DNA of 63,882 nt, filler included, from Actinomycetota bacterium (GTDB lineage: Bacteria; Actinomycetota; Acidimicrobiia; IMCC26256; VFJJ01), in the NCBI GenBank assembly GCA_009886115.1. It is 4 parts of 4 records of this genome, joined end to end, with 100 filler letters (N's around TTAATTAATTAA, not from the genome) between each part and the next. Parts side by side here need not be neighbours in the genome. Positions count along the whole stretch, not along the records: positions 1 to 17,661 come from VFJJ01000113.1; 3 more parts are not named here. One strand, 5' to 3'. The notes below the pieces were generated by a model, which did no database searches, had not been told where the DNA came from, and worked only from the letters and a program-made list of their open reading frames with translations. Every line of letters begins with the position of its first letter. Position 1 is the stretch's first letter. A program made the translations under genes and the position numbers. Shown piece by piece: positions 1 through 63,882 of the stretch.

Positions 1-16
1 CTGGTCGGCGTCGAAC

Positions 17-247
17 GTGGCGTGGTGGTCGAACGGGTCGACGAGTCGGTCGGGGAGATCGTGGTGTCGTGTCGGCTCCGGGCGGGCACGACCCGCCGGT
101 GTGGTCGGTCACCTCGGTGGGTGGGTCGCCGAGCACTGCGCTCCGGCCGGTTCGCCGGTTCGTGAGCACTACGTGGTCTCGTTCCCTGCGCCGGTCGAGG
201 AGTTCCGCACCGAGATCCACTGGCCGGTCCTACCACCGCCCCGATGA
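17..247 (+). CDS. C-terminal fragment of a GyrI-like effector-binding domain protein (MerR-type regulator tail), partial or degraded
   Basis: LGGWVAEH...PVREHYVVS...FRTEIHWPV resembles GyrI-like C-termini; the 5' part is not recognisable and lies at the window edge. Confidence 0.4.
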   Translation: MAWWSNGSTSRSGRSWCRVGSGRARPAGVVGHLGGWVAEHCAPAGSPVREHYVVSFPAPVEEFRTEIHWPVLPPPR

Positions 248-294
248 ATCACCTCACCGAGAGCACCAGCGACCTCATCGGCAAGGAGCACAGC

Positions 295-654
295 ATGACC
301 CTGTCCCTCGCCCACATCGCGTTCGATTGCGATGACGCTCGCGTTCTCGCCGACTTCTGGTCGAAGGCGATCGGTCGCCCCGTCAACGACGGAGCAGAGC
401 CGTTCTTCGCCACGATCGACTATCCACCCGCGCCGGGCCGTCCGGCTTGGCTGTTCATGAAGGTGCCCGAGGGAAAGACCGCCAAGAACCGGATGCATCT
501 CGACCTCGACAGCAACCCCGGTGAGGGTGGCCGCGACGCAGAAGTCGCCCGTTTGGTCTCGTTGGGTGCGACCAGGGTCGGTGAGCACGACGAATGGGGG
601 CACCAGTGGGTCGTGATGAACGACCCGGAAGGCAACGAGTTCTGCGTCAGCTGA
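295..654 (+). CDS. VOC/glyoxalase-like family protein
   Basis: HIAFDC..LADFW, KNRMHLDL and DPEGNEFCV motifs; AAGGAG RBS upstream of ATG 295. Confidence 0.9.
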   Translation: MTLSLAHIAFDCDDARVLADFWSKAIGRPVNDGAEPFFATIDYPPAPGRPAWLFMKVPEGKTAKNRMHLDLDSNPGEGGRDAEVARLVSLGATRVGEHDEWGHQWVVMNDPEGNEFCVS

Positions 655-804
655 CGGGGCGGCTCGCCGTGTGCCCGACGTGCCACGGGGCGGGGCGACG
701 AGGTCCCAGGACCAGGGGCCCCTCCCGCCGACCAACGTGCACGGGCCATCGCGTTGGCATCGGGACGGTCACTCGGATGCCTGGGACGCTTCGGCGGCCA
801 CAGG

Positions 805-1296
805 TCAGTCGGTGGCGAGGATGGCGTCGATCTGTCCCATGGCGGCGGCGAGTCCTTCCTCCATGCCCATCGCGATGAGCTGGTCCATGGCCTCACTCGA
901 GGGGAACCGCGACTCGATGAGCATCCGGGTGGCGCCGCTCGGCAACTCGGCGAACGTCACGCTGAACTGTGTCGTCGGCAGCGTTTCCTCGGGGTTGCCC
1001 TCGGCGTCGGCGAAGCCGTCTTCCAGGTCGAGGCGGTGTGGCTCGTCGACGGCGAGGACCGTCCACCATCCATGGTGCTGCTCGCCTTCGGGGCTCGTCA
1101 TGAAGTACGCGACCTTCCCGCCCGGACGGAGGTCGTGTTCGACAACGGTCGCCGGATAGGAGGGCGGGCCCCACCAGCGCTCGAGCTTGCGTGGGTCGGC
1201 CCAGAGCTGCCAGACGCGCTCGATCGGGGCGTCCCACTCGCTGGCGACGGTCATCGTGAGGGCGGTCGGGTCCTTGCGGACGTCGGTCACGGTCAT
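805..1296 (-). CDS. SRPBCC/AHSA1 domain protein
   Basis: APIERVWQLW.DP..LERWWGP, DLRPGG and GMEEG motifs; start overlaps the ArsR stop (ATGA). Confidence 0.92.
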   Translation of the reverse strand: MTVTDVRKDPTALTMTVASEWDAPIERVWQLWADPRKLERWWGPPSYPATVVEHDLRPGGKVAYFMTSPEGEQHHGWWTVLAVDEPHRLDLEDGFADAEGNPEETLPTTQFSVTFAELPSGATRMLIESRFPSSEAMDQLIAMGMEEGLAAAMGQIDAILATD

Positions 1297-1652
1297 GGAT
1301 GCTCTCCTTGATCGGGCTCGGCGAGAACGTCGGCGAAGCGCTGCATGCGGTCACGCCAGATCGCCTCGAGCTCGTCGAGCAAACGGTTGACGTCGCGTAC
1401 GGTGTCGATGCGCCCGCAGACGATCCGCTCGCGTCCTCGCTGGTGCTTGGTGACGAGCTCGGCCCGCTCGAGGACGGCGACGTGTTTCTGCACGGCGGCG
1501 AAGCTCATCGGATAGCGCCGAGCGAGGTCGGTCACGGAGTGCTCGCCGCGCAACACGAGCCGGACGATGTCGCGGCGGGTTCTGTCAGCGAGTGCATGGA
1601 ACAGAAGGTCTGTTCGCTCAGCTTCCGAGGTTCGCTCCTGATCTACAACCAT
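1293..1652 (-). CDS. ArsR/SmtB family transcriptional regulator
   Basis: LFHALADRTRRDIV...AVQKHVAVLERAELV..RGRE; classic ArsR-SRPBCC pair; start placed at ATG 1652, downstream of the predicted promoter. Confidence 0.92.
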   Translation of the reverse strand: MVVDQERTSEAERTDLLFHALADRTRRDIVRLVLRGEHSVTDLARRYPMSFAAVQKHVAVLERAELVTKHQRGRERIVCGRIDTVRDVNRLLDELEAIWRDRMQRFADVLAEPDQGEHP

Positions 1653-1689
1653 CTGGTTGTACGTTACAGACATTCTCTACCGGCGTCAA
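1644..1689 (-). promoter_or_regulatory. sigma70-type promoter plus palindromic ArsR operator
   Basis: Minus strand TTGACG (1689-1684), 17 nt, TAACGT (1666-1661); perfect inverted repeat TACAACC-ATCT-GGTTGTA (1644-1661) overlaps the start codon. Confidence 0.75.
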
Positions 1690-1804
1690 GGGGACGATCG
1701 CGACCGACGTGATCGACGCGACCGTCGCGCGAACCGACGATTACGATCCGCGAGAGCGACGCTTCCCGGCTTCACCCCAGCGAGTTGCACGAGGAAGGAA
1801 CGTC

Positions 1805-2764
1805 ATGCGGGCAGCAGTCTTCGACCGGTACGGCCCACCGGAGGTCGTGCGCGTCGCCGAGGTTCCCCAGCCGGCACCGCGCGCCGACGACGTGCTGGTG
1901 CGGATCGAAACGGCGGCGGTCACGTCGGGGGACGCGCGTATCCGGGGTGCACGGTTTCCGGCGGGGTTCGGGTTGCTGGCTCGTCTGGCGTTCGGTGTTG
2001 TCCGACCGCGGCGACCGGTCCTGGGTTCTTCGTTCTCCGGGGTCGTTGAGACCGTCGGGTCACGTGTGGTCGACTTCGCGCCTGGCGACGAGGTGTGCGG
2101 CATGACCGGAACCAAGCTGGGCGCGCACGCGGAGTATGTCGCCGTGCCGGCGAAGAGGCTCGCCCGCAAACCAGCTGGGGTGAGCCACGACGATGCGGCC
2201 GGGTTGCTGTTCGGTGGCACGACGGCGCTGTTCTTCTTGCGGGACAAGGCGTCGGTGACGTCGGGCATGTCGGTGCTCGTGAACGGCGCCTCCGGCGCGG
2301 TGGGCACGAACGCGGTCCAGATCGCCAAGCACCTCGGCGCAACGGTCACGGGAGTGACCAGCGCAGGGAACGCCGCAACGGTCACGAGCCTCGGCGCCAA
2401 CCGGATCATCGACTACGCCAACGAAGATCTCTCAGCCACCACCGAGCGATTCGACGTCGTGCTCGACACGGTCGGAAACCTGTCGAGGAGGTCCGGTCGG
2501 CGACTGCTGCGCCCCGACGGGGTGTTGGTGCTCGCCGTCGCGGGCCTGTCGGACACGATCCGAGCGCGCGGCAACGTCGTCGCTGGAAGTGCGCCCGAGC
2601 GAGTCGACGACTTCGATCTCTTGCTGCGACTCGTGGCCGACGGCGAGATCATCGTCGTGCACGATCAGACCTACGACCTCGACGAGATCGCCGACGCCCA
2701 TCGACGCGTCGACAGCGGCCACAAGCTCGGCAACGTGGTCGTGCGCCCATGGCCGCCCGCCTGA
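1805..2764 (+). CDS. NAD(P)-dependent MDR-family (quinone oxidoreductase-like) dehydrogenase
   Basis: MRAAVFDRYGPPEV, GAHAEYV, VLVNGASGAVG, GHKLGNVVV. Confidence 0.9.
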   Translation: MRAAVFDRYGPPEVVRVAEVPQPAPRADDVLVRIETAAVTSGDARIRGARFPAGFGLLARLAFGVVRPRRPVLGSSFSGVVETVGSRVVDFAPGDEVCGMTGTKLGAHAEYVAVPAKRLARKPAGVSHDDAAGLLFGGTTALFFLRDKASVTSGMSVLVNGASGAVGTNAVQIAKHLGATVTGVTSAGNAATVTSLGANRIIDYANEDLSATTERFDVVLDTVGNLSRRSGRRLLRPDGVLVLAVAGLSDTIRARGNVVAGSAPERVDDFDLLLRLVADGEIIVVHDQTYDLDEIADAHRRVDSGHKLGNVVVRPWPPA

Positions 2765-3009
2765 TCACCCCGGGCGTGATCTCCTCGTGGGCTGCCCAGG
2801 CGCCGCGTGCTCGCTCGTCGAGATCGATCGGGGTCGACTCGCTCTCCAAGTTCAGGAGAGACGCAATTTGAACGAACCTGAAATGGGTCGCCCGAACCGA
2901 GCGGTAGGGTTCCCCGACGGGGCACACTGTCGGCGCCTCCACCGGATCGAACTCGGGGACGGGCGACGGGGGCGACAGCCCGACGGTGTGACGGGACGGG
3001 ATTTCTCTC

Positions 3010-4182
3010 ATGGGCGATGAACGGCACTTCGAGGTCGAGCCGCTGCTCGCGCAAGCTCGGGAGCGGGCCGGCGGCCTCGAGGATCTCGGGTCGGGCCCCT
3101 TCCTCGAGCCGTTGGCCCGCTTCGTCGACTCGCTGAACGACGAGGCTCGCCTGAACGACGTCGGCCGGTACGTGGCCCGGGAGCGCGTGCTGCTGCACAC
3201 GGTGAACCGGTTGCTGTACGTCAACGACCGCGCCCGGTACCCCGGCATCGCCGAGGTGGCCATCGAGCGGCCCGTGTTCATCGTCGGCCTTCCTCGGACC
3301 GGTACGACGATCCTCCACGACATCTTGGCCCAGGACCCGGCCAACCGGGCCCCCCTCACGTGGGAGCTCATGTTCCCGTCGCCTCCGCCCACGACCGAGG
3401 ACGCCGCGACCGACCCGCGCATCGCTGCGTGCCAGGCGACCATCCCGACCGGCGACATGCACTCCGAGCTGTTCAAGGCCATGCACCCCATGGGTGCGCT
3501 GCTGTCGCAGGAGTGCGTGGTGATGATGGGCGACGCCATGTGCACGGCCTTGTTCCACAACCAGTTCCGGGTTCCGAGCTATCAGGACTGGGTCGACGAC
3601 GAGGCCGACTGGGCCCCGGTGTACGATTTCCATCGCCGCCAGCTCCAGCATCTCGGCTGGCGCAAGCCCGGTGACCGGTGGGTGCTGAAGACGGGCGGGC
3701 ACCTGTGGGGGCTCGAGCATCTCCTGGCGGTGTACCCCGATGCCCGCATCGTGTTCACCCACCGTGATCCGGTGAAGTCGATGACGTCCTACGCCAGCCT
3801 CACCACGTTGGTCCGCTCCCGGTGCAGCGACGACGTCGACCCTTTCGAGATCGCAGCCGACTGGACGAGCCGCCTGCGGGCCAAGGTCGAGCATGCCCTC
3901 GACGTCCGGCTGAACGGCGAGTACCCCGATGCCGTGTTCTACGACATGTACTTCCACGACTTCGTCGCCGACCAGTTCGCCGAGATCACCAAGATCTACG
4001 ACGCCTTCGAGCTTCCGATGTCGAACGTCGGCGCCCCGAGCATGCGGGCGTACATCGCCGAGCATCCCAAGGGCAAGGACGGCATCCATCGGTACGAGCC
4101 CGAGGAGTACGGGGTCGATCCAATCACCGTTCGACGGGACTTCGCCCGATACATCGAGCATTTCGGCTTGCGACCCGAGTAG
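3010..4182 (+). CDS. PAPS-dependent sulfotransferase (Sulfotransfer_3 type)
   Basis: FIVGLPRTGTT 5'-PSB loop, WVLK, THRDP...S 3'-PB motif. Confidence 0.9.
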   Translation: MGDERHFEVEPLLAQARERAGGLEDLGSGPFLEPLARFVDSLNDEARLNDVGRYVARERVLLHTVNRLLYVNDRARYPGIAEVAIERPVFIVGLPRTGTTILHDILAQDPANRAPLTWELMFPSPPPTTEDAATDPRIAACQATIPTGDMHSELFKAMHPMGALLSQECVVMMGDAMCTALFHNQFRVPSYQDWVDDEADWAPVYDFHRRQLQHLGWRKPGDRWVLKTGGHLWGLEHLLAVYPDARIVFTHRDPVKSMTSYASLTTLVRSRCSDDVDPFEIAADWTSRLRAKVEHALDVRLNGEYPDAVFYDMYFHDFVADQFAEITKIYDAFELPMSNVGAPSMRAYIAEHPKGKDGIHRYEPEEYGVDPITVRRDFARYIEHFGLRPE

Positions 4183-4201
4183 CGACGAGCCAGGAGCCAC
4201 C

Positions 4202-5260
4202 ATGACGACACCGACCACCATGCGCGCGTGGCGCACCCACGAGTACGGCGAGCCGAAGCACGCGCTGAAGCTCGATCAGGTCGACGTGCCCGAGCCCGGC
4301 CCGGGCGAGATCAGGGTGCGCGTGTCTGCGATCCCCCTGAACCTCAACGATCTCGAGCGGGTGACGGGCGGCAACATGGCGGTGCGGATCGAGCTCCCGT
4401 ACAGCCCGGGCATGGAGACCATGGGGATCGTCGATGCCTGTGGCCCAGGCACCGAGGACCGGCTCGGTCAGCGGGTTGCCGGAACCACGCGCATGGCGCA
4501 CGGCGGATTCGCCGAGTACGTCATCTGCCCGGCCGCGTCGGCCTTCGAGATCCCCGAGACCATCCCGCTCCCCGACGCGGCATGCTTGTACTTCCCGTAT
4601 CACCTGGCGTGGCTCGGCCTGTACGACCGAGCCGAGCTCCAGGCCGGCGAGACGGTCCTGATCCATGCGGCGGCTGGCGGGTCGGGCTCGGCCGCGATCC
4701 AGTTGGCCAAGCATCGTGGGGCCACGGTCTTCGCCACCGTGGGCTCCGAAGCCAAGATGCAGCTCTGCTCCGACCTCGGTGCCGACCACGTCATCAACTA
4801 CACCACCGACGACTTCGCTGCCGTGGTGATGCGCGAGACCGGCCAGCGTGGTGTCGACGTGGTGTTCGACAACGTCGGCGACTCGGTGATGGCTGCTTCG
4901 ATGAATGTCACGGCGTACAACGGCCGCTACCTCATGATGGGCTTCGCGTCCGACAAGACCGTTGCAGACGAGAAGTACCTCGTACCCCGACGGGTGATGA
5001 TGGGGAACTTCAAGCTCTGCGGCGTGCTGCTCGCCTACGTCGCCGACGGCGCGGTCGCCCCGACCAAGAGCGCCATCGGAGCCAACTTCGCCCCGGCGTC
5101 ACGGGGCGCAGACATCAACCGGCAGATCGTCGATCTGGTGTTGGCCGGGGCGGTCAAGCCGGTGATCGGATCGGTTGTCGACTTCAATGATCTGCCCGCG
5201 GCCCTGAGCGCCATGGCCGGTCGTGAGACCGTCGGCCGGGTGGTCGCTCAGCTCGGCTGA
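4202..5260 (+). CDS. NADPH:quinone oxidoreductase family (MDR) protein
   Basis: LPYSPGME, GGFAEY, VLIHAAAGGSGSAAIQ, GVDVVFDNVG; AGGAG RBS. Confidence 0.9.
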   Translation: MTTPTTMRAWRTHEYGEPKHALKLDQVDVPEPGPGEIRVRVSAIPLNLNDLERVTGGNMAVRIELPYSPGMETMGIVDACGPGTEDRLGQRVAGTTRMAHGGFAEYVICPAASAFEIPETIPLPDAACLYFPYHLAWLGLYDRAELQAGETVLIHAAAGGSGSAAIQLAKHRGATVFATVGSEAKMQLCSDLGADHVINYTTDDFAAVVMRETGQRGVDVVFDNVGDSVMAASMNVTAYNGRYLMMGFASDKTVADEKYLVPRRVMMGNFKLCGVLLAYVADGAVAPTKSAIGANFAPASRGADINRQIVDLVLAGAVKPVIGSVVDFNDLPAALSAMAGRETVGRVVAQLG

Positions 5261-5342
5261 TCAGCTCCCGAGACACGGCTACGATCCGCCTACGGTGCGC
5301 GGGCATCGTACGAGCGGGCGCCGGTCGGGCGATTCGAGGACC

Positions 5343-7679
5343 ATGGTGAACCACATCTCCAGTCGGGACGCGCCGACCCATGGACCGGCGGCCCGCATCG
5401 TCGGCCTGGTGCACGGCACCCGGCATCCGGAACCGTCGTGGACGCCGGCCGAAGCCGTGCTGCGCCTCGATCCCGCCGATGTGGCTCATTTCCTGCATGC
5501 CCACTTCACCGGTGTCGGCGACCGCGACGTGGTCGCCGTCGGGCTCCCGGTCTCACCCGGCGCCGCCATGGGCGAGATCGTGCTGTCGAGCGAGGCCGCG
5601 GTGACCGCATCCCAGCAGGGTCGCTCGGTGATCCTCGTCCGGCGGGAGACCACACCCGATGACGTGGTCGGGATGCAGTGCTCGCGGGGGATTCTCACGA
5701 CGCGCGGAGGGGTGGCGAGCCATGCCGCGCTCGTCGCTCGCGGGTGGGGTGTACCTGCGGTCGTGGGCGCCGCCGACGTGGAGATCACGGCCGACGGCAT
5801 CCGCGTGGGCGGACGGTCGATCCCAACGGGGAGCCGGCTGTCGATCGACGGCTCGACGGGCGAGGTGTTCCTCGGCGATGCCGCCGTGGCCACCGCCGTG
5901 GCCCCGCCCGAGCTCGAGGTCCTCATGGGCTGGGCCGACCGCTTCGCTGCCGGAGCCGTGACCGTGCGAGCCAACGCCGACCGGGCCTCGGATGCCCGTC
6001 ACGCCCGATCCCTTGGTGCACAAGGCATCGGCCTGTGTCGGACCGAGCACATGTTCCTCGACGAGGATCGCCTTCCCCTGGTCCGGCGCTTGATCCTCAC
6101 CGACGATCCCGACGAGGAACGGGCCGTCCTGGGCGAGCTCGAAGAGGCGCAACGCCAAGATTTCGAGGGGATCCTCGAGGCGATGGACGGGCTGCCGGTC
6201 ACCATCCGCCTGCTCGACGCCCCGCTGCACGAGTTCCTCCCCGACATCGAGACGCTCGTCGTGGGTGAGGCGGCGGGATCCCTCGACGCGTTCGGGCTCC
6301 GCGAGCTCGCGGCCGTGCGCCGTCTGCGTGAAGCCAATCCGATGATCGGGACCCGCGGCGTACGTCTCGGCGTCATCAGGCCGGGGCTGTACCCCATGCA
6401 GGTGCGGGCCATCTGCCGCGCTGTGGCGAGTCGGACCGGAGCCGGTGGCCACCCGCGCGTCGAGATCATGATCCCGCTGGTGATCGACCCGTCCGAGATG
6501 GTGCTGGCCCGCACCTGGGTCGCCGCGGCGATCGCGGTCACCGGAGCCGCGGGCCTCGGCGTCGACGTCGTGCGTGTGGGCGCCATGATCGAAACGCCTC
6601 GGGCCGCACTCTTGGCTGCCGAGCTCGCGCTGGTCGCCGACTTCTTCTCCTTCGGCACCAACGATCTCACGCAGCTGACCATGGGCCTCAGTCGCGACGA
6701 TGTCGAGATGCAACTCCTGCCCCGCTACATCGCCGACGGGATGCTGCCGGCCAATCCCTTCGAGGTGATCGACGAGCCGGGCGTCATCCGTCTGGTGCGT
6801 CAGGCCTGCGCCGATGCGCGAGCAACCGATGCGAACTTCGCCATCGGTGTGTGCGGTGAGCACGCTGGCGACCCCGGGTCGATCGAGCTGCTCGTCGGGT
6901 GCGGCGTCGACTCGGTGAGCTGCTCACCCCTGCGGGTCCCGATCGCTCGTCTGGCGGTCGCCCATGCGCTGTTGCGCTCGGGACGTGTCGCGCCCGAGGC
7001 CGTACCGGCACCGGGCCCCGTGACCGTGTCGACGCCGGTCGCCGATGACCGTGTCCGTGATGAGGAGCTCGACGAGCTGACCATGCGTGCACGTGTGCTG
7101 CATTCCTTGCGTATCAAGGGGTTCGCTCCGTCCGAGATGCTCGCCGAGGTCGCTGATCTCGATCTCGCGGCGACCTCGCGCCATCTCGACCTGCTCCTCG
7201 CCGACGAGCTGGTGCGGTTCATGCCGGCGCGTTCGTTGTGGGCGCTCACGCCGATGGGAACCCACCACCATCGCACCCTGTTGCCTGGGGTCGACGACGC
7301 GGGGCTCGCAGGGTTGCGCGCGGCCTACGAGCCGTTCCTCGGGCTCAATCTCCGGCTCAAGGAGCTGTGCACCTCGTGGCAGCTCCGCGACGGGGTTCCC
7401 AACGACCACAGCGACGAGAGCTACGACGCCGCCATCGTGGGCCGTCTCGTCGACCACCACCATGAGGCCCTCGGAGTCATCGGTGCCTTCGTCGCAGCGG
7501 TGGCGCGGTTCGGCGCGTATCCACGCCGGCTGACCCGCGCCGCGCAGCGCACCTCAGCCGGCGAGACCACGATGTTCACCGGCGTCATGTGCGGCTCGTA
7601 CCACGACGTCTGGATGGAGCTCCACGAGGACCTGATCGTCGTGCTCGGCATCGACCGTGTCGCCGAAGGCAGCTTCTGA
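5343..7679 (+). CDS. PPDK-derived protein: phospho-His swivel domain + PEP/pyruvate barrel + C-terminal Rv1126c-like wHTH/helical domain, with no ATP-grasp domain
   Basis: SPGAA, ETTPDD, GGVASHAA, GIGLCRTEHMF, IRLLD.PLHEFLP, FSFGTNDLTQ, CGEHAGDP; C-terminal WQLR..PNDH.D..YD and SYHDVWMELHEDL; GAGG RBS upstream of ATG 5343. Confidence 0.85.
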   Translation: MVNHISSRDAPTHGPAARIVGLVHGTRHPEPSWTPAEAVLRLDPADVAHFLHAHFTGVGDRDVVAVGLPVSPGAAMGEIVLSSEAAVTASQQGRSVILVRRETTPDDVVGMQCSRGILTTRGGVASHAALVARGWGVPAVVGAADVEITADGIRVGGRSIPTGSRLSIDGSTGEVFLGDAAVATAVAPPELEVLMGWADRFAAGAVTVRANADRASDARHARSLGAQGIGLCRTEHMFLDEDRLPLVRRLILTDDPDEERAVLGELEEAQRQDFEGILEAMDGLPVTIRLLDAPLHEFLPDIETLVVGEAAGSLDAFGLRELAAVRRLREANPMIGTRGVRLGVIRPGLYPMQVRAICRAVASRTGAGGHPRVEIMIPLVIDPSEMVLARTWVAAAIAVTGAAGLGVDVVRVGAMIETPRAALLAAELALVADFFSFGTNDLTQLTMGLSRDDVEMQLLPRYIADGMLPANPFEVIDEPGVIRLVRQACADARATDANFAIGVCGEHAGDPGSIELLVGCGVDSVSCSPLRVPIARLAVAHALLRSGRVAPEAVPAPGPVTVSTPVADDRVRDEELDELTMRARVLHSLRIKGFAPSEMLAEVADLDLAATSRHLDLLLADELVRFMPARSLWALTPMGTHHHRTLLPGVDDAGLAGLRAAYEPFLGLNLRLKELCTSWQLRDGVPNDHSDESYDAAIVGRLVDHHHEALGVIGAFVAAVARFGAYPRRLTRAAQRTSAGETTMFTGVMCGSYHDVWMELHEDLIVVLGIDRVAEGSF

Positions 7680-7808
7680 ACGCCGGCGTACCGCATCCGA
7701 TCTCCTGTCGGGACTGCCACTCCGGGACTGCGACACCGAGACTGCCGGACGGACGGGGGATGCTGCTACCGTCCGGGCGCTGACCGACGGGGACGAGGGA
7801 GACGCTCG

Positions 7809-10118
7809 ATGATCGACGCCGTGCTGGCCGGGGTTCGGGTTGTCGACCTGTCGGACGGCATCGCCGGGCCGACTGCGGCGATGGTCCTGGCCGAGGCCGG
7901 GGCCGAGGTCGTGATGGTGGAACCGCCCGGCGGACGGCGGATCCGCTCGGCGCCCGGCTTTCGAACCTGGGGACGCAGCAAGCAGTCGGTGGTCGCCGAT
8001 CTCGCGTCGCCCGAAGGTCGGGCTCGCCTCGAGGATCTGCTCGCCGGAGCCGACGTGCTCGTGCACTCGTACTCGCCCAAGACCGCGATCGCGCTCGGCC
8101 TCGATGACGCTGCGCTCGCTGCCCGTCATCCCGCGCTGATCGTGTCGTCGGTGCTGGGTTGGCCCGCGAATCACGTTTGGGCCGAGCAACCCGTCGACGA
8201 CCTCCTCTCGTTGGCTCGCTTGGGAATCCTCGACGAGCAGCAAGGTCGACGCGCGGGGCCGATATATGTCCGGTTCCCGCTCGGGAGCTGGGGCGCGGTC
8301 TGGCTCGCTGCCATCGGGATCGTCGCCCGCCTGGTGGCTCGGGGGCGTACGGGCACGGCCGGTCCGGCCCATACCAGCCTGGTACAGGGCGCCTTGATCC
8401 CCATGATGATGCACTGGTCGCGGGCCGAAACGCCGTCAGAAGCGCTCCGGATCGGCATGCCCAAGGACCGCATGAACGCCACCCTGTTCGAGTGCAGCGA
8501 CGGCGTGTGGATCCACATCATGCCGCCGTGTCCCGACGACCTCCCGCTGATGCGTGAGGTGTTCGCCGAGATGGGTGAGGAGGTCATGGCCGAGGCCAAC
8601 CTCACGCACGGCAGTGGCTTGCCGATGTTCCCGAACTGGGGAGCGAACCTGGAAGCGTTCCTGCGCCGGCCGGCACGGGCGTGGCTCGAGAACATGTGGG
8701 CCAACGACCACCCGGTGCAGCAGGTGCTGCCCCTCGGTGAGATCCTCCGGGACGAGCAGGCCCTGGCGAACCGGTACGTCGTCGAGCTCGACGACCCCGA
8801 GGCCGGGCGCATCACCGTGCCTGGCGTGGCGATGACGCTCGACCCGCCGGCCCGGATCCTCCATGCGGCACCTGCGCTCGGCGAGCACCAGGAGACAGCG
8901 GGTTCGAGTTGGGCTCCGCGCGCTGCGGCCGACGTACGTGCTCAGGCGTTCAGCGATCGCGGTGGCGCGTCGCGACGTTGGCCCCTCGAGGGGCTCAGGG
9001 TGCTCGACTTCGGGAACTACCTCGCTGGCCCCCTGGGGCCCATGCTCCTCGCCGATCTCGGAGCCGATGTGGTGAAGGTCGAGGCCACGACCGGCGATCC
9101 CATGCGCTGGCCCGACTGGCCCTTCGCCGGGTGCCAACGGGGCAAGCGCACGGTGGCGCTCGATCTCAAGTCGCCAGCGTCGCGGCCGGCGCTCGAGGCG
9201 CTCTTGCGCTGGGCCGACGTCGTGCACCACAACCTGCGCATGCCCGCGGCGAAGCGCATCGGGCTCGATGCCGACTCGGTCCGCACGGTCAATCCCGACG
9301 TGGTGTTCTGCCACACGAGCTCGTACGGGCCAGCCGGCCCCCGAGCCGACTGGCCCGGGTACGACCAGCTCTTCCAAGCCTCGATCGGCTGGGAGCTGCT
9401 CGGTGCCGGCGAAGGAAACCCGCCCATGTGGCACCGGTTCGGCTTCATGGATCATCAGTGCGCCATGTCGTCGACGGTTGCGACGTTGCTCGCCGTCTTC
9501 GAGCGCGACCGGACGGGACGAGCCTCGAGCGTCGCCAGCTCACTGCTCGGCGCCGGCGTGCTCACCACGAGCGAGACCTATCTGCAGCCCGACGGCACCC
9601 TGGCGCCGGTCTCGACGCTCGACCGGGAGCAGATGGCGATGACGCCAGGCTGCCGGTTGTTGCGATGCTCGGACGGGTGGGTGGCCATGGCGGCGCACCT
9701 CGACGACGAGATCACGGCTGCGTGCGCGGCCCTGGGCTGCCGGAAGCCCGAGGACCTGCCGGGCGCGGCGGCCGGGTTGAGGCAGGTCGACGTCGTGGAG
9801 CGCCTCGCCGATGCCGGCGTGCCGGTTGAGGCCGTCCGGCTGGATCAGAAGAGCTCGTTCTTCGACGACCCCGCCAACGTCAAGGCAGGCATGGTCGCCA
9901 GCTACGACCACGTCGACTGGGGGAGGTTCGAGCAGCCGGGAGCCATGTGGTACTTCGGCGATCTCGACACCCGGTTCGAACACGCCCCGCCCGTCCTCGG
10001 CCAGCACACCGTCGAGATCCTGCTCGAGGTCGGGCTCGACCGAGCCGCGATCGACACGCTCATCGAGATGGGCGCGGCCAAGGTGGCCGAGCCCGTCCTG
10101 AAGCCGCTACCCGCCTGA
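7809..10118 (+). CDS. Class III CoA-transferase (CaiB/BaiF), tandem double domain
   Basis: Two N-terminal-type motifs (LAGVRVVDLS..IAGP and LEGLRVLDFG.YLAGP); PGYDQLFQA catalytic Asp motif in the second domain. Confidence 0.92.
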   Translation: MIDAVLAGVRVVDLSDGIAGPTAAMVLAEAGAEVVMVEPPGGRRIRSAPGFRTWGRSKQSVVADLASPEGRARLEDLLAGADVLVHSYSPKTAIALGLDDAALAARHPALIVSSVLGWPANHVWAEQPVDDLLSLARLGILDEQQGRRAGPIYVRFPLGSWGAVWLAAIGIVARLVARGRTGTAGPAHTSLVQGALIPMMMHWSRAETPSEALRIGMPKDRMNATLFECSDGVWIHIMPPCPDDLPLMREVFAEMGEEVMAEANLTHGSGLPMFPNWGANLEAFLRRPARAWLENMWANDHPVQQVLPLGEILRDEQALANRYVVELDDPEAGRITVPGVAMTLDPPARILHAAPALGEHQETAGSSWAPRAAADVRAQAFSDRGGASRRWPLEGLRVLDFGNYLAGPLGPMLLADLGADVVKVEATTGDPMRWPDWPFAGCQRGKRTVALDLKSPASRPALEALLRWADVVHHNLRMPAAKRIGLDADSVRTVNPDVVFCHTSSYGPAGPRADWPGYDQLFQASIGWELLGAGEGNPPMWHRFGFMDHQCAMSSTVATLLAVFERDRTGRASSVASSLLGAGVLTTSETYLQPDGTLAPVSTLDREQMAMTPGCRLLRCSDGWVAMAAHLDDEITAACAALGCRKPEDLPGAAAGLRQVDVVERLADAGVPVEAVRLDQKSSFFDDPANVKAGMVASYDHVDWGRFEQPGAMWYFGDLDTRFEHAPPVLGQHTVEILLEVGLDRAAIDTLIEMGAAKVAEPVLKPLPA

Positions 10119-10153
10119 CGTTCAAGGCACGTCTGGAGGGCGAGGCCACGCCG

Positions 10154-10999
10154 ATGTTCGATCTCGCAGGCAAGGGTGTCGTCGTCACCGGCGGCGGACG
10201 GGGTCTCGGGCGGGGGATCGCCGCCGCCATGGGCATGGCCGGCGCCGATGTCGTGATCGCCGGTCGCACCGAGGCGACGCTCGACGCGGTGGCTGACGAG
10301 GTCCGGACCCACGGTGTTCGATGCACGCCGGTCGTGGCCGATGTCACCCGCCGCGACGACCTCGACCGGCTCGTGCAGACGGCACTCGACGAGCTCGGCG
10401 CGATCGACTGCTGGGTGAACAACGCCGGCAGTGCCGACCCGTCCGATGTGGGACCCCTGATCGACACGACCGAGGCCCACTGGGACGCCGTCGTCGACCT
10501 GAACCTGAAGTGGACCTTCTTCGCCGCACAGGCCGCAGCGCGGACGATGATCGCCCGTGGCCACCCGGGCTCGATCATCAACATCTCATCGAGGAGCGGA
10601 TCACAGCCCAACCCGATGACGGGCCAGTACGGCGCGGCCAAGGCGGGCGTCGAGAACCTGACCGCCACCATGGCGGTGGAGTGGGGACATCACGGCATCC
10701 GGGTCAATGCCGTGGCTCCGGGCGTCGTGCCCACCGAGCACAGCCTGGCCCCCGGCGGCTCGATGAGTCGCCCGAGTCGGCTCGCTCGTCAGGTTGCCAC
10801 CGTGCCCTTGCGCCGGCTGGGAACCCCGTTCGACGTCGGTGCGCTGTGCGTGTTCCTGGCCTCGGACGAGGCGGCGTGGATCACCGGCGAGACGATCCAG
10901 ATCACCGGGGGGAGTCGGGTACCCGTGGGGTACCTCACGTTCATGCACCACATCACCGAGCAGCTCGAACGCGAGGGCCCCGACGCCGCGGGCGGCTGA
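10154..10999 (+). CDS. SDR family oxidoreductase
   Basis: TGGGRGLG, NNAG, YGAAK, IRVNAVAPG. Confidence 0.93.
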   Translation: MFDLAGKGVVVTGGGRGLGRGIAAAMGMAGADVVIAGRTEATLDAVADEVRTHGVRCTPVVADVTRRDDLDRLVQTALDELGAIDCWVNNAGSADPSDVGPLIDTTEAHWDAVVDLNLKWTFFAAQAAARTMIARGHPGSIINISSRSGSQPNPMTGQYGAAKAGVENLTATMAVEWGHHGIRVNAVAPGVVPTEHSLAPGGSMSRPSRLARQVATVPLRRLGTPFDVGALCVFLASDEAAWITGETIQITGGSRVPVGYLTFMHHITEQLEREGPDAAGG

Positions 11000-11084
11000 G
11001 TCGGCCCCGGTCGAGCGGCGCAGCGAGGCGATAGGGTCCGAGCCCGGTGTCCGGTGCCGATCGGACGGGATCTCGAGGTGGCTC

Positions 11085-11825
11085 ATGAAGTTGGCCGAGC
11101 GGGTGGCGATCGTGACCGGCGCCGGTTCCGGTCTGGGTCGGATGTACGCCGAGACCCTGCTCGCCGAGGGAGCGCTGGTCTCGATCTCCGACATCGACGG
11201 TCGGCTGGCGCGCGAGACCGCGGCCGAGCTCACCCGGACCGGCCCCCCGGGAAGCCGAGCGATCGGCTTCGAGGTCGACGTGGCGTCCGACGACCAGATC
11301 GAGCAGATGGTCGAAGCGACCGTCTCCGAGCTCGGCGGCGTCGACATCCTCGTGAACAACGCCGGGCTGGCCCGGGGACGCTGGGGCCTCACGACCGAGC
11401 TCACGACTGCGGAGTGGCACCAGATCCTGGCGGTCAACGTGGTCGGGATGGTGAGCTGCGCCCGGGCCGTCAGGCCGCACTTCCAGGCCCGGGGCGGCGG
11501 CGTGATCGTCAACCAGTCGTCGATGGGCGCGTACATGTTCTCGGGTGCCTACGGGGTGTCGAAGCTGGCGGTCAACGGGCTCACGGGCGCCATGGCCGAG
11601 GAGCTGGCGTCCGACAACATCCGTGTGAACGGCATCGCCCCCGGGATGATGAGCCAGCGCCTCCCCGATGAGCTCGTCGCCTCGGTCCTGGCGAAGCAGT
11701 TGATAGCCCGGCGGGGCCGCCCGGAAGACCTCAGCGGCGTGCTCGTGTTCCTCTGCTCCGACGACTCCGCGTTCATGACGGGCCAGACCCTGCTGGTCGA
11801 CGGCGGATCGATCCGACTGCCCTGA
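11085..11825 (+). CDS. SDR family oxidoreductase
   Basis: TGAGSGLG, NNAG, YGVSK, IRVNGIAPG, VDGG. Confidence 0.93.
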   Translation: MKLAERVAIVTGAGSGLGRMYAETLLAEGALVSISDIDGRLARETAAELTRTGPPGSRAIGFEVDVASDDQIEQMVEATVSELGGVDILVNNAGLARGRWGLTTELTTAEWHQILAVNVVGMVSCARAVRPHFQARGGGVIVNQSSMGAYMFSGAYGVSKLAVNGLTGAMAEELASDNIRVNGIAPGMMSQRLPDELVASVLAKQLIARRGRPEDLSGVLVFLCSDDSAFMTGQTLLVDGGSIRLP

Positions 11826-11888
11826 GCCAGCTCGACTGCCTGATCCGGGTCGACGATCGTGGCGGCGCTCGACGGCGCAGGTCGGGTT

Positions 11889-12737
11889 TCACCAGCCCCA
11901 GTAGTCGCCACCGAAACGACGATCGCGCTCTCGGATGGCGGCCTTCATGCCGTTGGCCCGTGACTCGGCGTGGAAGTCGAACTCGTCGGGTTCGCGTTGC
12001 ATGCGCACGACCATGGGGTGCGCCGTGTAATGGGGGGTGAACGCGGCGCCGATCCCGAGCATGTCGAAGCTGAGGTGGGCGACCGTACGGCTGATGGCGA
12101 TCCCGTCACGCGGGAGCGATGCCAGCGCCGCCACGAGCTCGTCGGTCGCGCGGTCGAGATCGGCCCGAGGTACCACCCGGTTGATCAGGTTCAACCGTTC
12201 GGCTTCTACCGCGGTGACCTTGCGCCCGGTCATGACGAGCTCGGTGGCCTTCTTCACGCCGCACTGCGAGACGAGGAACGGGAACAGCCAACTCGTGCCA
12301 CTCGAGCCGAAGCGCTCCTCGGGCAGGCCGAACACGGCATCATCGGCGGCCACGGCCATGCTGCACACGAGCACGAGGTACATCCCGGCGCCGATGCAGT
12401 TCGAGTGCACCTTGGCCACGATGGGCTTCCCCGAGTACAACAGGTCGCGCATGAGCTCGGCCCGCACCCGGAGCTTGCGGATGGCGAAGCGCGTGCCCTT
12501 GGTCTCGGCGCCGCCGTAGAAGTCGTCGGGGTTCGACATGTCGAACCCGGCGCTGAACGACGCCCCGTTCCCTTCGAGCACGATGACCTTCACGGCATCG
12601 TCGGCGTCGGCCTGTCGAACCAACCGGGCGATCTGTTCGAGCATCGAATCCGTGAGCGCGTTGTGCTGCTTCGGTCGATTCAGCAGGATGCGGGCGACGG
12701 GGCCCGCCGTCGAGTACTCGACACTGTCGTCTGACAT
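11889..12737 (-). CDS. Enoyl-CoA hydratase/isomerase
   Basis: LNRPKQHNAL, FSAGFD, FGLPEERFG, ELVMTGR; GAGGA RBS. Confidence 0.92.
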   Translation of the reverse strand: MSDDSVEYSTAGPVARILLNRPKQHNALTDSMLEQIARLVRQADADDAVKVIVLEGNGASFSAGFDMSNPDDFYGGAETKGTRFAIRKLRVRAELMRDLLYSGKPIVAKVHSNCIGAGMYLVLVCSMAVAADDAVFGLPEERFGSSGTSWLFPFLVSQCGVKKATELVMTGRKVTAVEAERLNLINRVVPRADLDRATDELVAALASLPRDGIAISRTVAHLSFDMLGIGAAFTPHYTAHPMVVRMQREPDEFDFHAESRANGMKAAIRERDRRFGGDYWGW

Positions 12738-12766
12738 CGAGAGATCCTCCTCAGTCGTGCGGGTCG

Positions 12767-13927
12767 TCACGATGGCGCTCCCAGCCCCGCTCCCAGCCCC
12801 GCCTCCTTGGCCTCCTTGGCCCGGAAGTGCGGGATGACGTACTCGCCGAACTGGCGGATGGTCTCCATCATCACGTCCTGGGGGATGGTCCCCATCTGGA
12901 TCATGCACATGATCTCGTCGGCCCCGGCCCGCTCCAGCTCCTCGACGTAGCGGATGGCGTCGTCGCGGTTTCCGTAGGCGTGCTCGATGTTGAACGTGCT
13001 GGTGGCGTTGGGGCTCAAGGGGATCTGCATCTCGCTGATGCGCGCGATCACGTCGCCCTTGGCCTTGGCGATCATCGCCGTGGTGTCTTCGTCCTCGCTC
13101 CCGGGGTCGGGCGCAGGAGTGTGCAGGTTCCAGTGCATGATGGCCTCGGCGAAGAACCGCTGAGCCCGAGAACCGATCTTGAACGCCCGGTCGCGATCGT
13201 CGAGCACCACGGCCGGGCACAGCGCCGAGAAGTGGTTGTTGGCGTGATCGGAGACGAAGCGCTCACCCGAGCGGCTGGCGATGGCGTCGTCGTAGATCGT
13301 GCGCATCTCCCGGATCTCGCCGGCTCCGGCGAAGCCCAGCACCAGAGCGCCGACGCCGAGCTCGGCCGCCAGGCGCACGGTGTCCATCTTCGTGCAGGCC
13401 ATGAACAACGGGGGATGGGGATCCTGCACGGGACGGGGCAGGATCGGGTGCGGCGCCACGTCGAGGAGCCCGTGCCACTCGAACTCGTCGGTCCGCCAGC
13501 AACTCGAGATCATCCGGAGCGCTTCCTCCATCTGCGCGTAGGTGTTCTCGGGCTCCACCCCGAACGCCGACATCTCCTGGAGCGTCGCACCTCTTCCAGC
13601 GCCGACGTCGAGACGGCCACCCGAGAGGATGTCGAGCATGGCGATGCGCTCGGCGGCCCGGAGCGGGTGGTTGTAGTTGAACGGCATGCACACGACACCG
13701 TGGCCGATGCGGATCGTCGACGTCCGGGCGGCCACCCAGGTCAGGAAGATCTCGGGGGCCGACATGTGGGCGTACCACTTCAGGCAGTGGTGCTCGACGG
13801 CCCAGACCCGGTCGAACCCCATCTCCTCGGCGTACACGGCCTGCTCAACGCAGTTGCGGATGCACTCGTGCTCGTTCTCACGAGTCGGGAATGCCATCTG
13901 GGCCTCGAAGATCATCGAGAACTTCAC
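12767..13927 (-). CDS. LLM class (luciferase-like) flavin-dependent oxidoreductase
   Basis: WAVEHH, SAPEIFL, AERIAMLDILSGGR, PRPVQDPHPPL. Confidence 0.93.
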   Translation of the reverse strand: MKFSMIFEAQMAFPTRENEHECIRNCVEQAVYAEEMGFDRVWAVEHHCLKWYAHMSAPEIFLTWVAARTSTIRIGHGVVCMPFNYNHPLRAAERIAMLDILSGGRLDVGAGRGATLQEMSAFGVEPENTYAQMEEALRMISSCWRTDEFEWHGLLDVAPHPILPRPVQDPHPPLFMACTKMDTVRLAAELGVGALVLGFAGAGEIREMRTIYDDAIASRSGERFVSDHANNHFSALCPAVVLDDRDRAFKIGSRAQRFFAEAIMHWNLHTPAPDPGSEDEDTTAMIAKAKGDVIARISEMQIPLSPNATSTFNIEHAYGNRDDAIRYVEELERAGADEIMCMIQMGTIPQDVMMETIRQFGEYVIPHFRAKEAKEAGLGAGLGAPS

Positions 13928-14844
13928 GGGGTGCGCCCTTCGGTCGGGGTCGGACGCTGCGCCGCCACGGGGTCGGAGCCTCCTGGGAGGCCGAGCATGC
14001 TGGCTACGTCAGCCAGGAATTCGATGTGGTCGTCGATCGAGGAGTGCCCCATGCCCATGGTGACGATCGATGCGTGGGTGCCGCCGACCTCGCCCCAGGC
14101 CCGGATGCGGTCGGCGGCCTCCGACGGCGACCGCGCCCCGAAGACGGCGTACTCGCCGCCGAACTCCCCGACCTCGCGGTTCTGGGCGCTCACGAGGTCG
14201 CGGAGCCGATCCCACGTCTCGTGCACGTTGGTCGACCGGCCGCCGAAGATGAAGCCGTCTCCGAGCCGGGCCGCTCGATCGAGCGCGGCGCTGCTCGAAC
14301 CACCCAGCCAGATGGGGACGGGCCGGCTCGGGTGCGGAAGCGTGCCGGCCCGGTCGACGCGGTCGAATCGTCCGGTGAAGTCGACGACGGGCTCGGTCCA
14401 CAGCCGCCGGAGCAGCCCGATCTGCTCTTCCTCGCGAGCGCCGCGGGTGCGGAAGTCCTGGCCGAGCGACTGGTACTCGACGTGGTTCCAGCCCACGCCC
14501 ACACCGAGACGGAAACGACCCCCCGAGAGGAGGTCGAGGTCGGCAACCTGACGCGCGACAAGCGCCGTCTGACGCTGCGGGAGGACGATCACGCCACTGA
14601 CAAAGCCGATCCGCTCGGTGCGCCCGGCCAGGTAGGCGAACATCACGAACGGATCGTGAAACGGATCGTGCTCTGTGTACGGACCGGTCAGGGTCGGGGT
14701 GCGGTGCGCGTGCTCGGCACCGAGCACGTGGTCGTAGGCGAGGAGGTGGTCGAAGCCCAGCTCCTCGGTCGCACGCCCGATCCGGCGGACCGCATCCGGG
14801 TCGCCGCCGAGCTCGATCTGGGGGTACACGACGCCGATCTGCAT
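13924..14844 (-). CDS. LLM class, probably F420-dependent, oxidoreductase
   Basis: YDHVLG, HDPFV, LPQRQTALVARQ, GVGWNHVEY, PIWLGG. Confidence 0.9.
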   Translation of the reverse strand: MQIGVVYPQIELGGDPDAVRRIGRATEELGFDHLLAYDHVLGAEHAHRTPTLTGPYTEHDPFHDPFVMFAYLAGRTERIGFVSGVIVLPQRQTALVARQVADLDLLSGGRFRLGVGVGWNHVEYQSLGQDFRTRGAREEEQIGLLRRLWTEPVVDFTGRFDRVDRAGTLPHPSRPVPIWLGGSSSAALDRAARLGDGFIFGGRSTNVHETWDRLRDLVSAQNREVGEFGGEYAVFGARSPSEAADRIRAWGEVGGTHASIVTMGMGHSSIDDHIEFLADVASMLGLPGGSDPVAAQRPTPTEGRTP

Positions 14845-14936
14845 TGCGCATGATCGCACCACGCGAGTCACGGGGACGATCCGGCGGAACGGTACTGGGT
14901 CTTGGGCGTCGGGTACTCGCTATCGGGTCCTGGCTA

Positions 14937-15875
14937 TCACGCGGTCCGCTTCGATGCCCGTCGAGCCCGGGCCACGCGGCGGGCATGCGCCGGGGCGCCG
15001 CCGAGCTCGGAGTGCAGTGCCAGCAGTCGGGTCGTGTAGGCCACCAGGCCGTACTCGGTCGTGATGCCGATCGCCCCGGTGACCTGATGGGTGTTGTCGT
15101 ACGTCTCGCGTGCGGTGAGACAGGCGAAGGTGGCCGCCGACGCGGTCACGAACTCGTCGGCGTTGTGCCAGGCGCCGCGCCGGGCCAGCCATCGGGATGC
15201 CTGGGCCATGCCGTACGAGCGGGCCAACCGGTGTTGCACGGCCTGGAACGACCCGATGGGCCGGTCGAACTGGTGACGGTCGGAGACGTGACGGGCGCTG
15301 AGGGCCACCGCGGCCGAGGCCATGGCGGCGATCTCGGCGGCGATGGCGACCTGCCACGCTCGACGGAGCGCGTCGCCGCTGCCGTGAGCCAACGGCTCCG
15401 ATCGCCTGATCCGCACCCGCCCCATGGGGTAGGCCGTACGCGACCGCACGGGCTCGACCTCGACGTCGTCTCGTCCGGCCAGCCGAGCGACGCCGTCACC
15501 GACGTGATCGCCGCCTCCATCGAGAACGAGATACGCGTCGCAAGAACCCGCATAACGCACGAGGCCGTTCGCTGAGCCGACGAGCCCCACCAGCGGCGGC
15601 AGGTCGCGGATACCGGCGAGCGGAGCGACGAGCGCCCGGGCGATCACCGGCGCATGGACCACCGCTTCGGCGGCGCGCTCCGTGAAGAGCACGGCCTCGA
15701 TGGGACCGGCGTCGTAACCGATGTCGAGATACCCGGCTGCGTGGAGCTTGTCGACGAGTGGCGCGTCGATCTCGGACCCGAGCTGGCGAGCGCGAGCCGG
15801 GCCGGCGTGATCGGCGAAGAAGCTGCGGAGCGTGCTCTCGAGCAGCTCCTGGTCGGCGCTGAGCTCGACGTCCAT
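14937..15875 (-). CDS. Short acyl-CoA dehydrogenase (beta-type subunit of an alpha2beta2 ACAD)
   Basis: RHQFDRPIGSFQAVQHRLA, HQVTGAIGITTE; 312 aa, directly downstream of a long ACAD. Confidence 0.9.
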   Translation of the reverse strand: MDVELSADQELLESTLRSFFADHAGPARARQLGSEIDAPLVDKLHAAGYLDIGYDAGPIEAVLFTERAAEAVVHAPVIARALVAPLAGIRDLPPLVGLVGSANGLVRYAGSCDAYLVLDGGGDHVGDGVARLAGRDDVEVEPVRSRTAYPMGRVRIRRSEPLAHGSGDALRRAWQVAIAAEIAAMASAAVALSARHVSDRHQFDRPIGSFQAVQHRLARSYGMAQASRWLARRGAWHNADEFVTASAATFACLTARETYDNTHQVTGAIGITTEYGLVAYTTRLLALHSELGGAPAHARRVARARRASKRTA

Positions 15876-15876
15876 G

Positions 15877-17028
15877 TCAGCGGCTCCGGGGGAGGTCGAG
15901 GCTGAGCTTGGCGATCAGGTCGAGCTGCACCTCGTAGGCCCCGGCGGCGATCATGCTCGTGGTGCCCGTCACGACCTGCCGGTCGGCTTCGGTGCCCGAT
16001 GCCAGTGCCTGGTCGCCCAGGATCTCCAAGCAGGCCCATTCGACCTCGCGTTCCATCGGACCGGTGATCGAACGCGAGACCGAGGCGAGCGGGCGGGCTC
16101 CCAGGGGATCGCGGATGCGCTCGCCCACGGCGGCGTAGTTCATGGAACGGGCCGCTTCGCACCATGCGTAGGCGGAACCGATCGTCTCGGCCAGGGCCGG
16201 ATCGTCGACGTCGAGGCCGAGCCCCACGCCGTCGGCCACGGTCTGATCGAGCACCATCTCGGCGTGCTCGTGACGGGCGATCCCCACCCGTTCGTTGGCC
16301 AGCACGCTGCGGACGATGTCCCAGCCGCGGTTCTCGTCGCCCAGCCGACACGACACCGGCACGACCACGTCGGCGAACCAGATCTCGTGGATGAGATGGC
16401 GCGCATAGGGATTGGCGATCTCCCTGACCTCCACTCCAGGTGTGTCCATCGGCACGAGCAGGATCGTGATGCCTTCCCGTTTGGGTACCTCGGTGTTGGT
16501 GCGCACGAGCAGGAAGCACCAGTCGGCGGCGTGGGCGTACGACGTCCAGATCTTCTGGCCGTTGACGACGTACGAGTCGCCGTCGCGCACGGCGCGGCAC
16601 TGCAGCGACGCCAGGTCGGAACCGGCGCCGGGCTCGGAGAAACCCTGACACCAGTTGACCTCGCCCCGCGAGATGGGCGGCAGGTGCTGGCTCTTCTGAT
16701 CGTCGGTGCCGAAAGCCATGAGTGCCGGACCGATCCAGTTCGTGTTCATGTACTGGCCGCCTCGGGGCTCTCCGGCCGCCCACGTCTCCTCGCTGACGAT
16801 GAGCTGCTCCCACGGCGAGGCTTCACGGCCACCGAACTCGATCGGCCAGTGCGGGGTGAGGAACCCGGCGTCGCCGAGCGCAGCGCAGAACGCCTTCACC
16901 GCCTCGATGTCGCGGGGCTCGGGCATGTCCCGGTTGTCGAGGGTCCATCCCGGGCGCATGTTCAGCGCGATGCACGTTCGCAGAGCAGCCCGGAAGGCAG
17001 CTTCCTCGTCGGTCCAGTCCAGGTTCAC
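15877..17028 (-). CDS. Acyl-CoA dehydrogenase (alpha-type subunit)
   Basis: WCQGFSEPGAGSDLASL, NGQKIWTS, LANERVG, IAAGAYEVQ; GTG start. Confidence 0.93.
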   Translation of the reverse strand: MNLDWTDEEAAFRAALRTCIALNMRPGWTLDNRDMPEPRDIEAVKAFCAALGDAGFLTPHWPIEFGGREASPWEQLIVSEETWAAGEPRGGQYMNTNWIGPALMAFGTDDQKSQHLPPISRGEVNWCQGFSEPGAGSDLASLQCRAVRDGDSYVVNGQKIWTSYAHAADWCFLLVRTNTEVPKREGITILLVPMDTPGVEVREIANPYARHLIHEIWFADVVVPVSCRLGDENRGWDIVRSVLANERVGIARHEHAEMVLDQTVADGVGLGLDVDDPALAETIGSAYAWCEAARSMNYAAVGERIRDPLGARPLASVSRSITGPMEREVEWACLEILGDQALASGTEADRQVVTGTTSMIAAGAYEVQLDLIAKLSLDLPRSR

Positions 17029-17188
17029 GTCGACCCCTTGCTCGCTCCGAAGTGCTCGTCGGCCCCCGGTGATTGTGCCGGGGTGATTGTGCCGGAACGG
17101 GCTCACCGGTGTCGGGCGCGCTCGATACGTGGGGCCGACGCTGCGCTCGGGTCGTTGCCGTGTCGGCACTGGAGGTCGTCATGATTCC

Positions 17189-17661
17189 GTCTCGTCGCCC
17201 CGCCCCGCCCCAACGCCGCACCCGTCGCGCCGTGTTGACCCAGGACCACCGCGACGTGGAGGAGCTCTTCTCATGGAGAGCGTCCGTGTCGGCGTCGACG
17301 GGCTCGACCGCCGGGCGGATCAGCGCACCATGGCGCGTACACGCTTGAGCGTCGAACCGACCTTGTCGGCTGCGGCATCGAGTGGCGCCATGAGCGAGGC
17401 CGCAACGTTGCCGGGCGGCGTATCGGAGCTGCGGGGGTGCGGACGGCTGGGTGCACCCTTTTTTGCTCGAACCAGGAGCGCGCCCAGGTCTTCGAGCTCG
17501 CTACGCGTCATGCCGGCCCGAACCTTCGGGAAGAGGTCATGCTCTTCTTCCTTGGCGTGGTGACGGACGCTCTCCATGAGAAGAGCTCCTCCACGTCGCG
17601 GTGGTCCTGGGTCAACACGGCGCGACGGGTGCGGCGTTGGGGCGGGGCGGGGCGACGAGAC
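17189..17661. repeat. Perfect 99-bp inverted repeat (17189-17287 / 17563-17661) ending exactly at the contig end
   Basis: 17563-17661 is the exact reverse complement of 17189-17287. Confidence 0.95.
17320..17618 (-). pseudogene. Hemerythrin (HHE) domain gene remnant with internal deletion and frameshift
   Basis: N-terminal VLTQDHRDVEELF joined out of frame at ~17579 to C-terminal MESVRHHAKEEEHDLFP...APSRPHP. Confidence 0.7.
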
Positions 17662-17761
17662 NNNNNNNNNNNNNNNNNNNNNNNNNNNNNNNNNNNNNNN
17701 NNNNNTTAATTAATTAANNNNNNNNNNNNNNNNNNNNNNNNNNNNNNNNNNNNNNNNNNNN
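17662..17761. other. Artificial contig spacer (N44-TTAATTAATTAA-N44)
   Basis: N runs flank a six-frame stop linker. Confidence 0.99.
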
Positions 17762-18193
17762 GGCGAAGCGGATCGACCACCGCGGCGAGCCGTAGGTGGT
17801 GATGCCCACGATGCGGCGCACCTTCCCCAAGCCCCGCTTGACCTTGTGCGTGCTGGGATCGAGCACGAACCCCACCCCGGGGACGAGCACCCGCTCCAAC
17901 CATCCCTTGAGGATCGCCGGGAGCCCGAACCACCACGTGGGGTACACGAACACGAGCATCTGCGCTGCCTTGACGAGCTCGACGTGACGGGCGACCTGCG
18001 CGTCGAGAACGGGAGCGTCGGTCTCGTAGGCCCGTCGCTCGTCGGTGCTCATCCGGGCCTCGAACCCCTCCTCGTAGAGGCTGATGCCGGTGACCGAGTG
18101 CCCGGCGCTCTCGAGCGCCCGGACCGCGGTCCGGTACAGGGCGGCCGAGTAGCTGTCGGCGCTGGGGTGCGCGTGCACGACGAGCACGTTCAT
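17762..18193 (-). CDS. Flavodoxin-like NAD(P)H-dependent oxidoreductase (Flavodoxin_2), 3' truncated by the gap
   Basis: MNVLVVHAHP..DSYS, VFVYPTWWFGLPAILKGWLERV. Confidence 0.92.
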
Positions 18194-18218
18194 CGCTGGG
18201 GATGGTACGACCTGGGCC

Positions 18219-18794
18219 ATGGATCTCCGCAGCTGGCTCCTCGCCGACCACGCCGACGTCGGCACCCGCATCCGCGCTCAGGTGTTGGCCCGGGTACCCC
18301 GCGAACGGTGGAACGAGCACCTCGACGACGAGACGTCGTCGATCGCCTGGATCCTCTGGCACACGTTGCGCCATCAGGACGTGGCCGTCAACGCCATGGT
18401 CCGAGGTGTCGACGAGGTGCTGACGACCGACGGATGGGCACAGCGGCTCGGCGTCACGTCCCTGGCCGCGGGCACAGGATTGTCGGAGGCCGGCGACCGC
18501 GAGGCCGCGGCGCTCGTCGACCTCGACGCTCTCGGCGGCTACGCAGAGGCGGTCTGGGCGGCCACGGCGGCCTGGCTGGCACAGGTGGAGCCTGCCGAGC
18601 TCGACCGGGTGCCCGACGCCGCTGCCGGTCTCCAGCGTGCGGGGGTGTCTGAGGACGGCTACCCGTGGCTGTACCGCATGTGGACGGCCAAGCCCGTGGC
18701 CTTCCACATCTCCTGGGAGACCATCGGCCACGGCTACAACCATCTCGGCGAGATGGTGAACGTCCGCAACCGCATGGGCCACGGCGGTTTCTGA
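18219..18794 (+). CDS. DinB family protein
   Basis: SIAWILWH...QD and GHGYNHLGE His triad. Confidence 0.85.
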   Translation: MDLRSWLLADHADVGTRIRAQVLARVPRERWNEHLDDETSSIAWILWHTLRHQDVAVNAMVRGVDEVLTTDGWAQRLGVTSLAAGTGLSEAGDREAAALVDLDALGGYAEAVWAATAAWLAQVEPAELDRVPDAAAGLQRAGVSEDGYPWLYRMWTAKPVAFHISWETIGHGYNHLGEMVNVRNRMGHGGF

Positions 18795-18869
18795 GAGGGC
18801 GCTGTTTCTGGCGGGCCCCTGGCCTCCGGCAGCGCACCGGTCCCGTCGTCGAACGCGACCCAGAGGCCG

Positions 18870-19403
18870 TCACCCGCCCAGGCTGCACAGCCCGGGGAGC
18901 CAGTGGTCGAGCGGGGGGACGGCGGCGTCGGGCACCTTGGCTGCGTCGTCGGCCCGGCGGAGCGCCACGATGGCTCGCCAGTCGGGGTTGGCCTCGAAGG
19001 CCGCGGTCTCCAAAGTCGTGAGCTCGCCGCCCTGGGCCGCCAGCGTCTCGATGCTCCCGCTCGACAACAGCGCCCGGTACGCCGGGTCGACGGTCACCAG
19101 GTAGCGCTTGGCTGGGACGTGGCCCGCGATCAACGCCGCGATCCGGTCCCCCAGCAACCCGCGCACGGCATCGGCCCCCATCAGCGCGTGGCGGGGCATT
19201 CCCGGCTCGTCCCACGGATGTGCCAGGTCGTGGATGAGCCCGGCCACCTGGAGCTCGACATCGTCGGATGCCGCGGCCTCCAGCAGCGCCGCGCACTGGA
19301 GCCCATGATCGAGCTCGGCGAAGGCGTCGGTCTCGTCGGACGGGATCGTGCCGAGATAGCGCAAGTGGTCGATCAGCTCGTCGACCGTCGCCAGGACGTG
19401 CAC
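18870..19403 (-). CDS. HD-domain protein of the PhnZ/TmpB-like diiron oxygenase type
   Basis: HGLQCA, LIHDLAH, RHA, HVPAKRYL, LSSGS.ETL..QGG, LRRADDAAK. Confidence 0.85.
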   Translation of the reverse strand: MHVLATVDELIDHLRYLGTIPSDETDAFAELDHGLQCAALLEAAASDDVELQVAGLIHDLAHPWDEPGMPRHALMGADAVRGLLGDRIAALIAGHVPAKRYLVTVDPAYRALLSSGSIETLAAQGGELTTLETAAFEANPDWRAIVALRRADDAAKVPDAAVPPLDHWLPGLCSLGG

Positions 19404-19490
19404 AGGAACCTCCGATCGCTGGCGCAGCGGACACTACCGGTCACCGGGCTGAGGCGTCGCCGCCGCATCGGGTATGAGAGCATCGGGCCC

Positions 19491-20267
19491 ATGAGCATGC
19501 GCCGTCTGGCCGACCTGCGAGCCCCCGAGATCGCCGAGCGGGTCACGGAGCGCTCGATCCTGGTGCAGCCGCTGGGCGCGGTCGAGCAGCACGGCCCGCA
19601 CCTCCCGCTGTCGACCGATCTCATCATCGCCGAAGCGGCGAGCGAAGCGGTCATGGCCGCACGAGGCGACGAGCTCGACCTGTGGCTCCTGCCGCCCCTC
19701 GCCTACACGAAGTCGAACGAGCACGCCTGGTCGCCAGGCACGGTCTGGCTGTCGCCCACCACGCTGCTCGCCGTGCTCGACGACCTCGGCCGCTCGCTCG
19801 CCAGCACCCGGGCCCGCAAGGTGGCGTTCGTCAACGGCCACGGCGGCAACACCGCGCTGGTCAACGTGGCGTGTCGCGAGCTGCGGCTGCACCACGGGCT
19901 GCTCACGTTCTTGTTGCACCCGTCGGTCCCACCCGACCACGGCGGTCCGTCGACGGCCGACGAGCTGGGCATGGGCATCCACGGCGGGCTCGACGAGACC
20001 TCGGTGGTGCTGCACCTGCGCCCCGACCTGGTCGACATGACGACGGCCGTCCGCAACGTCCCGGCCCGCCTGGCCGAGAATCAGCACGTCCGCTTCGGCG
20101 GGTCGGTGAGCTTCGGCTGGCTGTCGAACGACTTCGGCCCGTCGGGGCTCATCGGCGATCCGTTGGGCGCCACCGCCGAGCGAGGACGGGCCCTGTTCGA
20201 GTCGAGCGTGCAGGTGCTGGGCGAGGCCTTCGCCGAGATCGCCCGCTTCGAGCTCCCCCTCGCCTGA
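19491..20267 (+). CDS. Creatininase family amidohydrolase
   Basis: GAVEQHGPHLPLSTD, SNEH..PGT, NGHGGN, HGGLDETS. Confidence 0.93.
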   Translation: MSMRRLADLRAPEIAERVTERSILVQPLGAVEQHGPHLPLSTDLIIAEAASEAVMAARGDELDLWLLPPLAYTKSNEHAWSPGTVWLSPTTLLAVLDDLGRSLASTRARKVAFVNGHGGNTALVNVACRELRLHHGLLTFLLHPSVPPDHGGPSTADELGMGIHGGLDETSVVLHLRPDLVDMTTAVRNVPARLAENQHVRFGGSVSFGWLSNDFGPSGLIGDPLGATAERGRALFESSVQVLGEAFAEIARFELPLA

Positions 20268-20306
20268 CGCGCTTCTGCCGGCCCGCCCTCCCCGGTCCCC
20301 CACCGC

Positions 20307-20360
20307 CCGAGCAGGAGTGAGTTCATCCGCCCTGGCGGGGCTCAACTCACACCTGTTCGG
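20307..20360. repeat. Imperfect palindrome (REP-like or terminator)
   Basis: CCGAGCAGGAGTGAGTT..CCGCC / GGCGG..AACTCACACCTGTTCGG can fold into a long hairpin downstream of the creatininase gene. Confidence 0.6.
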
Positions 20361-20493
20361 TTGTTCTGGGCTCAGCGTCGAGGTGCAGGGGCGTGGTGAC
20401 GTTCGGGATGCCATCGGCTGAGGCCGTGGCCACGACGGCGGGCACAGCTCCGCCAAAGCAGCGCTCCAGCAACGCCAGCGTCGGATCGATCAC
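20347..20493 (-). pseudogene. 5' remnant of a PNPOx-like/GAF-domain protein gene
   Basis: 48-aa ORF MIDPTLALLERCFGGAVPAVVATASADGIPNVT; GTG start overlaps the upstream TGA. Confidence 0.6.
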
Positions 20494-20746
20494 GGGGCGC
20501 TCCTCGACAACGTGGCCCCGGCGCCGGGCCCAGGCGTCTGGTCGTACACCTCGTTGACGACGACGTCGCAGACGACGAACGTCCGGGGAACCAGACGGTC
20601 GAGGAGATGCCGCTCGTACCCGTCGACCTCGCGCACCGCTCGAAGAACTCGTCGCAATAGCGGGCGATCCGTTGATGATCGGCGGCGCCGGCAGGGTTCA
20701 CGGAGGTCACGATCCCCTTGATCTGGACCGATCGCAGGGTCATCAC
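20490..20746 (-). pseudogene. 3' remnant of a pyridoxamine-5'-phosphate-oxidase-like (split barrel) gene, frameshifted
   Basis: TLRSVQIKG...YCDEFFE, shift at ~20640, then AVREVDG...EVYDQTPGPGAG. Confidence 0.65.
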
Positions 20747-20873
20747 GTTCCGCTCGGCATGCTGAGCGCCTGGAACCCCAACGTGAAGTGCCGCTGAGGT
20801 CGCCGGCTGAGGGGGACGGGAGACCGTCCCCCTCGGTGCCCCCCTCAGTGCCCCCCTCAGCCCCGCCTCCCCG

Positions 20874-21385
20874 TCAGCGGCGGCGCTCTTGGCGGCGCGA
20901 GTCGATGACCCCGGTGTCGAAGCCGGCGAGATGCAGGCCTCCGGCGAAGCGGGCGTGCTCGATCTTGATGCAGCGATCCTGCACGACCCGCAGGCCCGCA
21001 GCGTGCGCCATGGCGACGGCTTCCTCGGATCGCAGGCCCAGTTGCATCCAGAGCACCCGGGCTCCGACGGCCACGGCCTCCCGAGCCACCTCGGGGAGGT
21101 CTTCGGCACGCCGGAAGGCCACCACGACCTCGGGCGGGGCGTGCTCGAGCGCCAGCGCGTCGAGCGACGGATGGAACGCTCGGCCCAGGATCGTCGCTCC
21201 GGCTGCAGCCTCCTTGGGGTTCACGAACGTCACGTCGTAGTCGCACGACGACGAGAGCAGGTACGTGGCCACGAAGTACGACGGCCGGGCGGGGTTCGAG
21301 GACGCACCGACGATGGCGATCGACCGTATCGAGTCGAGAATCTCCTTGCGCTGCTTGGCCGAGGGCGGCGTCCAGGGTGGGGTGC

Positions 21386-21389
<4 letters not shown>
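20874..21389 (-). CDS. CoA-binding protein (YccU-like)
   Basis: IAIVGASSNPARPSYFV, LWMQLG, VVQDRCIKIEHAR. Confidence 0.92.
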
Positions 21390-24326
<2,937 letters not shown>

Positions 24327-24511
24327 GCCACCATCACCCAACCCCCGAATCGCTCGCCGAGCACACTTGCGGACACCACCACCGCGGTCAACCATCGCGC
24401 GATGCAACACGCCGTTCACCGAACGGCAACGATGCTCGACGCGGGCCCGGGCAGGCTCGATCCGGACCGGCACGCGTGTTCGCCGACAACTACACGGGGA
24501 CCATACGACCG

Positions 24512-26053
24512 ATGCTTCTCCACCAACTGCTGCGTGACGGCGCCGAGCGCACGCCCGACAAGACCGCCTTCCACTGGGTCGACCGTGACCGCTCACTCAC
24601 GTACGCGCAGGCCGTCGAGCAGACCGACAAGGCGGCCGGCGCCTTGGCGGCCCTCGGGGTCGGTCGCGGCGACCGGGTGGGGATCTTTGCCCACAACGGC
24701 CTCGACTACCTCCTCGGAATGTTCGGAGCGTGGCGCCTGGGAGCCATGTGCGCACTGGTGAACGTGCAGTACGCCGACACGCTCGACTACTACGTCAACG
24801 ACTGCACGCCGCGCGTGCTGATCTACACGCACGACCACCTGGCGACGCTCGAGCGGCATCGGGCCAACCTGCCGTCGATCGAGCACTACCTGTGCATGGA
24901 CGGTCCTCAAGCAGGCGCGATCTCGTGGCCCGACGCCGTGGCCGCCGCGCCGGCGCCGCCCCCCGACACCACGACCGACGACGATCGGGCCCACCTCTCC
25001 TACACGTCGGGGACCTCGGGCAAGCCCAAGGGAGCCTGCCTCGCGCACGAACCGACGATGCGGGCGACCCGGTGCATCGCCGAGCGACTCCGGGTCACGG
25101 CGGCCGACGTGAGCCTCGGGCCCACGGCGCTGTCGTCGTCGTACCAGCTCGTGGCCAACCTGCTCCCGGCGCTGCACCGAGGCGCGACGGTTTGCGTGAT
25201 GAGCAGGTGGGACGCCGCGAAGGGTTGGGACGCTGCTGAGCGGCTCGGCGCCACGATGCTGGCCGCCAACCCGACCGTCCTGCGGGATCTGCTCGCCGAG
25301 TCGCGCTCGCGTGGACGGGCACCTTCGGCGTTGCGCCTGTCCCTCTCGGGCGGCGGACCCGTCCCGCCCGAGCTGAAGCTGGCCTGGCGCGACGAGCTGG
25401 GCCTGCCGCTGTGCGAGAGCTACGGCCAGAGCGAGCTCGGCGGCTTCGTGGGCCTGTGGGCGGCCGACCAACCCGTGACCGAGGAGCGCGTGCTGTCGTG
25501 CGGGCAGCCTCTCCCCGACAAGGAAGTGCGCATCCTTTCTGATTCGGGGGCCGAGGTCGCGCCCGGAGAGTTGGGTGAGATCTGTCTGCGGGGCGGGTTC
25601 ATGGCCGGCTACTGGAACCGGCCCGACAAGACCGCGGAAGCACTGCGCGACGGCTGGCTCCACACCGGCGACGTCGGCTTCATCGACCACGAGGGTTTCG
25701 TGTTCATGCGGGGCCGCCTGAGCGAGCGACTCACCGTGTCCGGCGAGCACATCTACCCGCGCGACGTCGAAGAGATCCTCATGCGCCACCCGGACGTGTC
25801 GGAGGCTGCGCTCATCGGCCTCCCCGACCCCGTCCTCGGCCACCGTCCCGTGGCGTATGTCACCGCCCGACCGGGCGCCGACGGCATCACCGGGAGCATC
25901 GACATGGCCGACGTGCTGGCCCACCTCGCGCGGTCATGGAGCCGACAGGTAGAGTCGCTCACCATCGACGTCATCGGGGCGATGCCCATGACCCCCACGG
26001 GAAAGATCTCCAAGGCCGAGCTGCTCGACCAGGCCCAGGATTCGACGCGGTGA
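24512..26053 (+). CDS. Class I adenylate-forming (AMP-binding) enzyme / acyl-CoA ligase
   Basis: YTSGTSGKPKG, ESYGQSE, WLHTGD, TPTGKI. Confidence 0.93.
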   Translation: MLLHQLLRDGAERTPDKTAFHWVDRDRSLTYAQAVEQTDKAAGALAALGVGRGDRVGIFAHNGLDYLLGMFGAWRLGAMCALVNVQYADTLDYYVNDCTPRVLIYTHDHLATLERHRANLPSIEHYLCMDGPQAGAISWPDAVAAAPAPPPDTTTDDDRAHLSYTSGTSGKPKGACLAHEPTMRATRCIAERLRVTAADVSLGPTALSSSYQLVANLLPALHRGATVCVMSRWDAAKGWDAAERLGATMLAANPTVLRDLLAESRSRGRAPSALRLSLSGGGPVPPELKLAWRDELGLPLCESYGQSELGGFVGLWAADQPVTEERVLSCGQPLPDKEVRILSDSGAEVAPGELGEICLRGGFMAGYWNRPDKTAEALRDGWLHTGDVGFIDHEGFVFMRGRLSERLTVSGEHIYPRDVEEILMRHPDVSEAALIGLPDPVLGHRPVAYVTARPGADGITGSIDMADVLAHLARSWSRQVESLTIDVIGAMPMTPTGKISKAELLDQAQDSTR

Positions 26054-26994
26054 ACGCTCGGAGCTCCGTACCAGCCGGGGTGCCTGCGGAGCACCCGGGC
26101 AGGCGCATCGCCAGGCTCGTCATCGGGCCGACCGTGGTGGCTGGTGCGGTCATCGGGCTCTGGTACTTCGTGCACCACCGGGTGCTCGAGAGCCAGCGCC
26201 GGTTCATCCTGCCGGAGTTCCACGTCGTGATCGACCACGGGTTCCTCGACGCCGACCACGCTCGTGAGCTCCTGAAGGGGTTGTGGCTCACCACGCAGGT
26301 CGCGCTGCTCGGCTTGGTGGTGGCGGCGATCATCGGGATCGGCGTCGGCGTGCTCATGAGCCAAGCCCGCTGGCTCGAGCACAGTGTCTTCCCGTACGCC
26401 GTGATCCTCCAGACGATCCCGATCATCGCCATCGTGCCGCTCATCGGACTGGCGTTCGACTACAGCTACGGCAGCCGGGTCACCGTCGCAGTGCTCATCG
26501 CCGTGTTCCCTGTGATCACCAACACGCTGTTCGGGTTGAAGTCGGCCGAGACGTCACAGCACGACCTGTTCACGCTGCATCAGTCCGGACGGCTCACACG
26601 TCTGAGGAAGCTGATGATGCCCGCCGCCCTCCCGGCGATCTTCACCGGCTTGCGAATCGCCGCCGGAGCATCGGTGATCGGGGCGATCGTCGGCGAGTTC
26701 TTCTACCGGCAAGGGGCCGACAAGGGCATCGGTCGGCTCATCAGCGAGTACCAGTTCGACAACGACTTCGACCTCGGGATCGCCGCGCTCCTCCTGTCGT
26801 GCCTCCTCGGGATCGTGCTCTTTTGGGTCATCACGTTCGTTGGCAACCGATCAGTGCGCCATTGGCACTCGTCGGCCCTGCCGCGATACCGGCCGCCGCG
26901 CGCTCGCACGGGCGGCCAAGGGGGCCCGCCAATCGGTCAGCACCGGTTGACGGGCGGTACGAGCACCGTTGTGGCAACGACAGCACTCAGATGA
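26050..26994 (+). CDS. ABC transporter permease, NitT/TauT family
   Basis: LQTIPIIAIVPL, FPVITNTLFGL, PAALPAIFTGLRI, GAIVGEF; GTGA overlap with the ligase. Confidence 0.92.
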   Translation: MNARSSVPAGVPAEHPGRRIARLVIGPTVVAGAVIGLWYFVHHRVLESQRRFILPEFHVVIDHGFLDADHARELLKGLWLTTQVALLGLVVAAIIGIGVGVLMSQARWLEHSVFPYAVILQTIPIIAIVPLIGLAFDYSYGSRVTVAVLIAVFPVITNTLFGLKSAETSQHDLFTLHQSGRLTRLRKLMMPAALPAIFTGLRIAAGASVIGAIVGEFFYRQGADKGIGRLISEYQFDNDFDLGIAALLLSCLLGIVLFWVITFVGNRSVRHWHSSALPRYRPPRARTGGQGGPPIGQHRLTGGTSTVVATTALR

Positions 26995-27010
26995 TGGAGA
27001 AAGGGAGAGC

Positions 27011-28219
27011 ATGAGGAAGCTCAGATTCACAGCCGTGGCCATGATGGCCGGGCTGGCACTCGTCGCTTCGGCCTGTGGCGACGACGACGATGACGCCGCG
27101 ACCCCGGCGACCGACGGCACAACCGCACCAACAACGGGCGAAACCACCGCAGAGACCACCGGCGAAACGACAGCAGAGACCGGAGGCTCAGCGGCGGGCT
27201 CACTCGTCGGCGTGTGTCCCGACCCGTTGATCATCCAGACCGACTGGTTCCCCGAGGCCGACCACGGGTACTCGTACCAGGCGATCGGGGTCGATGGCGT
27301 GGTCGACGCCACCAACGGCACGTACTCCGGTCCGTTGGGCGACACCGGGATCACCCTCGAGGTCCGAGCGGGCGGCCCCTACGTCTCCTTCGCCCCGCCG
27401 GCGCAGCAGATCTATGCCGACCCCGACATCTTCGCCGGCTACGCCGACACGGGTGACGTGATCCGCAATGCAGGTGGCGAGCAGTCTCTTGTGAGCGTGT
27501 TCGCCAACTACGACAAGGGCCCGCAGATCATCCAGTGGGACCCCGCGGCGTACCCGGACATCACGTCGGTCGAGGACATCCGTGACACTGGCGCCACGGT
27601 CTTGTACTTCGAGGGTGCGGCCTACATGGACTACTGGCTGGCCAACGGCCTGTTGGACGAGGACCAGATCGACGCCTCCTACGACGGCAGCCCGACCCGC
27701 TTCGTCGCCGAGGGCGATCTGTTCCAGCAGGGCTTCGCGACCGCCGAGCCGTTCAACTACGAGCAGGGCGGGATCGGGTGGGACAAGCCTGTCGAGTACC
27801 TCTTGGTGCACGACACCGGTTTCGAGATCTACCAGTCCGCGCTGTCGGTTCGTCCCGACACGCTCACCGACGAGGCCGACTGCCTCGCGGCGCTGATCCC
27901 GATCTTCCAGCAGTCGCTGGTCGACTACATCACCGACCCCGTCCCGATGAACGCCCGGCTCACCGAGATCGTCACCGAGCTCGAAGAGTTCTGGGTCATC
28001 ACCGATGAGCTCAACGCCGCCGCCGTCGAGGTCATGCTCGAGCAGAAGCTCGTGACCGACGGCGACAACGGCTTCATCGGTGACTTCGACTGCGCCCGGG
28101 TCGACACGCTCATCGAAACGCTCCGTCCCGTGTACGAGGGCGAGATCCCCGATGATCTGGCGTGTGACGACGTGGTCACCAACCAGTTCCTCGACGACAC
28201 GATCAGCCTGGGTAAGTAG
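27011..28219 (+). CDS. ABC substrate-binding lipoprotein, NMT1/THI5-like (NitT/TauT)
   Basis: Signal peptide and lipobox LVASAC, Thr-rich linker, QTDWFPEADHG, QQGFATAEP. Confidence 0.9.
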   Translation: MRKLRFTAVAMMAGLALVASACGDDDDDAATPATDGTTAPTTGETTAETTGETTAETGGSAAGSLVGVCPDPLIIQTDWFPEADHGYSYQAIGVDGVVDATNGTYSGPLGDTGITLEVRAGGPYVSFAPPAQQIYADPDIFAGYADTGDVIRNAGGEQSLVSVFANYDKGPQIIQWDPAAYPDITSVEDIRDTGATVLYFEGAAYMDYWLANGLLDEDQIDASYDGSPTRFVAEGDLFQQGFATAEPFNYEQGGIGWDKPVEYLLVHDTGFEIYQSALSVRPDTLTDEADCLAALIPIFQQSLVDYITDPVPMNARLTEIVTELEEFWVITDELNAAAVEVMLEQKLVTDGDNGFIGDFDCARVDTLIETLRPVYEGEIPDDLACDDVVTNQFLDDTISLGK

Positions 28220-28227
28220 CGACACAC

Positions 28228-29130
28228 ATGGCTGTGATCGACGCCGAATCCCGCAGTGCTGGCAAGCGGGGTACCGGTCAACCGGGTGCGGCGTCGATGC
28301 TGCCACCGCCGGTGCCGTCCAAGATTCCTGGACGGCACCGGCAGGTCGTGGCACAGGTGGTCTCGCCGATGGTGCTCCTCGGGCTCGTCGTGGCCGGGTG
28401 GTACCTGTTGCACGCGCAGCTCGGCGACCGAAAGAAGTTCCTCGTCCCGCAGCCCCACGTGATCGTCGACCACGGCTTCCTCGACGGTGCCGTGCGCGCC
28501 GACATCTTCGAGGCGCTCCGGAACACGACCAAGGTGTCCCTCGTCGGGCTGGCGATCGCCATCGTCCTCGGGGTGCTGTTCGCGACGCTGATGAGCCTGG
28601 CCGGCTGGGTCGAGCGCAGCTTCTTCCCGTGGGCCATCGTGCTCCAGACCGTGCCCATCCTCGCCATGGTGCCGCTCATGAGCGCGTGGTTCGGATACAA
28701 CATCAAGAGCCGGGTGATCGTCTGCGTCCTCATCGCCCTGTTCCCGATCATCACCAACACGCTTTTCGGTCTGCTGTCGGCCGACGAGTCGCACCACGAC
28801 CTGTTCACCCTCCACCGGGCGTCGTGGTTCACCCGGCTGCGCAAGCTCCAGTTCCCGGGCGCCCTTCCGGCGATGTTCACGGGCTTTCGGGTCTCGGCCG
28901 GGCTCGCGGTGGTCGGAGCCATCGTCGGCGAGTTCTTCTTCCGCCGGGGCGACAAGGGACTCGGCAACCTGATCGACAGGTACCAGAAGACCAACATCGC
29001 CGAGACCCCGAAGCTCTGGGCAACGGTCGTGGTGGCCTGCCTGCTCGGTGTCGCGGTGTTTCTCGTGTTCGGACTGCTTCAGCGGCTGTGCGCCCGGCGA
29101 TGGCACGGGTCGGGGCTCTCAGACCGGTGA
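28228..29130 (+). CDS. ABC transporter permease, NitT/TauT family
   Basis: LQTVPILAMVPL, FPIITNTLFGL, PGALPAMFTGFR, GAIVGEF; paralog of 26050-26994. Confidence 0.92.
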   Translation: MAVIDAESRSAGKRGTGQPGAASMLPPPVPSKIPGRHRQVVAQVVSPMVLLGLVVAGWYLLHAQLGDRKKFLVPQPHVIVDHGFLDGAVRADIFEALRNTTKVSLVGLAIAIVLGVLFATLMSLAGWVERSFFPWAIVLQTVPILAMVPLMSAWFGYNIKSRVIVCVLIALFPIITNTLFGLLSADESHHDLFTLHRASWFTRLRKLQFPGALPAMFTGFRVSAGLAVVGAIVGEFFFRRGDKGLGNLIDRYQKTNIAETPKLWATVVVACLLGVAVFLVFGLLQRLCARRWHGSGLSDR

Positions 29131-29158
29131 GCCCTTCGTGAGCCCTTCGTGAGCCTTC
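29127..29158 (+). repeat. Tandem 11-bp repeat GTGAGCCCTTC x2 plus a variant copy
   Basis: gtgagcccttc gtgagcccttc gtgagccttc at the permease/LLM junction. Confidence 0.9.
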
Positions 29159-30090
29159 CCTGGGGGGTGTGGTTCGAGCCCACACAGCCGGTGCGGCGGC
29201 TCGTCGAGCTCGCGGTGCTGGCCGAAGGGCTGGGGGCCGAGGTGTGCTTCGTGGCCGACGAGGGCACCGAGCGCGACGTGTACGTGGCCATGACGGCCAT
29301 CGTGCTCTCAACGGAACGTCTGGTGGTGGCTCCCGCCATCACCAACCCCTTCTCGCGCCATCCCGTCACCACAGCAGCGGCCATCGCCACCCTGGCCGAG
29401 ATGGCTCCGGGCCGGGTCTGGCATGGGCTCGGCGTCGGCGGGAGCCGGGTGCTGGAGCCGCTCGGGCTGGCGCCGGAGCGGCCCTTCACCGCCTTGCGCG
29501 ACACGGTCGCGCTCAATCGCGCCCTGCTGTCGGGCGTCGCGGCGGGGCCGGCGACGCTGCACTTCGGGCCGGGCGCGTCGGGCTCGACGCCGGTCCCCCT
29601 GGCCATCGCCGGACGGGGGCCGCGGGTGCAGGCCCTCGCCGCCAGCGAGGCCGACTGGGTGATCTTGTCGGCGAAACCCTCGGCTCACTTGGGTACGGAG
29701 GCGGCGAGGATCAGGTCCGCTGGCTCGGCCAAGATTGCCTGGTCGGCCTACATCGCGTGGTCGCACACCGAGCGTGCCCGGGTGCTGCGGCACTTCTCGT
29801 ACATGGCGATCGACGCCCCGCCTGAGATCCGTGCGGCTGCGGGACTCGACGACGAGCGAGCGTCGCTCATCAAGGCCGCCATGCTCTCGGGCCGGATGGA
29901 CGATGCCGCAGAGCTCCTGCCCCCGGCGCTCGTCGATCAGTACGCGATCGCCGGCACCCCATCGGAGTGCACGGCCGCCATTGCGTCACAACGGGCCCAC
30001 TTCGACCTGTTCATGCTCCCCATGAACGACGAGCCGAGCTGCGAGGAGCACATCACCGTGTGCGCCCGAATACTGCAGGCGGTCCGGTAG
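29149..30090 (+). CDS. LLM class (Mer-like) oxidoreductase
   Basis: ADEG.ERDVYV, ITNPFSRHP, LAIAGRGP, IAGTPSEC. Confidence 0.88.
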   Translation: MSLPWGVWFEPTQPVRRLVELAVLAEGLGAEVCFVADEGTERDVYVAMTAIVLSTERLVVAPAITNPFSRHPVTTAAAIATLAEMAPGRVWHGLGVGGSRVLEPLGLAPERPFTALRDTVALNRALLSGVAAGPATLHFGPGASGSTPVPLAIAGRGPRVQALAASEADWVILSAKPSAHLGTEAARIRSAGSAKIAWSAYIAWSHTERARVLRHFSYMAIDAPPEIRAAAGLDDERASLIKAAMLSGRMDDAAELLPPALVDQYAIAGTPSECTAAIASQRAHFDLFMLPMNDEPSCEEHITVCARILQAVR

Positions 30091-30190
30091 CCGTCTCTGG
30101 CTGTGTCATTCCCCGACGTGCGGGGATTCAATCACGACAAGCGTCACGCCCGGCGCCTCCCGGGGCCCACGGGTCAGACCGGCGTCGAGA

Positions 30191-31030
30191 TCAGCGCTTG
30201 CGGAGCTTCCAGACCTGCTCCGAGGGGAAGCGCTGCGCCCAGTCGGCGGTCACGTAGAACGGCGAGTCGGCGCGGCCCGGCGGCGCCTGGATCTCGATGT
30301 AGTCGATCACGTCGAAGCCGGTGTCGCGAAACAGCCGGAACCACTGGGAGATCGGGAGGTTGAACTCGACGCCACCGGGGTCCTCGACGGCGTCGCGCCA
30401 GTCCATGGAGTGGAGGCCGAAGTAGTCGCGCTGGAGCTCGGTGCGGGCCGGCCCCGACCCGTCGACCGGGACGCAGATCACCGCGAGCGGCGTTCCCCCC
30501 AGGAACACCAGCTCCCCACCCGGACGCAGCAGCCGGTGGGCTTCGGGGATCCAGACGTGGGGATCGCACCAGATGGCTGCGCCGTACTCGGAGATCGCGA
30601 AGTCGAACGACCTGTCGGGGAACGGCACCGCCTCGGCCGAACCGTGCAGCAGGGTCAGCTCGACGCCGTGCTCATCGGCGAGCCGACGCGCCGTGGCCAA
30701 CTGGCTCGCGGAGTTGTCGATCCCCACCACGCGGGCGCCACGCCGGGCCATCCACGCTGACACGTACGCCGTCCCGCAGCCGAGCTCGATGGCGTCGATG
30801 CCCGACATGTCGGTGGGCAGCAGCGTCACCTCGTGGTCGGGTATCTCCCACATGCCCCACGTGGGGACTGCAGCGGCCCAGCTCCGTTCGCCCGGCGCCA
30901 CCCATCGGTCGGCTGTGGCGTCCCAGAAACGGCGGTTCTCAACGACATGCTCGGGAAGGGCCGGTACGGGCTCGACGGCGTCGGGCGGGGAGTATTCGGA
31001 GTGCGTGGGCTGCGCTTCGGAAGGCTCCAT
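30191..31030 (-). CDS. Class I SAM-dependent methyltransferase
   Basis: IELGCGTAY motif I, VGIDNS, FDFAISEYGA, RLLRPGG. Confidence 0.92.
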   Translation of the reverse strand: MEPSEAQPTHSEYSPPDAVEPVPALPEHVVENRRFWDATADRWVAPGERSWAAAVPTWGMWEIPDHEVTLLPTDMSGIDAIELGCGTAYVSAWMARRGARVVGIDNSASQLATARRLADEHGVELTLLHGSAEAVPFPDRSFDFAISEYGAAIWCDPHVWIPEAHRLLRPGGELVFLGGTPLAVICVPVDGSGPARTELQRDYFGLHSMDWRDAVEDPGGVEFNLPISQWFRLFRDTGFDVIDYIEIQAPPGRADSPFYVTADWAQRFPSEQVWKLRKR

Positions 31031-31042
31031 GACCCCAGCATC

Positions 31043-31624
31043 TCACTCGGGGATGGCGGCGTACGCGGGAAAATCGGGGTCGACGACGGTGTGGATGCCC
31101 AGGCCGTCGGCCACCCGGTTCACATAGTTGAGGTGGGCGCACTGGGCGTTGGCGTCGACGATCGCGAGATCGTCGAGACCGACGGCCCGGAGCCGGTCGA
31201 GGTCGGCGGCGGTCACCTGACCCGGGCTCCGGGTCAGCTTCACCGTGTAGCGCACCAGCTCGGCGTCGGCGGGCGCGTCGGCGAGCGCTCGGTCTGCGAA
31301 GCCCAACGGATCGTCGCCGAGCTCGACGATCTGCTCGCTCGACAAGCCGGTCTGGCGGAGCTTGATGGTCACCTGGCTCATGCAATACACGGTGCCGTTG
31401 ATGGCCGAGGTGACGTACGAGATCAGGTTGCGTTGACGCGGCGTGAGTGCCGACGGGCACTTCTCGGTCGCCGCATACAGATCGAGACGGGCGGCCACCA
31501 GGGGCGGATGCAGCGATCCGGCCAGGGTCATCTCGGTGGGTTCACCGAGCGTTCGGGCCTGACGCTCGTAGCTGACCTTCAGCTCACCTTCGGCCTCGCC
31601 GTACGGGACGGTCTTCACCCACAT
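31043..31624 (-). CDS. AhpD/CMD-like peroxidase-related protein
   Basis: LTPRQRNLI..TSAINGTVYC, KLTRSP, LRAVGLDD, NYVNRVADGLG. Confidence 0.85.
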   Translation of the reverse strand: MWVKTVPYGEAEGELKVSYERQARTLGEPTEMTLAGSLHPPLVAARLDLYAATEKCPSALTPRQRNLISYVTSAINGTVYCMSQVTIKLRQTGLSSEQIVELGDDPLGFADRALADAPADAELVRYTVKLTRSPGQVTAADLDRLRAVGLDDLAIVDANAQCAHLNYVNRVADGLGIHTVVDPDFPAYAAIPE

Positions 31625-31678
31625 GGTGGCCTCCGCAGGTTGACGTGCTCACGCGGCGCATGTGCGAACGTATCCGGC

Positions 31679-32701
31679 ATGTTCTCAGGTCTCGGGCTCT
31701 CGCTGTCGAACGAGGATCATCTCGGCGTCACGCTGGCGTTGGCGCAGCGGGCCGATCGGCTGGGCTTCGACGAGGTGTCGATACCCGAGAGCCGCCAGCA
31801 TCGCTCGGTGTTTGCGGCCGCGGCGGCCATCCTGGCGACGACGAGTCGGATCAGGGTGCGCATCGGCATCGCCAACCCGCTCACCCGTCATCCGGCCGTG
31901 CTGGCCATGGAGGCCGCGACCCTGGCCGAGATCGCCGGGCCGTCCCGCCTGCGCTTCGGGCTGGGCGCGGCCGAGTGGACCATGAAGGCGCTCGGTTACG
32001 CCCCTGATGGCTGGCTGCCGTTCACCCACACGGTGGAGGCGACCAGGGCGATCAAGCGTCTGCTGGCCGGCGACGACATCGGTTTCGAGCCGACCACCTT
32101 CGCTGCGCCCCCCACGTGCCGGCTCGACTTCACGCCGGCCGGACCGATCGCCGTCGACCTGGGTGCTGTGAATGGGCGGATGCTCGAAGCGGTCGGCGAG
32201 CATGCCGACGGGGTGCAGCTCGGCGCCATCACGAGTGTCGGCTACACCCGCTGGGCTTTGGCCCACATCGCCGCTGGCGCGGCCCGAGCCGGGCGTGACC
32301 CGTCGCTCCTGCTGGTGAGCGCCAACGTGCTCACCTCGGTGGATCGCGATCGACGGGCCGCCCGGCTGGCGGTGCGCGAGGTGCTGGCCTACTACCTGTG
32401 GCGGGTCGAGGGGGTCGTGGTCGACGAGTCGGGGGCCGACCTCGAGGCGGTGGCCGCAGTCCGTCGAGCCGTCGCCGACGGCGGGGTTGCGGCCGGGGCG
32501 GCGGTCGTCGCCGATTCGCTCATCGATTCGTTCGCCGTTGCCGGAACGGTCGAGGACGTGGTGGCGCAGCTCGCGCCGTTCGCCGCGGCCGGCCTGGCGC
32601 TCCCGCTGGCCTGGTACACCTTCGGCCCCGACCCCGAGTGGGCCATCGAAGCCCTCGCCGGCGACGTGCGTCCCGCGGTGGTGACCCTCGTCCCACGGTG
32701 A
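31679..32701 (+). CDS. LLM class (Mer-like) oxidoreductase
   Basis: GIANPLTRHPAVLAMEAATL, GAVNGRML, ADGV, FAVAGT. Confidence 0.88.
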   Translation: MFSGLGLSLSNEDHLGVTLALAQRADRLGFDEVSIPESRQHRSVFAAAAAILATTSRIRVRIGIANPLTRHPAVLAMEAATLAEIAGPSRLRFGLGAAEWTMKALGYAPDGWLPFTHTVEATRAIKRLLAGDDIGFEPTTFAAPPTCRLDFTPAGPIAVDLGAVNGRMLEAVGEHADGVQLGAITSVGYTRWALAHIAAGAARAGRDPSLLLVSANVLTSVDRDRRAARLAVREVLAYYLWRVEGVVVDESGADLEAVAAVRRAVADGGVAAGAAVVADSLIDSFAVAGTVEDVVAQLAPFAAAGLALPLAWYTFGPDPEWAIEALAGDVRPAVVTLVPR

Positions 32702-32753
32702 CGGCAGCCGACGCCAGCGCTCTCGCCGGCCTCTGAGACGGGATCCCGGCGCT

Positions 32754-32796
32754 TTCTTCGCGATTTCGCACAACTGCTGCGCGAAATCGCGAAGAA
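32754..32796. terminator. Perfect 16-bp stem hairpin between convergent genes (bidirectional terminator or REP-like)
   Basis: TTCTTCGCGATTTCGC-11 nt-GCGAAATCGCGAAGAA. Confidence 0.75.
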
Positions 32797-32845
32797 TCGA
32801 GGCGGAGGAAGGATCGGCCACGTCGCGGGTTCGGTCCAGGCGCAT

Positions 32846-33655
32846 TCAGCCCATCCACTGGCCGCCGTTGACGTCGAGCGTGGCGCCGGTGATGTAGCGG
32901 GCCTCGTCGGAGCACAGGAAGACGATCGCCGCGGCGAGGTCGGCGGGCTCGCCGGGGGCTCTGTTCGCAGCCTCGCCTCCCGGGAGCATGGCGAGCATGC
33001 CCCGGCGCCGCTCCGGGTCGAGGGCCTCCCACATCGGCGTGTCGTGCGGACCGGGCGCCACGGCATTGCACCGGATGCCGTCAGCCGCGTGCTCTCGGGC
33101 GATGAACCGCGAGAGGGCGAGCAGACCGCCTTTGCTGGCCGCATAGGCAGGACCCGACAACGCCGAGCCACCGAAGCGCCCGGTGACCGAGGCCACGAGC
33201 ACGATGCGGCCGTCACCCTGCCTGCGCATCCCGGGGATGGCTGCGCGCGCGACGAGGTAGGCCGAGGTGAGGTTCACGTCGAGGATGCGCCGCCAGTCGT
33301 CGGGAGATTCGTCGAGCAGGTTTCCCCGGCCGGTGATCCCGGCGCAGTGGACGAGGACCGTGGGATCGCCGTGGCGCTCCCTGACGGCCCCGAACGCCGA
33401 TTCGACCGCCGATTCGTCGCGAACATCGCAGATCGTGACGGTTCCCGCGTCGGCAGCCGAGGCGCCATCCTGCGGTGCCGGTGCACCGGCTGGCCCTGCT
33501 CCGAGCTCGAGTTGGGCGGGCTCTACGCACACCAGGTCGAGGCCGACCACTTCGTCTCCGAGCGCGGCGAAGCGCCGCCGGACGGCCGAACCGATAGCCC
33601 CACCGCCACCGGTCACCACGACGACCCGGCCCCGGGGCCCTGTGACGCGAGCCAT
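32846..33655 (-). CDS. SDR family oxidoreductase
   Basis: TGGGGAIG, YAASKGG, NAVAPG, LDVNGG; TGATG overlap with the rhodanese gene. Confidence 0.92.
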   Translation of the reverse strand: MARVTGPRGRVVVVTGGGGAIGSAVRRRFAALGDEVVGLDLVCVEPAQLELGAGPAGAPAPQDGASAADAGTVTICDVRDESAVESAFGAVRERHGDPTVLVHCAGITGRGNLLDESPDDWRRILDVNLTSAYLVARAAIPGMRRQGDGRIVLVASVTGRFGGSALSGPAYAASKGGLLALSRFIAREHAADGIRCNAVAPGPHDTPMWEALDPERRRGMLAMLPGGEAANRAPGEPADLAAAIVFLCSDEARYITGATLDVNGGQWMG

Positions 33656-34641
33656 CAGTGCCGCTCCTTCGGCGTGTCGGGATCGGTATCCCACTCGGAC
33701 CACGATCCGTCGTAGACCGACAGCTCGCCGCCCACGCCGGCCATCTTGAAAGCCAAGAGCGCGCCCGTGGCCGCGACACCGCCTCCGCACGTCAAGATCG
33801 TACGCGTGGCGTCGGCCAGCGTCGGATCGGCCTCGAGGATCCGGGCCCGGCACTGCTCGGGGGTCATCCACCGCTCGCCGTCGACCAGGAAGCCCAGGCC
33901 GGTCACCCGCACCGAGCCTGGGATGTGACCCGAGGCAGCGGCGTAGGCGACGCCCATCCGGGCGTCCACGATCCGGACCGGGCTGCACTCGCCGCGCGTC
34001 GATTCTTCCGCAGAATCGGCGGTGCTGTCCGATTCGCCGCGAGCAGGATCTGCCTCTGAAGCGGCGGGTCGAGGATGTGCCACATCACCGGCCGCGGCAA
34101 TCGGCGCCGGTGCTGCGACCACCGAGACCACGTCGGCCTTGGTGGCGTAGAGCGATCGGTCGAACCGGGCCGTGAAGCGAGCAGGGGGGTCGCACGCCGC
34201 AGGCGGTGCGCCCGAAGCCACCCGGTGTCCCTCTGCCCGCCAGCGGGTGATCCCACCGTCGAGCACGGCGGCCGCCTCGTGTCCGTAGACCTGGAGCGCC
34301 CACCACACCCGCGCGGCGACCGGAACGTGATGATCATCGTAGGTGACGACCATCGTGGAGTCGCCGATCCCCAGTCGCCCCATGGCTTCGGAGAAACGAT
34401 CGCCGTCGGCCAGCATGTTGAGCGATCCTCGGGCCGGGTCGGCGATCTCACGGTCCCACGCCAGATATCGAGCGCCGGGAATGTGCCCGGCTCGGTACTC
34501 GGCTTCGCCGTCACGCTCGTCGAACGGTCTGAGATACCACCGGCAATCGAGAACCACGAGATCGCGATCACCCGACGCGAGTTGGTCGGCGAGCCACTCG
34601 ACGGTGACGAGCGGTTGCCCGGGAACGGTGTCGTCCAGCAC
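33655..34641 (-). CDS. Tandem rhodanese sulfurtransferase (SseA/3-mercaptopyruvate type)
   Basis: GHIPGA, AARVWW, LDGG, active-site CGGGVAA, YDGSWSEW; start approximate. Confidence 0.92.
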   Translation of the reverse strand: MLDDTVPGQPLVTVEWLADQLASGDRDLVVLDCRWYLRPFDERDGEAEYRAGHIPGARYLAWDREIADPARGSLNMLADGDRFSEAMGRLGIGDSTMVVTYDDHHVPVAARVWWALQVYGHEAAAVLDGGITRWRAEGHRVASGAPPAACDPPARFTARFDRSLYATKADVVSVVAAPAPIAAAGDVAHPRPAASEADPARGESDSTADSAEESTRGECSPVRIVDARMGVAYAAASGHIPGSVRVTGLGFLVDGERWMTPEQCRARILEADPTLADATRTILTCGGGVAATGALLAFKMAGVGGELSVYDGSWSEWDTDPDTPKERH

Positions 34642-34757
34642 GAGACGAGTGTCGCGCACCCCCGTAGACTTCGCTCGAGCACGGCGGTGCACCCACCGGC
34701 CGACCGACGAAGGCTCCGTCCGGACACGCTGCCGATCCCGAGATCGAGGAGGCCGAC

Positions 34758-35915
34758 GTGCAACACGGAGTGTTCTTGTTCGGAGCTGTCGAGATGAGTG
34801 ACGCCGGCGCCGGCCCGCCTGCGCCCACCGACCGTCGCTACACCCAGAAAGAGATGTGGCACGCGACCCTGCGCATGCTCGACATGGGCGTGCACGCCGA
34901 GAAGGTCGGCTTCGACACCTACTGGCTCACCGAGCACCACTTCCAGTACGAGGGCTACGAGGTGATCCCCAACGGGGTGCTCATCGGGGCCGTCCTCGCC
35001 GAGCGGACCAAGCGCATCAGGATCGGCGCCATGTTCCACATCGTGCCGCAGTGGCATCCGCTGCGCTTCGCCGAAGACTGGGCGACGATGCACAACCTCT
35101 CGGGCGGGCGGGGCGTGCTCGGTGTCGGTCGGGGAACGGTGCCCCGCGAGGCCCAGCCCCTCGGCACGCTCGTCGGGAGCTTCGACAACCCCGACAAGGC
35201 CGACGCCGACCGCATCAACCGCGAGCAGATGGACGAGATCATGGACGTCATCCTGCTCGCCTACGAGAACGAGACGTTCAGCTATCACGGCAAGCACTAC
35301 GACTTCCCGCCGCCGGGGATCCCCGACCGGGGCGGCTCCGTGCAGGAGCTGACGCTCGTCCCCCGGCCCCTGTACCCGTACGAGGTCTGGCAGCCGATCA
35401 CGTCGCCCCCCTCGCTCGAGCAGGTTCCCAAGCGGGGCTTCGGCGGCGTGTTCTGGCTCCTGAACCACCAGTACGCCAAGCAACGCTGGGACCGGTTCCA
35501 GGAGGTCTACGAGAACACCCACGGCACGACGCTGCGGCCCGGTGAGAAGCGCCAGATGGTGCTCAACATCTGCGTCGCCGACACCCACGAGCAGGCCTGG
35601 GCCGACGCCCGCACCGGCCACGACGAGTTCTGGAAGTTCCTCGGCCCCTACGGCTGGTCGAAGGGCTACATGGGTCCCGACGGCAAGCCGTCGCCCAGCG
35701 GGCTCATCCCCACCCTCGAGGAGTCGGTCGACCAGAAGGTGTGGGTCATCGGAAGTCCCGAGGAGGTCGCCGAGGGGCTCGCCTACTACCGCGACATGCT
35801 CGGCGGCATGGAGCAGCTCACGGTGTTCCCGCAGTTCCCAGGCGAGACCTACGAACGGGCCGAGGAGCAGATGGCCCGCTACATGGAACAGGTCAAGCCG
35901 CTCTTCGACCGCTGA
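34758..35915 (+). CDS. LLM class (luciferase-like) flavin-dependent oxidoreductase
   Basis: WLTEHHFQYEG, WHPLRFAED, LSGGR.GVGRG, IGSPEEV; GGAGG RBS. Confidence 0.93.
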   Translation: MQHGVFLFGAVEMSDAGAGPPAPTDRRYTQKEMWHATLRMLDMGVHAEKVGFDTYWLTEHHFQYEGYEVIPNGVLIGAVLAERTKRIRIGAMFHIVPQWHPLRFAEDWATMHNLSGGRGVLGVGRGTVPREAQPLGTLVGSFDNPDKADADRINREQMDEIMDVILLAYENETFSYHGKHYDFPPPGIPDRGGSVQELTLVPRPLYPYEVWQPITSPPSLEQVPKRGFGGVFWLLNHQYAKQRWDRFQEVYENTHGTTLRPGEKRQMVLNICVADTHEQAWADARTGHDEFWKFLGPYGWSKGYMGPDGKPSPSGLIPTLEESVDQKVWVIGSPEEVAEGLAYYRDMLGGMEQLTVFPQFPGETYERAEEQMARYMEQVKPLFDR

Positions 35916-35957
35916 GCCGCCGCCGCTCGGCCAACGCCCGCTCAGGCATCCAGCCGT

Positions 35958-37646
35958 TCAGACATCCGGCCGCTCGGTGCGACGACCGCCGGGGCGGCCG
36001 AGTCGCCGCACGACGCGGCGGGGACGATCGAGGCGCGCGACCACCACGGCGGCGGCGTTGCGGCCCGAAGCGCCCCAGATACCGGCTCCGGGGAACGTGG
36101 CGGCGCCAGTCAGGAAGAGCCCGGCAACCGGCGTCTCGTAGCGCGTCAGCTCCTTGTCCTTACCCAGCATGGCAGCGAGTGGACCGCCAGCGAAGCTCGG
36201 GGCATAACCGCGGGCCATGCGGAATTCGGACTCATATGCCGGCGGGTCCATCACTCGCCAGTCGACGATGTTGTCGAGGAAACCCGGCTCGACGAGCTCG
36301 GCGTACCGCTCGAGCCACCGGCGCGGCTCGGCCGACCCGGTCCAGCCGCCGTCGAGCGCGTACGGCGTGTACAGCACCTCGAGGCTGAACACGTGGCGCC
36401 CCTCGACCTGCAGGCTGGGATCGAGCACCGACGGCACGTTGGCGAAGAGCATCGGACGCTCCGCCACCCGTCCCCGGGCCATGAGCTCGTGGGCACGATG
36501 GGCCTCGGCCAGTGGTGGCGCGATGATCACCGTGGGCACGAGGGGATCGGCGCCGTCGAGCAGGTCGAGGATCGTGTCGTCAACATCCCGGTAGACCGGT
36601 GGGCGCATGACCAAGGCGTCGATCTTCGACTCGTAGCCGTCGTTGACGGGCGCCGCACGCCATCGTCGCTGGAGGCTGTCGGCCCCGGTCGGGGGGGCAG
36701 CGCCCAACCAGTCGACGAGCACCCCCCGGGGATCGCATGCCGCCACGACCGCACGGGCCCGAAGGGTCTCGCCCGAGCAGAGGATGGCACCGGTGACTGC
36801 TCCGCGCTCCACGAGCAGACGCTCGACCGGCGCGCCGCAGCGAACCGTTCCGCCCATGGCCTCGAAGGCTGAACGCAACGCGGCCGGAAGCGCGCCGCTG
36901 CCGCCGACCGGGCGCCCCGGGGTCACCAGATGCTTGAGCGCGAACCCCAGCGCCCCCAAGCCCGTCCCCGGCGTCTCGGGGGAACAGCCCCACACGGCGG
37001 GCCCGGTGGCGAAGGCGGGGGCCATGATCGCCTCGTCGGTGAAGAACGAGCGCAGCACGTCGCCCACCGACCGCCGACTCCACCGCAACAGCGCCGCGAC
37101 TCCCGCGCCACGAGCCGAGGCCACCGTGTGGAGCGCGCTGCGCGGCGAAGGTGCGGCGGCGGCCATCTCGATGAGCAGACGGGCCACCGGCGTGGCCGCG
37201 GCCAGGTACCGCCGGTACCCGTCGACCTGGGACGGATGCGTACGGCGGAGGCCGTCGATGGTGCGTTCGGCCGAGCTGAAGTGCAGCCACGGCGCCTGGT
37301 CGTCGTCCCAACCGATCGCCAGCTGGGCCGGGTCGAGATCGAGATACCGCAAGCCGTGATCGGCGAGCGAGAGCTCGTCGGCGATCGCGGTGGCCCGCAC
37401 GAAGATGTGGTCGCAGTTGCAGATGTTGACCCGGGCTCCCACCGCGTCGACCGTCGAAGCGCACCCGCCCACGGTGTCGCGAGCTTCCAGCACCAACACG
37501 TCGAGCCCGGACCGGGCCAGGTACGCGGCGCACACCAACCCGTTGTGCCCGGCGCCGACCACGATCACGTCGGCGACTCCGGCCGCCGACGCCGGGCCCG
37601 GGTCGAGCACCTGTGAGAAGTCGGGGCCAGAACCCTGTGTACTCAC
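35958..37646 (-). CDS. Phytoene-dehydrogenase-like FAD-dependent oxidoreductase
   Basis: VVGAGHNGLVCAAYL, LEAR..VGG, PVGGSGAL, YETPVAGLFLTGAATFPGAG; GTGA overlap with the Rieske gene. Confidence 0.9.
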   Translation of the reverse strand: MSTQGSGPDFSQVLDPGPASAAGVADVIVVGAGHNGLVCAAYLARSGLDVLVLEARDTVGGCASTVDAVGARVNICNCDHIFVRATAIADELSLADHGLRYLDLDPAQLAIGWDDDQAPWLHFSSAERTIDGLRRTHPSQVDGYRRYLAAATPVARLLIEMAAAAPSPRSALHTVASARGAGVAALLRWSRRSVGDVLRSFFTDEAIMAPAFATGPAVWGCSPETPGTGLGALGFALKHLVTPGRPVGGSGALPAALRSAFEAMGGTVRCGAPVERLLVERGAVTGAILCSGETLRARAVVAACDPRGVLVDWLGAAPPTGADSLQRRWRAAPVNDGYESKIDALVMRPPVYRDVDDTILDLLDGADPLVPTVIIAPPLAEAHRAHELMARGRVAERPMLFANVPSVLDPSLQVEGRHVFSLEVLYTPYALDGGWTGSAEPRRWLERYAELVEPGFLDNIVDWRVMDPPAYESEFRMARGYAPSFAGGPLAAMLGKDKELTRYETPVAGLFLTGAATFPGAGIWGASGRNAAAVVVARLDRPRRVVRRLGRPGGRRTERPDV

Positions 37647-38668
37647 AGGTGCTCGGAGTCGGGTAGGGGGTGGGCCCATCCTCCGGCGCAGATGTCGGCC
37701 AGCACCCGGCGCAGCTCAACCGTCGGACGGTCGATCTTCAGGTGCACCAACGCCGCGAGGTCGAGCTCGTAGTCGGGCCAGGTCTGCTCCAGCAGCCCCT
37801 TGTCCTCCATGGTGACGCGCCGGTCGAACGCGACCACGTCGGCCGCGGCCACATCGGCCTCGGTGTCGGAGCGCAAGCTCACCTGAATGAGCCGCAGGTG
37901 CGTGTCGTCGACGGGTGTTGCAGCCATCACGATCGCATGGCGTACCCCGCTCGGGTACGTGTTGTCGAGCACCCGGAAGAACGGCGCATGGAACGTGGTC
38001 GTGTTGATTCGCCGGGTCGTGGCGGCCTCGGGGGCCGAGCCGGTCACGTGCGCGAGCCCGGGTGCGTTGGCCACCTCCACCTCGTAGGAGATGCGGAACC
38101 CGTCGGCCGTGCGCTCCAGGTCGGGGACGGGCACTGCGGCCTGCGCCGGCCCGAAGGTCCCGGTGTGGACGAACGCGAAGTGCGCCTGGTCGAAGCTGTT
38201 GTCGAGCAAGCGGGGAGCCGCGGCCGCCCAGACCTCGTCGAACTCGCGGATGTATCGAAGGCCGGGCACGCTCCAGACCTCGACCTCGGGAATCGGCCGG
38301 ACGGGTTCTTCGAACGCCACCCAGACCATGCCGTAGCGCACGTCGCAGTGCAGCGATCCCAAGCGGGCCTTGGCCGGGACGGGTGCTCCGGGTTCGAGCT
38401 GCGGGATGAACACCGCGGCGCCATCGGGCCCGTAGCGCCACCCGTGGTACGGGCACACGAGACATCCGTCGACGGTCGTTCCGCCAGACAGCCGGGCCGA
38501 ACGGTGCGGGCACCGATCGTGCGCCGCGCTCGCCGCTCCGGGCGATGGGCTCCAGACGACCACATCGACACCGAGCAGGCGTCGGGCGAGCGGCCCGTCG
38601 GCCAGATCGTCGAGGAAGCACACCGCGTACCAGAACGCCCGGAGATGCGGTTCCTGCGTGACGAGCAT
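37643..38668 (-). CDS. Rieske non-heme iron oxygenase alpha subunit (VanA/Ndm demethylase-like)
   Basis: DRCPHR...CPYHGW Rieske ligands; DNSFDQAHFAFVH and EDK mononuclear Fe site. Confidence 0.93.
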   Translation of the reverse strand: MLVTQEPHLRAFWYAVCFLDDLADGPLARRLLGVDVVVWSPSPGAASAAHDRCPHRSARLSGGTTVDGCLVCPYHGWRYGPDGAAVFIPQLEPGAPVPAKARLGSLHCDVRYGMVWVAFEEPVRPIPEVEVWSVPGLRYIREFDEVWAAAAPRLLDNSFDQAHFAFVHTGTFGPAQAAVPVPDLERTADGFRISYEVEVANAPGLAHVTGSAPEAATTRRINTTTFHAPFFRVLDNTYPSGVRHAIVMAATPVDDTHLRLIQVSLRSDTEADVAAADVVAFDRRVTMEDKGLLEQTWPDYELDLAALVHLKIDRPTVELRRVLADICAGGWAHPLPDSEHL

Positions 38669-38727
38669 CTCGCGACCTTACGACCCCCTGATGAGCGCCG
38701 GCGGGGCCGACCGGGCCAGCGGTTCCC

Positions 38728-38776
38728 GTTCTTTGTGGCCGAGACCGCGCCAGGCGCGGCCCTGCGCACAAAGAAC
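38728..38776. repeat. 49-nt palindromic REP-like element, copy 1
   Basis: GTTCTTTGTG...CCGCGC-CAG-GCGCGG...CACAAAGAAC. Confidence 0.75.
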
Positions 38777-38832
38777 ATGGGTGATCGGGGCGGGGGTGCA
38801 GCATCTCCGTAGTCTCGGGTGTCGGAGGGGGT

Positions 38833-39369
38833 ATGACAGACGACGCAGCGATCGCCATGGCCATGTCCCTGCCATCGGAGTGGGCATCGGCGGCGCCGAC
38901 GGTGGCCCGGGCGCTCGACCCGCAGACCGTCTACGAGACCGAGTACGTGGGCCTGGTAAGGCTCGCCGTCTCGCTCGTCGACTCGCGCGAGCGGGCCGAG
39001 GAGATCGTGCAGGACGCGGTGGTGCGGGCCCTGCGGCGCTGGGACTCCCTCGCCAACCCCGGCGGCTACCTGCGCGTGGCGGTCGTGAACGGCTGCCGGA
39101 ACGAGCTCCGCCACCGGTCGCTCGTGCGCCGCCGCGCCCCGAGCGGGCCCGATCGGCCCGAGCTCCCGGCCCAGCACGGGCCCCGGCGCGACGAGCTGCT
39201 CGACGCGCTGGCCACCCTCAGCCCCCGACGGCGCATCGCCCTCGTGTTGCACTTCTACCTCGACCTGCCCGAGACAGAGATCGCCGAGATGCTCGGCGTT
39301 CGTCCCGGCACCGCTCGCAGCCTCGTCGCCCGAGGCATCGCCGATCTCAGAAAGGTGATCACCCGATGA
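38833..39369 (+). CDS. ECF RNA polymerase sigma factor
   Basis: LVRLAVSL..AEEIVQDA, YLRVAVVN; region 4 LPETEIAEMLGVRPGTARSLVARG; GGAGG RBS. Confidence 0.92.
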   Translation: MTDDAAIAMAMSLPSEWASAAPTVARALDPQTVYETEYVGLVRLAVSLVDSRERAEEIVQDAVVRALRRWDSLANPGGYLRVAVVNGCRNELRHRSLVRRRAPSGPDRPELPAQHGPRRDELLDALATLSPRRRIALVLHFYLDLPETEIAEMLGVRPGTARSLVARGIADLRKVITR

Positions 39370-40958
39370 ACCTCCCCACGTTCACCGACACCCCCGACCC
39401 CTCCGACAGCTCCCCCGCCTCAGGCTCGGCCGGCGCCTACGGCCAGCTCGGCCTCCGACTGGCTGAGGCCGTCGCTCACCGGGTCGACTCGCTCGCTCCG
39501 ACGAGCACCGTCCGCCTGGCTCCCTACTCGGCGTTGCGGCGCAAGGCCGAGCGCGTCCGCAATACCCGCCGCTTCGCCATCGCCGCGGTCACCGGCGCGG
39601 TCGCCATCACCGCCGGCATCGCCGTGGGAACGGGTGTCTTCGGCGGCGACAACGAGATCGAGCTCGGCACCAACGAGCCCCCCACCCCCGAGGAGCAGGC
39701 CGCCGCCACCGTGGGCCGCTACGCCCCCACATTCGTGCCCGACGACCTCACCCTCCAGTCGGTGATGTACCAGGGCTCGGCCACCATCGAGCCTGTCGAC
39801 GACACCTGGGTACAGGTCTTCGCCCCCGAGACGGCCGACCTTGCCCACCCCGGCCTGCTCGTCTCGACCACGCCTCCACCGGACGTTGACTTCTACGAGT
39901 ATGGGGAGGAGCTCACCGTGGGCGGCCATCCCGCTTGGCTCGTAACCTCGGCAAGTGGGGCACTGCAGCTAGATGTTGAGCGGCCCGATGCAGTCATCCG
40001 GTTCTTCACGATCGACTTCACGCGTGCCGATCTCCTGGCGATCGCGGCCTCGGCCATTGTCGAGCCCGGTCGACGGGGTGTCGCTCTCGAAGGGCTTCCG
40101 GTCGGCTGGTCACAGGTGGTCTCTCAGATCGAATCCGCTGGACCACAGGTTGCGTTGTCGTACCGCGACGACGACGTGATGCGTCAGCTCAGTGTCGAGG
40201 CGTACGTGAGTCCGGCTTGGGCGGGATTCGAGATCCGCTGGGCCGCCGAGCCGGTGATCCTGGCCGACGGGGCCCAGGCGCAGCTGTTCCGCTCGTCCGA
40301 CGGATCCACAGCGATCTCCTGGCTCGCCGCCGACGGTGTGCGGATCACCATCTTCGCCTACCAGCTGGACGAGACCGAGGTTCTCGCCGTGGCCGACAGC
40401 GTGCGGTCCCTTGACCCCGACGAATGGGACGAGGTGGTGGCCAGCGCCAAAACCGTCGAGAACTACCTCAGGAACGATCCGAGTGCCGACGCCCAACAAA
40501 CTGCGACGACCGCAGCTACCCCGGTGGTCGCACTCCCTGGGTCCGGCCCCAACTGGCAGGACGCCGGCTTCGACCTCGACGAGCTGCCCGTCGGGTCGTG
40601 GCGCACCGCCGGTGAGTACTCGGGACCGTGGCTGGTCGCCCGCATCGATGACGACACGCTGGTCGGTGTGCTCAACTCGGACGCCAACCTGGCGGGCACG
40701 TGCTACATCCTGCCCGTGGGTGCCTCGAAGCCCATCCCCTTCGGGAGCCCCGTTGCGACCGGCACCGTCGCCGACCCCGACCGGCCCGGGGCGGCGGTGT
40801 TCGTCAACGACTGCACGGGAGCCACGTACTCTCTCAACGGCGACGTTGTGAGCGGATCGGCCGTCGGGTTGACGACGATCCCGGTGCGGATCACGGCAGA
40901 GGGCCGCGTCGAGTACGCCCCCGACAAGCCCCAAGCCGGCCGCCCCGCCGCCGCCTGA
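39366..40958 (+). CDS. Single-pass membrane protein, putative anti-sigma factor with a C-terminal Rieske-like domain
   Basis: ATGA coupling to the sigma gene; basic patch followed by TM FAIAAVTGAVAITAGIAVG; large extracytoplasmic region. Confidence 0.75.
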   Translation: MNLPTFTDTPDPSDSSPASGSAGAYGQLGLRLAEAVAHRVDSLAPTSTVRLAPYSALRRKAERVRNTRRFAIAAVTGAVAITAGIAVGTGVFGGDNEIELGTNEPPTPEEQAAATVGRYAPTFVPDDLTLQSVMYQGSATIEPVDDTWVQVFAPETADLAHPGLLVSTTPPPDVDFYEYGEELTVGGHPAWLVTSASGALQLDVERPDAVIRFFTIDFTRADLLAIAASAIVEPGRRGVALEGLPVGWSQVVSQIESAGPQVALSYRDDDVMRQLSVEAYVSPAWAGFEIRWAAEPVILADGAQAQLFRSSDGSTAISWLAADGVRITIFAYQLDETEVLAVADSVRSLDPDEWDEVVASAKTVENYLRNDPSADAQQTATTAATPVVALPGSGPNWQDAGFDLDELPVGSWRTAGEYSGPWLVARIDDDTLVGVLNSDANLAGTCYILPVGASKPIPFGSPVATGTVADPDRPGAAVFVNDCTGATYSLNGDVVSGSAVGLTTIPVRITAEGRVEYAPDKPQAGRPAAA

Positions 40959-40996
40959 CGAGCGAGCCCCGTCGACCCACCGACCCCGCACCGGCC

Positions 40997-41045
40997 GTTC
41001 TTTGTGTCTACGACCGCTTCAGGAGTGGGCCTGGACGCAAAGAAC
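40997..41045. repeat. 49-nt palindromic REP-like element, copy 2 (may also act as a terminator)
   Basis: GTTCTTTGTG...CGCAAAGAAC; same length and ends as 38728-38776. Confidence 0.75.
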
Positions 41046-41069
41046 GGGCAGGCAGCCGCGGCGGAACCG

Positions 41070-41345
41070 CTAGGCCAGGGGCAGGCTGGCGAGCTGCGAG
41101 ATGAGGGCTTCCTTGCGCTCCTCGAACACCTCGAAGCTGATCACCTTGTCGTCGAACTCCTGGTGCAGGGTCTTCATCTCGACCAGGAGATCGGCCATCG
41201 TGGCGCCGCTGTGGCTCACCGGCTCGTCCGACTCGGGCGCGTCGTCGTCGCCCTTGTCCTGGCGCTTCTCGCGCTTGGCGGCGGCCTTGGCCTTCTTGGC
41301 TCGTTCGCGTTGCAGCTTCTCGAACGTCGTGCGTTGCGTACCCAT
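41070..41345 (-). CDS. Small hypothetical protein: basic N-terminal helix and SHOCT-like C-terminus
   Basis: GAGGAG RBS; QRTTFEKLQRERAKKAKAAAKR; ISFEVFEERKEALI. Confidence 0.7.
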   Translation of the reverse strand: MGTQRTTFEKLQRERAKKAKAAAKREKRQDKGDDDAPESDEPVSHSGATMADLLVEMKTLHQEFDDKVISFEVFEERKEALISQLASLPLA

Positions 41346-41440
41346 GAAAACTCCTCGCAGCCACCGGTCCGTCGTGGAGATGAGCCGCCGGCACGATCGA
41401 GGCCAGCAGCGAGGACGGTGGGAATCGTGACCCGCCTACC

Positions 41441-42163
41441 TTACGGCTTCGACGCTCGTTTCCCCGCCTCGGGACCGACCTCCGAAACGGCCGAACCGGG
41501 CTCAAGGGGGATGCGCCAGTCGACGGGCTCCCGACCGGCAGCCACGAGCGCCTCGTTGGCCCGCGAGAACGGCCGGCTACCGAAGAACCCGTTGCGAGCC
41601 GACAACGGCGACGGATGCGCAGACTCGATCACCGTGTGGCGGTCGGTGTCGATGAGGGCCTTCTTGCGCCGGGCGTAACCGCCCCAGAGGATGAACACGA
41701 CCGGCTCGGTTTTGGCGGCGACGACCCTGATGACCTCGTCGGTGAACGTCTCCCAGCCCTGGCCCTGGTGTGACGCCGCCTGGTGGGCCCGCACGGTCAG
41801 AACGGCGTTCAGCAGCAGCACGCCCTGGCGGGCCCAGCACTCGAGGTTGCCGTGGCCGGGGGACGCGACGCCGAGATCGGCCTCGAGCTCGGCGAAGACG
41901 TTCACGAGCGAGGGCGGCGGCGTCACTCCCGGGCGCACCGAGAAGCAGAGCCCATGGGCCTGGCCGGGGCCGTGGTAGGGGTCCTGGCCGAGGATCAGCA
42001 CTTTGGTCTGGGCGTACGGCGTGAGGTGCAGCGCCGAGAAGACCTCCTCGGCGGGAGGGAACACGCTGGCCCGAGCGCGCTCGGCGGCGACGAACGCTTG
42101 CAGCTCCTGCCAGTAGGGCTTGACCAGCTCGCCGCCGAGCACGGGGTTCCAGTCGGTCTTCAT
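41441..42163 (-). CDS. ung: Uracil-DNA glycosylase (family 1)
   Basis: GQDPYH, PPSL.N, VLLLN, LWG, HPSPLS. Confidence 0.96.
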   Translation of the reverse strand: MKTDWNPVLGGELVKPYWQELQAFVAAERARASVFPPAEEVFSALHLTPYAQTKVLILGQDPYHGPGQAHGLCFSVRPGVTPPPSLVNVFAELEADLGVASPGHGNLECWARQGVLLLNAVLTVRAHQAASHQGQGWETFTDEVIRVVAAKTEPVVFILWGGYARRKKALIDTDRHTVIESAHPSPLSARNGFFGSRPFSRANEALVAAGREPVDWRIPLEPGSAVSEVGPEAGKRASKP

Positions 42164-42203
42164 CCCAGGTCCGACGCTACCAACCGCTCCGGTACAGTGA
42201 TCA

Positions 42204-42219
42204 CTGACACAGACGTCAG
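42204..42219. promoter_or_regulatory. Candidate operator CTGAC-N6-GTCAG
   Basis: Palindrome 22 nt upstream of the ACAD start; recurs at 44662, 51562 and 58240. Confidence 0.5.
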
Positions 42220-42241
42220 GAAACACGGCGAAGGTTGAACG

Positions 42242-43239
42242 ATGCAGCGCAGCCTCTTCGACGACGAGCACGTGCAGTTCCGGTCCAGCTTCCGGCGCTT
42301 TCTCGACAAGGAGATGGTTCCCCACATCGACGAGTGGGAGCGGGCCGGGATCGTCCCCCGCGAGGTGTTCCTCGCGGCCGGCACCCACGGCTTCCTCGGG
42401 ATGGCCATCCCCGAGGAGCACGGCGGTGGCGGCACGCTCGACTTCCGCTACAACCTGGTGATCAGCGAGGAGATCCAGCTCTCGGGCGTCGGGGCCTCGG
42501 GCATCGGCATCACCTTGCACAACGACATCTGCCTGCCCTACTTCTTGACCCTCGCCACCGACGAGCAGCAGCAGCGCTGGTTGCCAGGCATCGCGTCGGG
42601 CGAGCTCATCACCGCCATCGCCATGACCGAGCCGGCCATCGGTTCCGACCTGGCGTCGATGTCGACGAGCGCCATCCGCGACGGCGACCACTACATCGTC
42701 AACGGTGCCAAGACATTCATCACCAATGGCATCAATGCCGATCTCGTCGTCACCGCAGTCAAGACCGATCCCACGCTGCGCCACAAAGGAATGTCGCTGC
42801 TCGTTGTTGAACGCGATATGGACGGGTTCGAGCGCGGCCGTAATCTTGAGAAACTCGGCCTCCACGCGCAAGACACCGCCGAGCTCTTCTTCACAGACGT
42901 GTCGGTACCGGTCGAGAACCGGCTCGGCAACGAGGGCTCGGGCTTCACCTCCCTGGTCACCAAGCTGCCCCAGGAGCGACTGTCGATCGCGGTCCAGGCT
43001 GTCGCCGCCAGCCGGGCCGCCTTCGAGTGGACGCTCAGCTATGTGAAGGAGCGGACGGCGTTCGGCCAGAAGATCGGGTCGTTCCAGAACTCCCGCTTCG
43101 TGATGGCCGAGATCGCCACCGAGGTCGACATCGCGCAGACCTACGTCGATCGCTGCGTGATGGCCCTCAACGCCGACGAGCTCACGCCCGAGGAAGCCGC
43201 GCAGGCCAAGTGGTGGTGCACCGAGTTGCAAAAACGCAC
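42242..43239 (+). CDS. Long-chain-type acyl-CoA dehydrogenase, 3' truncated by the gap
   Basis: AIAMTEP.IGSDL, NGAKTFITNG, QDTAELFF, QERL, RTAFGQKIGSFQ. Confidence 0.94.
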
Positions 43240-43339
43240 NNNNNNNNNNNNNNNNNNNNNNNNNNNNNNNNNNNNNNNNNNNNTTAATTAATTAANNNNN
43301 NNNNNNNNNNNNNNNNNNNNNNNNNNNNNNNNNNNNNNN
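43240..43339. other. Artificial contig spacer
   Basis: N44-TTAATTAATTAA-N44. Confidence 0.99.
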
Positions 43340-43742
43340 CCTCGCGAGGCGAAGTCGACGCCCAGGAGGTCGAACTCCTCCTTCATCCAGCCCGTCCCGA
43401 AGCCGCACACCAGCCGCGAACCCGACAGGATGGCGACGGTGCCGATGGCCTTGGCCAGGCTGAAGGGATCGCGCAACGGCGCGATGTGCACGCCGGTCGA
43501 GAAGGTGATGCGTTCGGTCGCCTGGGCCATCGACGCGATGGCGATCCACACGTCGGGCCAGACGCTGTCGGGATCCCAGGTGGTCTCACCGTCGCCGCTG
43601 TAGGGATAGCGCGAGGCGACATCGGCCGGTGTACGAGGTGATCGGGAAGCGCGATCCCATCGAACACGTGGGCCTCGGCGGCCCGGGCGACGGGGACGAG
43701 CTGCTCGAGCTCGATGAATCCTGCGTTCAGCCAGTACCGCAC
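43340..43742 (-). pseudogene. LLM class F420-type oxidoreductase, frameshifted at ~43632 and 3' truncated by the gap
   Basis: ...FDGIALPDHLV, then shifted TPADVASRYPYSGDG...WPDVW...LRDPFSLAK...GTGWMKEEF. Confidence 0.8.
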
Positions 43743-43756
43743 GACGATCCCGTTCC

Positions 43757-44626
43757 TCAGCGAAGCTCGGCGACGAGCGGGGCGTACCGGTCGAGGAACG
43801 GCATCGTGGTCGACGGGTCGTCCCAGCCCTGTCGGCTCCCGCCGAGCACCACCCGTTCGACGTCGTAGCTGCGATACAACGCCAGGGTCTCGGCCGTGGG
43901 ATCGCCGAAGGCGACCAGGGTGATCGGGATCACGGCCGGGTCGCGTCCGGCCTCAGAGGCTGCGGCGCGGAACTTCCCGATCTTCCTGCCCACGCCGGCG
44001 GCATCGCCGAGCGCGACGTCCATCGGCATCCAACCGTCGGCGTTGGCCACGGTGTGCACGGTTCCCAAGCGGCCGCCCACGCCGTAGTGGACCGCCGGAT
44101 GGGGCCGTTGCAGAGGCTTGGGCAGCGACCAGATGGGATCGAAGTCGTAGTACTCGCCGTGGTACTCGGAGTGGTCGTCGCTCCAGAGCCGGCGTAGGGC
44201 ACCAACGCACTCGTTCAACGCCCGGTAGCGCTGCGCCCAGGGGACCGGCCGATGGTTGGCGAGCTCCTCGACGTTCCAGCCCACGCCCACGCCAAACTCG
44301 AAGCGCCCGCCGCACAGGCGATCGAGGGTGGCGACGGTCTTGGCCAAGGCCAGCACATCGTGCTCGAGCGGCAGTGCGACGGCCGTGCCGAGCTTCAGCG
44401 CCGCGGTGGCGGTTGCCGCGAGCATCAGGCTCACGTAGGGATCCATCATCCGGCGGTACTGGTCGGGGAGCTCACCGCCGGCCGGGTATGGGGTGCGCTG
44501 CTCGACCGGGATGTGCGTGTGCTCTCCCATCCACAGCGACTCGAAGCCCCGCTCCTCCAACGCACGAGCGAGCGCGTCGGGCCGGATCTCCTCGGCCGTG
44601 TTCATCGACGAGAATCCCAGATCCAC
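43757..44626 (-). CDS. LLM class F420-dependent oxidoreductase (Rv2161c-like)
   Basis: SLWMGEHTHIP, DPYV, LAKTVATLD, GVGWNVEE, PKPLQRPHP. Confidence 0.92.
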   Translation of the reverse strand: MDLGFSSMNTAEEIRPDALARALEERGFESLWMGEHTHIPVEQRTPYPAGGELPDQYRRMMDPYVSLMLAATATAALKLGTAVALPLEHDVLALAKTVATLDRLCGGRFEFGVGVGWNVEELANHRPVPWAQRYRALNECVGALRRLWSDDHSEYHGEYYDFDPIWSLPKPLQRPHPAVHYGVGGRLGTVHTVANADGWMPMDVALGDAAGVGRKIGKFRAAASEAGRDPAVIPITLVAFGDPTAETLALYRSYDVERVVLGGSRQGWDDPSTTMPFLDRYAPLVAELR

Positions 44627-44661
44627 CGTTTCCCCTTCGGTCGCCGTTCGCCGCACGCTAC

Positions 44662-44691
44662 TTGACGAGTGTGTCAGCTCGATGGTGTCAT
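44662..44691 (+). promoter_or_regulatory. TTGACG -35 overlapping a TGAC-N6-GTCA operator; probable leaderless promoter of the CoA ligase
   Basis: TTGAC-GAGTGT-GTCAG (44662-44677); TGTCAT at 44686-44691, 5 nt before ATG 44697. Confidence 0.5.
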
Positions 44692-44696
44692 GCCCC

Positions 44697-46265
44697 ATGA
44701 CCGGCACCGGCTCCACCCCTATCGATCCGCGAACCTGCACCACCTTCTGGGAGCTCCTCTCGCGGCGGGCCGAGCTCTCGGGCGACCGACCGGCCCTCAT
44801 CGACGAGAGCGATCGCTCGTTCACCTTCGGCGAGTGGGTCGTCTGGAGCGAGCGGGTCGCCGCCGGCCTCATGCGCCTTGGCATCGGGCCCGGAACACGT
44901 GTGAGCTGGCAGCTCCCGACTCGGATCGAGACCGCCGTGTTGATGCTGGCCCTGGCTCGGCTCGGGGCCGTCCAGAACCCGGTGATCCACTTGTACCGCG
45001 AGCGCGAGGTCGCGGCGCTCGTGCGCCAGACCGAGGCCGAGTGGCTGATCGTGCTCGGGTCGTGGCGAGGGTTCGACTACGAGGCGATGGCCACCAAGGT
45101 GCTGGCGCAGACGGGGAGCGCGGCCCAGCTCCTGGACCTCGATGACGGGCTCGGCGACGGGCTGCCCGAAGGCGACCCGGCCACCCTGCCTCCGCCGCCT
45201 GCTGACGGCACGACCGTCCGCTGGATCTACTCCACCTCGGGAACCACCTCCGAGCCCAAGGGGGTTCGCCACACCGATCAGACGCTGCTCTTCGGCGGAT
45301 GGGGATCGGTGGCCACCCTCGACCCGGCACCGTCCGACGTCACGTCGATGGGCTACCCCATCGCCCACATCGGAGGGCCGCTGCAGCTCATCATCAGCCT
45401 GTCGCGGGCGCTTCCGATGGTGCTGATCGAAGCCTTCGTCCCCGAGCTGGCATTGGAGGTGTTCCGCCGCCATGGCGTCACCATGGCCGGAGGCAGCACT
45501 GCGTTCTACCTTGCGTTCCTGAACGAGCAGCGCAAGGACCCGTCGACGCCGATCCTTTCGAGCCTGCGGATGCTCCTAGGCGGGGGGGCGCCCAAGCCGC
45601 CCGATCTCTACTGGCAGGTGCAGCGGGAGTTGGACGTGCGCATCCAGCATGGCTACGGCATGACCGAGTGCCCGATGATGGCCAACGGTGACGCTCGTGA
45701 CACCGACGAGCAGCTTGCCAACTCCGATGGTGCGCCGGTGCCGGGATGCGAGATCCGCATCTGCTCCGGAGCCGACGGGTTGCCGGTGGCGACCGAGGTC
45801 GTCGGCGAGATCCAGGTGCGCGGACCCATGCTGTCGAAGGGCTATCTCGACGCCGAGCTGACCCGTGAGAGCTTCCTGGCCGACGGCTGGTTCCGCACCG
45901 GCGACGTGGGCTGTCTCCGACCCGACGGCCATGTCGTGCTCACCGGGCGCACCAAGGACATGATCATCCGCAAGGGCGAGAACATCGCCGCTCGCGAGGT
46001 CGAGGACGTGTTGCAGACCCATCCCAAGGTGGGCGCCGTGGCCGTCATCGGCCTCGCCGATGCCGAACGGGGCGAGCGGGTGTGCGCAGTGGTCGAGACC
46101 CGTCCCGGCTCGGATCCCATGTCGTTCCTGGAGATGCAGGAGCACTGTCGCGAGGCCGGGCTGATGGCCCAGAAGATCCCCGAGCAACTCGAGATCATCG
46201 ACGCCCTCCCACGCAATCCCACGCTCAAGATCCGCAAGGACGAGCTCCGCGCCCGCTACGGGTGA
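44697..46265 (+). CDS. Acyl-CoA ligase (cyclohexanecarboxylate-CoA ligase-like)
   Basis: YSTSGTTSEPKGVRH, GYGMTE, WFRTGD, GRTKDMIIRKGENI. Confidence 0.92.
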   Translation: MTGTGSTPIDPRTCTTFWELLSRRAELSGDRPALIDESDRSFTFGEWVVWSERVAAGLMRLGIGPGTRVSWQLPTRIETAVLMLALARLGAVQNPVIHLYREREVAALVRQTEAEWLIVLGSWRGFDYEAMATKVLAQTGSAAQLLDLDDGLGDGLPEGDPATLPPPPADGTTVRWIYSTSGTTSEPKGVRHTDQTLLFGGWGSVATLDPAPSDVTSMGYPIAHIGGPLQLIISLSRALPMVLIEAFVPELALEVFRRHGVTMAGGSTAFYLAFLNEQRKDPSTPILSSLRMLLGGGAPKPPDLYWQVQRELDVRIQHGYGMTECPMMANGDARDTDEQLANSDGAPVPGCEIRICSGADGLPVATEVVGEIQVRGPMLSKGYLDAELTRESFLADGWFRTGDVGCLRPDGHVVLTGRTKDMIIRKGENIAAREVEDVLQTHPKVGAVAVIGLADAERGERVCAVVETRPGSDPMSFLEMQEHCREAGLMAQKIPEQLEIIDALPRNPTLKIRKDELRARYG

Positions 46266-46312
46266 CGGTGCGGTGAAGGCCGGAGTGGCCGGCCCCGGCT
46301 TCGGGTCACCCT

Positions 46313-46705
46313 TCACTCACCGATGGGCCAGTGCTCCACGCTGAGCTCCGGCATGGGGAAGTCGGCCACGTTGGCCGTTGCCAGGGCGGCCCCGATCCCC
46401 ACCGCGGCGGCGGCAATCAAGCAGTCGGGCTGATGGACGGTGAGGCCCTGGCTGGCGAGTTGACGCCGCCAGCTACCGGCCCGCATCCCCTCGGCCACCC
46501 CGAGCGGGGCCAGTCGGAGGCCCCGGAACAAGCGCTGGGCGACCGGCTCCTCACTGGGGCGCAGGCCACGCCAGATCTCCTCGACCGAGATCACGCACAC
46601 CCATGGTTCAACCCCAAGCCGCCGGAGACCTGCCAGACGACGTGCGGCTGGACGACCTCGCAGAGCGTCGATGATCACGCTCGAGTCCAACAACAATCGC
46701 CCCAA
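46313..46705 (-). CDS. vapC: PIN-domain toxin (type II TA)
   Basis: LLDSSVIID, SVEEI, DCLIAA, TANVADF acidic PIN tetrad; TTG start. Confidence 0.9.
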   Translation of the reverse strand: MGRLLLDSSVIIDALRGRPAARRLAGLRRLGVEPWVCVISVEEIWRGLRPSEEPVAQRLFRGLRLAPLGVAEGMRAGSWRRQLASQGLTVHQPDCLIAAAAVGIGAALATANVADFPMPELSVEHWPIGE

Positions 46706-46708
46706 CGT

Positions 46709-46948
46709 TCAGCCTGCTCGGCGAACGTCGACGTGGCGCTGTTGCTTCACCCAGAGCGCGGGATCGTCGTCCCAGTCGTGACCTCCGTCAGCGATCTGGC
46801 CGAGCGACGCTTCGATGTCGTCCCAGCGCTGCTCGTCGTCGAGACCACGCCGAACGAGCTCCGCTATGAACGCGCTCCGCCGACGAGCACCGGCTCGTCG
46901 ATCGATCTCGGCCACCAGCTCGTCGTCCAACGCCAGGTGCAATCTCAT
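46709..46948 (-). CDS. vapB: Ribbon-helix-helix antitoxin
   Basis: MRLHLALDDELVAEIDRRAG..RRSAFIAELVR; lies directly upstream of the PIN gene. Confidence 0.85.
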   Translation of the reverse strand: MRLHLALDDELVAEIDRRAGARRRSAFIAELVRRGLDDEQRWDDIEASLGQIADGGHDWDDDPALWVKQQRHVDVRRAG

Positions 46949-46965
46949 GGGCCAAGCTTAGCCCA
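46948..46965 (-). promoter_or_regulatory. Leaderless -10 (TAAGCT) within an 18-bp near-palindromic TA operator
   Basis: TGGGCTAAGCTTGGCCCA, whose final A is the A of the vapB ATG. Confidence 0.6.
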
Positions 46966-46975
46966 CAGAACTGCG

Positions 46976-47797
46976 TCAGCGGCCGCCTTCGCGGATCATC
47001 GACTCCTGGGCGAACGAGGCCACGAGTGCGCCGGACGCGTCGTAGGCGTGACCCGTCCCGAAGCCGCGGGCCCCCGCCAATATCGGGCTCTCCTGGGCGA
47101 AGAGCACCCAGTCGTCGATTCTCAGCGGCCGGTGGAACCAGATGGAGTGCGTCACGGGCGCGGTGTGGAGGCGCCCGGGCGAGTCGGCCTGGCTGAGACC
47201 GTCGATCGGCAACAGCGTGGTACCGATGAGCGTGAGGTCGGACGCGAACGCCAGGATCCCCTGGTGGTGCGCCTGGTCGTCGCCGAGCGGGCGGGGGACC
47301 CGGAGCCACAGGTTGAAGCGGGGCGGGCGCACGGCGGGGTCGGAGAGGTCGATGCCGTCGACGACGCGCACGTCGATCGGAAGCATGTCGAGCTCGGTGG
47401 CCACGGCGTCTTCGGGACGGCCGACGGCGGGCTGGGGTACCTGGTGCTCGAGCCCGCTCTCCTCGGGAGCGTGACACGAGACCTGCGCCACCATGATCGG
47501 CTTGCCCGAGCTCTGCACAGCGGTGAGCGTGCGGGTGGAGTAGGCCCGGCCATCATGGGGACGGACGACGCGGAACTCGACCGGCTCCTCGGTGAGACCC
47601 TCGCGGGGGAAGACCACGTGCATCGACTTCACCGTCTTATCGGTGTCGGCGGCAGCGATGCCGATCACCTGGGCGAGGAGCTGACCGCCGAAGATGCGGT
47701 AGTACTCCATGTCGATGTTGGGTGCGGTGTAGGTGTCGTCGCCGGTCTTTTCGACCTGGAGGGAGGTCAGGATCTGGTCAAGGTCGATGAAGGCCAT
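46976..47797 (-). CDS. Acyl-CoA thioesterase II (TesB-like)
   Basis: IFGGQLLAQ, HDGRAYSTR, FASDL, HSIWFHRP, FAQESMIR. Confidence 0.92.
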   Translation of the reverse strand: MAFIDLDQILTSLQVEKTGDDTYTAPNIDMEYYRIFGGQLLAQVIGIAAADTDKTVKSMHVVFPREGLTEEPVEFRVVRPHDGRAYSTRTLTAVQSSGKPIMVAQVSCHAPEESGLEHQVPQPAVGRPEDAVATELDMLPIDVRVVDGIDLSDPAVRPPRFNLWLRVPRPLGDDQAHHQGILAFASDLTLIGTTLLPIDGLSQADSPGRLHTAPVTHSIWFHRPLRIDDWVLFAQESPILAGARGFGTGHAYDASGALVASFAQESMIREGGR

Positions 47798-47884
47798 GGG
47801 ATGTCTCTCTCGTGATCGTGCGGGCGGAGGGGACCGCGCGGTGGGGACCGCGCGGTGGTGGCGGTGGCGGTGCGGGAGCGGTCG

Positions 47885-48658
47885 TTAGTGCTCGAGCTCG
47901 CGGGTGGGGCCGGCGAGGTGGCCGCCGTCGACGACGATCCCGGTACCCGTGACGTACGACGACTCGTCGCTGGCGAGGAACAGCACCACGTTGGCCACCT
48001 CGATCGGAAGTCCCATGCGGGCGATGGGTTGCACGGCCGTGTACCGGTGGAGACGGGCCATCACCTCGGGGCTGGCGGCGTCGAGCATGGTCGAGGCGAT
48101 GATCCCGGGATGCACCGAGTTGACCCTGATCCCCCGAGCCCCGAGCTCGAGCGCCGCCGACTTCGTGATACCGGTGACCGCGAACTTGCTCGCCGTGTAG
48201 CTGGCCATGCCGGCCACCCCGGCGATCCCGTCGATCGATGAGATGTTGACGATCGACCCACCGCCGGCTCGTCCCATGGCGGGCACCGCGGCTCGGATCC
48301 CGTGCCACGTGCCGTTGAGGTGAACATCGATCTGGCGGTCGTGGTCGTGGCGCGATGTCGTGAGCATCGGATGCGGTGACACGCCGATCCCGGCGTTGTT
48401 GACGAGAACGTCGAGACGGCCGAAGCGCTCCTCGGCGAGGCTCACCGCGGCGTGCCACTGCTCCTCGTCGGTCACGTCGAGATGGACGTAGGCGCCTCGG
48501 TCGCCCAGCGATTCGGCCGTCTGAGCGCCGAGATCGTCGAGCACATCGGAGACCACGACGCGCGCACCTTCGCGAACGAAGAGCCGCGCCTCCTCGGCGC
48601 CCATGCCCCGGGCCGAACCCGAGATGAGAGCGACCTTGCCATCGAGCCGTCCGGTCAT
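47885..48658 (-). CDS. SDR, 3alpha,20beta-hydroxysteroid dehydrogenase-like
   Basis: SGSARGMG, YVHLDVT, NNAG, YTASKFAV.GITKSAALELG, IRVNSVHPG. Confidence 0.92.
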   Translation of the reverse strand: MTGRLDGKVALISGSARGMGAEEARLFVREGARVVVSDVLDDLGAQTAESLGDRGAYVHLDVTDEEQWHAAVSLAEERFGRLDVLVNNAGIGVSPHPMLTTSRHDHDRQIDVHLNGTWHGIRAAVPAMGRAGGGSIVNISSIDGIAGVAGMASYTASKFAVTGITKSAALELGARGIRVNSVHPGIIASTMLDAASPEVMARLHRYTAVQPIARMGLPIEVANVVLFLASDESSYVTGTGIVVDGGHLAGPTRELEH

Positions 48659-50244
48659 GTCGAGTATCCGATCGACTTCGCGACGCGATCGCGCAGCTCG
48701 TACTTGAGGACCTTGCCGCTGGCGTTCAACGGCAAGGCGTCGACGAGCTCGATGGATCGGGGCACCTTGTAGTTGGCCATGTTCTCGCGACACCACGCCA
48801 CGATCTCGTCGGTCGTGGTGGTGTCGCCCGTCCGCTTGATGACGAACGCCATGCCCACCTCACCCATGCGCTCATCGGGAACGCCGATCACCGCCACCTG
48901 GCTGATCGCCGGGTGCGACGTCATCACGTTCTCGATCTCGGCCGGATAGGCGTTGAAGCCGCCTACCACGAACATGTCCTTCTTACGGTCGGTGATGACG
49001 AGAGCGTCGTCGTCGCGCAGCATGCCGATGTCACCCGTGTGGAGCCAGCCGTCGGCGTCGACGGTCGTGGCGGTCTGCTCGGGGTTGGAGAGGTAACCCT
49101 TCATGATCGAGTAGCCGCCGACGAGCACCTCGCCGGTGATGCCGCGAGCGACATCGATTCCATCGTCGTCGACGACCCGCACCGAGATGCCCGGCAGCGG
49201 GCGTCCGGCCGTGGTGGCCACGATCTCGGGGTCATCGTCGAAACGGGCCATGGTGACGATGCCCGACGACTCGGTGATCCCGAAGCCGGTCACGACCGCG
49301 ACCCCGAGCTGGGCCCGAAGCTCGCGAACGAGCTCGATGGGGATGGCCGCGGCTCCGATGATCACCACTCGCAATGACGACAGGCCGAGCTGGGCGAGGT
49401 CGGGACGATCGAGGATCGCGAAGAAGACGGTCGGGGCCCCGGGCATGTGGGTGATGCGTTCGGTGCGGATGAGCGTCAGCGCTTCGTCGACGTCGAACGC
49501 CGTCCGCGGGATGATCGTCGCGCCGCGCATGAGGCAGCACAAGATGCCGGCGTTGAGCCCGAACGAGTGGAAGAACGGCAGGACCACGAGGTACCGGTCA
49601 CCGGGCTGGAGATCGACGGCGTCGCAGAACTCGTTGTATGCCCTGCAGACGGCGCCGTGGCTCAGCATGGCGCCCTTGGGAGTTCCGGTGGTCCCCGAGG
49701 TGAACAAGACGTGGCAGGTGTCGTCGTCGGCGACCGCGGCGCCGCGAGCGGCTCGGGCCGTTTCGTCGACCTCGCCGGCCCGGTCGAGGAAGCGCTCGAA
49801 CGACGTGGTGCCTTCGGGTGCGGCGCCTCGGAGGACGACGATCTCCTCGAGCGTCTCGATGGGGCCGACCTTCGCCAGCATCGTGAGATAGTCGACGCCG
49901 AGGAACTCGTCCATCGTGAACAGCAGGCGGGCTCGACTGGTGCGCAGGATGTGCTCGGCCTCCCGGCCCTTGAAGCGGGTGTTGACGGGAACCAGCGTGG
50001 CACCCGAGCAGTGGATGGCGAGACCGGCGACGACCCACTCCCACACGTTGGGCGCCCAGACCGAGACCATGTCGCCGGGCCCGATCCCACGGGCCATGAG
50101 CGCCCGCGTGGCCACGTGAACCCGCTCGCGCAGCTGGGTGAACGTGAGGCGCACGTCGTCCTGGACGAGCGCCTCGTTGTGAGGGAACGCCGCGGCGACG
50201 TGATCGATGAGCGCGGGGATCGTCGACCAGGGCTGCGGAGTCAT
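48655..50244 (-). CDS. FadD3-family acyl-CoA ligase
   Basis: PVNTRFKG.EA, FTSGTTGTPKG, PFFHSFG, WLHTGD, DRKKDMFVVGGFNAYPAEIE. Confidence 0.9.
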   Translation of the reverse strand: MTPQPWSTIPALIDHVAAAFPHNEALVQDDVRLTFTQLRERVHVATRALMARGIGPGDMVSVWAPNVWEWVVAGLAIHCSGATLVPVNTRFKGREAEHILRTSRARLLFTMDEFLGVDYLTMLAKVGPIETLEEIVVLRGAAPEGTTSFERFLDRAGEVDETARAARGAAVADDDTCHVLFTSGTTGTPKGAMLSHGAVCRAYNEFCDAVDLQPGDRYLVVLPFFHSFGLNAGILCCLMRGATIIPRTAFDVDEALTLIRTERITHMPGAPTVFFAILDRPDLAQLGLSSLRVVIIGAAAIPIELVRELRAQLGVAVVTGFGITESSGIVTMARFDDDPEIVATTAGRPLPGISVRVVDDDGIDVARGITGEVLVGGYSIMKGYLSNPEQTATTVDADGWLHTGDIGMLRDDDALVITDRKKDMFVVGGFNAYPAEIENVMTSHPAISQVAVIGVPDERMGEVGMAFVIKRTGDTTTTDEIVAWCRENMANYKVPRSIELVDALPLNASGKVLKYELRDRVAKSIGYST

Positions 50245-50314
50245 GTGGCGCAGATTACGAACTCGCGCAGCGCGTCAACAATCGTGGAGCGGCGGTGCGT
50301 TCCCGAGCCCTCGA

Positions 50315-51535
50315 TCACCTGGGCTCGCGGGGCAGACCCAGGATCGACTCGCCGATGATGTTGCGTTGCACTTCCGACGTTCCGGCGTAGACCGTGCCGC
50401 TCATGGAGTTGAGCATGAAGATGTCGATCCAGGAGTTCGTGGAGTTGGGGGCGCCGGGGTCGTCGGTGCGGAACGCCCGGGGTGGCCGGCGACCGCCATC
50501 ACGCACGAGACCAGCCAGGCCCAGTATCTGCATGGCCAGGCGGGCGGCCACCTTGTGGTACTCGCTCCAGTAGAGCTTCGAGATGGAGGCCTCGGGGCCG
50601 AGCACGCCGTCGCGCAGGTACCCGGTGAGGATGCGGTATCCGAGGCACCGCATGGTCTCGACCTTCATGTGGCACCACGCCAGACCGTCACGGACGACGG
50701 GATCGCCGAGGCGATCGTGCTGGCGGGCCAAGGCCACGAGCCGGTCGAGCTCGAAGCGGAACATGATCGGGTTGACCGCGGCTTCCTCGCCCCGCTCATG
50801 GGCCAGCAGGCTGTTGGCGACGGTCCAGCCCTCGTTGACCCGTCCGACGATGTTCCCGACCGGTATGCGCACGTCGTGGAAGAACACCTCGCTGAAGTCG
50901 GAGAGGCCCGTCAGCATGCGGATCGGCCGCACCTCGACGCCCGGCGTGTCGATGGGGCACAGGAGAAAGCTGATGCCGCGGTTCTTGGAGGCGTCGGGGT
51001 CGGTGCGGGCCAGGACGAAGATCGAGGTGGCCTTGGTGGCGAAGGACGTCCAGATCTTCTGCCCGTCGAGCACCCACTCGTCGCCGTCGCGGCGAGCCGT
51101 GAGCCGCAGACCGGCGAGATCGGAACCGGCGTCGGGCTCGGAGTACCCCTGACACCAGACGTCGTCGCCGGCGAGGATGCGGGGCAGGATCCGCTGCTTC
51201 TGCTCCTCGGTGCCCCAGCGCACCAGGGTGTTGCCGAACATCTTGACCGTGACGGTGTCGCTCCCCGGGCCCAGTGGCACCCGGGCCCGGGCGCACTCCT
51301 CGACGAGCACGAGATGCTCGAGCTTGGTGAGCCCGCCGCCGCCGTACTCCGTGGGCCAGGCGACGCCGAGGAGCCGGCGCGCATGGAGCTTGTGGCGCCA
51401 GGCCCAGAGGAACTCGTCGGCCTCGGCGCCGTCGAGCGCGCCGATGCCCTCCCAATCAGAGGGAAGGTGCTCGGCAAGGAACGACTTCACACGCTCTCGG
51501 AAGCGTTCAGCCTCGGGCGGATAACGCAGGTCCAT
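50315..51535 (-). CDS. Acyl-CoA dehydrogenase (alpha-type)
   Basis: WCQGYSEPDAGSDLA, GQKIWTS, LAHERG, TVYAGTSEVQRNIIGE. Confidence 0.94.
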   Translation of the reverse strand: MDLRYPPEAERFRERVKSFLAEHLPSDWEGIGALDGAEADEFLWAWRHKLHARRLLGVAWPTEYGGGGLTKLEHLVLVEECARARVPLGPGSDTVTVKMFGNTLVRWGTEEQKQRILPRILAGDDVWCQGYSEPDAGSDLAGLRLTARRDGDEWVLDGQKIWTSFATKATSIFVLARTDPDASKNRGISFLLCPIDTPGVEVRPIRMLTGLSDFSEVFFHDVRIPVGNIVGRVNEGWTVANSLLAHERGEEAAVNPIMFRFELDRLVALARQHDRLGDPVVRDGLAWCHMKVETMRCLGYRILTGYLRDGVLGPEASISKLYWSEYHKVAARLAMQILGLAGLVRDGGRRPPRAFRTDDPGAPNSTNSWIDIFMLNSMSGTVYAGTSEVQRNIIGESILGLPREPR

Positions 51536-51561
51536 CCCCGGTCCTCGTCTCACACCGTTCG

Positions 51562-51581
51562 AGTTGACGACATCGCCAACT
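51562..51581. promoter_or_regulatory. Candidate operator AGTTGAC-N6-GCCAACT
   Basis: Near-perfect palindrome in the divergent ACAD / HMGS-OB intergenic region. Confidence 0.5.
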
Positions 51582-51679
51582 TTAGGCTCGGGCCCTGGCT
51601 GTGGCAGCGCTCGGGCGGGCGGATCCCCTGCCCAGAGGCGCTGCCGACCAGCGGCGCAACGTTTCGGACGGAGGGCAGC

Positions 51680-52975
51680 GTGGGCTCAGCAGGTTCAGGG
51701 GGTTCAGGGGGCTCAGCGGCATCGGTGAAAGCGATCGCCACCTACCTGCCACCGTGGGGTGCCGGCACGACCCGCATCGCCGGACCCGACGAGGATGCGG
51801 TCACCATGGCTGTGGCCGCGGGGCGCAGGGCGCTGGCCGGAGCGGCGGCCGAGACGGTCGACGAGGTCGTCGTGGTCACGCGCGACTTCCCGCTCCTCGA
51901 AGGCGGCAATGCAGCGGCCATCCTGGCCGGGCTGGGCCTTCCCCTGACGGTGAGGCTCACCGAGCAGTTGGGCGGAGCCTCAGCCACCGTCGATGCGCTC
52001 GTTGCCCGACACGGATCCGCCTTGGTGATCGGGGTCGACCTGGCCCCGGCGGGCGCGGCGGCCGTGGTGCTCGGTGCGGCCGACGGCCCCGCTGCTGGAC
52101 CTGCTGCTGGCCCTGCTGTTGGCCCGGCTGGCGGTTCCGTCAGGCTGAGCGATCACGCGCGCCTGAACCGTTCGATGCCCATCCGCACGCGTTCCGACGA
52201 TGGCGATGTACACGAGTACGACGATCCTCGGCTCCTGCGCGATCTCGGAGTGGGCTCGACGGTCGCGCGGTTGCACGCGGCGTCGTCGGCGCCACCCGTC
52301 GCGGTCGCTGGTGTGAGCGCTCGCGATGCCCGTTCGCTCAGCGGCGGAGCTGCTCCCGCCCTCCCCACCACCGGGGCGAGCGCGCCCCTGTTCGCGTTGG
52401 CGGCGCTGCTCGAAGCCGGCCAATCGGGAACGCTGCTCGCGCTCGACCAGGCCACGGCCAGCACGGTCACCGTGTCGAGTTTCCCGGGTGATGCGGGACT
52501 GGTGCAACGCGACGAGGCGGCACCCCGGGCGCTGCCCGTCCGGGCCGAGAGCTCGGCGGCCGAGATCAAGATCGCGCTCTCGGCCTACGACCGGGCGTTT
52601 CCGGCCAAGCTGGGTCTGGCCGCGGGCCGCTGCCCCTGCTGCGGCGGGCTCTCGTTCCCCGTCCGCTACCGGTGCATCGACTGCGGATCGGAGTTGCCGA
52701 AGGAGCTGACACCCTTGCCCCGTCAGGCGACGGTGTACTCGGCGGTCACGATCCACGTACCCGTCCCCGGCCTCGCCACGCCCTACTCGCTGGCGCTGGT
52801 CGAGCTGGGCACGAGTGGCGTTCGGACCCTGGTGCACGTCACCGACGCCGAGCCCGGAGCCGCCCAGATCGGCGATCGCGGAACGATGGTCATGCGCCGG
52901 GTCGCCGTGCGCTCGGGTGTGCCCGATTACGGGTACGCCTTCCAACCCCAGACGACGGTGGAGGTCGGGGCATGA
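51680..52975 (+). CDS. Degenerate HMG-CoA-synthase-like domain fused to a Zn-ribbon/OB-fold (DUF35) domain
   Basis: IATYLP..GPDEDAVTMAVAAGR; C-terminal CPCCG..FPVRYRCIDCG and OB fold ending VPDYGYAF; GGAGG RBS. Confidence 0.85.
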   Translation: MGSAGSGGSGGSAASVKAIATYLPPWGAGTTRIAGPDEDAVTMAVAAGRRALAGAAAETVDEVVVVTRDFPLLEGGNAAAILAGLGLPLTVRLTEQLGGASATVDALVARHGSALVIGVDLAPAGAAAVVLGAADGPAAGPAAGPAVGPAGGSVRLSDHARLNRSMPIRTRSDDGDVHEYDDPRLLRDLGVGSTVARLHAASSAPPVAVAGVSARDARSLSGGAAPALPTTGASAPLFALAALLEAGQSGTLLALDQATASTVTVSSFPGDAGLVQRDEAAPRALPVRAESSAAEIKIALSAYDRAFPAKLGLAAGRCPCCGGLSFPVRYRCIDCGSELPKELTPLPRQATVYSAVTIHVPVPGLATPYSLALVELGTSGVRTLVHVTDAEPGAAQIGDRGTMVMRRVAVRSGVPDYGYAFQPQTTVEVGA

Positions 52976-54144
52976 GCTCGCTCAGACGGGTGGCCGTGGT
53001 CGGAGCGGGGATGACCGACTTCGGCGAGCACTTCGGGTTGGGGATCAAGGACCTGTTGCCCATGGCGGTGAGCGAGACCGTGCGGTCGGTCGACAAGGGT
53101 TTCGACCGTTCGGCGATCGAAGCGGCCTGGTTCGGCGAGCTCACGTCAACCGACGGGTTCGCCTCGGGAATCCTGGCCGACTCCTGCGGCCTGCTCGACA
53201 TCCCGGTGACGCGCATCGAGAACGCCTGTGCCACGGGCAACGACGCCGTCCGCAACGCGTTCATCGCCGTGGCCGGCGGGTTCTACGACGTGGTGCTCGT
53301 GGTCGGAGCCGACAAGGTGCGCGAAACGTCGGCCCGCAGCACCTTCTGGGACTGGATGGGTAACACCCGCGACATGGCCTGGGACTTCCCGCTCGGGTTG
53401 GTCGCGCCGGCGAACTTCGCGCTGCACGCCACCCGATATCTGTACGAATCGCCGGCCACCCGTGAGCACATGGCGATGGTGGCCGTCAAGAACCACAACC
53501 ATGGATTCACCAATCCCAAGGCGCAGTTGAAGGTGAAGATCACGGTCGAGCAGGTGCTGGCCGCGCCCATGGTGGTGGAGCCGTTCGGGCTCTACGACTG
53601 CACGCCCCAGAGCGACGGAGCCGCGGCGATGCTGCTTGTGGCCGAGCACCTGGCCGACCGTTACACCGACCGGCCCGTGTGGATTCACGGCGTGGGGATG
53701 GGCCTCGACCGGGTGATGCATCAGCACAAGGCCGATCTCACCACCTTCCCGGCCACGGTGAAGGCGGCCAAGGCGGCGTACACGATGGCCGGTATCTCGC
53801 CGAGCGACGTCGACGTCGCCGAGGTGCACGACTGCTTCACCGCTGTCGAGCTGATCAGTTACGAGGATCTCGGGTTCTGCGAACGCTTCGACGCCTACAA
53901 GCTCGTCGAAGCCGAAGCCACGAGCGTCGGCGGCACGTTGCCCGTGAACCCCAGTGGCGGCCTCAAGTCGAAGGGCCATCCGCCGGGCGCCACCGGTGTG
54001 GCTCAGTGCGTCGAGCTGTTCGAGCAGCTCCGCGACCAGGCCACCAACCAGGTCGACGGCGCCCGCGTCGGCTTGGCCCACAACGTCGGCGGCCCCACTG
54101 CCGTCTCGGCCATCACCATCCTCGGCCGCCACCGCCCGTCATAG
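52972..54144 (+). CDS. SCP-x/archaeal-type thiolase family protein
   Basis: IENACATG (catalytic Cys), KNH, SDGAAA, EVHDCF, NPSGGLKSKGHPPGATG, HNVGG; ATGA overlap. Confidence 0.93.
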   Translation: MSSLRRVAVVGAGMTDFGEHFGLGIKDLLPMAVSETVRSVDKGFDRSAIEAAWFGELTSTDGFASGILADSCGLLDIPVTRIENACATGNDAVRNAFIAVAGGFYDVVLVVGADKVRETSARSTFWDWMGNTRDMAWDFPLGLVAPANFALHATRYLYESPATREHMAMVAVKNHNHGFTNPKAQLKVKITVEQVLAAPMVVEPFGLYDCTPQSDGAAAMLLVAEHLADRYTDRPVWIHGVGMGLDRVMHQHKADLTTFPATVKAAKAAYTMAGISPSDVDVAEVHDCFTAVELISYEDLGFCERFDAYKLVEAEATSVGGTLPVNPSGGLKSKGHPPGATGVAQCVELFEQLRDQATNQVDGARVGLAHNVGGPTAVSAITILGRHRPS

Positions 54145-54192
54145 TCCGGCGATCGCCCGCGTTCGCCCACTGACCGACCGGTGCAGCACCGT

Positions 54193-55113
54193 TCAGTGGC
54201 GGGCGCGAGGGTCGCCGGGGAGGAGGCGGTCGGTGAGGGCGATGGCGACGGAGCCGGTGGCTGCGGGGTCGATGACGATCGTGTGATCGTCGGTCCGGAC
54301 GAGGGCGATGTTGGCCCCGGCCAGGGCGGCTCGGGCCGAGCCGAGGTCGGTGACGTGAAGCGCCTGGAGATGCACCCGGGGCCGGGGGTGCTCGACGCCC
54401 CACAGGGCGACGGAGGAGGGACCGTCGACGACCGGGTAGAGGGCGAGCGTGCAGTCGCCGACCGAAACGCCGGCGACGGGATCTCCGGGCCGGGCTGTGG
54501 CGTCGACGAAGGTGACGGTCGTGTCGAAGACCTCGGCCAGGCGGGCCGCCGCAGCGGGAGGTTCGGCGACGACGGCACCCACCCACGCCATGCGATCGAC
54601 GGGTATGAGCGGTGGCGCGGCGAAGTCGGGGAGTGGCGCGCCGAAGCGGGGATCGAAGTCGAGCTCGTCGTCGCCGAACTCGAGGAGCAGCCCGGCCGTG
54701 TCGCGCGGGTGGGTGAATGCGAACGTGGGCTGCGGACGGGCACCGATGCGCACGCCGAGGCCAACATGACGCTCGAGGGCGGCGTCGAGCGAGTGCACCT
54801 GCATGCCCAGCGAGTGCATACCCGAGCCGAAGCTCGTGACGAACCGGTCGGCGGGGGCGCCGGGCACGATGGGCTGGCCCAGCTCGATCGAGCCGTCACC
54901 CAGCCAGCACATGCCTCCCCGGCGGCCGACCCCCGGATCCTCCATCACCGTGTCCTCCATGACCCGGAGGCCGAAGAGGGTGATCAGCGCGTCGCGAGCG
55001 GCCACGTAGTCGGCCACCATCGCCGTGGAGTGGAACATCCAGCGCACCCTGTGGTCGGCCATCATGTGCTTTCGCGGACGGGATTCGCGGACGGGTTCAC
55101 TGACGCGGTTCAC
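54193..55113 (-). CDS. Two-domain VOC family protein (methylmalonyl-CoA epimerase-like N-domain)
   Basis: MFHSTAMV, IELGQP, GMHSLG, FTHPRDTAGLLLEF; start uncertain. Confidence 0.8.
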   Translation of the reverse strand: MNRVSEPVRESRPRKHMMADHRVRWMFHSTAMVADYVAARDALITLFGLRVMEDTVMEDPGVGRRGGMCWLGDGSIELGQPIVPGAPADRFVTSFGSGMHSLGMQVHSLDAALERHVGLGVRIGARPQPTFAFTHPRDTAGLLLEFGDDELDFDPRFGAPLPDFAAPPLIPVDRMAWVGAVVAEPPAAAARLAEVFDTTVTFVDATARPGDPVAGVSVGDCTLALYPVVDGPSSVALWGVEHPRPRVHLQALHVTDLGSARAALAGANIALVRTDDHTIVIDPAATGSVAIALTDRLLPGDPRARH

Positions 55114-55122
55114 GCCGGGCGG

Positions 55123-56340
55123 TCACGGACGGGGCTCGCGAGGGAGGCCGAGGACGGACTCCCCGAGGATGGTTCGCTGCACCTCTGAGGTGCCGGCATA
55201 GATGGTGTCGGCCACGCCGTTGTACAGGGCGCCGATCCACGATGCCGACGAGTTGGGGGCTCCGGGATCGTCGGCGCGGTACACGCGCATCGGCGGGCGC
55301 CCCTCGACGACGAGAGCCTTGGCGCCGAGCACCTCGACGGCGAGACGGGTCACGTCACGGTGGTACTCCGACCAGTACAGCTTGGAGATCGAGGCCTCGG
55401 GGCCGATGGTGCCGCTCGTCAGAACGCCGGTGAGTATCCGACAGCCCAGGAAGCGCATGGTCTCGACACGGATGTGGGCGTCGGCCAAGCGGTCGCGAAT
55501 GACAGGGTCGTCGAGGCGCCCGAGCTCGCGGGCCAGAGCGATGAGCCGATCGAGCTCGGCCCGGAACAGCACCGGGTTGGTCGCGGCCTCGTCGCCCCGT
55601 TCGAGGCCCAGCACCGTCTGCGCGACAGCCCAGCCTCCGTTGACCTCCCCGACGACGTTGTCGGCCGCGGTGCGGGCTCCGTCGAAGAACACGGCGTTGA
55701 ACGACCTCTGGCCGCCCATGGTGGCCATTGGGCGGATGTCGACTCCGGCCTGGTCGAGCGGTACGAGCAAGAAGGTGATTCCCTTGTGCTTGGGGGCATC
55801 GGGATCGGTGCGGGCGAGCACGAAGATCCAGTTCGACTCCATGGCCCGGGTCTGCCAGATCTTCTGCCCGTGCAGCACCCAGTCGTCACCTTCGCGACGG
55901 GCGCGGGTGCTGAGCGACGCCAGGTCGGAGCCGGCATCGGGTTCCGAATACCCTTGGCACCACAGGTCTTCACCGGAAAGTATCCGCGGCAGGAAGCGCT
56001 GCTTCTGCTCCTCGGTGCCCCAGCGCAACAGTGTGTTACCCACCATCTTCACGCTGAAGACATCGTTGGGACCCACGGCGGGAACGCCGGCTCGCGCCAG
56101 CTCCTCGACCAATACCACCTGTTCCAGCTTCGACAGCCCGGCGCCGCCATATTCCTTCGGCCACGACAGGCCCAGGAACCCGTTCTCGTACAGGGTCTTG
56201 CGCCACCGGTCGGTGAAGGCGTACGCGTCGTCGCGGGCCAGCGCGCCGATGCCCTGCCAATCGGGTGGGAGGTGCTCGGCGAGGAACGCCTTGACCCGGG
56301 CTCTGAACGTCTCGGCTTCGGGCGGGTAGCGCGGGTCCAC
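55123..56340 (-). CDS. Acyl-CoA dehydrogenase (alpha-type), paralog of 50315-51535
   Basis: WCQGYSEPDAGSDLASL, GQKIW, EASISKLYWSEYH, TIYAGTSEVQR. Confidence 0.94.
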   Translation of the reverse strand: MDPRYPPEAETFRARVKAFLAEHLPPDWQGIGALARDDAYAFTDRWRKTLYENGFLGLSWPKEYGGAGLSKLEQVVLVEELARAGVPAVGPNDVFSVKMVGNTLLRWGTEEQKQRFLPRILSGEDLWCQGYSEPDAGSDLASLSTRARREGDDWVLHGQKIWQTRAMESNWIFVLARTDPDAPKHKGITFLLVPLDQAGVDIRPMATMGGQRSFNAVFFDGARTAADNVVGEVNGGWAVAQTVLGLERGDEAATNPVLFRAELDRLIALARELGRLDDPVIRDRLADAHIRVETMRFLGCRILTGVLTSGTIGPEASISKLYWSEYHRDVTRLAVEVLGAKALVVEGRPPMRVYRADDPGAPNSSASWIGALYNGVADTIYAGTSEVQRTILGESVLGLPREPRP

Positions 56341-56356
56341 GTTCAGGGCTCCCGTG

Positions 56357-57187
56357 TCACTGCGGGACGAACGGCGGGAGCTCGGGGAGCGGGAAGCCCG
56401 CCGGGAGCGGCTCGAAGCGGGGGAGTCGCTTCTCGACCAACGCGGCCACCCCTTCCGCGAAATCGGGGTTGGATGGGTCGTTCATTCGCCGCATCGCCGC
56501 GAGCCACTCGGCGTTGGCCTCGGTGTAGCCGCGGCTGAGGTCGCCCCAGACCTGCCGGCGGATGGCGGCCATCGACCGGGGTGAGGCCGTCGTGGCCAGT
56601 AGACGGGCGTAACCCTGCGCTGCGCCGAGCAGCTCGTCAGCCTCACACACCCGGGTGACGAGCCCGATCCGCTGCGCCTCCTCGGCTTCCACCGGGCGAG
56701 CCGAGAGCAGGAGGTCGAGCGCCCACTCGACGCCGATCAGGCGGGGCAACAACCACGACAGGCCGTACTCGGCTGGGATCCCGAGCTTGGCGTAGGCCGT
56801 CGAGAGCTTGGCGCCCTTGGCAGCGAAGCGCACGTCGCACACCAGCGCCTGCACCAGGCCGATGCCTGCGCAGCCGCCGTTGATCGCGGCGATCATGGGC
56901 TTCGGGATGCTCAGCGCGTGGTGCTGCGATCGACGCCCTTCCAGCTGGAGGCCGACAGGGCCGGCGGCGTCTTCGAGACGGCGGGAGTCGAGGCCGGGGC
57001 AGAACGACCGCCCGACGCCGGTGAGAACGATGGCCCGTACGTCCTGGTCGGTCGCGGCCCGGTCGAGGAGCTGGAAGTACTGCTGCTCCATGTCGCGGTT
57101 CCAGCCGTTGTTGCGCTCGGGATTGTCGAGCACCAGCGTGCACACACCGTCGGCGACCTCGTAGCGAACCAGCCGTACCTCCGTCAT
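56357..57187 (-). CDS. Enoyl-CoA hydratase-related protein
   Basis: DNPERNN, FCPGLD, KPMIAAINGGCAGIG, AEYGLSWLLPRL. Confidence 0.92.
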   Translation of the reverse strand: MTEVRLVRYEVADGVCTLVLDNPERNNGWNRDMEQQYFQLLDRAATDQDVRAIVLTGVGRSFCPGLDSRRLEDAAGPVGLQLEGRRSQHHALSIPKPMIAAINGGCAGIGLVQALVCDVRFAAKGAKLSTAYAKLGIPAEYGLSWLLPRLIGVEWALDLLLSARPVEAEEAQRIGLVTRVCEADELLGAAQGYARLLATTASPRSMAAIRRQVWGDLSRGYTEANAEWLAAMRRMNDPSNPDFAEGVAALVEKRLPRFEPLPAGFPLPELPPFVPQ

Positions 57188-57389
57188 CGGCCGAGCCTAA
57201 CCCCGAGTCGTTGCTGACGATCCGACGCCGGAGCATTGAGCTGACCGCCGTCTAAGTCTGGGGGTAACCGGCGCAAAGGTGGCGGCTCATGAGGGGTTCG
57301 GGTTCGCCGAACCGTGCCGCCGGTGCGGTCAGGCCGGTTGCCGCCGAACCGCGCGGCCGGCACGCTGGGCCGGTCGGGGCCGACCAGGG

Positions 57390-58160
57390 TCAGGCCTTCT
57401 TGAATGTCGCGATGGTGTTCTTGACGTCTTCGGTGGCGAAAGACTCGGCCTCGGCCGAGAGGGCGAACGGGGCGACCATGGCGATGGCGGCCTGGAGGTG
57501 CATGTTCAGCGCCCGCTTGGTCTCCTGGATCGCCTGGGGCGGCTGCGCTGCGAGCTCGTGGGCAAGTTTCATGGCCTCGGCCATGAGGTCGGCATCGGGG
57601 ACCGTCCGGTTGGCGAGACCCAGTTCGACGGCCACGGCGGCCGGGATCCGCTTGCCGGTCAGCAGGTACTCCTTGGCCTTGAGGAGGCTCATCATCAAGG
57701 GCCACATGACTGCGCCGCCGTCGCCGCACACCAGGCCGATGTTGACGTGCGTGTCGGCCATCCACGCGCTCTCGGCGATGAGCACGATGTCGCACGTGAC
57801 GGCGATGCTGCAGCCGAGCCCGACGGCCGGACCGTTGACCGCGGCGACGACCGGCTTAGGGAACTCGGCCATGGCGTCCATGAGCCGTCGCGCGCCCCGG
57901 AGCGAGATGCGGCGCCACTCGGGGTCTTCGTAGCTGCGGATGAAGCCGGGGATGTGCCCGCCGGCGCAGAACGCCTTACCGGCGCCCGTCAGCACGACGG
58001 ACCGCACGGAGCGGTCGTTGGCGAGCATGGTCCAGATGTCCTGGAGCCCTTCGTGCATGTCGTCGAGCAGCGAGTTGCGCATCTCGGGGTTGTTGATGGT
58101 GACGATCGTGACGGGACCGTCGGTCTCGATCAGCAGGTGGGGGGTCGGCGCATAGACCAT
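57390..58160 (-). CDS. Enoyl-CoA hydratase/isomerase
   Basis: FCAGG, KPVVAAVNGPAVGLG, DTHVNIGLVCGDGG, AKEYLLTG; AGGAG RBS. Confidence 0.92.
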   Translation of the reverse strand: MVYAPTPHLLIETDGPVTIVTINNPEMRNSLLDDMHEGLQDIWTMLANDRSVRSVVLTGAGKAFCAGGHIPGFIRSYEDPEWRRISLRGARRLMDAMAEFPKPVVAAVNGPAVGLGCSIAVTCDIVLIAESAWMADTHVNIGLVCGDGGAVMWPLMMSLLKAKEYLLTGKRIPAAVAVELGLANRTVPDADLMAEAMKLAHELAAQPPQAIQETKRALNMHLQAAIAMVAPFALSAEAESFATEDVKNTIATFKKA

Positions 58161-58239
58161 GGGGCAACTCCTGAGTGGGCATCGACAGCGGTTCGTGCGA
58201 TGCAGGGGGCGCGAAGCGTTGGGGCTGGCAGGTACGAAC

Positions 58240-58255
58240 TCGACGAATACGTCAA
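58240..58255. promoter_or_regulatory. Candidate operator TCGAC-N6-GTCAA
   Basis: In the divergent ECH / CoA ligase intergenic region; the minus strand reads TTGACG. Confidence 0.45.
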
Positions 58256-58307
58256 GTATTGTCCGGGACCCGGTTTCGGCCGGAACCGTCGGACTGAAAG
58301 CGAGATC

Positions 58308-59391
58308 GTGACGACCTGGAACGACATCGTCATGGAGCGCTGGTTGCACTCCGCCGATGCTGCGATCGTCACGTCCACCGAGGTCTGGTCGGGCGACGAG
58401 CTCCTCCATCGGGCGGGCGGAGCCGCGGCATGGTTGTCGTCGTTGGGCTTCGGGGCGGGCGAGGCGGTGCCGGCTCTGGTCGACGAATCGCCGTCGGCGA
58501 TCGCCTTGACCGTAGGGGCCACCTTGTCGGGACGGGCGTTGGCGCCGCTGGGCACGAAGCTCCCGGCGTCGGATCTGGCGCATGCGGTTCGCGGGCTGGG
58601 CGCTCGATCCATCGTTGCCACTCCCGAGTCGATCGCCATCGCGAGCAGGGCCGCTGAGCTTGCCGGGGTCGAGCTGCACGTGTTGGCAGCGCCGCCGGAG
58701 CCCGGCGACATCCCGAAGGTCGCGTGCAGCCCCGACGACGTGGCCCTCATCGTCCACACCTCGGGTACGACGGGCGCTCCCAAGGCCGTGCTGATGCGCC
58801 ATCGCGAGCTGGCGGCCCGGGTCGACGTGTACGGCGACGCCATGGCCATCGGGCCCGGCGACCGGTACAGCTCGGCCTCGCCGTTCCACCACACCGGTGG
58901 CGTGACAATGGTCTACACCGTGCTCGGACGGGGCGCGTCGATCATCCCGCGCGCCTGGTTCAGCATCGAGGGCTGGCGTGAAGGCGGTCGTCTCGGCGTC
59001 ACGCACACGTTGCTCGTGCCCACCATGATCGACATGTTGCTGGCCGAGGGAGCGCTGGGCGACGCCCGACCCCGGGTGCTGCAGTACGGCGCAGCGCCCA
59101 TCGACCCGGCAACGCTCACCGCCGCGCTGCGCACCCTGACTGACACCAGGTTCGTGCAGATCTTCGGCCAGACCGAGGTGAGCCCCATCACCGTGCTCAC
59201 CCATGACGACCACCTCCTGGCGGCCAGCGAACGCCCCGACCTCTTGGCGACGGTGGGGCGCCCGGTGCGCGGTGTCGAGGTGCGGGCCGAGCATCCTGAT
59301 GGCGACGGGATCGGCGAGCTCGCGGTGCGCGGGCCCCACACGTTCGTGACCGACGCCGACGGATGGCGGCGGACGGGCGATCTCGGATGGA
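58308..59391 (+). CDS. AMP-binding acyl-CoA ligase, 3' truncated by the gap
   Basis: HTSGTTGAPK, PFHHTGG, IFGQTE, WRRTGDLG. Confidence 0.9.
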
Positions 59392-59491
59392 NNNNNNNNN
59401 NNNNNNNNNNNNNNNNNNNNNNNNNNNNNNNNNNNTTAATTAATTAANNNNNNNNNNNNNNNNNNNNNNNNNNNNNNNNNNNNNNNNNNNN
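59392..59491. other. Artificial contig spacer
   Basis: N44-TTAATTAATTAA-N44. Confidence 0.99.
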
Positions 59492-59493
59492 CC

Positions 59494-61788
59494 CTCATCG
59501 GCGGGCTGCTCGTGCTGATCCTGCTCATCGAGCCCGGAGCCGACGCCCTCTTCGGCGTGGTGCTCCTCGCCAACATCCTGATCGGCATCTTCCAGGAGGT
59601 GAGGGCCAAGAAGACCCTCGACCGACTGGCGATCCTCAACTCCCCCAAGGCTCGCGTGGTGCGCGAAGGCGCGATCTCCGAGATCGCCACCAACGCCGTC
59701 GTGCAGGACGATGTGCTCGAGCTGCGTCCTGGCGACCAGGTCGTCGTCGACGGGCTGGTCCTCGACGGCGTCGGGCTCGAGATCGACGAGTCGCTGCTCA
59801 CGGGCGAGGCCGATCCGGTCGTGAAGGTGCCCGGCGACGAGGTGCTCTCGGGCAGCTTCGTCGCTGCCGGCTCGGGTCGGTACCGGGCGACGAACGTGGG
59901 CGCCGACGCCTACGCGGTCAGGCTGGCCGAGGAAGCCAGGCGGTTCACGCTCACCAACTCCGAGCTGCGCCAGGGCGTCAACTGGATCCTGCGCCTGGTG
60001 ACGATCGGGATGGTGCCGGCCGCGGTGCTCCTCATCTGGAGCCAGGCCGCCACCGAGGACGACCTGGGCTTCACCGAGGCGGCCCGCGGCGCGGTGGCCG
60101 GGCTGGTCGCCATGGTGCCCGAGGGTCTCGTGCTGCTCACCTCGGTGGCGTTCGCGGTGGGTGTCGTTCGGCTCGGCCGGCGCCAGTGTCTCGTGCAGGA
60201 GCTCCCGGCGGTCGAGGTGCTGGCCCGGGTGAGCGTGATCTGCCTCGACAAGACCGGCACGATCACCGACGGCTCGATCGCCGTCGACACGATCGACGTG
60301 GTCGACGGTTGGCCCGCCGGGAGCCCCGATCCCGTGCGCGCCCTGGCGGCGATGGCCGTCGCCGAGGCCAACCCCAATGCCACCATGGCTGCCATCGGCC
60401 AGCACGTCGAGCCGTTGTCAGAGGCCGAGCGAGACGGTGGTTGGTCGTCGACGGCCACCGTCGCGTTCTCGTCGGCCCGGAAGTGGAGCGCGGCGAGCTT
60501 CGACGGGAACGGCACCTGGATCATCGGAGCGCCCGAGATCCTCCTCGCGGCGATGACCGATGCGACCGGTGGGTCCGGAGCGACCGAGGTCGACTCGTCC
60601 ATCGGCTCGGAGATCCAGGAACACGCCTCCGCCGGTCGCCGGGTCGTGCTCCTGGCCCACGCCGCTTCCCAGCCCGAAGCCGAGGAGCTCCCCGCGGGGC
60701 TGCGCCCGGCGGCGGTGATCGTCCTGGCCGAGAAGGTGCGCGACGACGCGGCCGAGACGATCAGGTACTTCGGGCGTCAGGGCGTCGAGGTGCGGGTGAT
60801 CTCGGGCGACAACCCCGTCACCGTGGGCGCGGTGGCACGCAGGGTCGGCGTCCCGGGAGCCGATCAGCCCTTCGACGCCCGGCAGCTCCCCGAGGACGAT
60901 CCCGAGCTGATGGCCGACATCCTCAGCACCCACACGGTGTTCGGACGGGTCACGCCGCAGCAGAAGCGGGCCATGGTGAAGGCGCTCCAGTCGCGCGGGC
61001 ATGTCGTGGCCATGACCGGTGACGGTGTGAACGACGTGCTGGCGCTCAAGGACGCCGACATGGGCATCGCCATGGGCAACGGCTCGGCGGCCACCCGGGC
61101 GGTGGCTCAGATCGTGCTGCTCGACGGTCGTTTCTCGACCATGCCGCATGTGGTCGCCGAAGGTCGCCGGGTCATCGCCAACATCGAGCGGGTCGCCAAC
61201 CTGTTCGTGGTCAAGACCGTGTATGCGCTGCTGTTGGCGGTGGCCATCGGCATCGTGCACGCCCCGTACCCGTTCGTGCCCCGGCACCTCTCGCTCGTGT
61301 CGAGCCTGGCCATCGGGATCCCCGGGTTCTTCCTCGCCCTGGCCCCGGCCCGTCAGCGTGCCCGCACCGATTTCGCCAAGCGGGTGCTGCGTTTCACCAT
61401 CCCGACCGGCCTCCTCGTCGGGACGGCCGTCCTCGTGGCCTACGCCATCGCCCGCCGTTCGGGCGAGGGCACGCTCGAGCAGCACCGCACCACGGCGATG
61501 ATCGTGCTGATCGGCTCCAGCCTGATCGTGCTCGGGCTCGTGATCAGGCCGGTGAACCCGTTGCGCCTCGCCCTCCTGGGGTCGATGACCGCCCTGGCCT
61601 TCCTGGCCTTCGTGGTGGGCTGGAGCAAGAGGTTGTACGAGCTGCGCCGGCCCCCCGACGAGCTGTTGACGACGGCGTTCGTGATCGTGGCGGCGGTCCT
61701 GGTCGCCTCGGAGATCCTCTGGCGCGTCGGCGTCCTCAAGCTCGGCGGCCGAGTGGAGGTCATCGTCGACGCCGACGCCGACGACTGA
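59494..61788 (+). CDS. P-type cation-translocating ATPase (P2/CtpE-like), 5' truncated
   Basis: DESLLTGEA, MVPEGL, DKTGT, SGD, MTGDGVND. Confidence 0.94.
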   Translation, partial: LIGGLLVLILLIEPGADALFGVVLLANILIGIFQEVRAKKTLDRLAILNSPKARVVREGAISEIATNAVVQDDVLELRPGDQVVVDGLVLDGVGLEIDESLLTGEADPVVKVPGDEVLSGSFVAAGSGRYRATNVGADAYAVRLAEEARRFTLTNSELRQGVNWILRLVTIGMVPAAVLLIWSQAATEDDLGFTEAARGAVAGLVAMVPEGLVLLTSVAFAVGVVRLGRRQCLVQELPAVEVLARVSVICLDKTGTITDGSIAVDTIDVVDGWPAGSPDPVRALAAMAVAEANPNATMAAIGQHVEPLSEAERDGGWSSTATVAFSSARKWSAASFDGNGTWIIGAPEILLAAMTDATGGSGATEVDSSIGSEIQEHASAGRRVVLLAHAASQPEAEELPAGLRPAAVIVLAEKVRDDAAETIRYFGRQGVEVRVISGDNPVTVGAVARRVGVPGADQPFDARQLPEDDPELMADILSTHTVFGRVTPQQKRAMVKALQSRGHVVAMTGDGVNDVLALKDADMGIAMGNGSAATRAVAQIVLLDGRFSTMPHVVAEGRRVIANIERVANLFVVKTVYALLLAVAIGIVHAPYPFVPRHLSLVSSLAIGIPGFFLALAPARQRARTDFAKRVLRFTIPTGLLVGTAVLVAYAIARRSGEGTLEQHRTTAMIVLIGSSLIVLGLVIRPVNPLRLALLGSMTALAFLAFVVGWSKRLYELRRPPDELLTTAFVIVAAVLVASEILWRVGVLKLGGRVEVIVDADADD

Positions 61789-61811
61789 AGATCACGTGCC
61801 GCTCTCAGCTC

Positions 61812-63881
61812 TCAGAAGGTGCTGAGGATCTGGTCTCGGGCCGCGTAGCACTTGATCTGGTAGCGGGGCTCGAGCAGATCGCACAGCTCGGTCGACTTCA
61901 CCCCGTCACGACGATCGAGCGTGGCGTTGGCCGCCGCGCCCTCGAAGCACTCGGTACGGAACGCCTCCGAGCCCAGTGTGCACAGTGCCACCGATTCGAC
62001 AGGGTCGAGCAGGGTGCCGCCGCTGATGTCGCGCCCCATCGACCGGTAGCACACGGCCACGTAGCCCTCCTCGACGGTGTCGCAGGTCTCGAAGGCGGCT
62101 GCGTAGTCGTACCCGTTGCGCCAGAGGATGGTCGACGTGACCATCTGGTAGCACTGGTACTTGTGCTCGTCACCCACGGCGTTGCAGGGGTACACGGGGT
62201 CGTCGGGATCGAGCGACGTGGTCGTGGAGCCGGCCTGGGCCTCGATGATGTTCTCCATGAACACGCCGCCGTCGCACGATGACCGGTCCCAGGGGTCGGC
62301 CAGGGCCTCGCAGTACGGCAGCGCCGCGAACACGTCGCCCCCGGTCCGGATCGTGACACCGTGGCCAAGGCCGTGGACGCAGTTGTACCGGTCGAACGAG
62401 TACGGGTCGGCCGGGTCGGCGGGGCAGATCGTCGACATGCGGGCCGTCAGGTCGTCGTCGGTGAACTGCTCGATGGTCTGCTCGACGACGCCGTGGTAGT
62501 AACCCGACCAGCACGTGGAGGTGCCGTAGGTGAACGCGGCGGCGATGTCGCCCCCAGCTTGAACCGCGGCGCTGTGGCCGATGTCGTGCGAGATCTGGTG
62601 GCACTGCGCCGTGACGTACTCGTCGGTGCTCATGAGCGCCGCCAGCTCGTCGAGCGCCGCCGTCGGCCCGCCCGGGCCCCGGACGACGCCGCCGAAGTAG
62701 GTCTCGTAGCACGCGGGACGGTTCACGGAGGGATCGGCGCAGGCTGCTGCGGTCGTGGGTGGCGGCGGCTCGGTGACCGCCCCTGCGGCGGCGGCGCCCT
62801 CCGAGCCGCCCTCTCCGGCGGCCTCCCCGCCGGGTGCGGCGGTCACGAACCCGGCGGCGGCGGCGGCGTCAGCGGGCGGGGTGCGAACCACGTTCTCGCT
62901 CGTCAACACGGAGGCCAGGCCGGCGATCGCTAACAACCCGGCGATCTCGAGGCGCAGTGTGCGCCCGAACGGTCGTGAGCTGACGAACGTCGCGCGCGCG
63001 GGTTCGGGCCGGTTGAGGTGCATCCGGTGCCAGAGGGCGAGGGGCACCACGACCAGCGCCGCGATCGCGGTCTTGAATGTGAGCAGCGTGCCGTAGTTGC
63101 CCTCGTCCCAGAAGCTCCAGCCGACCCGGTCGCGTGCGGTGATCACCCCGGTGAGCACGACGGTCACCAGGGCGCCGCCCCCGATCCGGCCGAAGGTCGC
63201 GAGGAAGGCCAGACGGGTGCTGCGGCGCTCGCCCTGATCGAGGGCCGACCATGCCGGACCGCCGAGCAGCACGAGGCCGAGCAACGGGCCCAGCCACACT
63301 CCCATGGCGATGAGATGCGCCGTCGTGACGACGACGGCCGCTCCGGCGCGTTCGCCGCTGCCCGAGTGCCCGGCCGCCACCTCGAAGACGCCGAGCACCA
63401 CCAGGAGGCCGGCCAGCGGAGCGAGGTCGGTGGGACGGGATGCGCGGCGCATCATCGTGGTGGCCCACACCAGCGGGATGAGCACGGCCACGGACTTGAG
63501 CGCGAGATCACCCGTGCGCACATCGAGCGCAGCCGTCCAGGCGTCTCCGTCGATCGTGCCCGAACCGAACGCGGCGACGGTGAGCACGAGGCGGGCGACG
63601 GTGGCCGCGGCCAGGCCGATCACGCCGGGGACGAGCAGACGACGCGCCGCATCGACGAGGGCTCGGTGGGGTTGCCTTGCGGGTTCCGCGCTGGCGTCGG
63701 GCTCGGCCAAGACGTCGACCTCGGCCAGGACGTCGACCCCGGCCTGGACGTCGCCCCCGGCCTCGAGGATGTGGGTCTCGATGGTGCGGGCCTCGACGGC
63801 GTCGGTGGCAGCCGGTGCCGGGGCCGCCGAGCGGGCGAGGCCCCAGACCATGAGCACGAGCGCCCCGACCACCACGGCGAA
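61812..63881 (-). CDS. CopD-family membrane domain fused to a Cys/His-rich extracytoplasmic domain, 5' truncated by the window edge
   Basis: AGHS, AHLIAMGVWLG, TGV, YGTLLTFK, LRLE (CopD-like); C-terminal CHQISHDIGH, CWSGYYHG, CVHGLGHG, CDGGVFME. Confidence 0.82.
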   Translation of the reverse strand, partial: FAVVVGALVLMVWGLARSAAPAPAATDAVEARTIETHILEAGGDVQAGVDVLAEVDVLAEPDASAEPARQPHRALVDAARRLLVPGVIGLAAATVARLVLTVAAFGSGTIDGDAWTAALDVRTGDLALKSVAVLIPLVWATTMMRRASRPTDLAPLAGLLVVLGVFEVAAGHSGSGERAGAAVVVTTAHLIAMGVWLGPLLGLVLLGGPAWSALDQGERRSTRLAFLATFGRIGGGALVTVVLTGVITARDRVGWSFWDEGNYGTLLTFKTAIAALVVVPLALWHRMHLNRPEPARATFVSSRPFGRTLRLEIAGLLAIAGLASVLTSENVVRTPPADAAAAAGFVTAAPGGEAAGEGGSEGAAAAGAVTEPPPPTTAAACADPSVNRPACYETYFGGVVRGPGGPTAALDELAALMSTDEYVTAQCHQISHDIGHSAAVQAGGDIAAAFTYGTSTCWSGYYHGVVEQTIEQFTDDDLTARMSTICPADPADPYSFDRYNCVHGLGHGVTIRTGGDVFAALPYCEALADPWDRSSCDGGVFMENIIEAQAGSTTTSLDPDDPVYPCNAVGDEHKYQCYQMVTSTILWRNGYDYAAAFETCDTVEEGYVAVCYRSMGRDISGGTLLDPVESVALCTLGSEAFRTECFEGAAANATLDRRDGVKSTELCDLLEPRYQIKCYAARDQILSTF

Positions 63882-63882
63882 G

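What the first reader, a model, noticed from the sequence alone, without database searches (positions are those of the whole stretch)
5343..7679. PPDK without its ATP-grasp domain, fused to an Rv1126c-like domain: candidate PEP-powered phosphotransfer regulator
Seen in the sequence: the ORF starts at the PPDK linker (EAVLRLDP..LH), so the N-terminal ATP-grasp domain is absent. The upstream gene ends only 82 nt earlier, so this is not a contig-edge truncation. The phospho-His (CAT at 5721) and the PEP/pyruvate barrel motifs (RTEHMF, GTNDLTQ, catalytic CGE) are intact. A ~200-aa domain follows in frame (7083-7679) with a wHTH-like start and the SYHxxWxELHEDL motif. Established knowledge, from memory: a His domain plus PEP barrel is the catalytic core of PTS Enzyme I. 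In M. tuberculosis, Rv1126c carries this motif and sits next to Rv1127c, a PPDK that has the ATP-grasp and His domains but no pyruvate domain. Inference: Rv1126c-like domains are phosphoryl acceptors or outputs that can be fed by either half of PPDK, by ATP in mycobacteria and by PEP here. That would make this a one-component PEP/pyruvate sensor inside a CoA-catabolic cluster.
Basis: partly seen in the sequence, partly recalled or inferred. Interest (0 to 1): 0.85.

Follow-up and report, generated by a model that had tools for sequence, protein, structure and literature searches.

The report
PEP-charged swivel-histidine protein with new docking domain
This gene keeps only the PEP-using half of pyruvate phosphate dikinase and joins it to an undescribed 200-residue domain, the same domain that sits beside the tuberculosis kinase VadK, so it probably marks where the moving phospho-histidine delivers its phosphate.

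Summary
Window 5343-7679 (+) encodes a 778-aa protein with four parts:
- a PPDK-type swivel His domain (His127, CAT 5721-5723);
- an intact PEP/pyruvate barrel;
- a disordered tether;
- a ~200-aa C-terminal "SYH" domain, made of an acidic winged helix plus a helical bundle, with no Pfam family and no PDB relative.

There is no ATP-grasp domain. The same junction occurs in 14 of 80 fetched Acidimicrobiia loci, and all domains are under purifying selection (dN/dS 0.14).

The SYH domain is a large family (1805 clusters at 50% identity). Evidence ties it to swivel-His proteins:
- In 12 of 12 annotated plasmid loci it is fused to, or within two genes of, a swivel-His protein. Nine of these are directly adjacent VadK-type genes (ATP-grasp + His), including two in Mycobacterium.
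- It is also found fused to ATP-grasp + His, to two kinds of phosphatase, and to an acyl-CoA ligase.
- A complex prediction docks the phospho-His loop onto the invariant SYH face (0.81; best control 0.00).

Best reading: PEP charges His127, which swivels to the SYH domain as its second station. The acceptor is probably an SYH histidine.

DNA binding is doubtful. Rv1126c itself could not be retrieved. No biochemistry exists.

The parts
5261..5342 (+). 82-nt spacer between the upstream Zn-dependent dehydrogenase gene and the start codon. GAGGA lies at 5336-5340.
   Evidence: No promoter-like or terminator-like site was found in 5100-7900.
5343..7679 (+). Whole coding sequence: 778 aa plus the stop codon. 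The alternative start is GTG 5346, which gives 777 aa.
   Evidence: P0002, 777 aa, 100% identical.
5343..5441 (+). N-terminal leader, residues 1-33, which takes the place of the ATP-grasp domain. Residues 1-10 are disordered and a short helix spans 15-27.
   Evidence: pLDDT below 50 for residues 1-10. TIGR01828 and PDB alignments begin at residues 33-38.
5442..5897 (+). PPDK linker helix plus the swivelling central His domain (residues 34-185). The catalytic loop is RGGVASHAALVARGWG.
   Evidence: PF00391, E 3.2e-20. Alignment to 5jvn. dN/dS 0.13.
5721..5723 (+). CAT codon of His127, the phospho-carrier histidine. The regulatory Thr of PPDK two residues before it is Ala125 here.
   Evidence: H127 is invariant in 43 of 43 sequences; position 125 is variable.
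5898..6977 (+). PEP/pyruvate-binding TIM barrel (residues 186-545) with CRTEHMF, FGTNDLTQ and CGEH (Cys504, codon 6852-6854).
   Evidence: PF02896, E 3.5e-76.. dN/dS 0.08.
6978..7079 (+). Flexible tether (residues 546-579). Residues 558-573 are predicted to be disordered.
   Evidence: pLDDT below 50 for 558-573. The region is variable in alignment A2.
7080..7289 (+). SYH domain, first half: an acidic winged helix (about residues 580-649) with the conserved RIKGF (590-594) and wing residues R630/W633.
   Evidence: AF2 models. Weak HTH_20, MarR and ArsR hits below the cut-offs. Foldseek matches MarR and PadR only, E >= 0.017.
7296..7676 (+). SYH domain, second half: a bundle of long helices (residues 652-778). 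It carries K673, C676, W679, Q680, N687-D-H689, the T746-G-V-M loop, S752-Y-H754-D-V-W-M-E-L-H761-E-D-L (7596-7634), R772 and the C-terminal EGSF.
   Evidence: There is no PDB sequence match and no fold match for this half.

Best explanation
The gene encodes a three-station swivelling-histidine phosphotransfer protein. In it, the ATP-grasp station of pyruvate phosphate dikinase has been dropped, and a new station, the C-terminal SYH domain, has been added on a flexible tether.

**Proposed mechanism**
1. PEP binds the intact PPDK-type barrel and phosphorylates His127 of the central domain. This step is reversible, with pyruvate as the product.
2. The His domain swivels and docks, through its phospho-His loop (residues 121-135), onto the invariant face of the SYH domain. 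That face comprises R590/K592/G593/F594, R630, K673, C676, Q680, T746-M749, H754, E759, H761 and R772.
3. The phosphoryl group is passed on there. The most probable acceptor is an SYH histidine (H754 or H761). That would make a His-to-His relay in one chain, like Enzyme I to HPr.
4. The phosphorylation state, set by the PEP:pyruvate ratio, changes what the SYH domain binds. A protein partner is more likely than DNA.

In other actinobacteria the same SYH module is served by ATP through VadK-type proteins (ATP-grasp + His), and phosphatases fused to it or next to it would reset it.

**Shown here:** the domain make-up, intact catalytic residues, purifying selection, the size of the family, its fusions and gene neighbours, and a predicted docking.

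**Inferred:** every phosphotransfer step, the identity of the acceptor, and the output.
For: **Donor half is intact and conserved.**
- Pfam, NCBIfam and PDB alignments.
- H127, CGE, RTEHMF and GTNDLTQ are invariant in 43 of 43 fused proteins.
- dN/dS is 0.08-0.25 in every domain.

**No ATP-grasp gene nearby.**
- No PPDK_N match among the 52 window ORFs scanned with Pfam.
- No tblastn match to three VadK-type ATP-grasp parts in the window or the 80 Acidimicrobiia loci (0 of 81 sources). The same queries hit 10 of 12 plasmid loci.

**The SYH domain is tied to swivel-His domains in many independent ways.**
- Fused to His + barrel in 14 of 80 loci.
- Among 24 longer family representatives scanned with Pfam:
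  - 11 carry a PPDK-family domain. One of these is PPDK_N + PEP-utilizers + SYH (P0253) and one is X + PEP-utilizers + SYH (P0368).
  - 3 carry a phosphatase domain: His_Phos_1 in P0361 and P0366, and Y_phosphatase3 in P0324.
- Of 12 annotated plasmid loci examined, out of 21 records with a match:
  - 9 have a PPDK_N + PEP-utilizers gene directly adjacent;
  - 1 has it one gene away;
  - 1 is fused in cis to a His domain;
  - 1 has an X + His gene two genes away.
- Phosphatase genes lie next to the SYH gene in L012, L084 and L082.

**Predicted docking.**
- His domain 58-182 against SYH 575-778 scores ipSAE 0.81 (three runs: 0.82, 0.78, 0.81). The best of 3 controls scores 0.00.
- In the tool's calibration, the mark was reached by 116 of 157 solved complexes and 2 of 215 mismatched pairs.
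- The runs share at least 92% of contacts, and the partner's pLDDT is at least 90.
- My own alignments were used, so these calibration counts hold only roughly.
- No like complex is solved: the SYH domain has no PDB relative.

**The interface is enriched in conserved columns.**
- SYH side: 17 of 30 interface positions against 39 of 174 others, p 2.4e-4.
- His side: 19 of 29 against 34 of 96, p 0.004.

**Family-wide conservation.** In 110 diverse stand-alone family members, H754 is kept in 107, H761 in 106, H689 in 105 and R772 in 106.

**Published observation.** Rv1126c is the operonic partner of VadK. Co-expression improves VadK solubility, and a 2 M NaCl wash is needed to separate them. VadK autophosphorylates on His422 with ATP and Mg (PMC13400623, Methods passages and section 8).

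**From recalled knowledge, not a call.** SixA, a His_Phos_1 member, is a phospho-histidine phosphatase. Enzyme I passes phosphate from His to His.
Against: - There is no experiment on this protein or on any SYH protein.
- The complex score is a model's own confidence. Two domains of one chain can touch for structural reasons. The conservation test is not independent of the alignment the model used.
- 66 of the 80 Acidimicrobiia SYH genes fetched are stand-alone with no PPDK-type part within the fetched flanks (up to 8 kb a side; some contigs are shorter). In the six such loci whose gene layout was listed, the SYH gene sits upstream of the same run of genes. Pfam, run on three of them, names that run dapA-rnj-ftsK. 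So the link to swivel-His genes is not universal in gene order.
- The helical half resembles no solved HPt, DHp or HPr fold, so 'acceptor histidine' rests on conservation and position only.
- A fusion to phosphatases or to an acyl-CoA ligase (L086) fits an adaptor or targeting role as well as an acceptor role.
- In the VadK paper, Table 1 lists five co-immunoprecipitated proteins that passed a stringent filter, and Rv1126c is not among them (section 11).
- Rv1126c's own sequence was not seen.
Confidence: 0.5

Rival explanations
1. The SYH domain is a catalytic or substrate-binding third station, not an acceptor. As in rifampin phosphotransferase or HpeH, the swivel His~P would hand its phosphate, at the SYH pocket, to a small molecule or to water. 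The protein would then be a PEP:X phosphotransferase working in a catabolic cluster.
For: - The family logic of ATP-grasp / swivel / second-substrate domain is described for RPH, HpeHI, CreHI and PpsAB (PMC12167813, abstract and passages).
- VadK-type proteins lack exactly that third domain, and an SYH gene is directly adjacent in 9 of 12 plasmid loci.
- The SYH domain has many invariant polar residues in loops, such as NDH and the T-G-V-M-C-G loop, as an active site would.
- Neighbours are often catabolic: SDR, LLM oxidoreductases, P450, Rieske oxygenases, CoA ligases, and biotin carboxylase in L091.
Against: - The pocket residues are nearly identical from Acidimicrobiia to Mycobacterium and Proteobacteria, while the neighbouring pathways differ widely. 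A binder of varied substrates should vary. Only a universal ligand would fit.
- Several plasmid loci already hold a separate 'X + swivel' protein. By its layout, an unknown N-terminal part followed by a C-terminal swivel domain, it resembles the substrate-binding component HpeH, though I did not align the two (PMC12167813).
- No ligand-binding fold was recognised.
Confidence: 0.25
2. This is a MarR-like one-component transcription factor. The winged helix binds DNA, and docking or phosphorylation by the PEP-charged His domain switches that binding.
For: - The first ~70 residues of the domain fold as a winged helix.
- There are weak HTH_20, MarR and ArsR matches.
- Foldseek's best PDB matches are MarR and PadR regulators.
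- Public records call family members 'MarR family transcriptional regulator'.
Against: - All sequence matches are below the curated cut-offs: 14-17.6 bits against 24.6-55.
- Foldseek gives E >= 0.017 and TM <= 0.35, and covers the wHTH part only.
- The family is acidic. Median pI is 5.08; the putative recognition helix has a net charge of -1 to -5 in 23 of 23 sequences; the wHTH net charge is <= 0 in 23 of 23.
- The recognition helix is variable. The conserved wHTH residues (RIKGF, wing R630) fall in the predicted protein-protein interface.
Confidence: 0.12
3. The SYH domain is an adaptor or clamp and receives no phosphate. It would grip the His-domain loop either to hold it inactive or to recruit a partner in trans: a phosphatase, or a separate ATP-grasp protein that would complete a two-piece PPDK.
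For: - Fusions of SYH to His_Phos_1, Y_phosphatase3 and an AMP-binding enzyme fit a targeting module.
- The predicted contact is centred on the His loop itself.
- Two-piece dikinases exist, for example HpeHI (PMC12167813).
Against: - No ATP-grasp gene lies in the window or in any of the 80 Acidimicrobiia loci.
- Three histidines and several Arg/Lys/Glu residues are nearly universal in the family. That is more than a grip on a loop would seem to need.
- The PEP barrel is kept fully catalytic.
Confidence: 0.1
4. The gene is a decaying PPDK remnant, or an assembly artefact that joins two unrelated genes.
For: The protein lacks one third of PPDK and falls below the TIGR01828 cut-off.
Against: - The same junctions occur in 14 independent contigs and in the long proteins listed.
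- All catalytic residues are invariant.
- dN/dS is 0.14.
- The full-length model is confident: pLDDT 88.3.
Confidence: 0.01

Closest known systems
Pyruvate, phosphate dikinase (PPDK; TIGR01828; e.g. PDB 5jvn, 1kbl)
   Same: The central swivel His domain and the PEP/pyruvate barrel are clearly of PPDK type. Residues 38-542 align with 5jvn at E 4.5e-138, and the catalytic His, CGE, RTEHMF and GTNDLTQ are kept.
   Different: - It has no ATP-grasp domain: model positions 1-356 are absent.
- The regulatory Thr before the His is Ala.
- It has an extra C-terminal SYH domain on a tether.
- It cannot make PEP from ATP.
PTS Enzyme I (PtsI / EI-Ntr; TIGR01417; e.g. PDB 2hwg)
   Same: It works like Enzyme I: a His domain plus a PEP barrel with no nucleotide domain, where PEP charges a histidine that serves a protein-docking module. 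Public pipelines even name relatives 'PTS EI component'.
   Different: - The barrel and His domain are PPDK-like, not EI-like: 157.7 bits against a cut-off of 341.7.
- There is no match to any further Pfam family, so no EI-type HPr-binding domain was found. That this domain has its own Pfam family is recalled.
- No HPr or EII gene was found among the window ORFs scanned.
- The docking module is C-terminal and unrelated to that of EI.
VadK (Rv1127c) with its operonic partner Rv1126c, Mycobacterium tuberculosis (PMC13400623)
   Same: - It is the complementary half of PPDK (ATP-grasp + His, no barrel) paired with a ~200-aa partner.
- Mycobacterial proteins next to VadK-type genes are homologous to the window's SYH domain: 35% identity, E 1e-31, with SYHTVWFELH kept.
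- A natural fusion of ATP-grasp + His + SYH exists (P0253).
   Different: - The donor there is ATP, here PEP.
- There it is two genes, here one chain.
- The paper assigns no function to Rv1126c.
- Rv1126c's own sequence was not retrieved here.
Two-component and single-chain small-molecule dikinases (HpeHI, CreHI, PpsAB, rifampin phosphotransferase; PMC12167813)
   Same: They share the swivel-His logic, with stations that can be split or fused in different orders. 'X + swivel' proteins of that layout lie beside SYH genes on plasmids.
   Different: Their second-substrate domain is the RIF-binding-type fold, and their donor is ATP. SYH is a different domain, found by no PDB search.
MarR/PadR-type winged-helix regulators
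   Same: The first ~70 residues of the SYH domain share the fold.
   Different: - Matches are below the family cut-offs.
- The protein is acidic, with a negatively charged 'recognition' helix.
- The winged helix is followed by a helical bundle that has no solved counterpart.

Membership tests
Pyruvate, phosphate dikinase (TIGR01828 equivalog) | N-terminal ATP-grasp nucleotide-binding domain (PPDK_N, PF01326) | tested here: not met
   There is no PF01326 match. Profile positions 1-356 are unmatched.
Pyruvate, phosphate dikinase (TIGR01828 equivalog) | Central swivel domain with the catalytic histidine | tested here: met
   PF00391, E 3.2e-20. His127 aligns with the PPDK His loop and is invariant in 43 of 43 sequences.
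Pyruvate, phosphate dikinase (TIGR01828 equivalog) | PEP/pyruvate barrel with catalytic Cys and PEP/Mg ligands | tested here: met
   PF02896, E 3.5e-76. CGE, RTEHMF and GTNDLTQ are invariant.
Pyruvate, phosphate dikinase (TIGR01828 equivalog) | Whole-protein score above the curated cut-off (843.45 bits) | tested here: not met
   The score is 573.3 bits.
PTS Enzyme I (TIGR01417) | Score above the curated cut-off, and an N-terminal HPr-binding subdomain | tested here: not met
   The score is 157.7 bits against 341.7. Only PF00391 and PF02896 are found. No HPr or EII genes occur among the window ORFs scanned.
VadK-type truncated PPDK (ATP-grasp + His, no barrel; NF004531-like) | ATP-grasp present, PEP barrel absent | tested here: not met
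   The window protein has the opposite make-up. NF004531 is matched only over the His part, at 91.6 bits against a cut-off of 456.
SYH domain family (Rv1126c-like; unnamed, no Pfam entry) | ~200 aa with a winged helix plus helical bundle, and the motifs RIKGF, C-x2-WQ, NDH and S-Y-H-x2-W-x-E-L-H-E/Q-D-L | tested here: met
   - All motifs are present.
- A profile search finds 1805 clusters at E <= 1e-3.
- Key residues are kept in 102-110 of 110 diverse members.
SYH domain family (Rv1126c-like; unnamed, no Pfam entry) | Association with a swivel-His (PEP-utilizers) domain, in cis or in a neighbouring gene | tested here: met
   The association is in cis here. It holds in 12 of 12 plasmid loci examined. 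It does not hold for 66 of 80 Acidimicrobiia loci, where the gene stands alone.
SYH domain family (Rv1126c-like; unnamed, no Pfam entry) | Rv1126c of M. tuberculosis is itself a member | not testable with these tools
- The best 120 relatives of the M. avium protein include 201-aa Mycobacterium proteins, but none is named Rv1126c.
- The inference rests on gene order in M. avium and M. branderi plasmids.
MarR family transcriptional regulators | Pfam MarR/HTH match above the cut-off | tested here: not met
   MarR scores 14.0 bits against 24.6. HTH_20 scores 17.6 against 27. HTH_metalloreg scores 16.2 against 55.
MarR family transcriptional regulators | DNA-binding recognition helix and wing | tested here: inconclusive
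   The fold is present. The helix has a net negative charge in 23 of 23 sequences and the family is acidic.
Histidine phospho-acceptor bundles (HPt / DHp / HPr) | Sequence or fold similarity to a known acceptor domain | tested here: not met
   There is no PDB sequence match at E <= 10. The rows shown by Foldseek include no such fold, and no match reaches E <= 0.001. This lowers 'is an HPt', not 'works like one'.

The most novel reading that the evidence does not exclude
SYH domains may be a previously unrecognised class of histidine phospho-acceptor. Together with swivel-His donors they would form a third kind of bacterial His phosphorelay, beside two-component systems and the PTS:
- PEP or ATP charges the swivel His;
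- the swivel His passes the phosphate to an SYH histidine;
- SixA-like or Cys-based phosphatases, fused or adjacent, reset the system.

The window protein would be the PEP-fed, single-chain form. VadK-Rv1126c of M. tuberculosis would be the ATP-fed, two-gene form. The stand-alone SYH proteins upstream of dapA in Ilumatobacteraceae would be a housekeeping form.
Probability: 0.3. Interest if true: 0.9.

Novelty: new variant of a known kind. Interest (0 to 1): 0.7.

Why it matters
Swivelling-histidine enzymes (PPDK, PEP synthase, Enzyme I, rifampin phosphotransferase) are textbook examples of modular phosphotransfer. This protein shows a new module combination and points to an undescribed partner domain family: 1805 clusters at 50% identity, no Pfam entry and no solved structure.

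The family also appears to include the partner of VadK. VadK is a truncated PPDK, reported in 2026 as required for M. tuberculosis virulence, and its phosphate acceptor is not known.

The natural fusions act as a Rosetta stone. They nominate the SYH/Rv1126c-like protein as the missing station of VadK-type kinases, and they give a harmless environmental single-chain model in which to test that idea with PEP as donor.

The findings also caution that the 'MarR family regulator' label on these proteins may be wrong.

Tried and rejected
1. **Cluster look-up.** The question was then approached through the plasmid collection and a third protein search. Neither showed Rv1126c by name.
2. **PDB sequence search with the SYH domain.** It gave 0 matches at E <= 10.
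3. **Foldseek of the SYH model against PDB.** It returned only weak MarR/PadR winged-helix matches (E >= 0.017, TM <= 0.35) and nothing for the helical half.
4. **ESM Atlas.** It returned only unnamed or 'transcriptional regulator family' Actinomycetota clusters with no Pfam family.
5. **Conserved operon around the fused gene.** Pfam on 31 neighbour proteins of 8 fused loci showed no shared partner. Only L001 repeats the window's sulfotransferase-ADH-[gene]-CoA-transferase order. A pathway-specific role is therefore not supported.
6. **ATP-grasp partner in trans nearby.** None was found in the window or the 80 Acidimicrobiia loci.
7. **Promoter and terminator scan of 5100-7900.** It found nothing.
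8. **Pseudogene or misassembly.** Rejected on the evidence.
9. **L064 and L073.** Their long open frames first looked fused. They have no PPDK part and were dropped from the fused count.
10. **Co-occurrence in one genome.** The 80 loci come from 80 different assemblies. Whether one genome holds both the fused and the stand-alone form, or also a full PPDK, could not be tested.

Full report
**1. What is in the sequence**

An open frame runs from 5223 to 7679 on the + strand. From ATG 5343 it encodes 778 residues. The upstream Zn-dependent dehydrogenase frame ends at 5260, so the spacer is 82 nt. GAGGA lies at 5336-5340. The public copy of this very protein has 777 residues (P0002), so the start is ATG 5343 or GTG 5346.

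Pfam finds the PEP-utilising mobile domain (E 3.2e-20) and the PEP-binding barrel (E 3.5e-76), and no PPDK_N. Residues 34-543 cover positions 357-864 of the 865-position PPDK model TIGR01828. The score, 573 bits, is below the 843-bit cut-off because a third of the model is unmatched.

Against solved structures, residues 38-542 align with Flaveria PPDK 5jvn residues 366-873 (E 4.5e-138). The loop RGGVASHAALVARGWG carries the catalytic His127. The Thr that PPDK uses for regulation is Ala here (the role of that Thr is stated in PMC12167813, passage). The His codon is CAT at 5721-5723. CRTEHMF, FGTNDLTQ and CGEH are present.

**2. It is a real, conserved architecture**

A search with the last 219 residues among proteins of 427-1362 aa gave 166 hits. 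Of the 120 listed, 117 carry PF00391 + PF02896 at about 780 aa, among them the window's own copy. The other 3 are shorter pieces with PF02896 only.

Among 80 Acidimicrobiia loci fetched from species-representative genomes, 14 have the PPDK part and the C-terminal part on one strand, in one frame, 100-196 nt apart.

In an alignment of 43 fused proteins, His127, R233-F238, G438-Q444 and C504-G-E are invariant. dN/dS against the closest orthologue (L001, 85% identical) is 0.14 overall: 0.13 for the His domain, 0.08 for the barrel and 0.25 for the C-terminal domain. A full-length AlphaFold2 model is confident (pLDDT 88.3, pTM 0.70), with disorder only at residues 1-10 and 558-573. The second stretch forms a tether between the barrel and the last domain. 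Decay and misassembly are excluded.

**3. The C-terminal 'SYH' domain**

It has no Pfam or NCBIfam family. The only matches are weak, sub-threshold HTH_20, MarR and ArsR hits over its first 45 residues. It has no PDB sequence relative at E <= 10.

An AlphaFold2 model from 23 sequences (pLDDT 88.9) shows a winged helix followed by four long helices. Foldseek against PDB returns only MarR/PadR-type winged helices (E >= 0.017, TM <= 0.35) and nothing for the helical half.

The family is large. There are 1444 proteins of 120-384 aa, mostly about 205 aa and unnamed or called 'MarR family'. A profile search finds 1805 clusters at 50% identity, 412 of them at E <= 1e-30.

Conservation is extreme for a regulator. 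In 110 diverse stand-alone members the counts kept are F665 110, G740 109, W679 108, W757 108, S752 108, H754 107, Q680 107, H761 106, R772 106, H689 105 and C676 102.

The proteins are acidic (median pI 5.08). The helix that would read DNA carries a net charge of -1 to -5 in 23 of 23 sequences.

**4. What the domain keeps company with**

*Fusions.* Of 24 longer family representatives scanned with Pfam, 11 carry a PPDK-family domain:
- three have the full His + barrel;
- six are partial forms of that arrangement;
- one has ATP-grasp + His + SYH (P0253);
- one has an unknown domain + His + SYH (P0368).

Three more carry a phosphatase domain: His_Phos_1 twice and Y_phosphatase3 once. Three carry other domains, and seven carry none.

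*Annotated plasmids.* 21 records hold a relative, and I examined 12 of them:
- Nine have a PPDK_N + PEP-utilizers gene (the VadK make-up) directly adjacent: L081 M. avium, L084, L085, L086, L087 M. branderi, L088, L089, L091 and L092.
- One has it one gene away (L090).
- One is fused in cis to a His domain (L082).
- One has an unknown-domain + His gene two genes away (L083).

*Other neighbours.* Histidine-phosphatase or tyrosine-phosphatase-family genes lie beside the SYH gene in L084 and L082, and beside the fused gene in L012. In L086 the domain is fused to an AMP-binding enzyme.

*Homology to the mycobacterial partner.* The M. avium protein next to the VadK-type gene is 35% identical to the window's domain (E 1e-31) and keeps SYHTVWFELH.

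*Against a universal gene-order link.* 66 of the 80 Acidimicrobiia genes stand alone with no PPDK-type part in the fetched flanks. In the six such loci whose gene layout I listed, the SYH gene sits upstream of the same run of genes. Pfam, run on three of them, names that run dapA-rnj-ftsK. No ATP-grasp gene occurs in the window or in any of the 80 loci (0 of 81 sources), against 10 of 12 plasmid loci.

**5. Literature**

'Rv1126c' occurs in 4 held papers. The relevant one (PMC13400623; I read the abstract, sections 8, 11, 16, 17 and 18, and the Methods passages) makes these points:
- Rv1127c (VadK) is a PPDK relative with the ATP-binding and His domains only.
- It autophosphorylates on His422 with ATP and Mg.
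- It is required for virulence.
- It co-precipitates with methylcitrate-cycle enzymes.

The paper mentions Rv1126c only as the operonic partner. Co-expression with it improves VadK solubility, and it must be washed off with 2 M NaCl. It is not in the five-protein co-IP table.

A second paper (PMC12167813, abstract and passages) describes two-component small-molecule dikinases (HpeHI, CreHI, PpsAB) and their single-chain relative, rifampin phosphotransferase. In these the swivel domain moves between an ATP-grasp station and a substrate station.

A search for 'putative PEP-binding protein' found 0 papers. A search for 'VadK' found nothing further that was relevant. I found no description of the fused architecture or of the domain. 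Supplements were not consulted.

**6. Docking test**

I asked whether the His domain (residues 58-182) binds the SYH domain (residues 575-778), each cut from the 43-row alignment. The results were:
- The score was 0.81 (runs 0.82, 0.78, 0.81) against 0.00 for the best of three controls.
- The mark was reached by 116 of 157 solved complexes and 2 of 215 mismatched pairs in the tool's calibration. Those counts hold only roughly here, because my own alignments were used.
- The runs agree in at least 92% of contacts, and the partner's pLDDT is at least 90.
- No like complex is solved, so recall from memory is unlikely.

The interface joins the phospho-His loop (121-135, including S126, H127 and R133) to RIKGF 590-594, R630, K673, C676, Q680, T746-M749, H754, M758, E759, H761, E762, R772 and the C-terminal F778.

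Columns conserved at 90% or more are enriched at the interface: 17 of 30 against 39 of 174 on the SYH side (p 2.4e-4), and 19 of 29 against 34 of 96 on the His side (p 0.004). This test is not independent of the alignment given to the model.

The model supports binding; it does not show it.

**7. Reading**

The protein keeps everything needed for the PEP/pyruvate half-reaction and nothing for the ATP half-reaction. It also carries, on a flexible tether, a domain whose invariant face is predicted to receive the phospho-His loop. Elsewhere that domain is fused or adjacent to the other half of PPDK and to phosphatases.

The simplest account is a three-station swivel enzyme in which the SYH domain has replaced the ATP-grasp domain as the second station: PEP to His127 to the SYH site.

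I favour an SYH histidine (H754 or H761) as the acceptor, for three reasons:
- Three histidines are nearly universal in the family, and two of them lie in the predicted interface.
- The pocket does not vary with the very different neighbouring pathways.
- His_Phos_1 enzymes include the phospho-histidine phosphatase SixA (recalled, not from a call).

The main rival is that SYH is a catalytic or ligand-binding station on the model of rifampin phosphotransferase.

A DNA-binding output is possible but unlikely, given the charge data and the use of the conserved winged-helix residues in the predicted protein interface.

**8. Comparison and novelty**

The protein works like Enzyme I of the PTS: PEP, a swivel His and a docking module. 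It is built from PPDK parts, and it fails the membership tests of both families. It is the mirror image of VadK.

The fused architecture and the SYH domain are, as far as my searches reach, undescribed. I class the protein as a new variant of a known kind, the swivelling-His phosphotransfer proteins, carrying a new domain family.

The value lies in nominating the missing station of VadK-type kinases and in offering a harmless single-chain model in which to test it.

Noticed in passing
L016, L024, L028, L030, L034, L045 (match at about 7974-8594 in each): In Ilumatobacteraceae and related MAGs the stand-alone ~205-aa SYH gene lies immediately upstream of a conserved run of genes. Pfam, run on L016, L030 and L045, names them dapA, RNase J, a ~183-aa unknown (not in L045) and ftsK. 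The longest dapA-frame ORF overlaps the end of the SYH gene by about 90 nt. No swivel-His gene lies within 8 kb. This is a housekeeping-looking setting that the fusion data do not explain.
   Followed up: partly
L081 3365-9620; L089 1095-5895; L090 2437-7225; L088 2343-6294: On plasmids of Mycobacterium, Rhodococcus, Diaphorobacter and Novosphingobium the SYH gene is part of a larger recurring module. The module has a VadK-type gene, a second protein with an unknown N-terminal part and a C-terminal swivel His domain (an HpeH-like layout), and often a DUF7065 protein. It therefore holds two swivel-His proteins around one SYH protein.
   Followed up: partly
L091 365-8579 (Rhodococcus oxybenzonivorans pRB98): This cluster reads, in order: stand-alone swivel His domain, unknown 525-aa protein, AMP-binding enzyme, SYH, VadK-type gene, biotin carrier, biotin carboxylase, carboxyltransferase. 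It recalls phosphorylation-then-carboxylation pathways for phenolic ketones.
   Followed up: no
P0324, P0361, P0366; L086 2417-4588; P0376, P0266: The SYH domain also occurs fused to Y_phosphatase3, to His_Phos_1 (twice) and to an AMP-binding enzyme. In single metagenomic predictions it is fused to SURF1 and to a CarboxypepD_reg domain. These last two may be gene-calling joins.
   Followed up: no
window 7809-10118 (+): The downstream gene encodes a 769-aa protein with two family-III CoA-transferase stretches (a doubled CoA_transf_3). The same gene follows the orthologue in L001 (6368-8659).
   Followed up: no
window 41441-43551: There are overlapping frames on opposite strands. A 596-aa minus-strand frame has a UDG domain only at its end. 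A plus-strand acyl-CoA dehydrogenase frame has a cut C-terminal domain (profile positions 1-101 of 150). An 87-aa luciferase-like fragment also lies here (profile positions 55-123 of 314). This looks like gene fragments or a rearrangement.
   Followed up: no
window 46313-46948 (-): A PIN-domain gene (130 aa) lies directly downstream of a 79-aa frame with no family. This is the usual layout of a VapBC-type toxin-antitoxin pair.
   Followed up: no
window 12767-14871, 29149-32701, 34758-35915, 43288-43551: The 64-kb window holds seven luciferase-like (LLM) oxidoreductase matches, among them the 87-aa fragment at 43288-43551. It also holds six ORFs with acyl-CoA dehydrogenase domains (one truncated), three CoA ligases and three enoyl-CoA hydratases. 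This is a dense lipid or xenobiotic catabolic island.
   Followed up: no
window 61812-63875 (-) and 26969-28219 (+): Two long frames with coding-like composition, 687 aa and 416 aa, have no Pfam match at E <= 1e-5. The second sits between two ABC permease genes.
   Followed up: no
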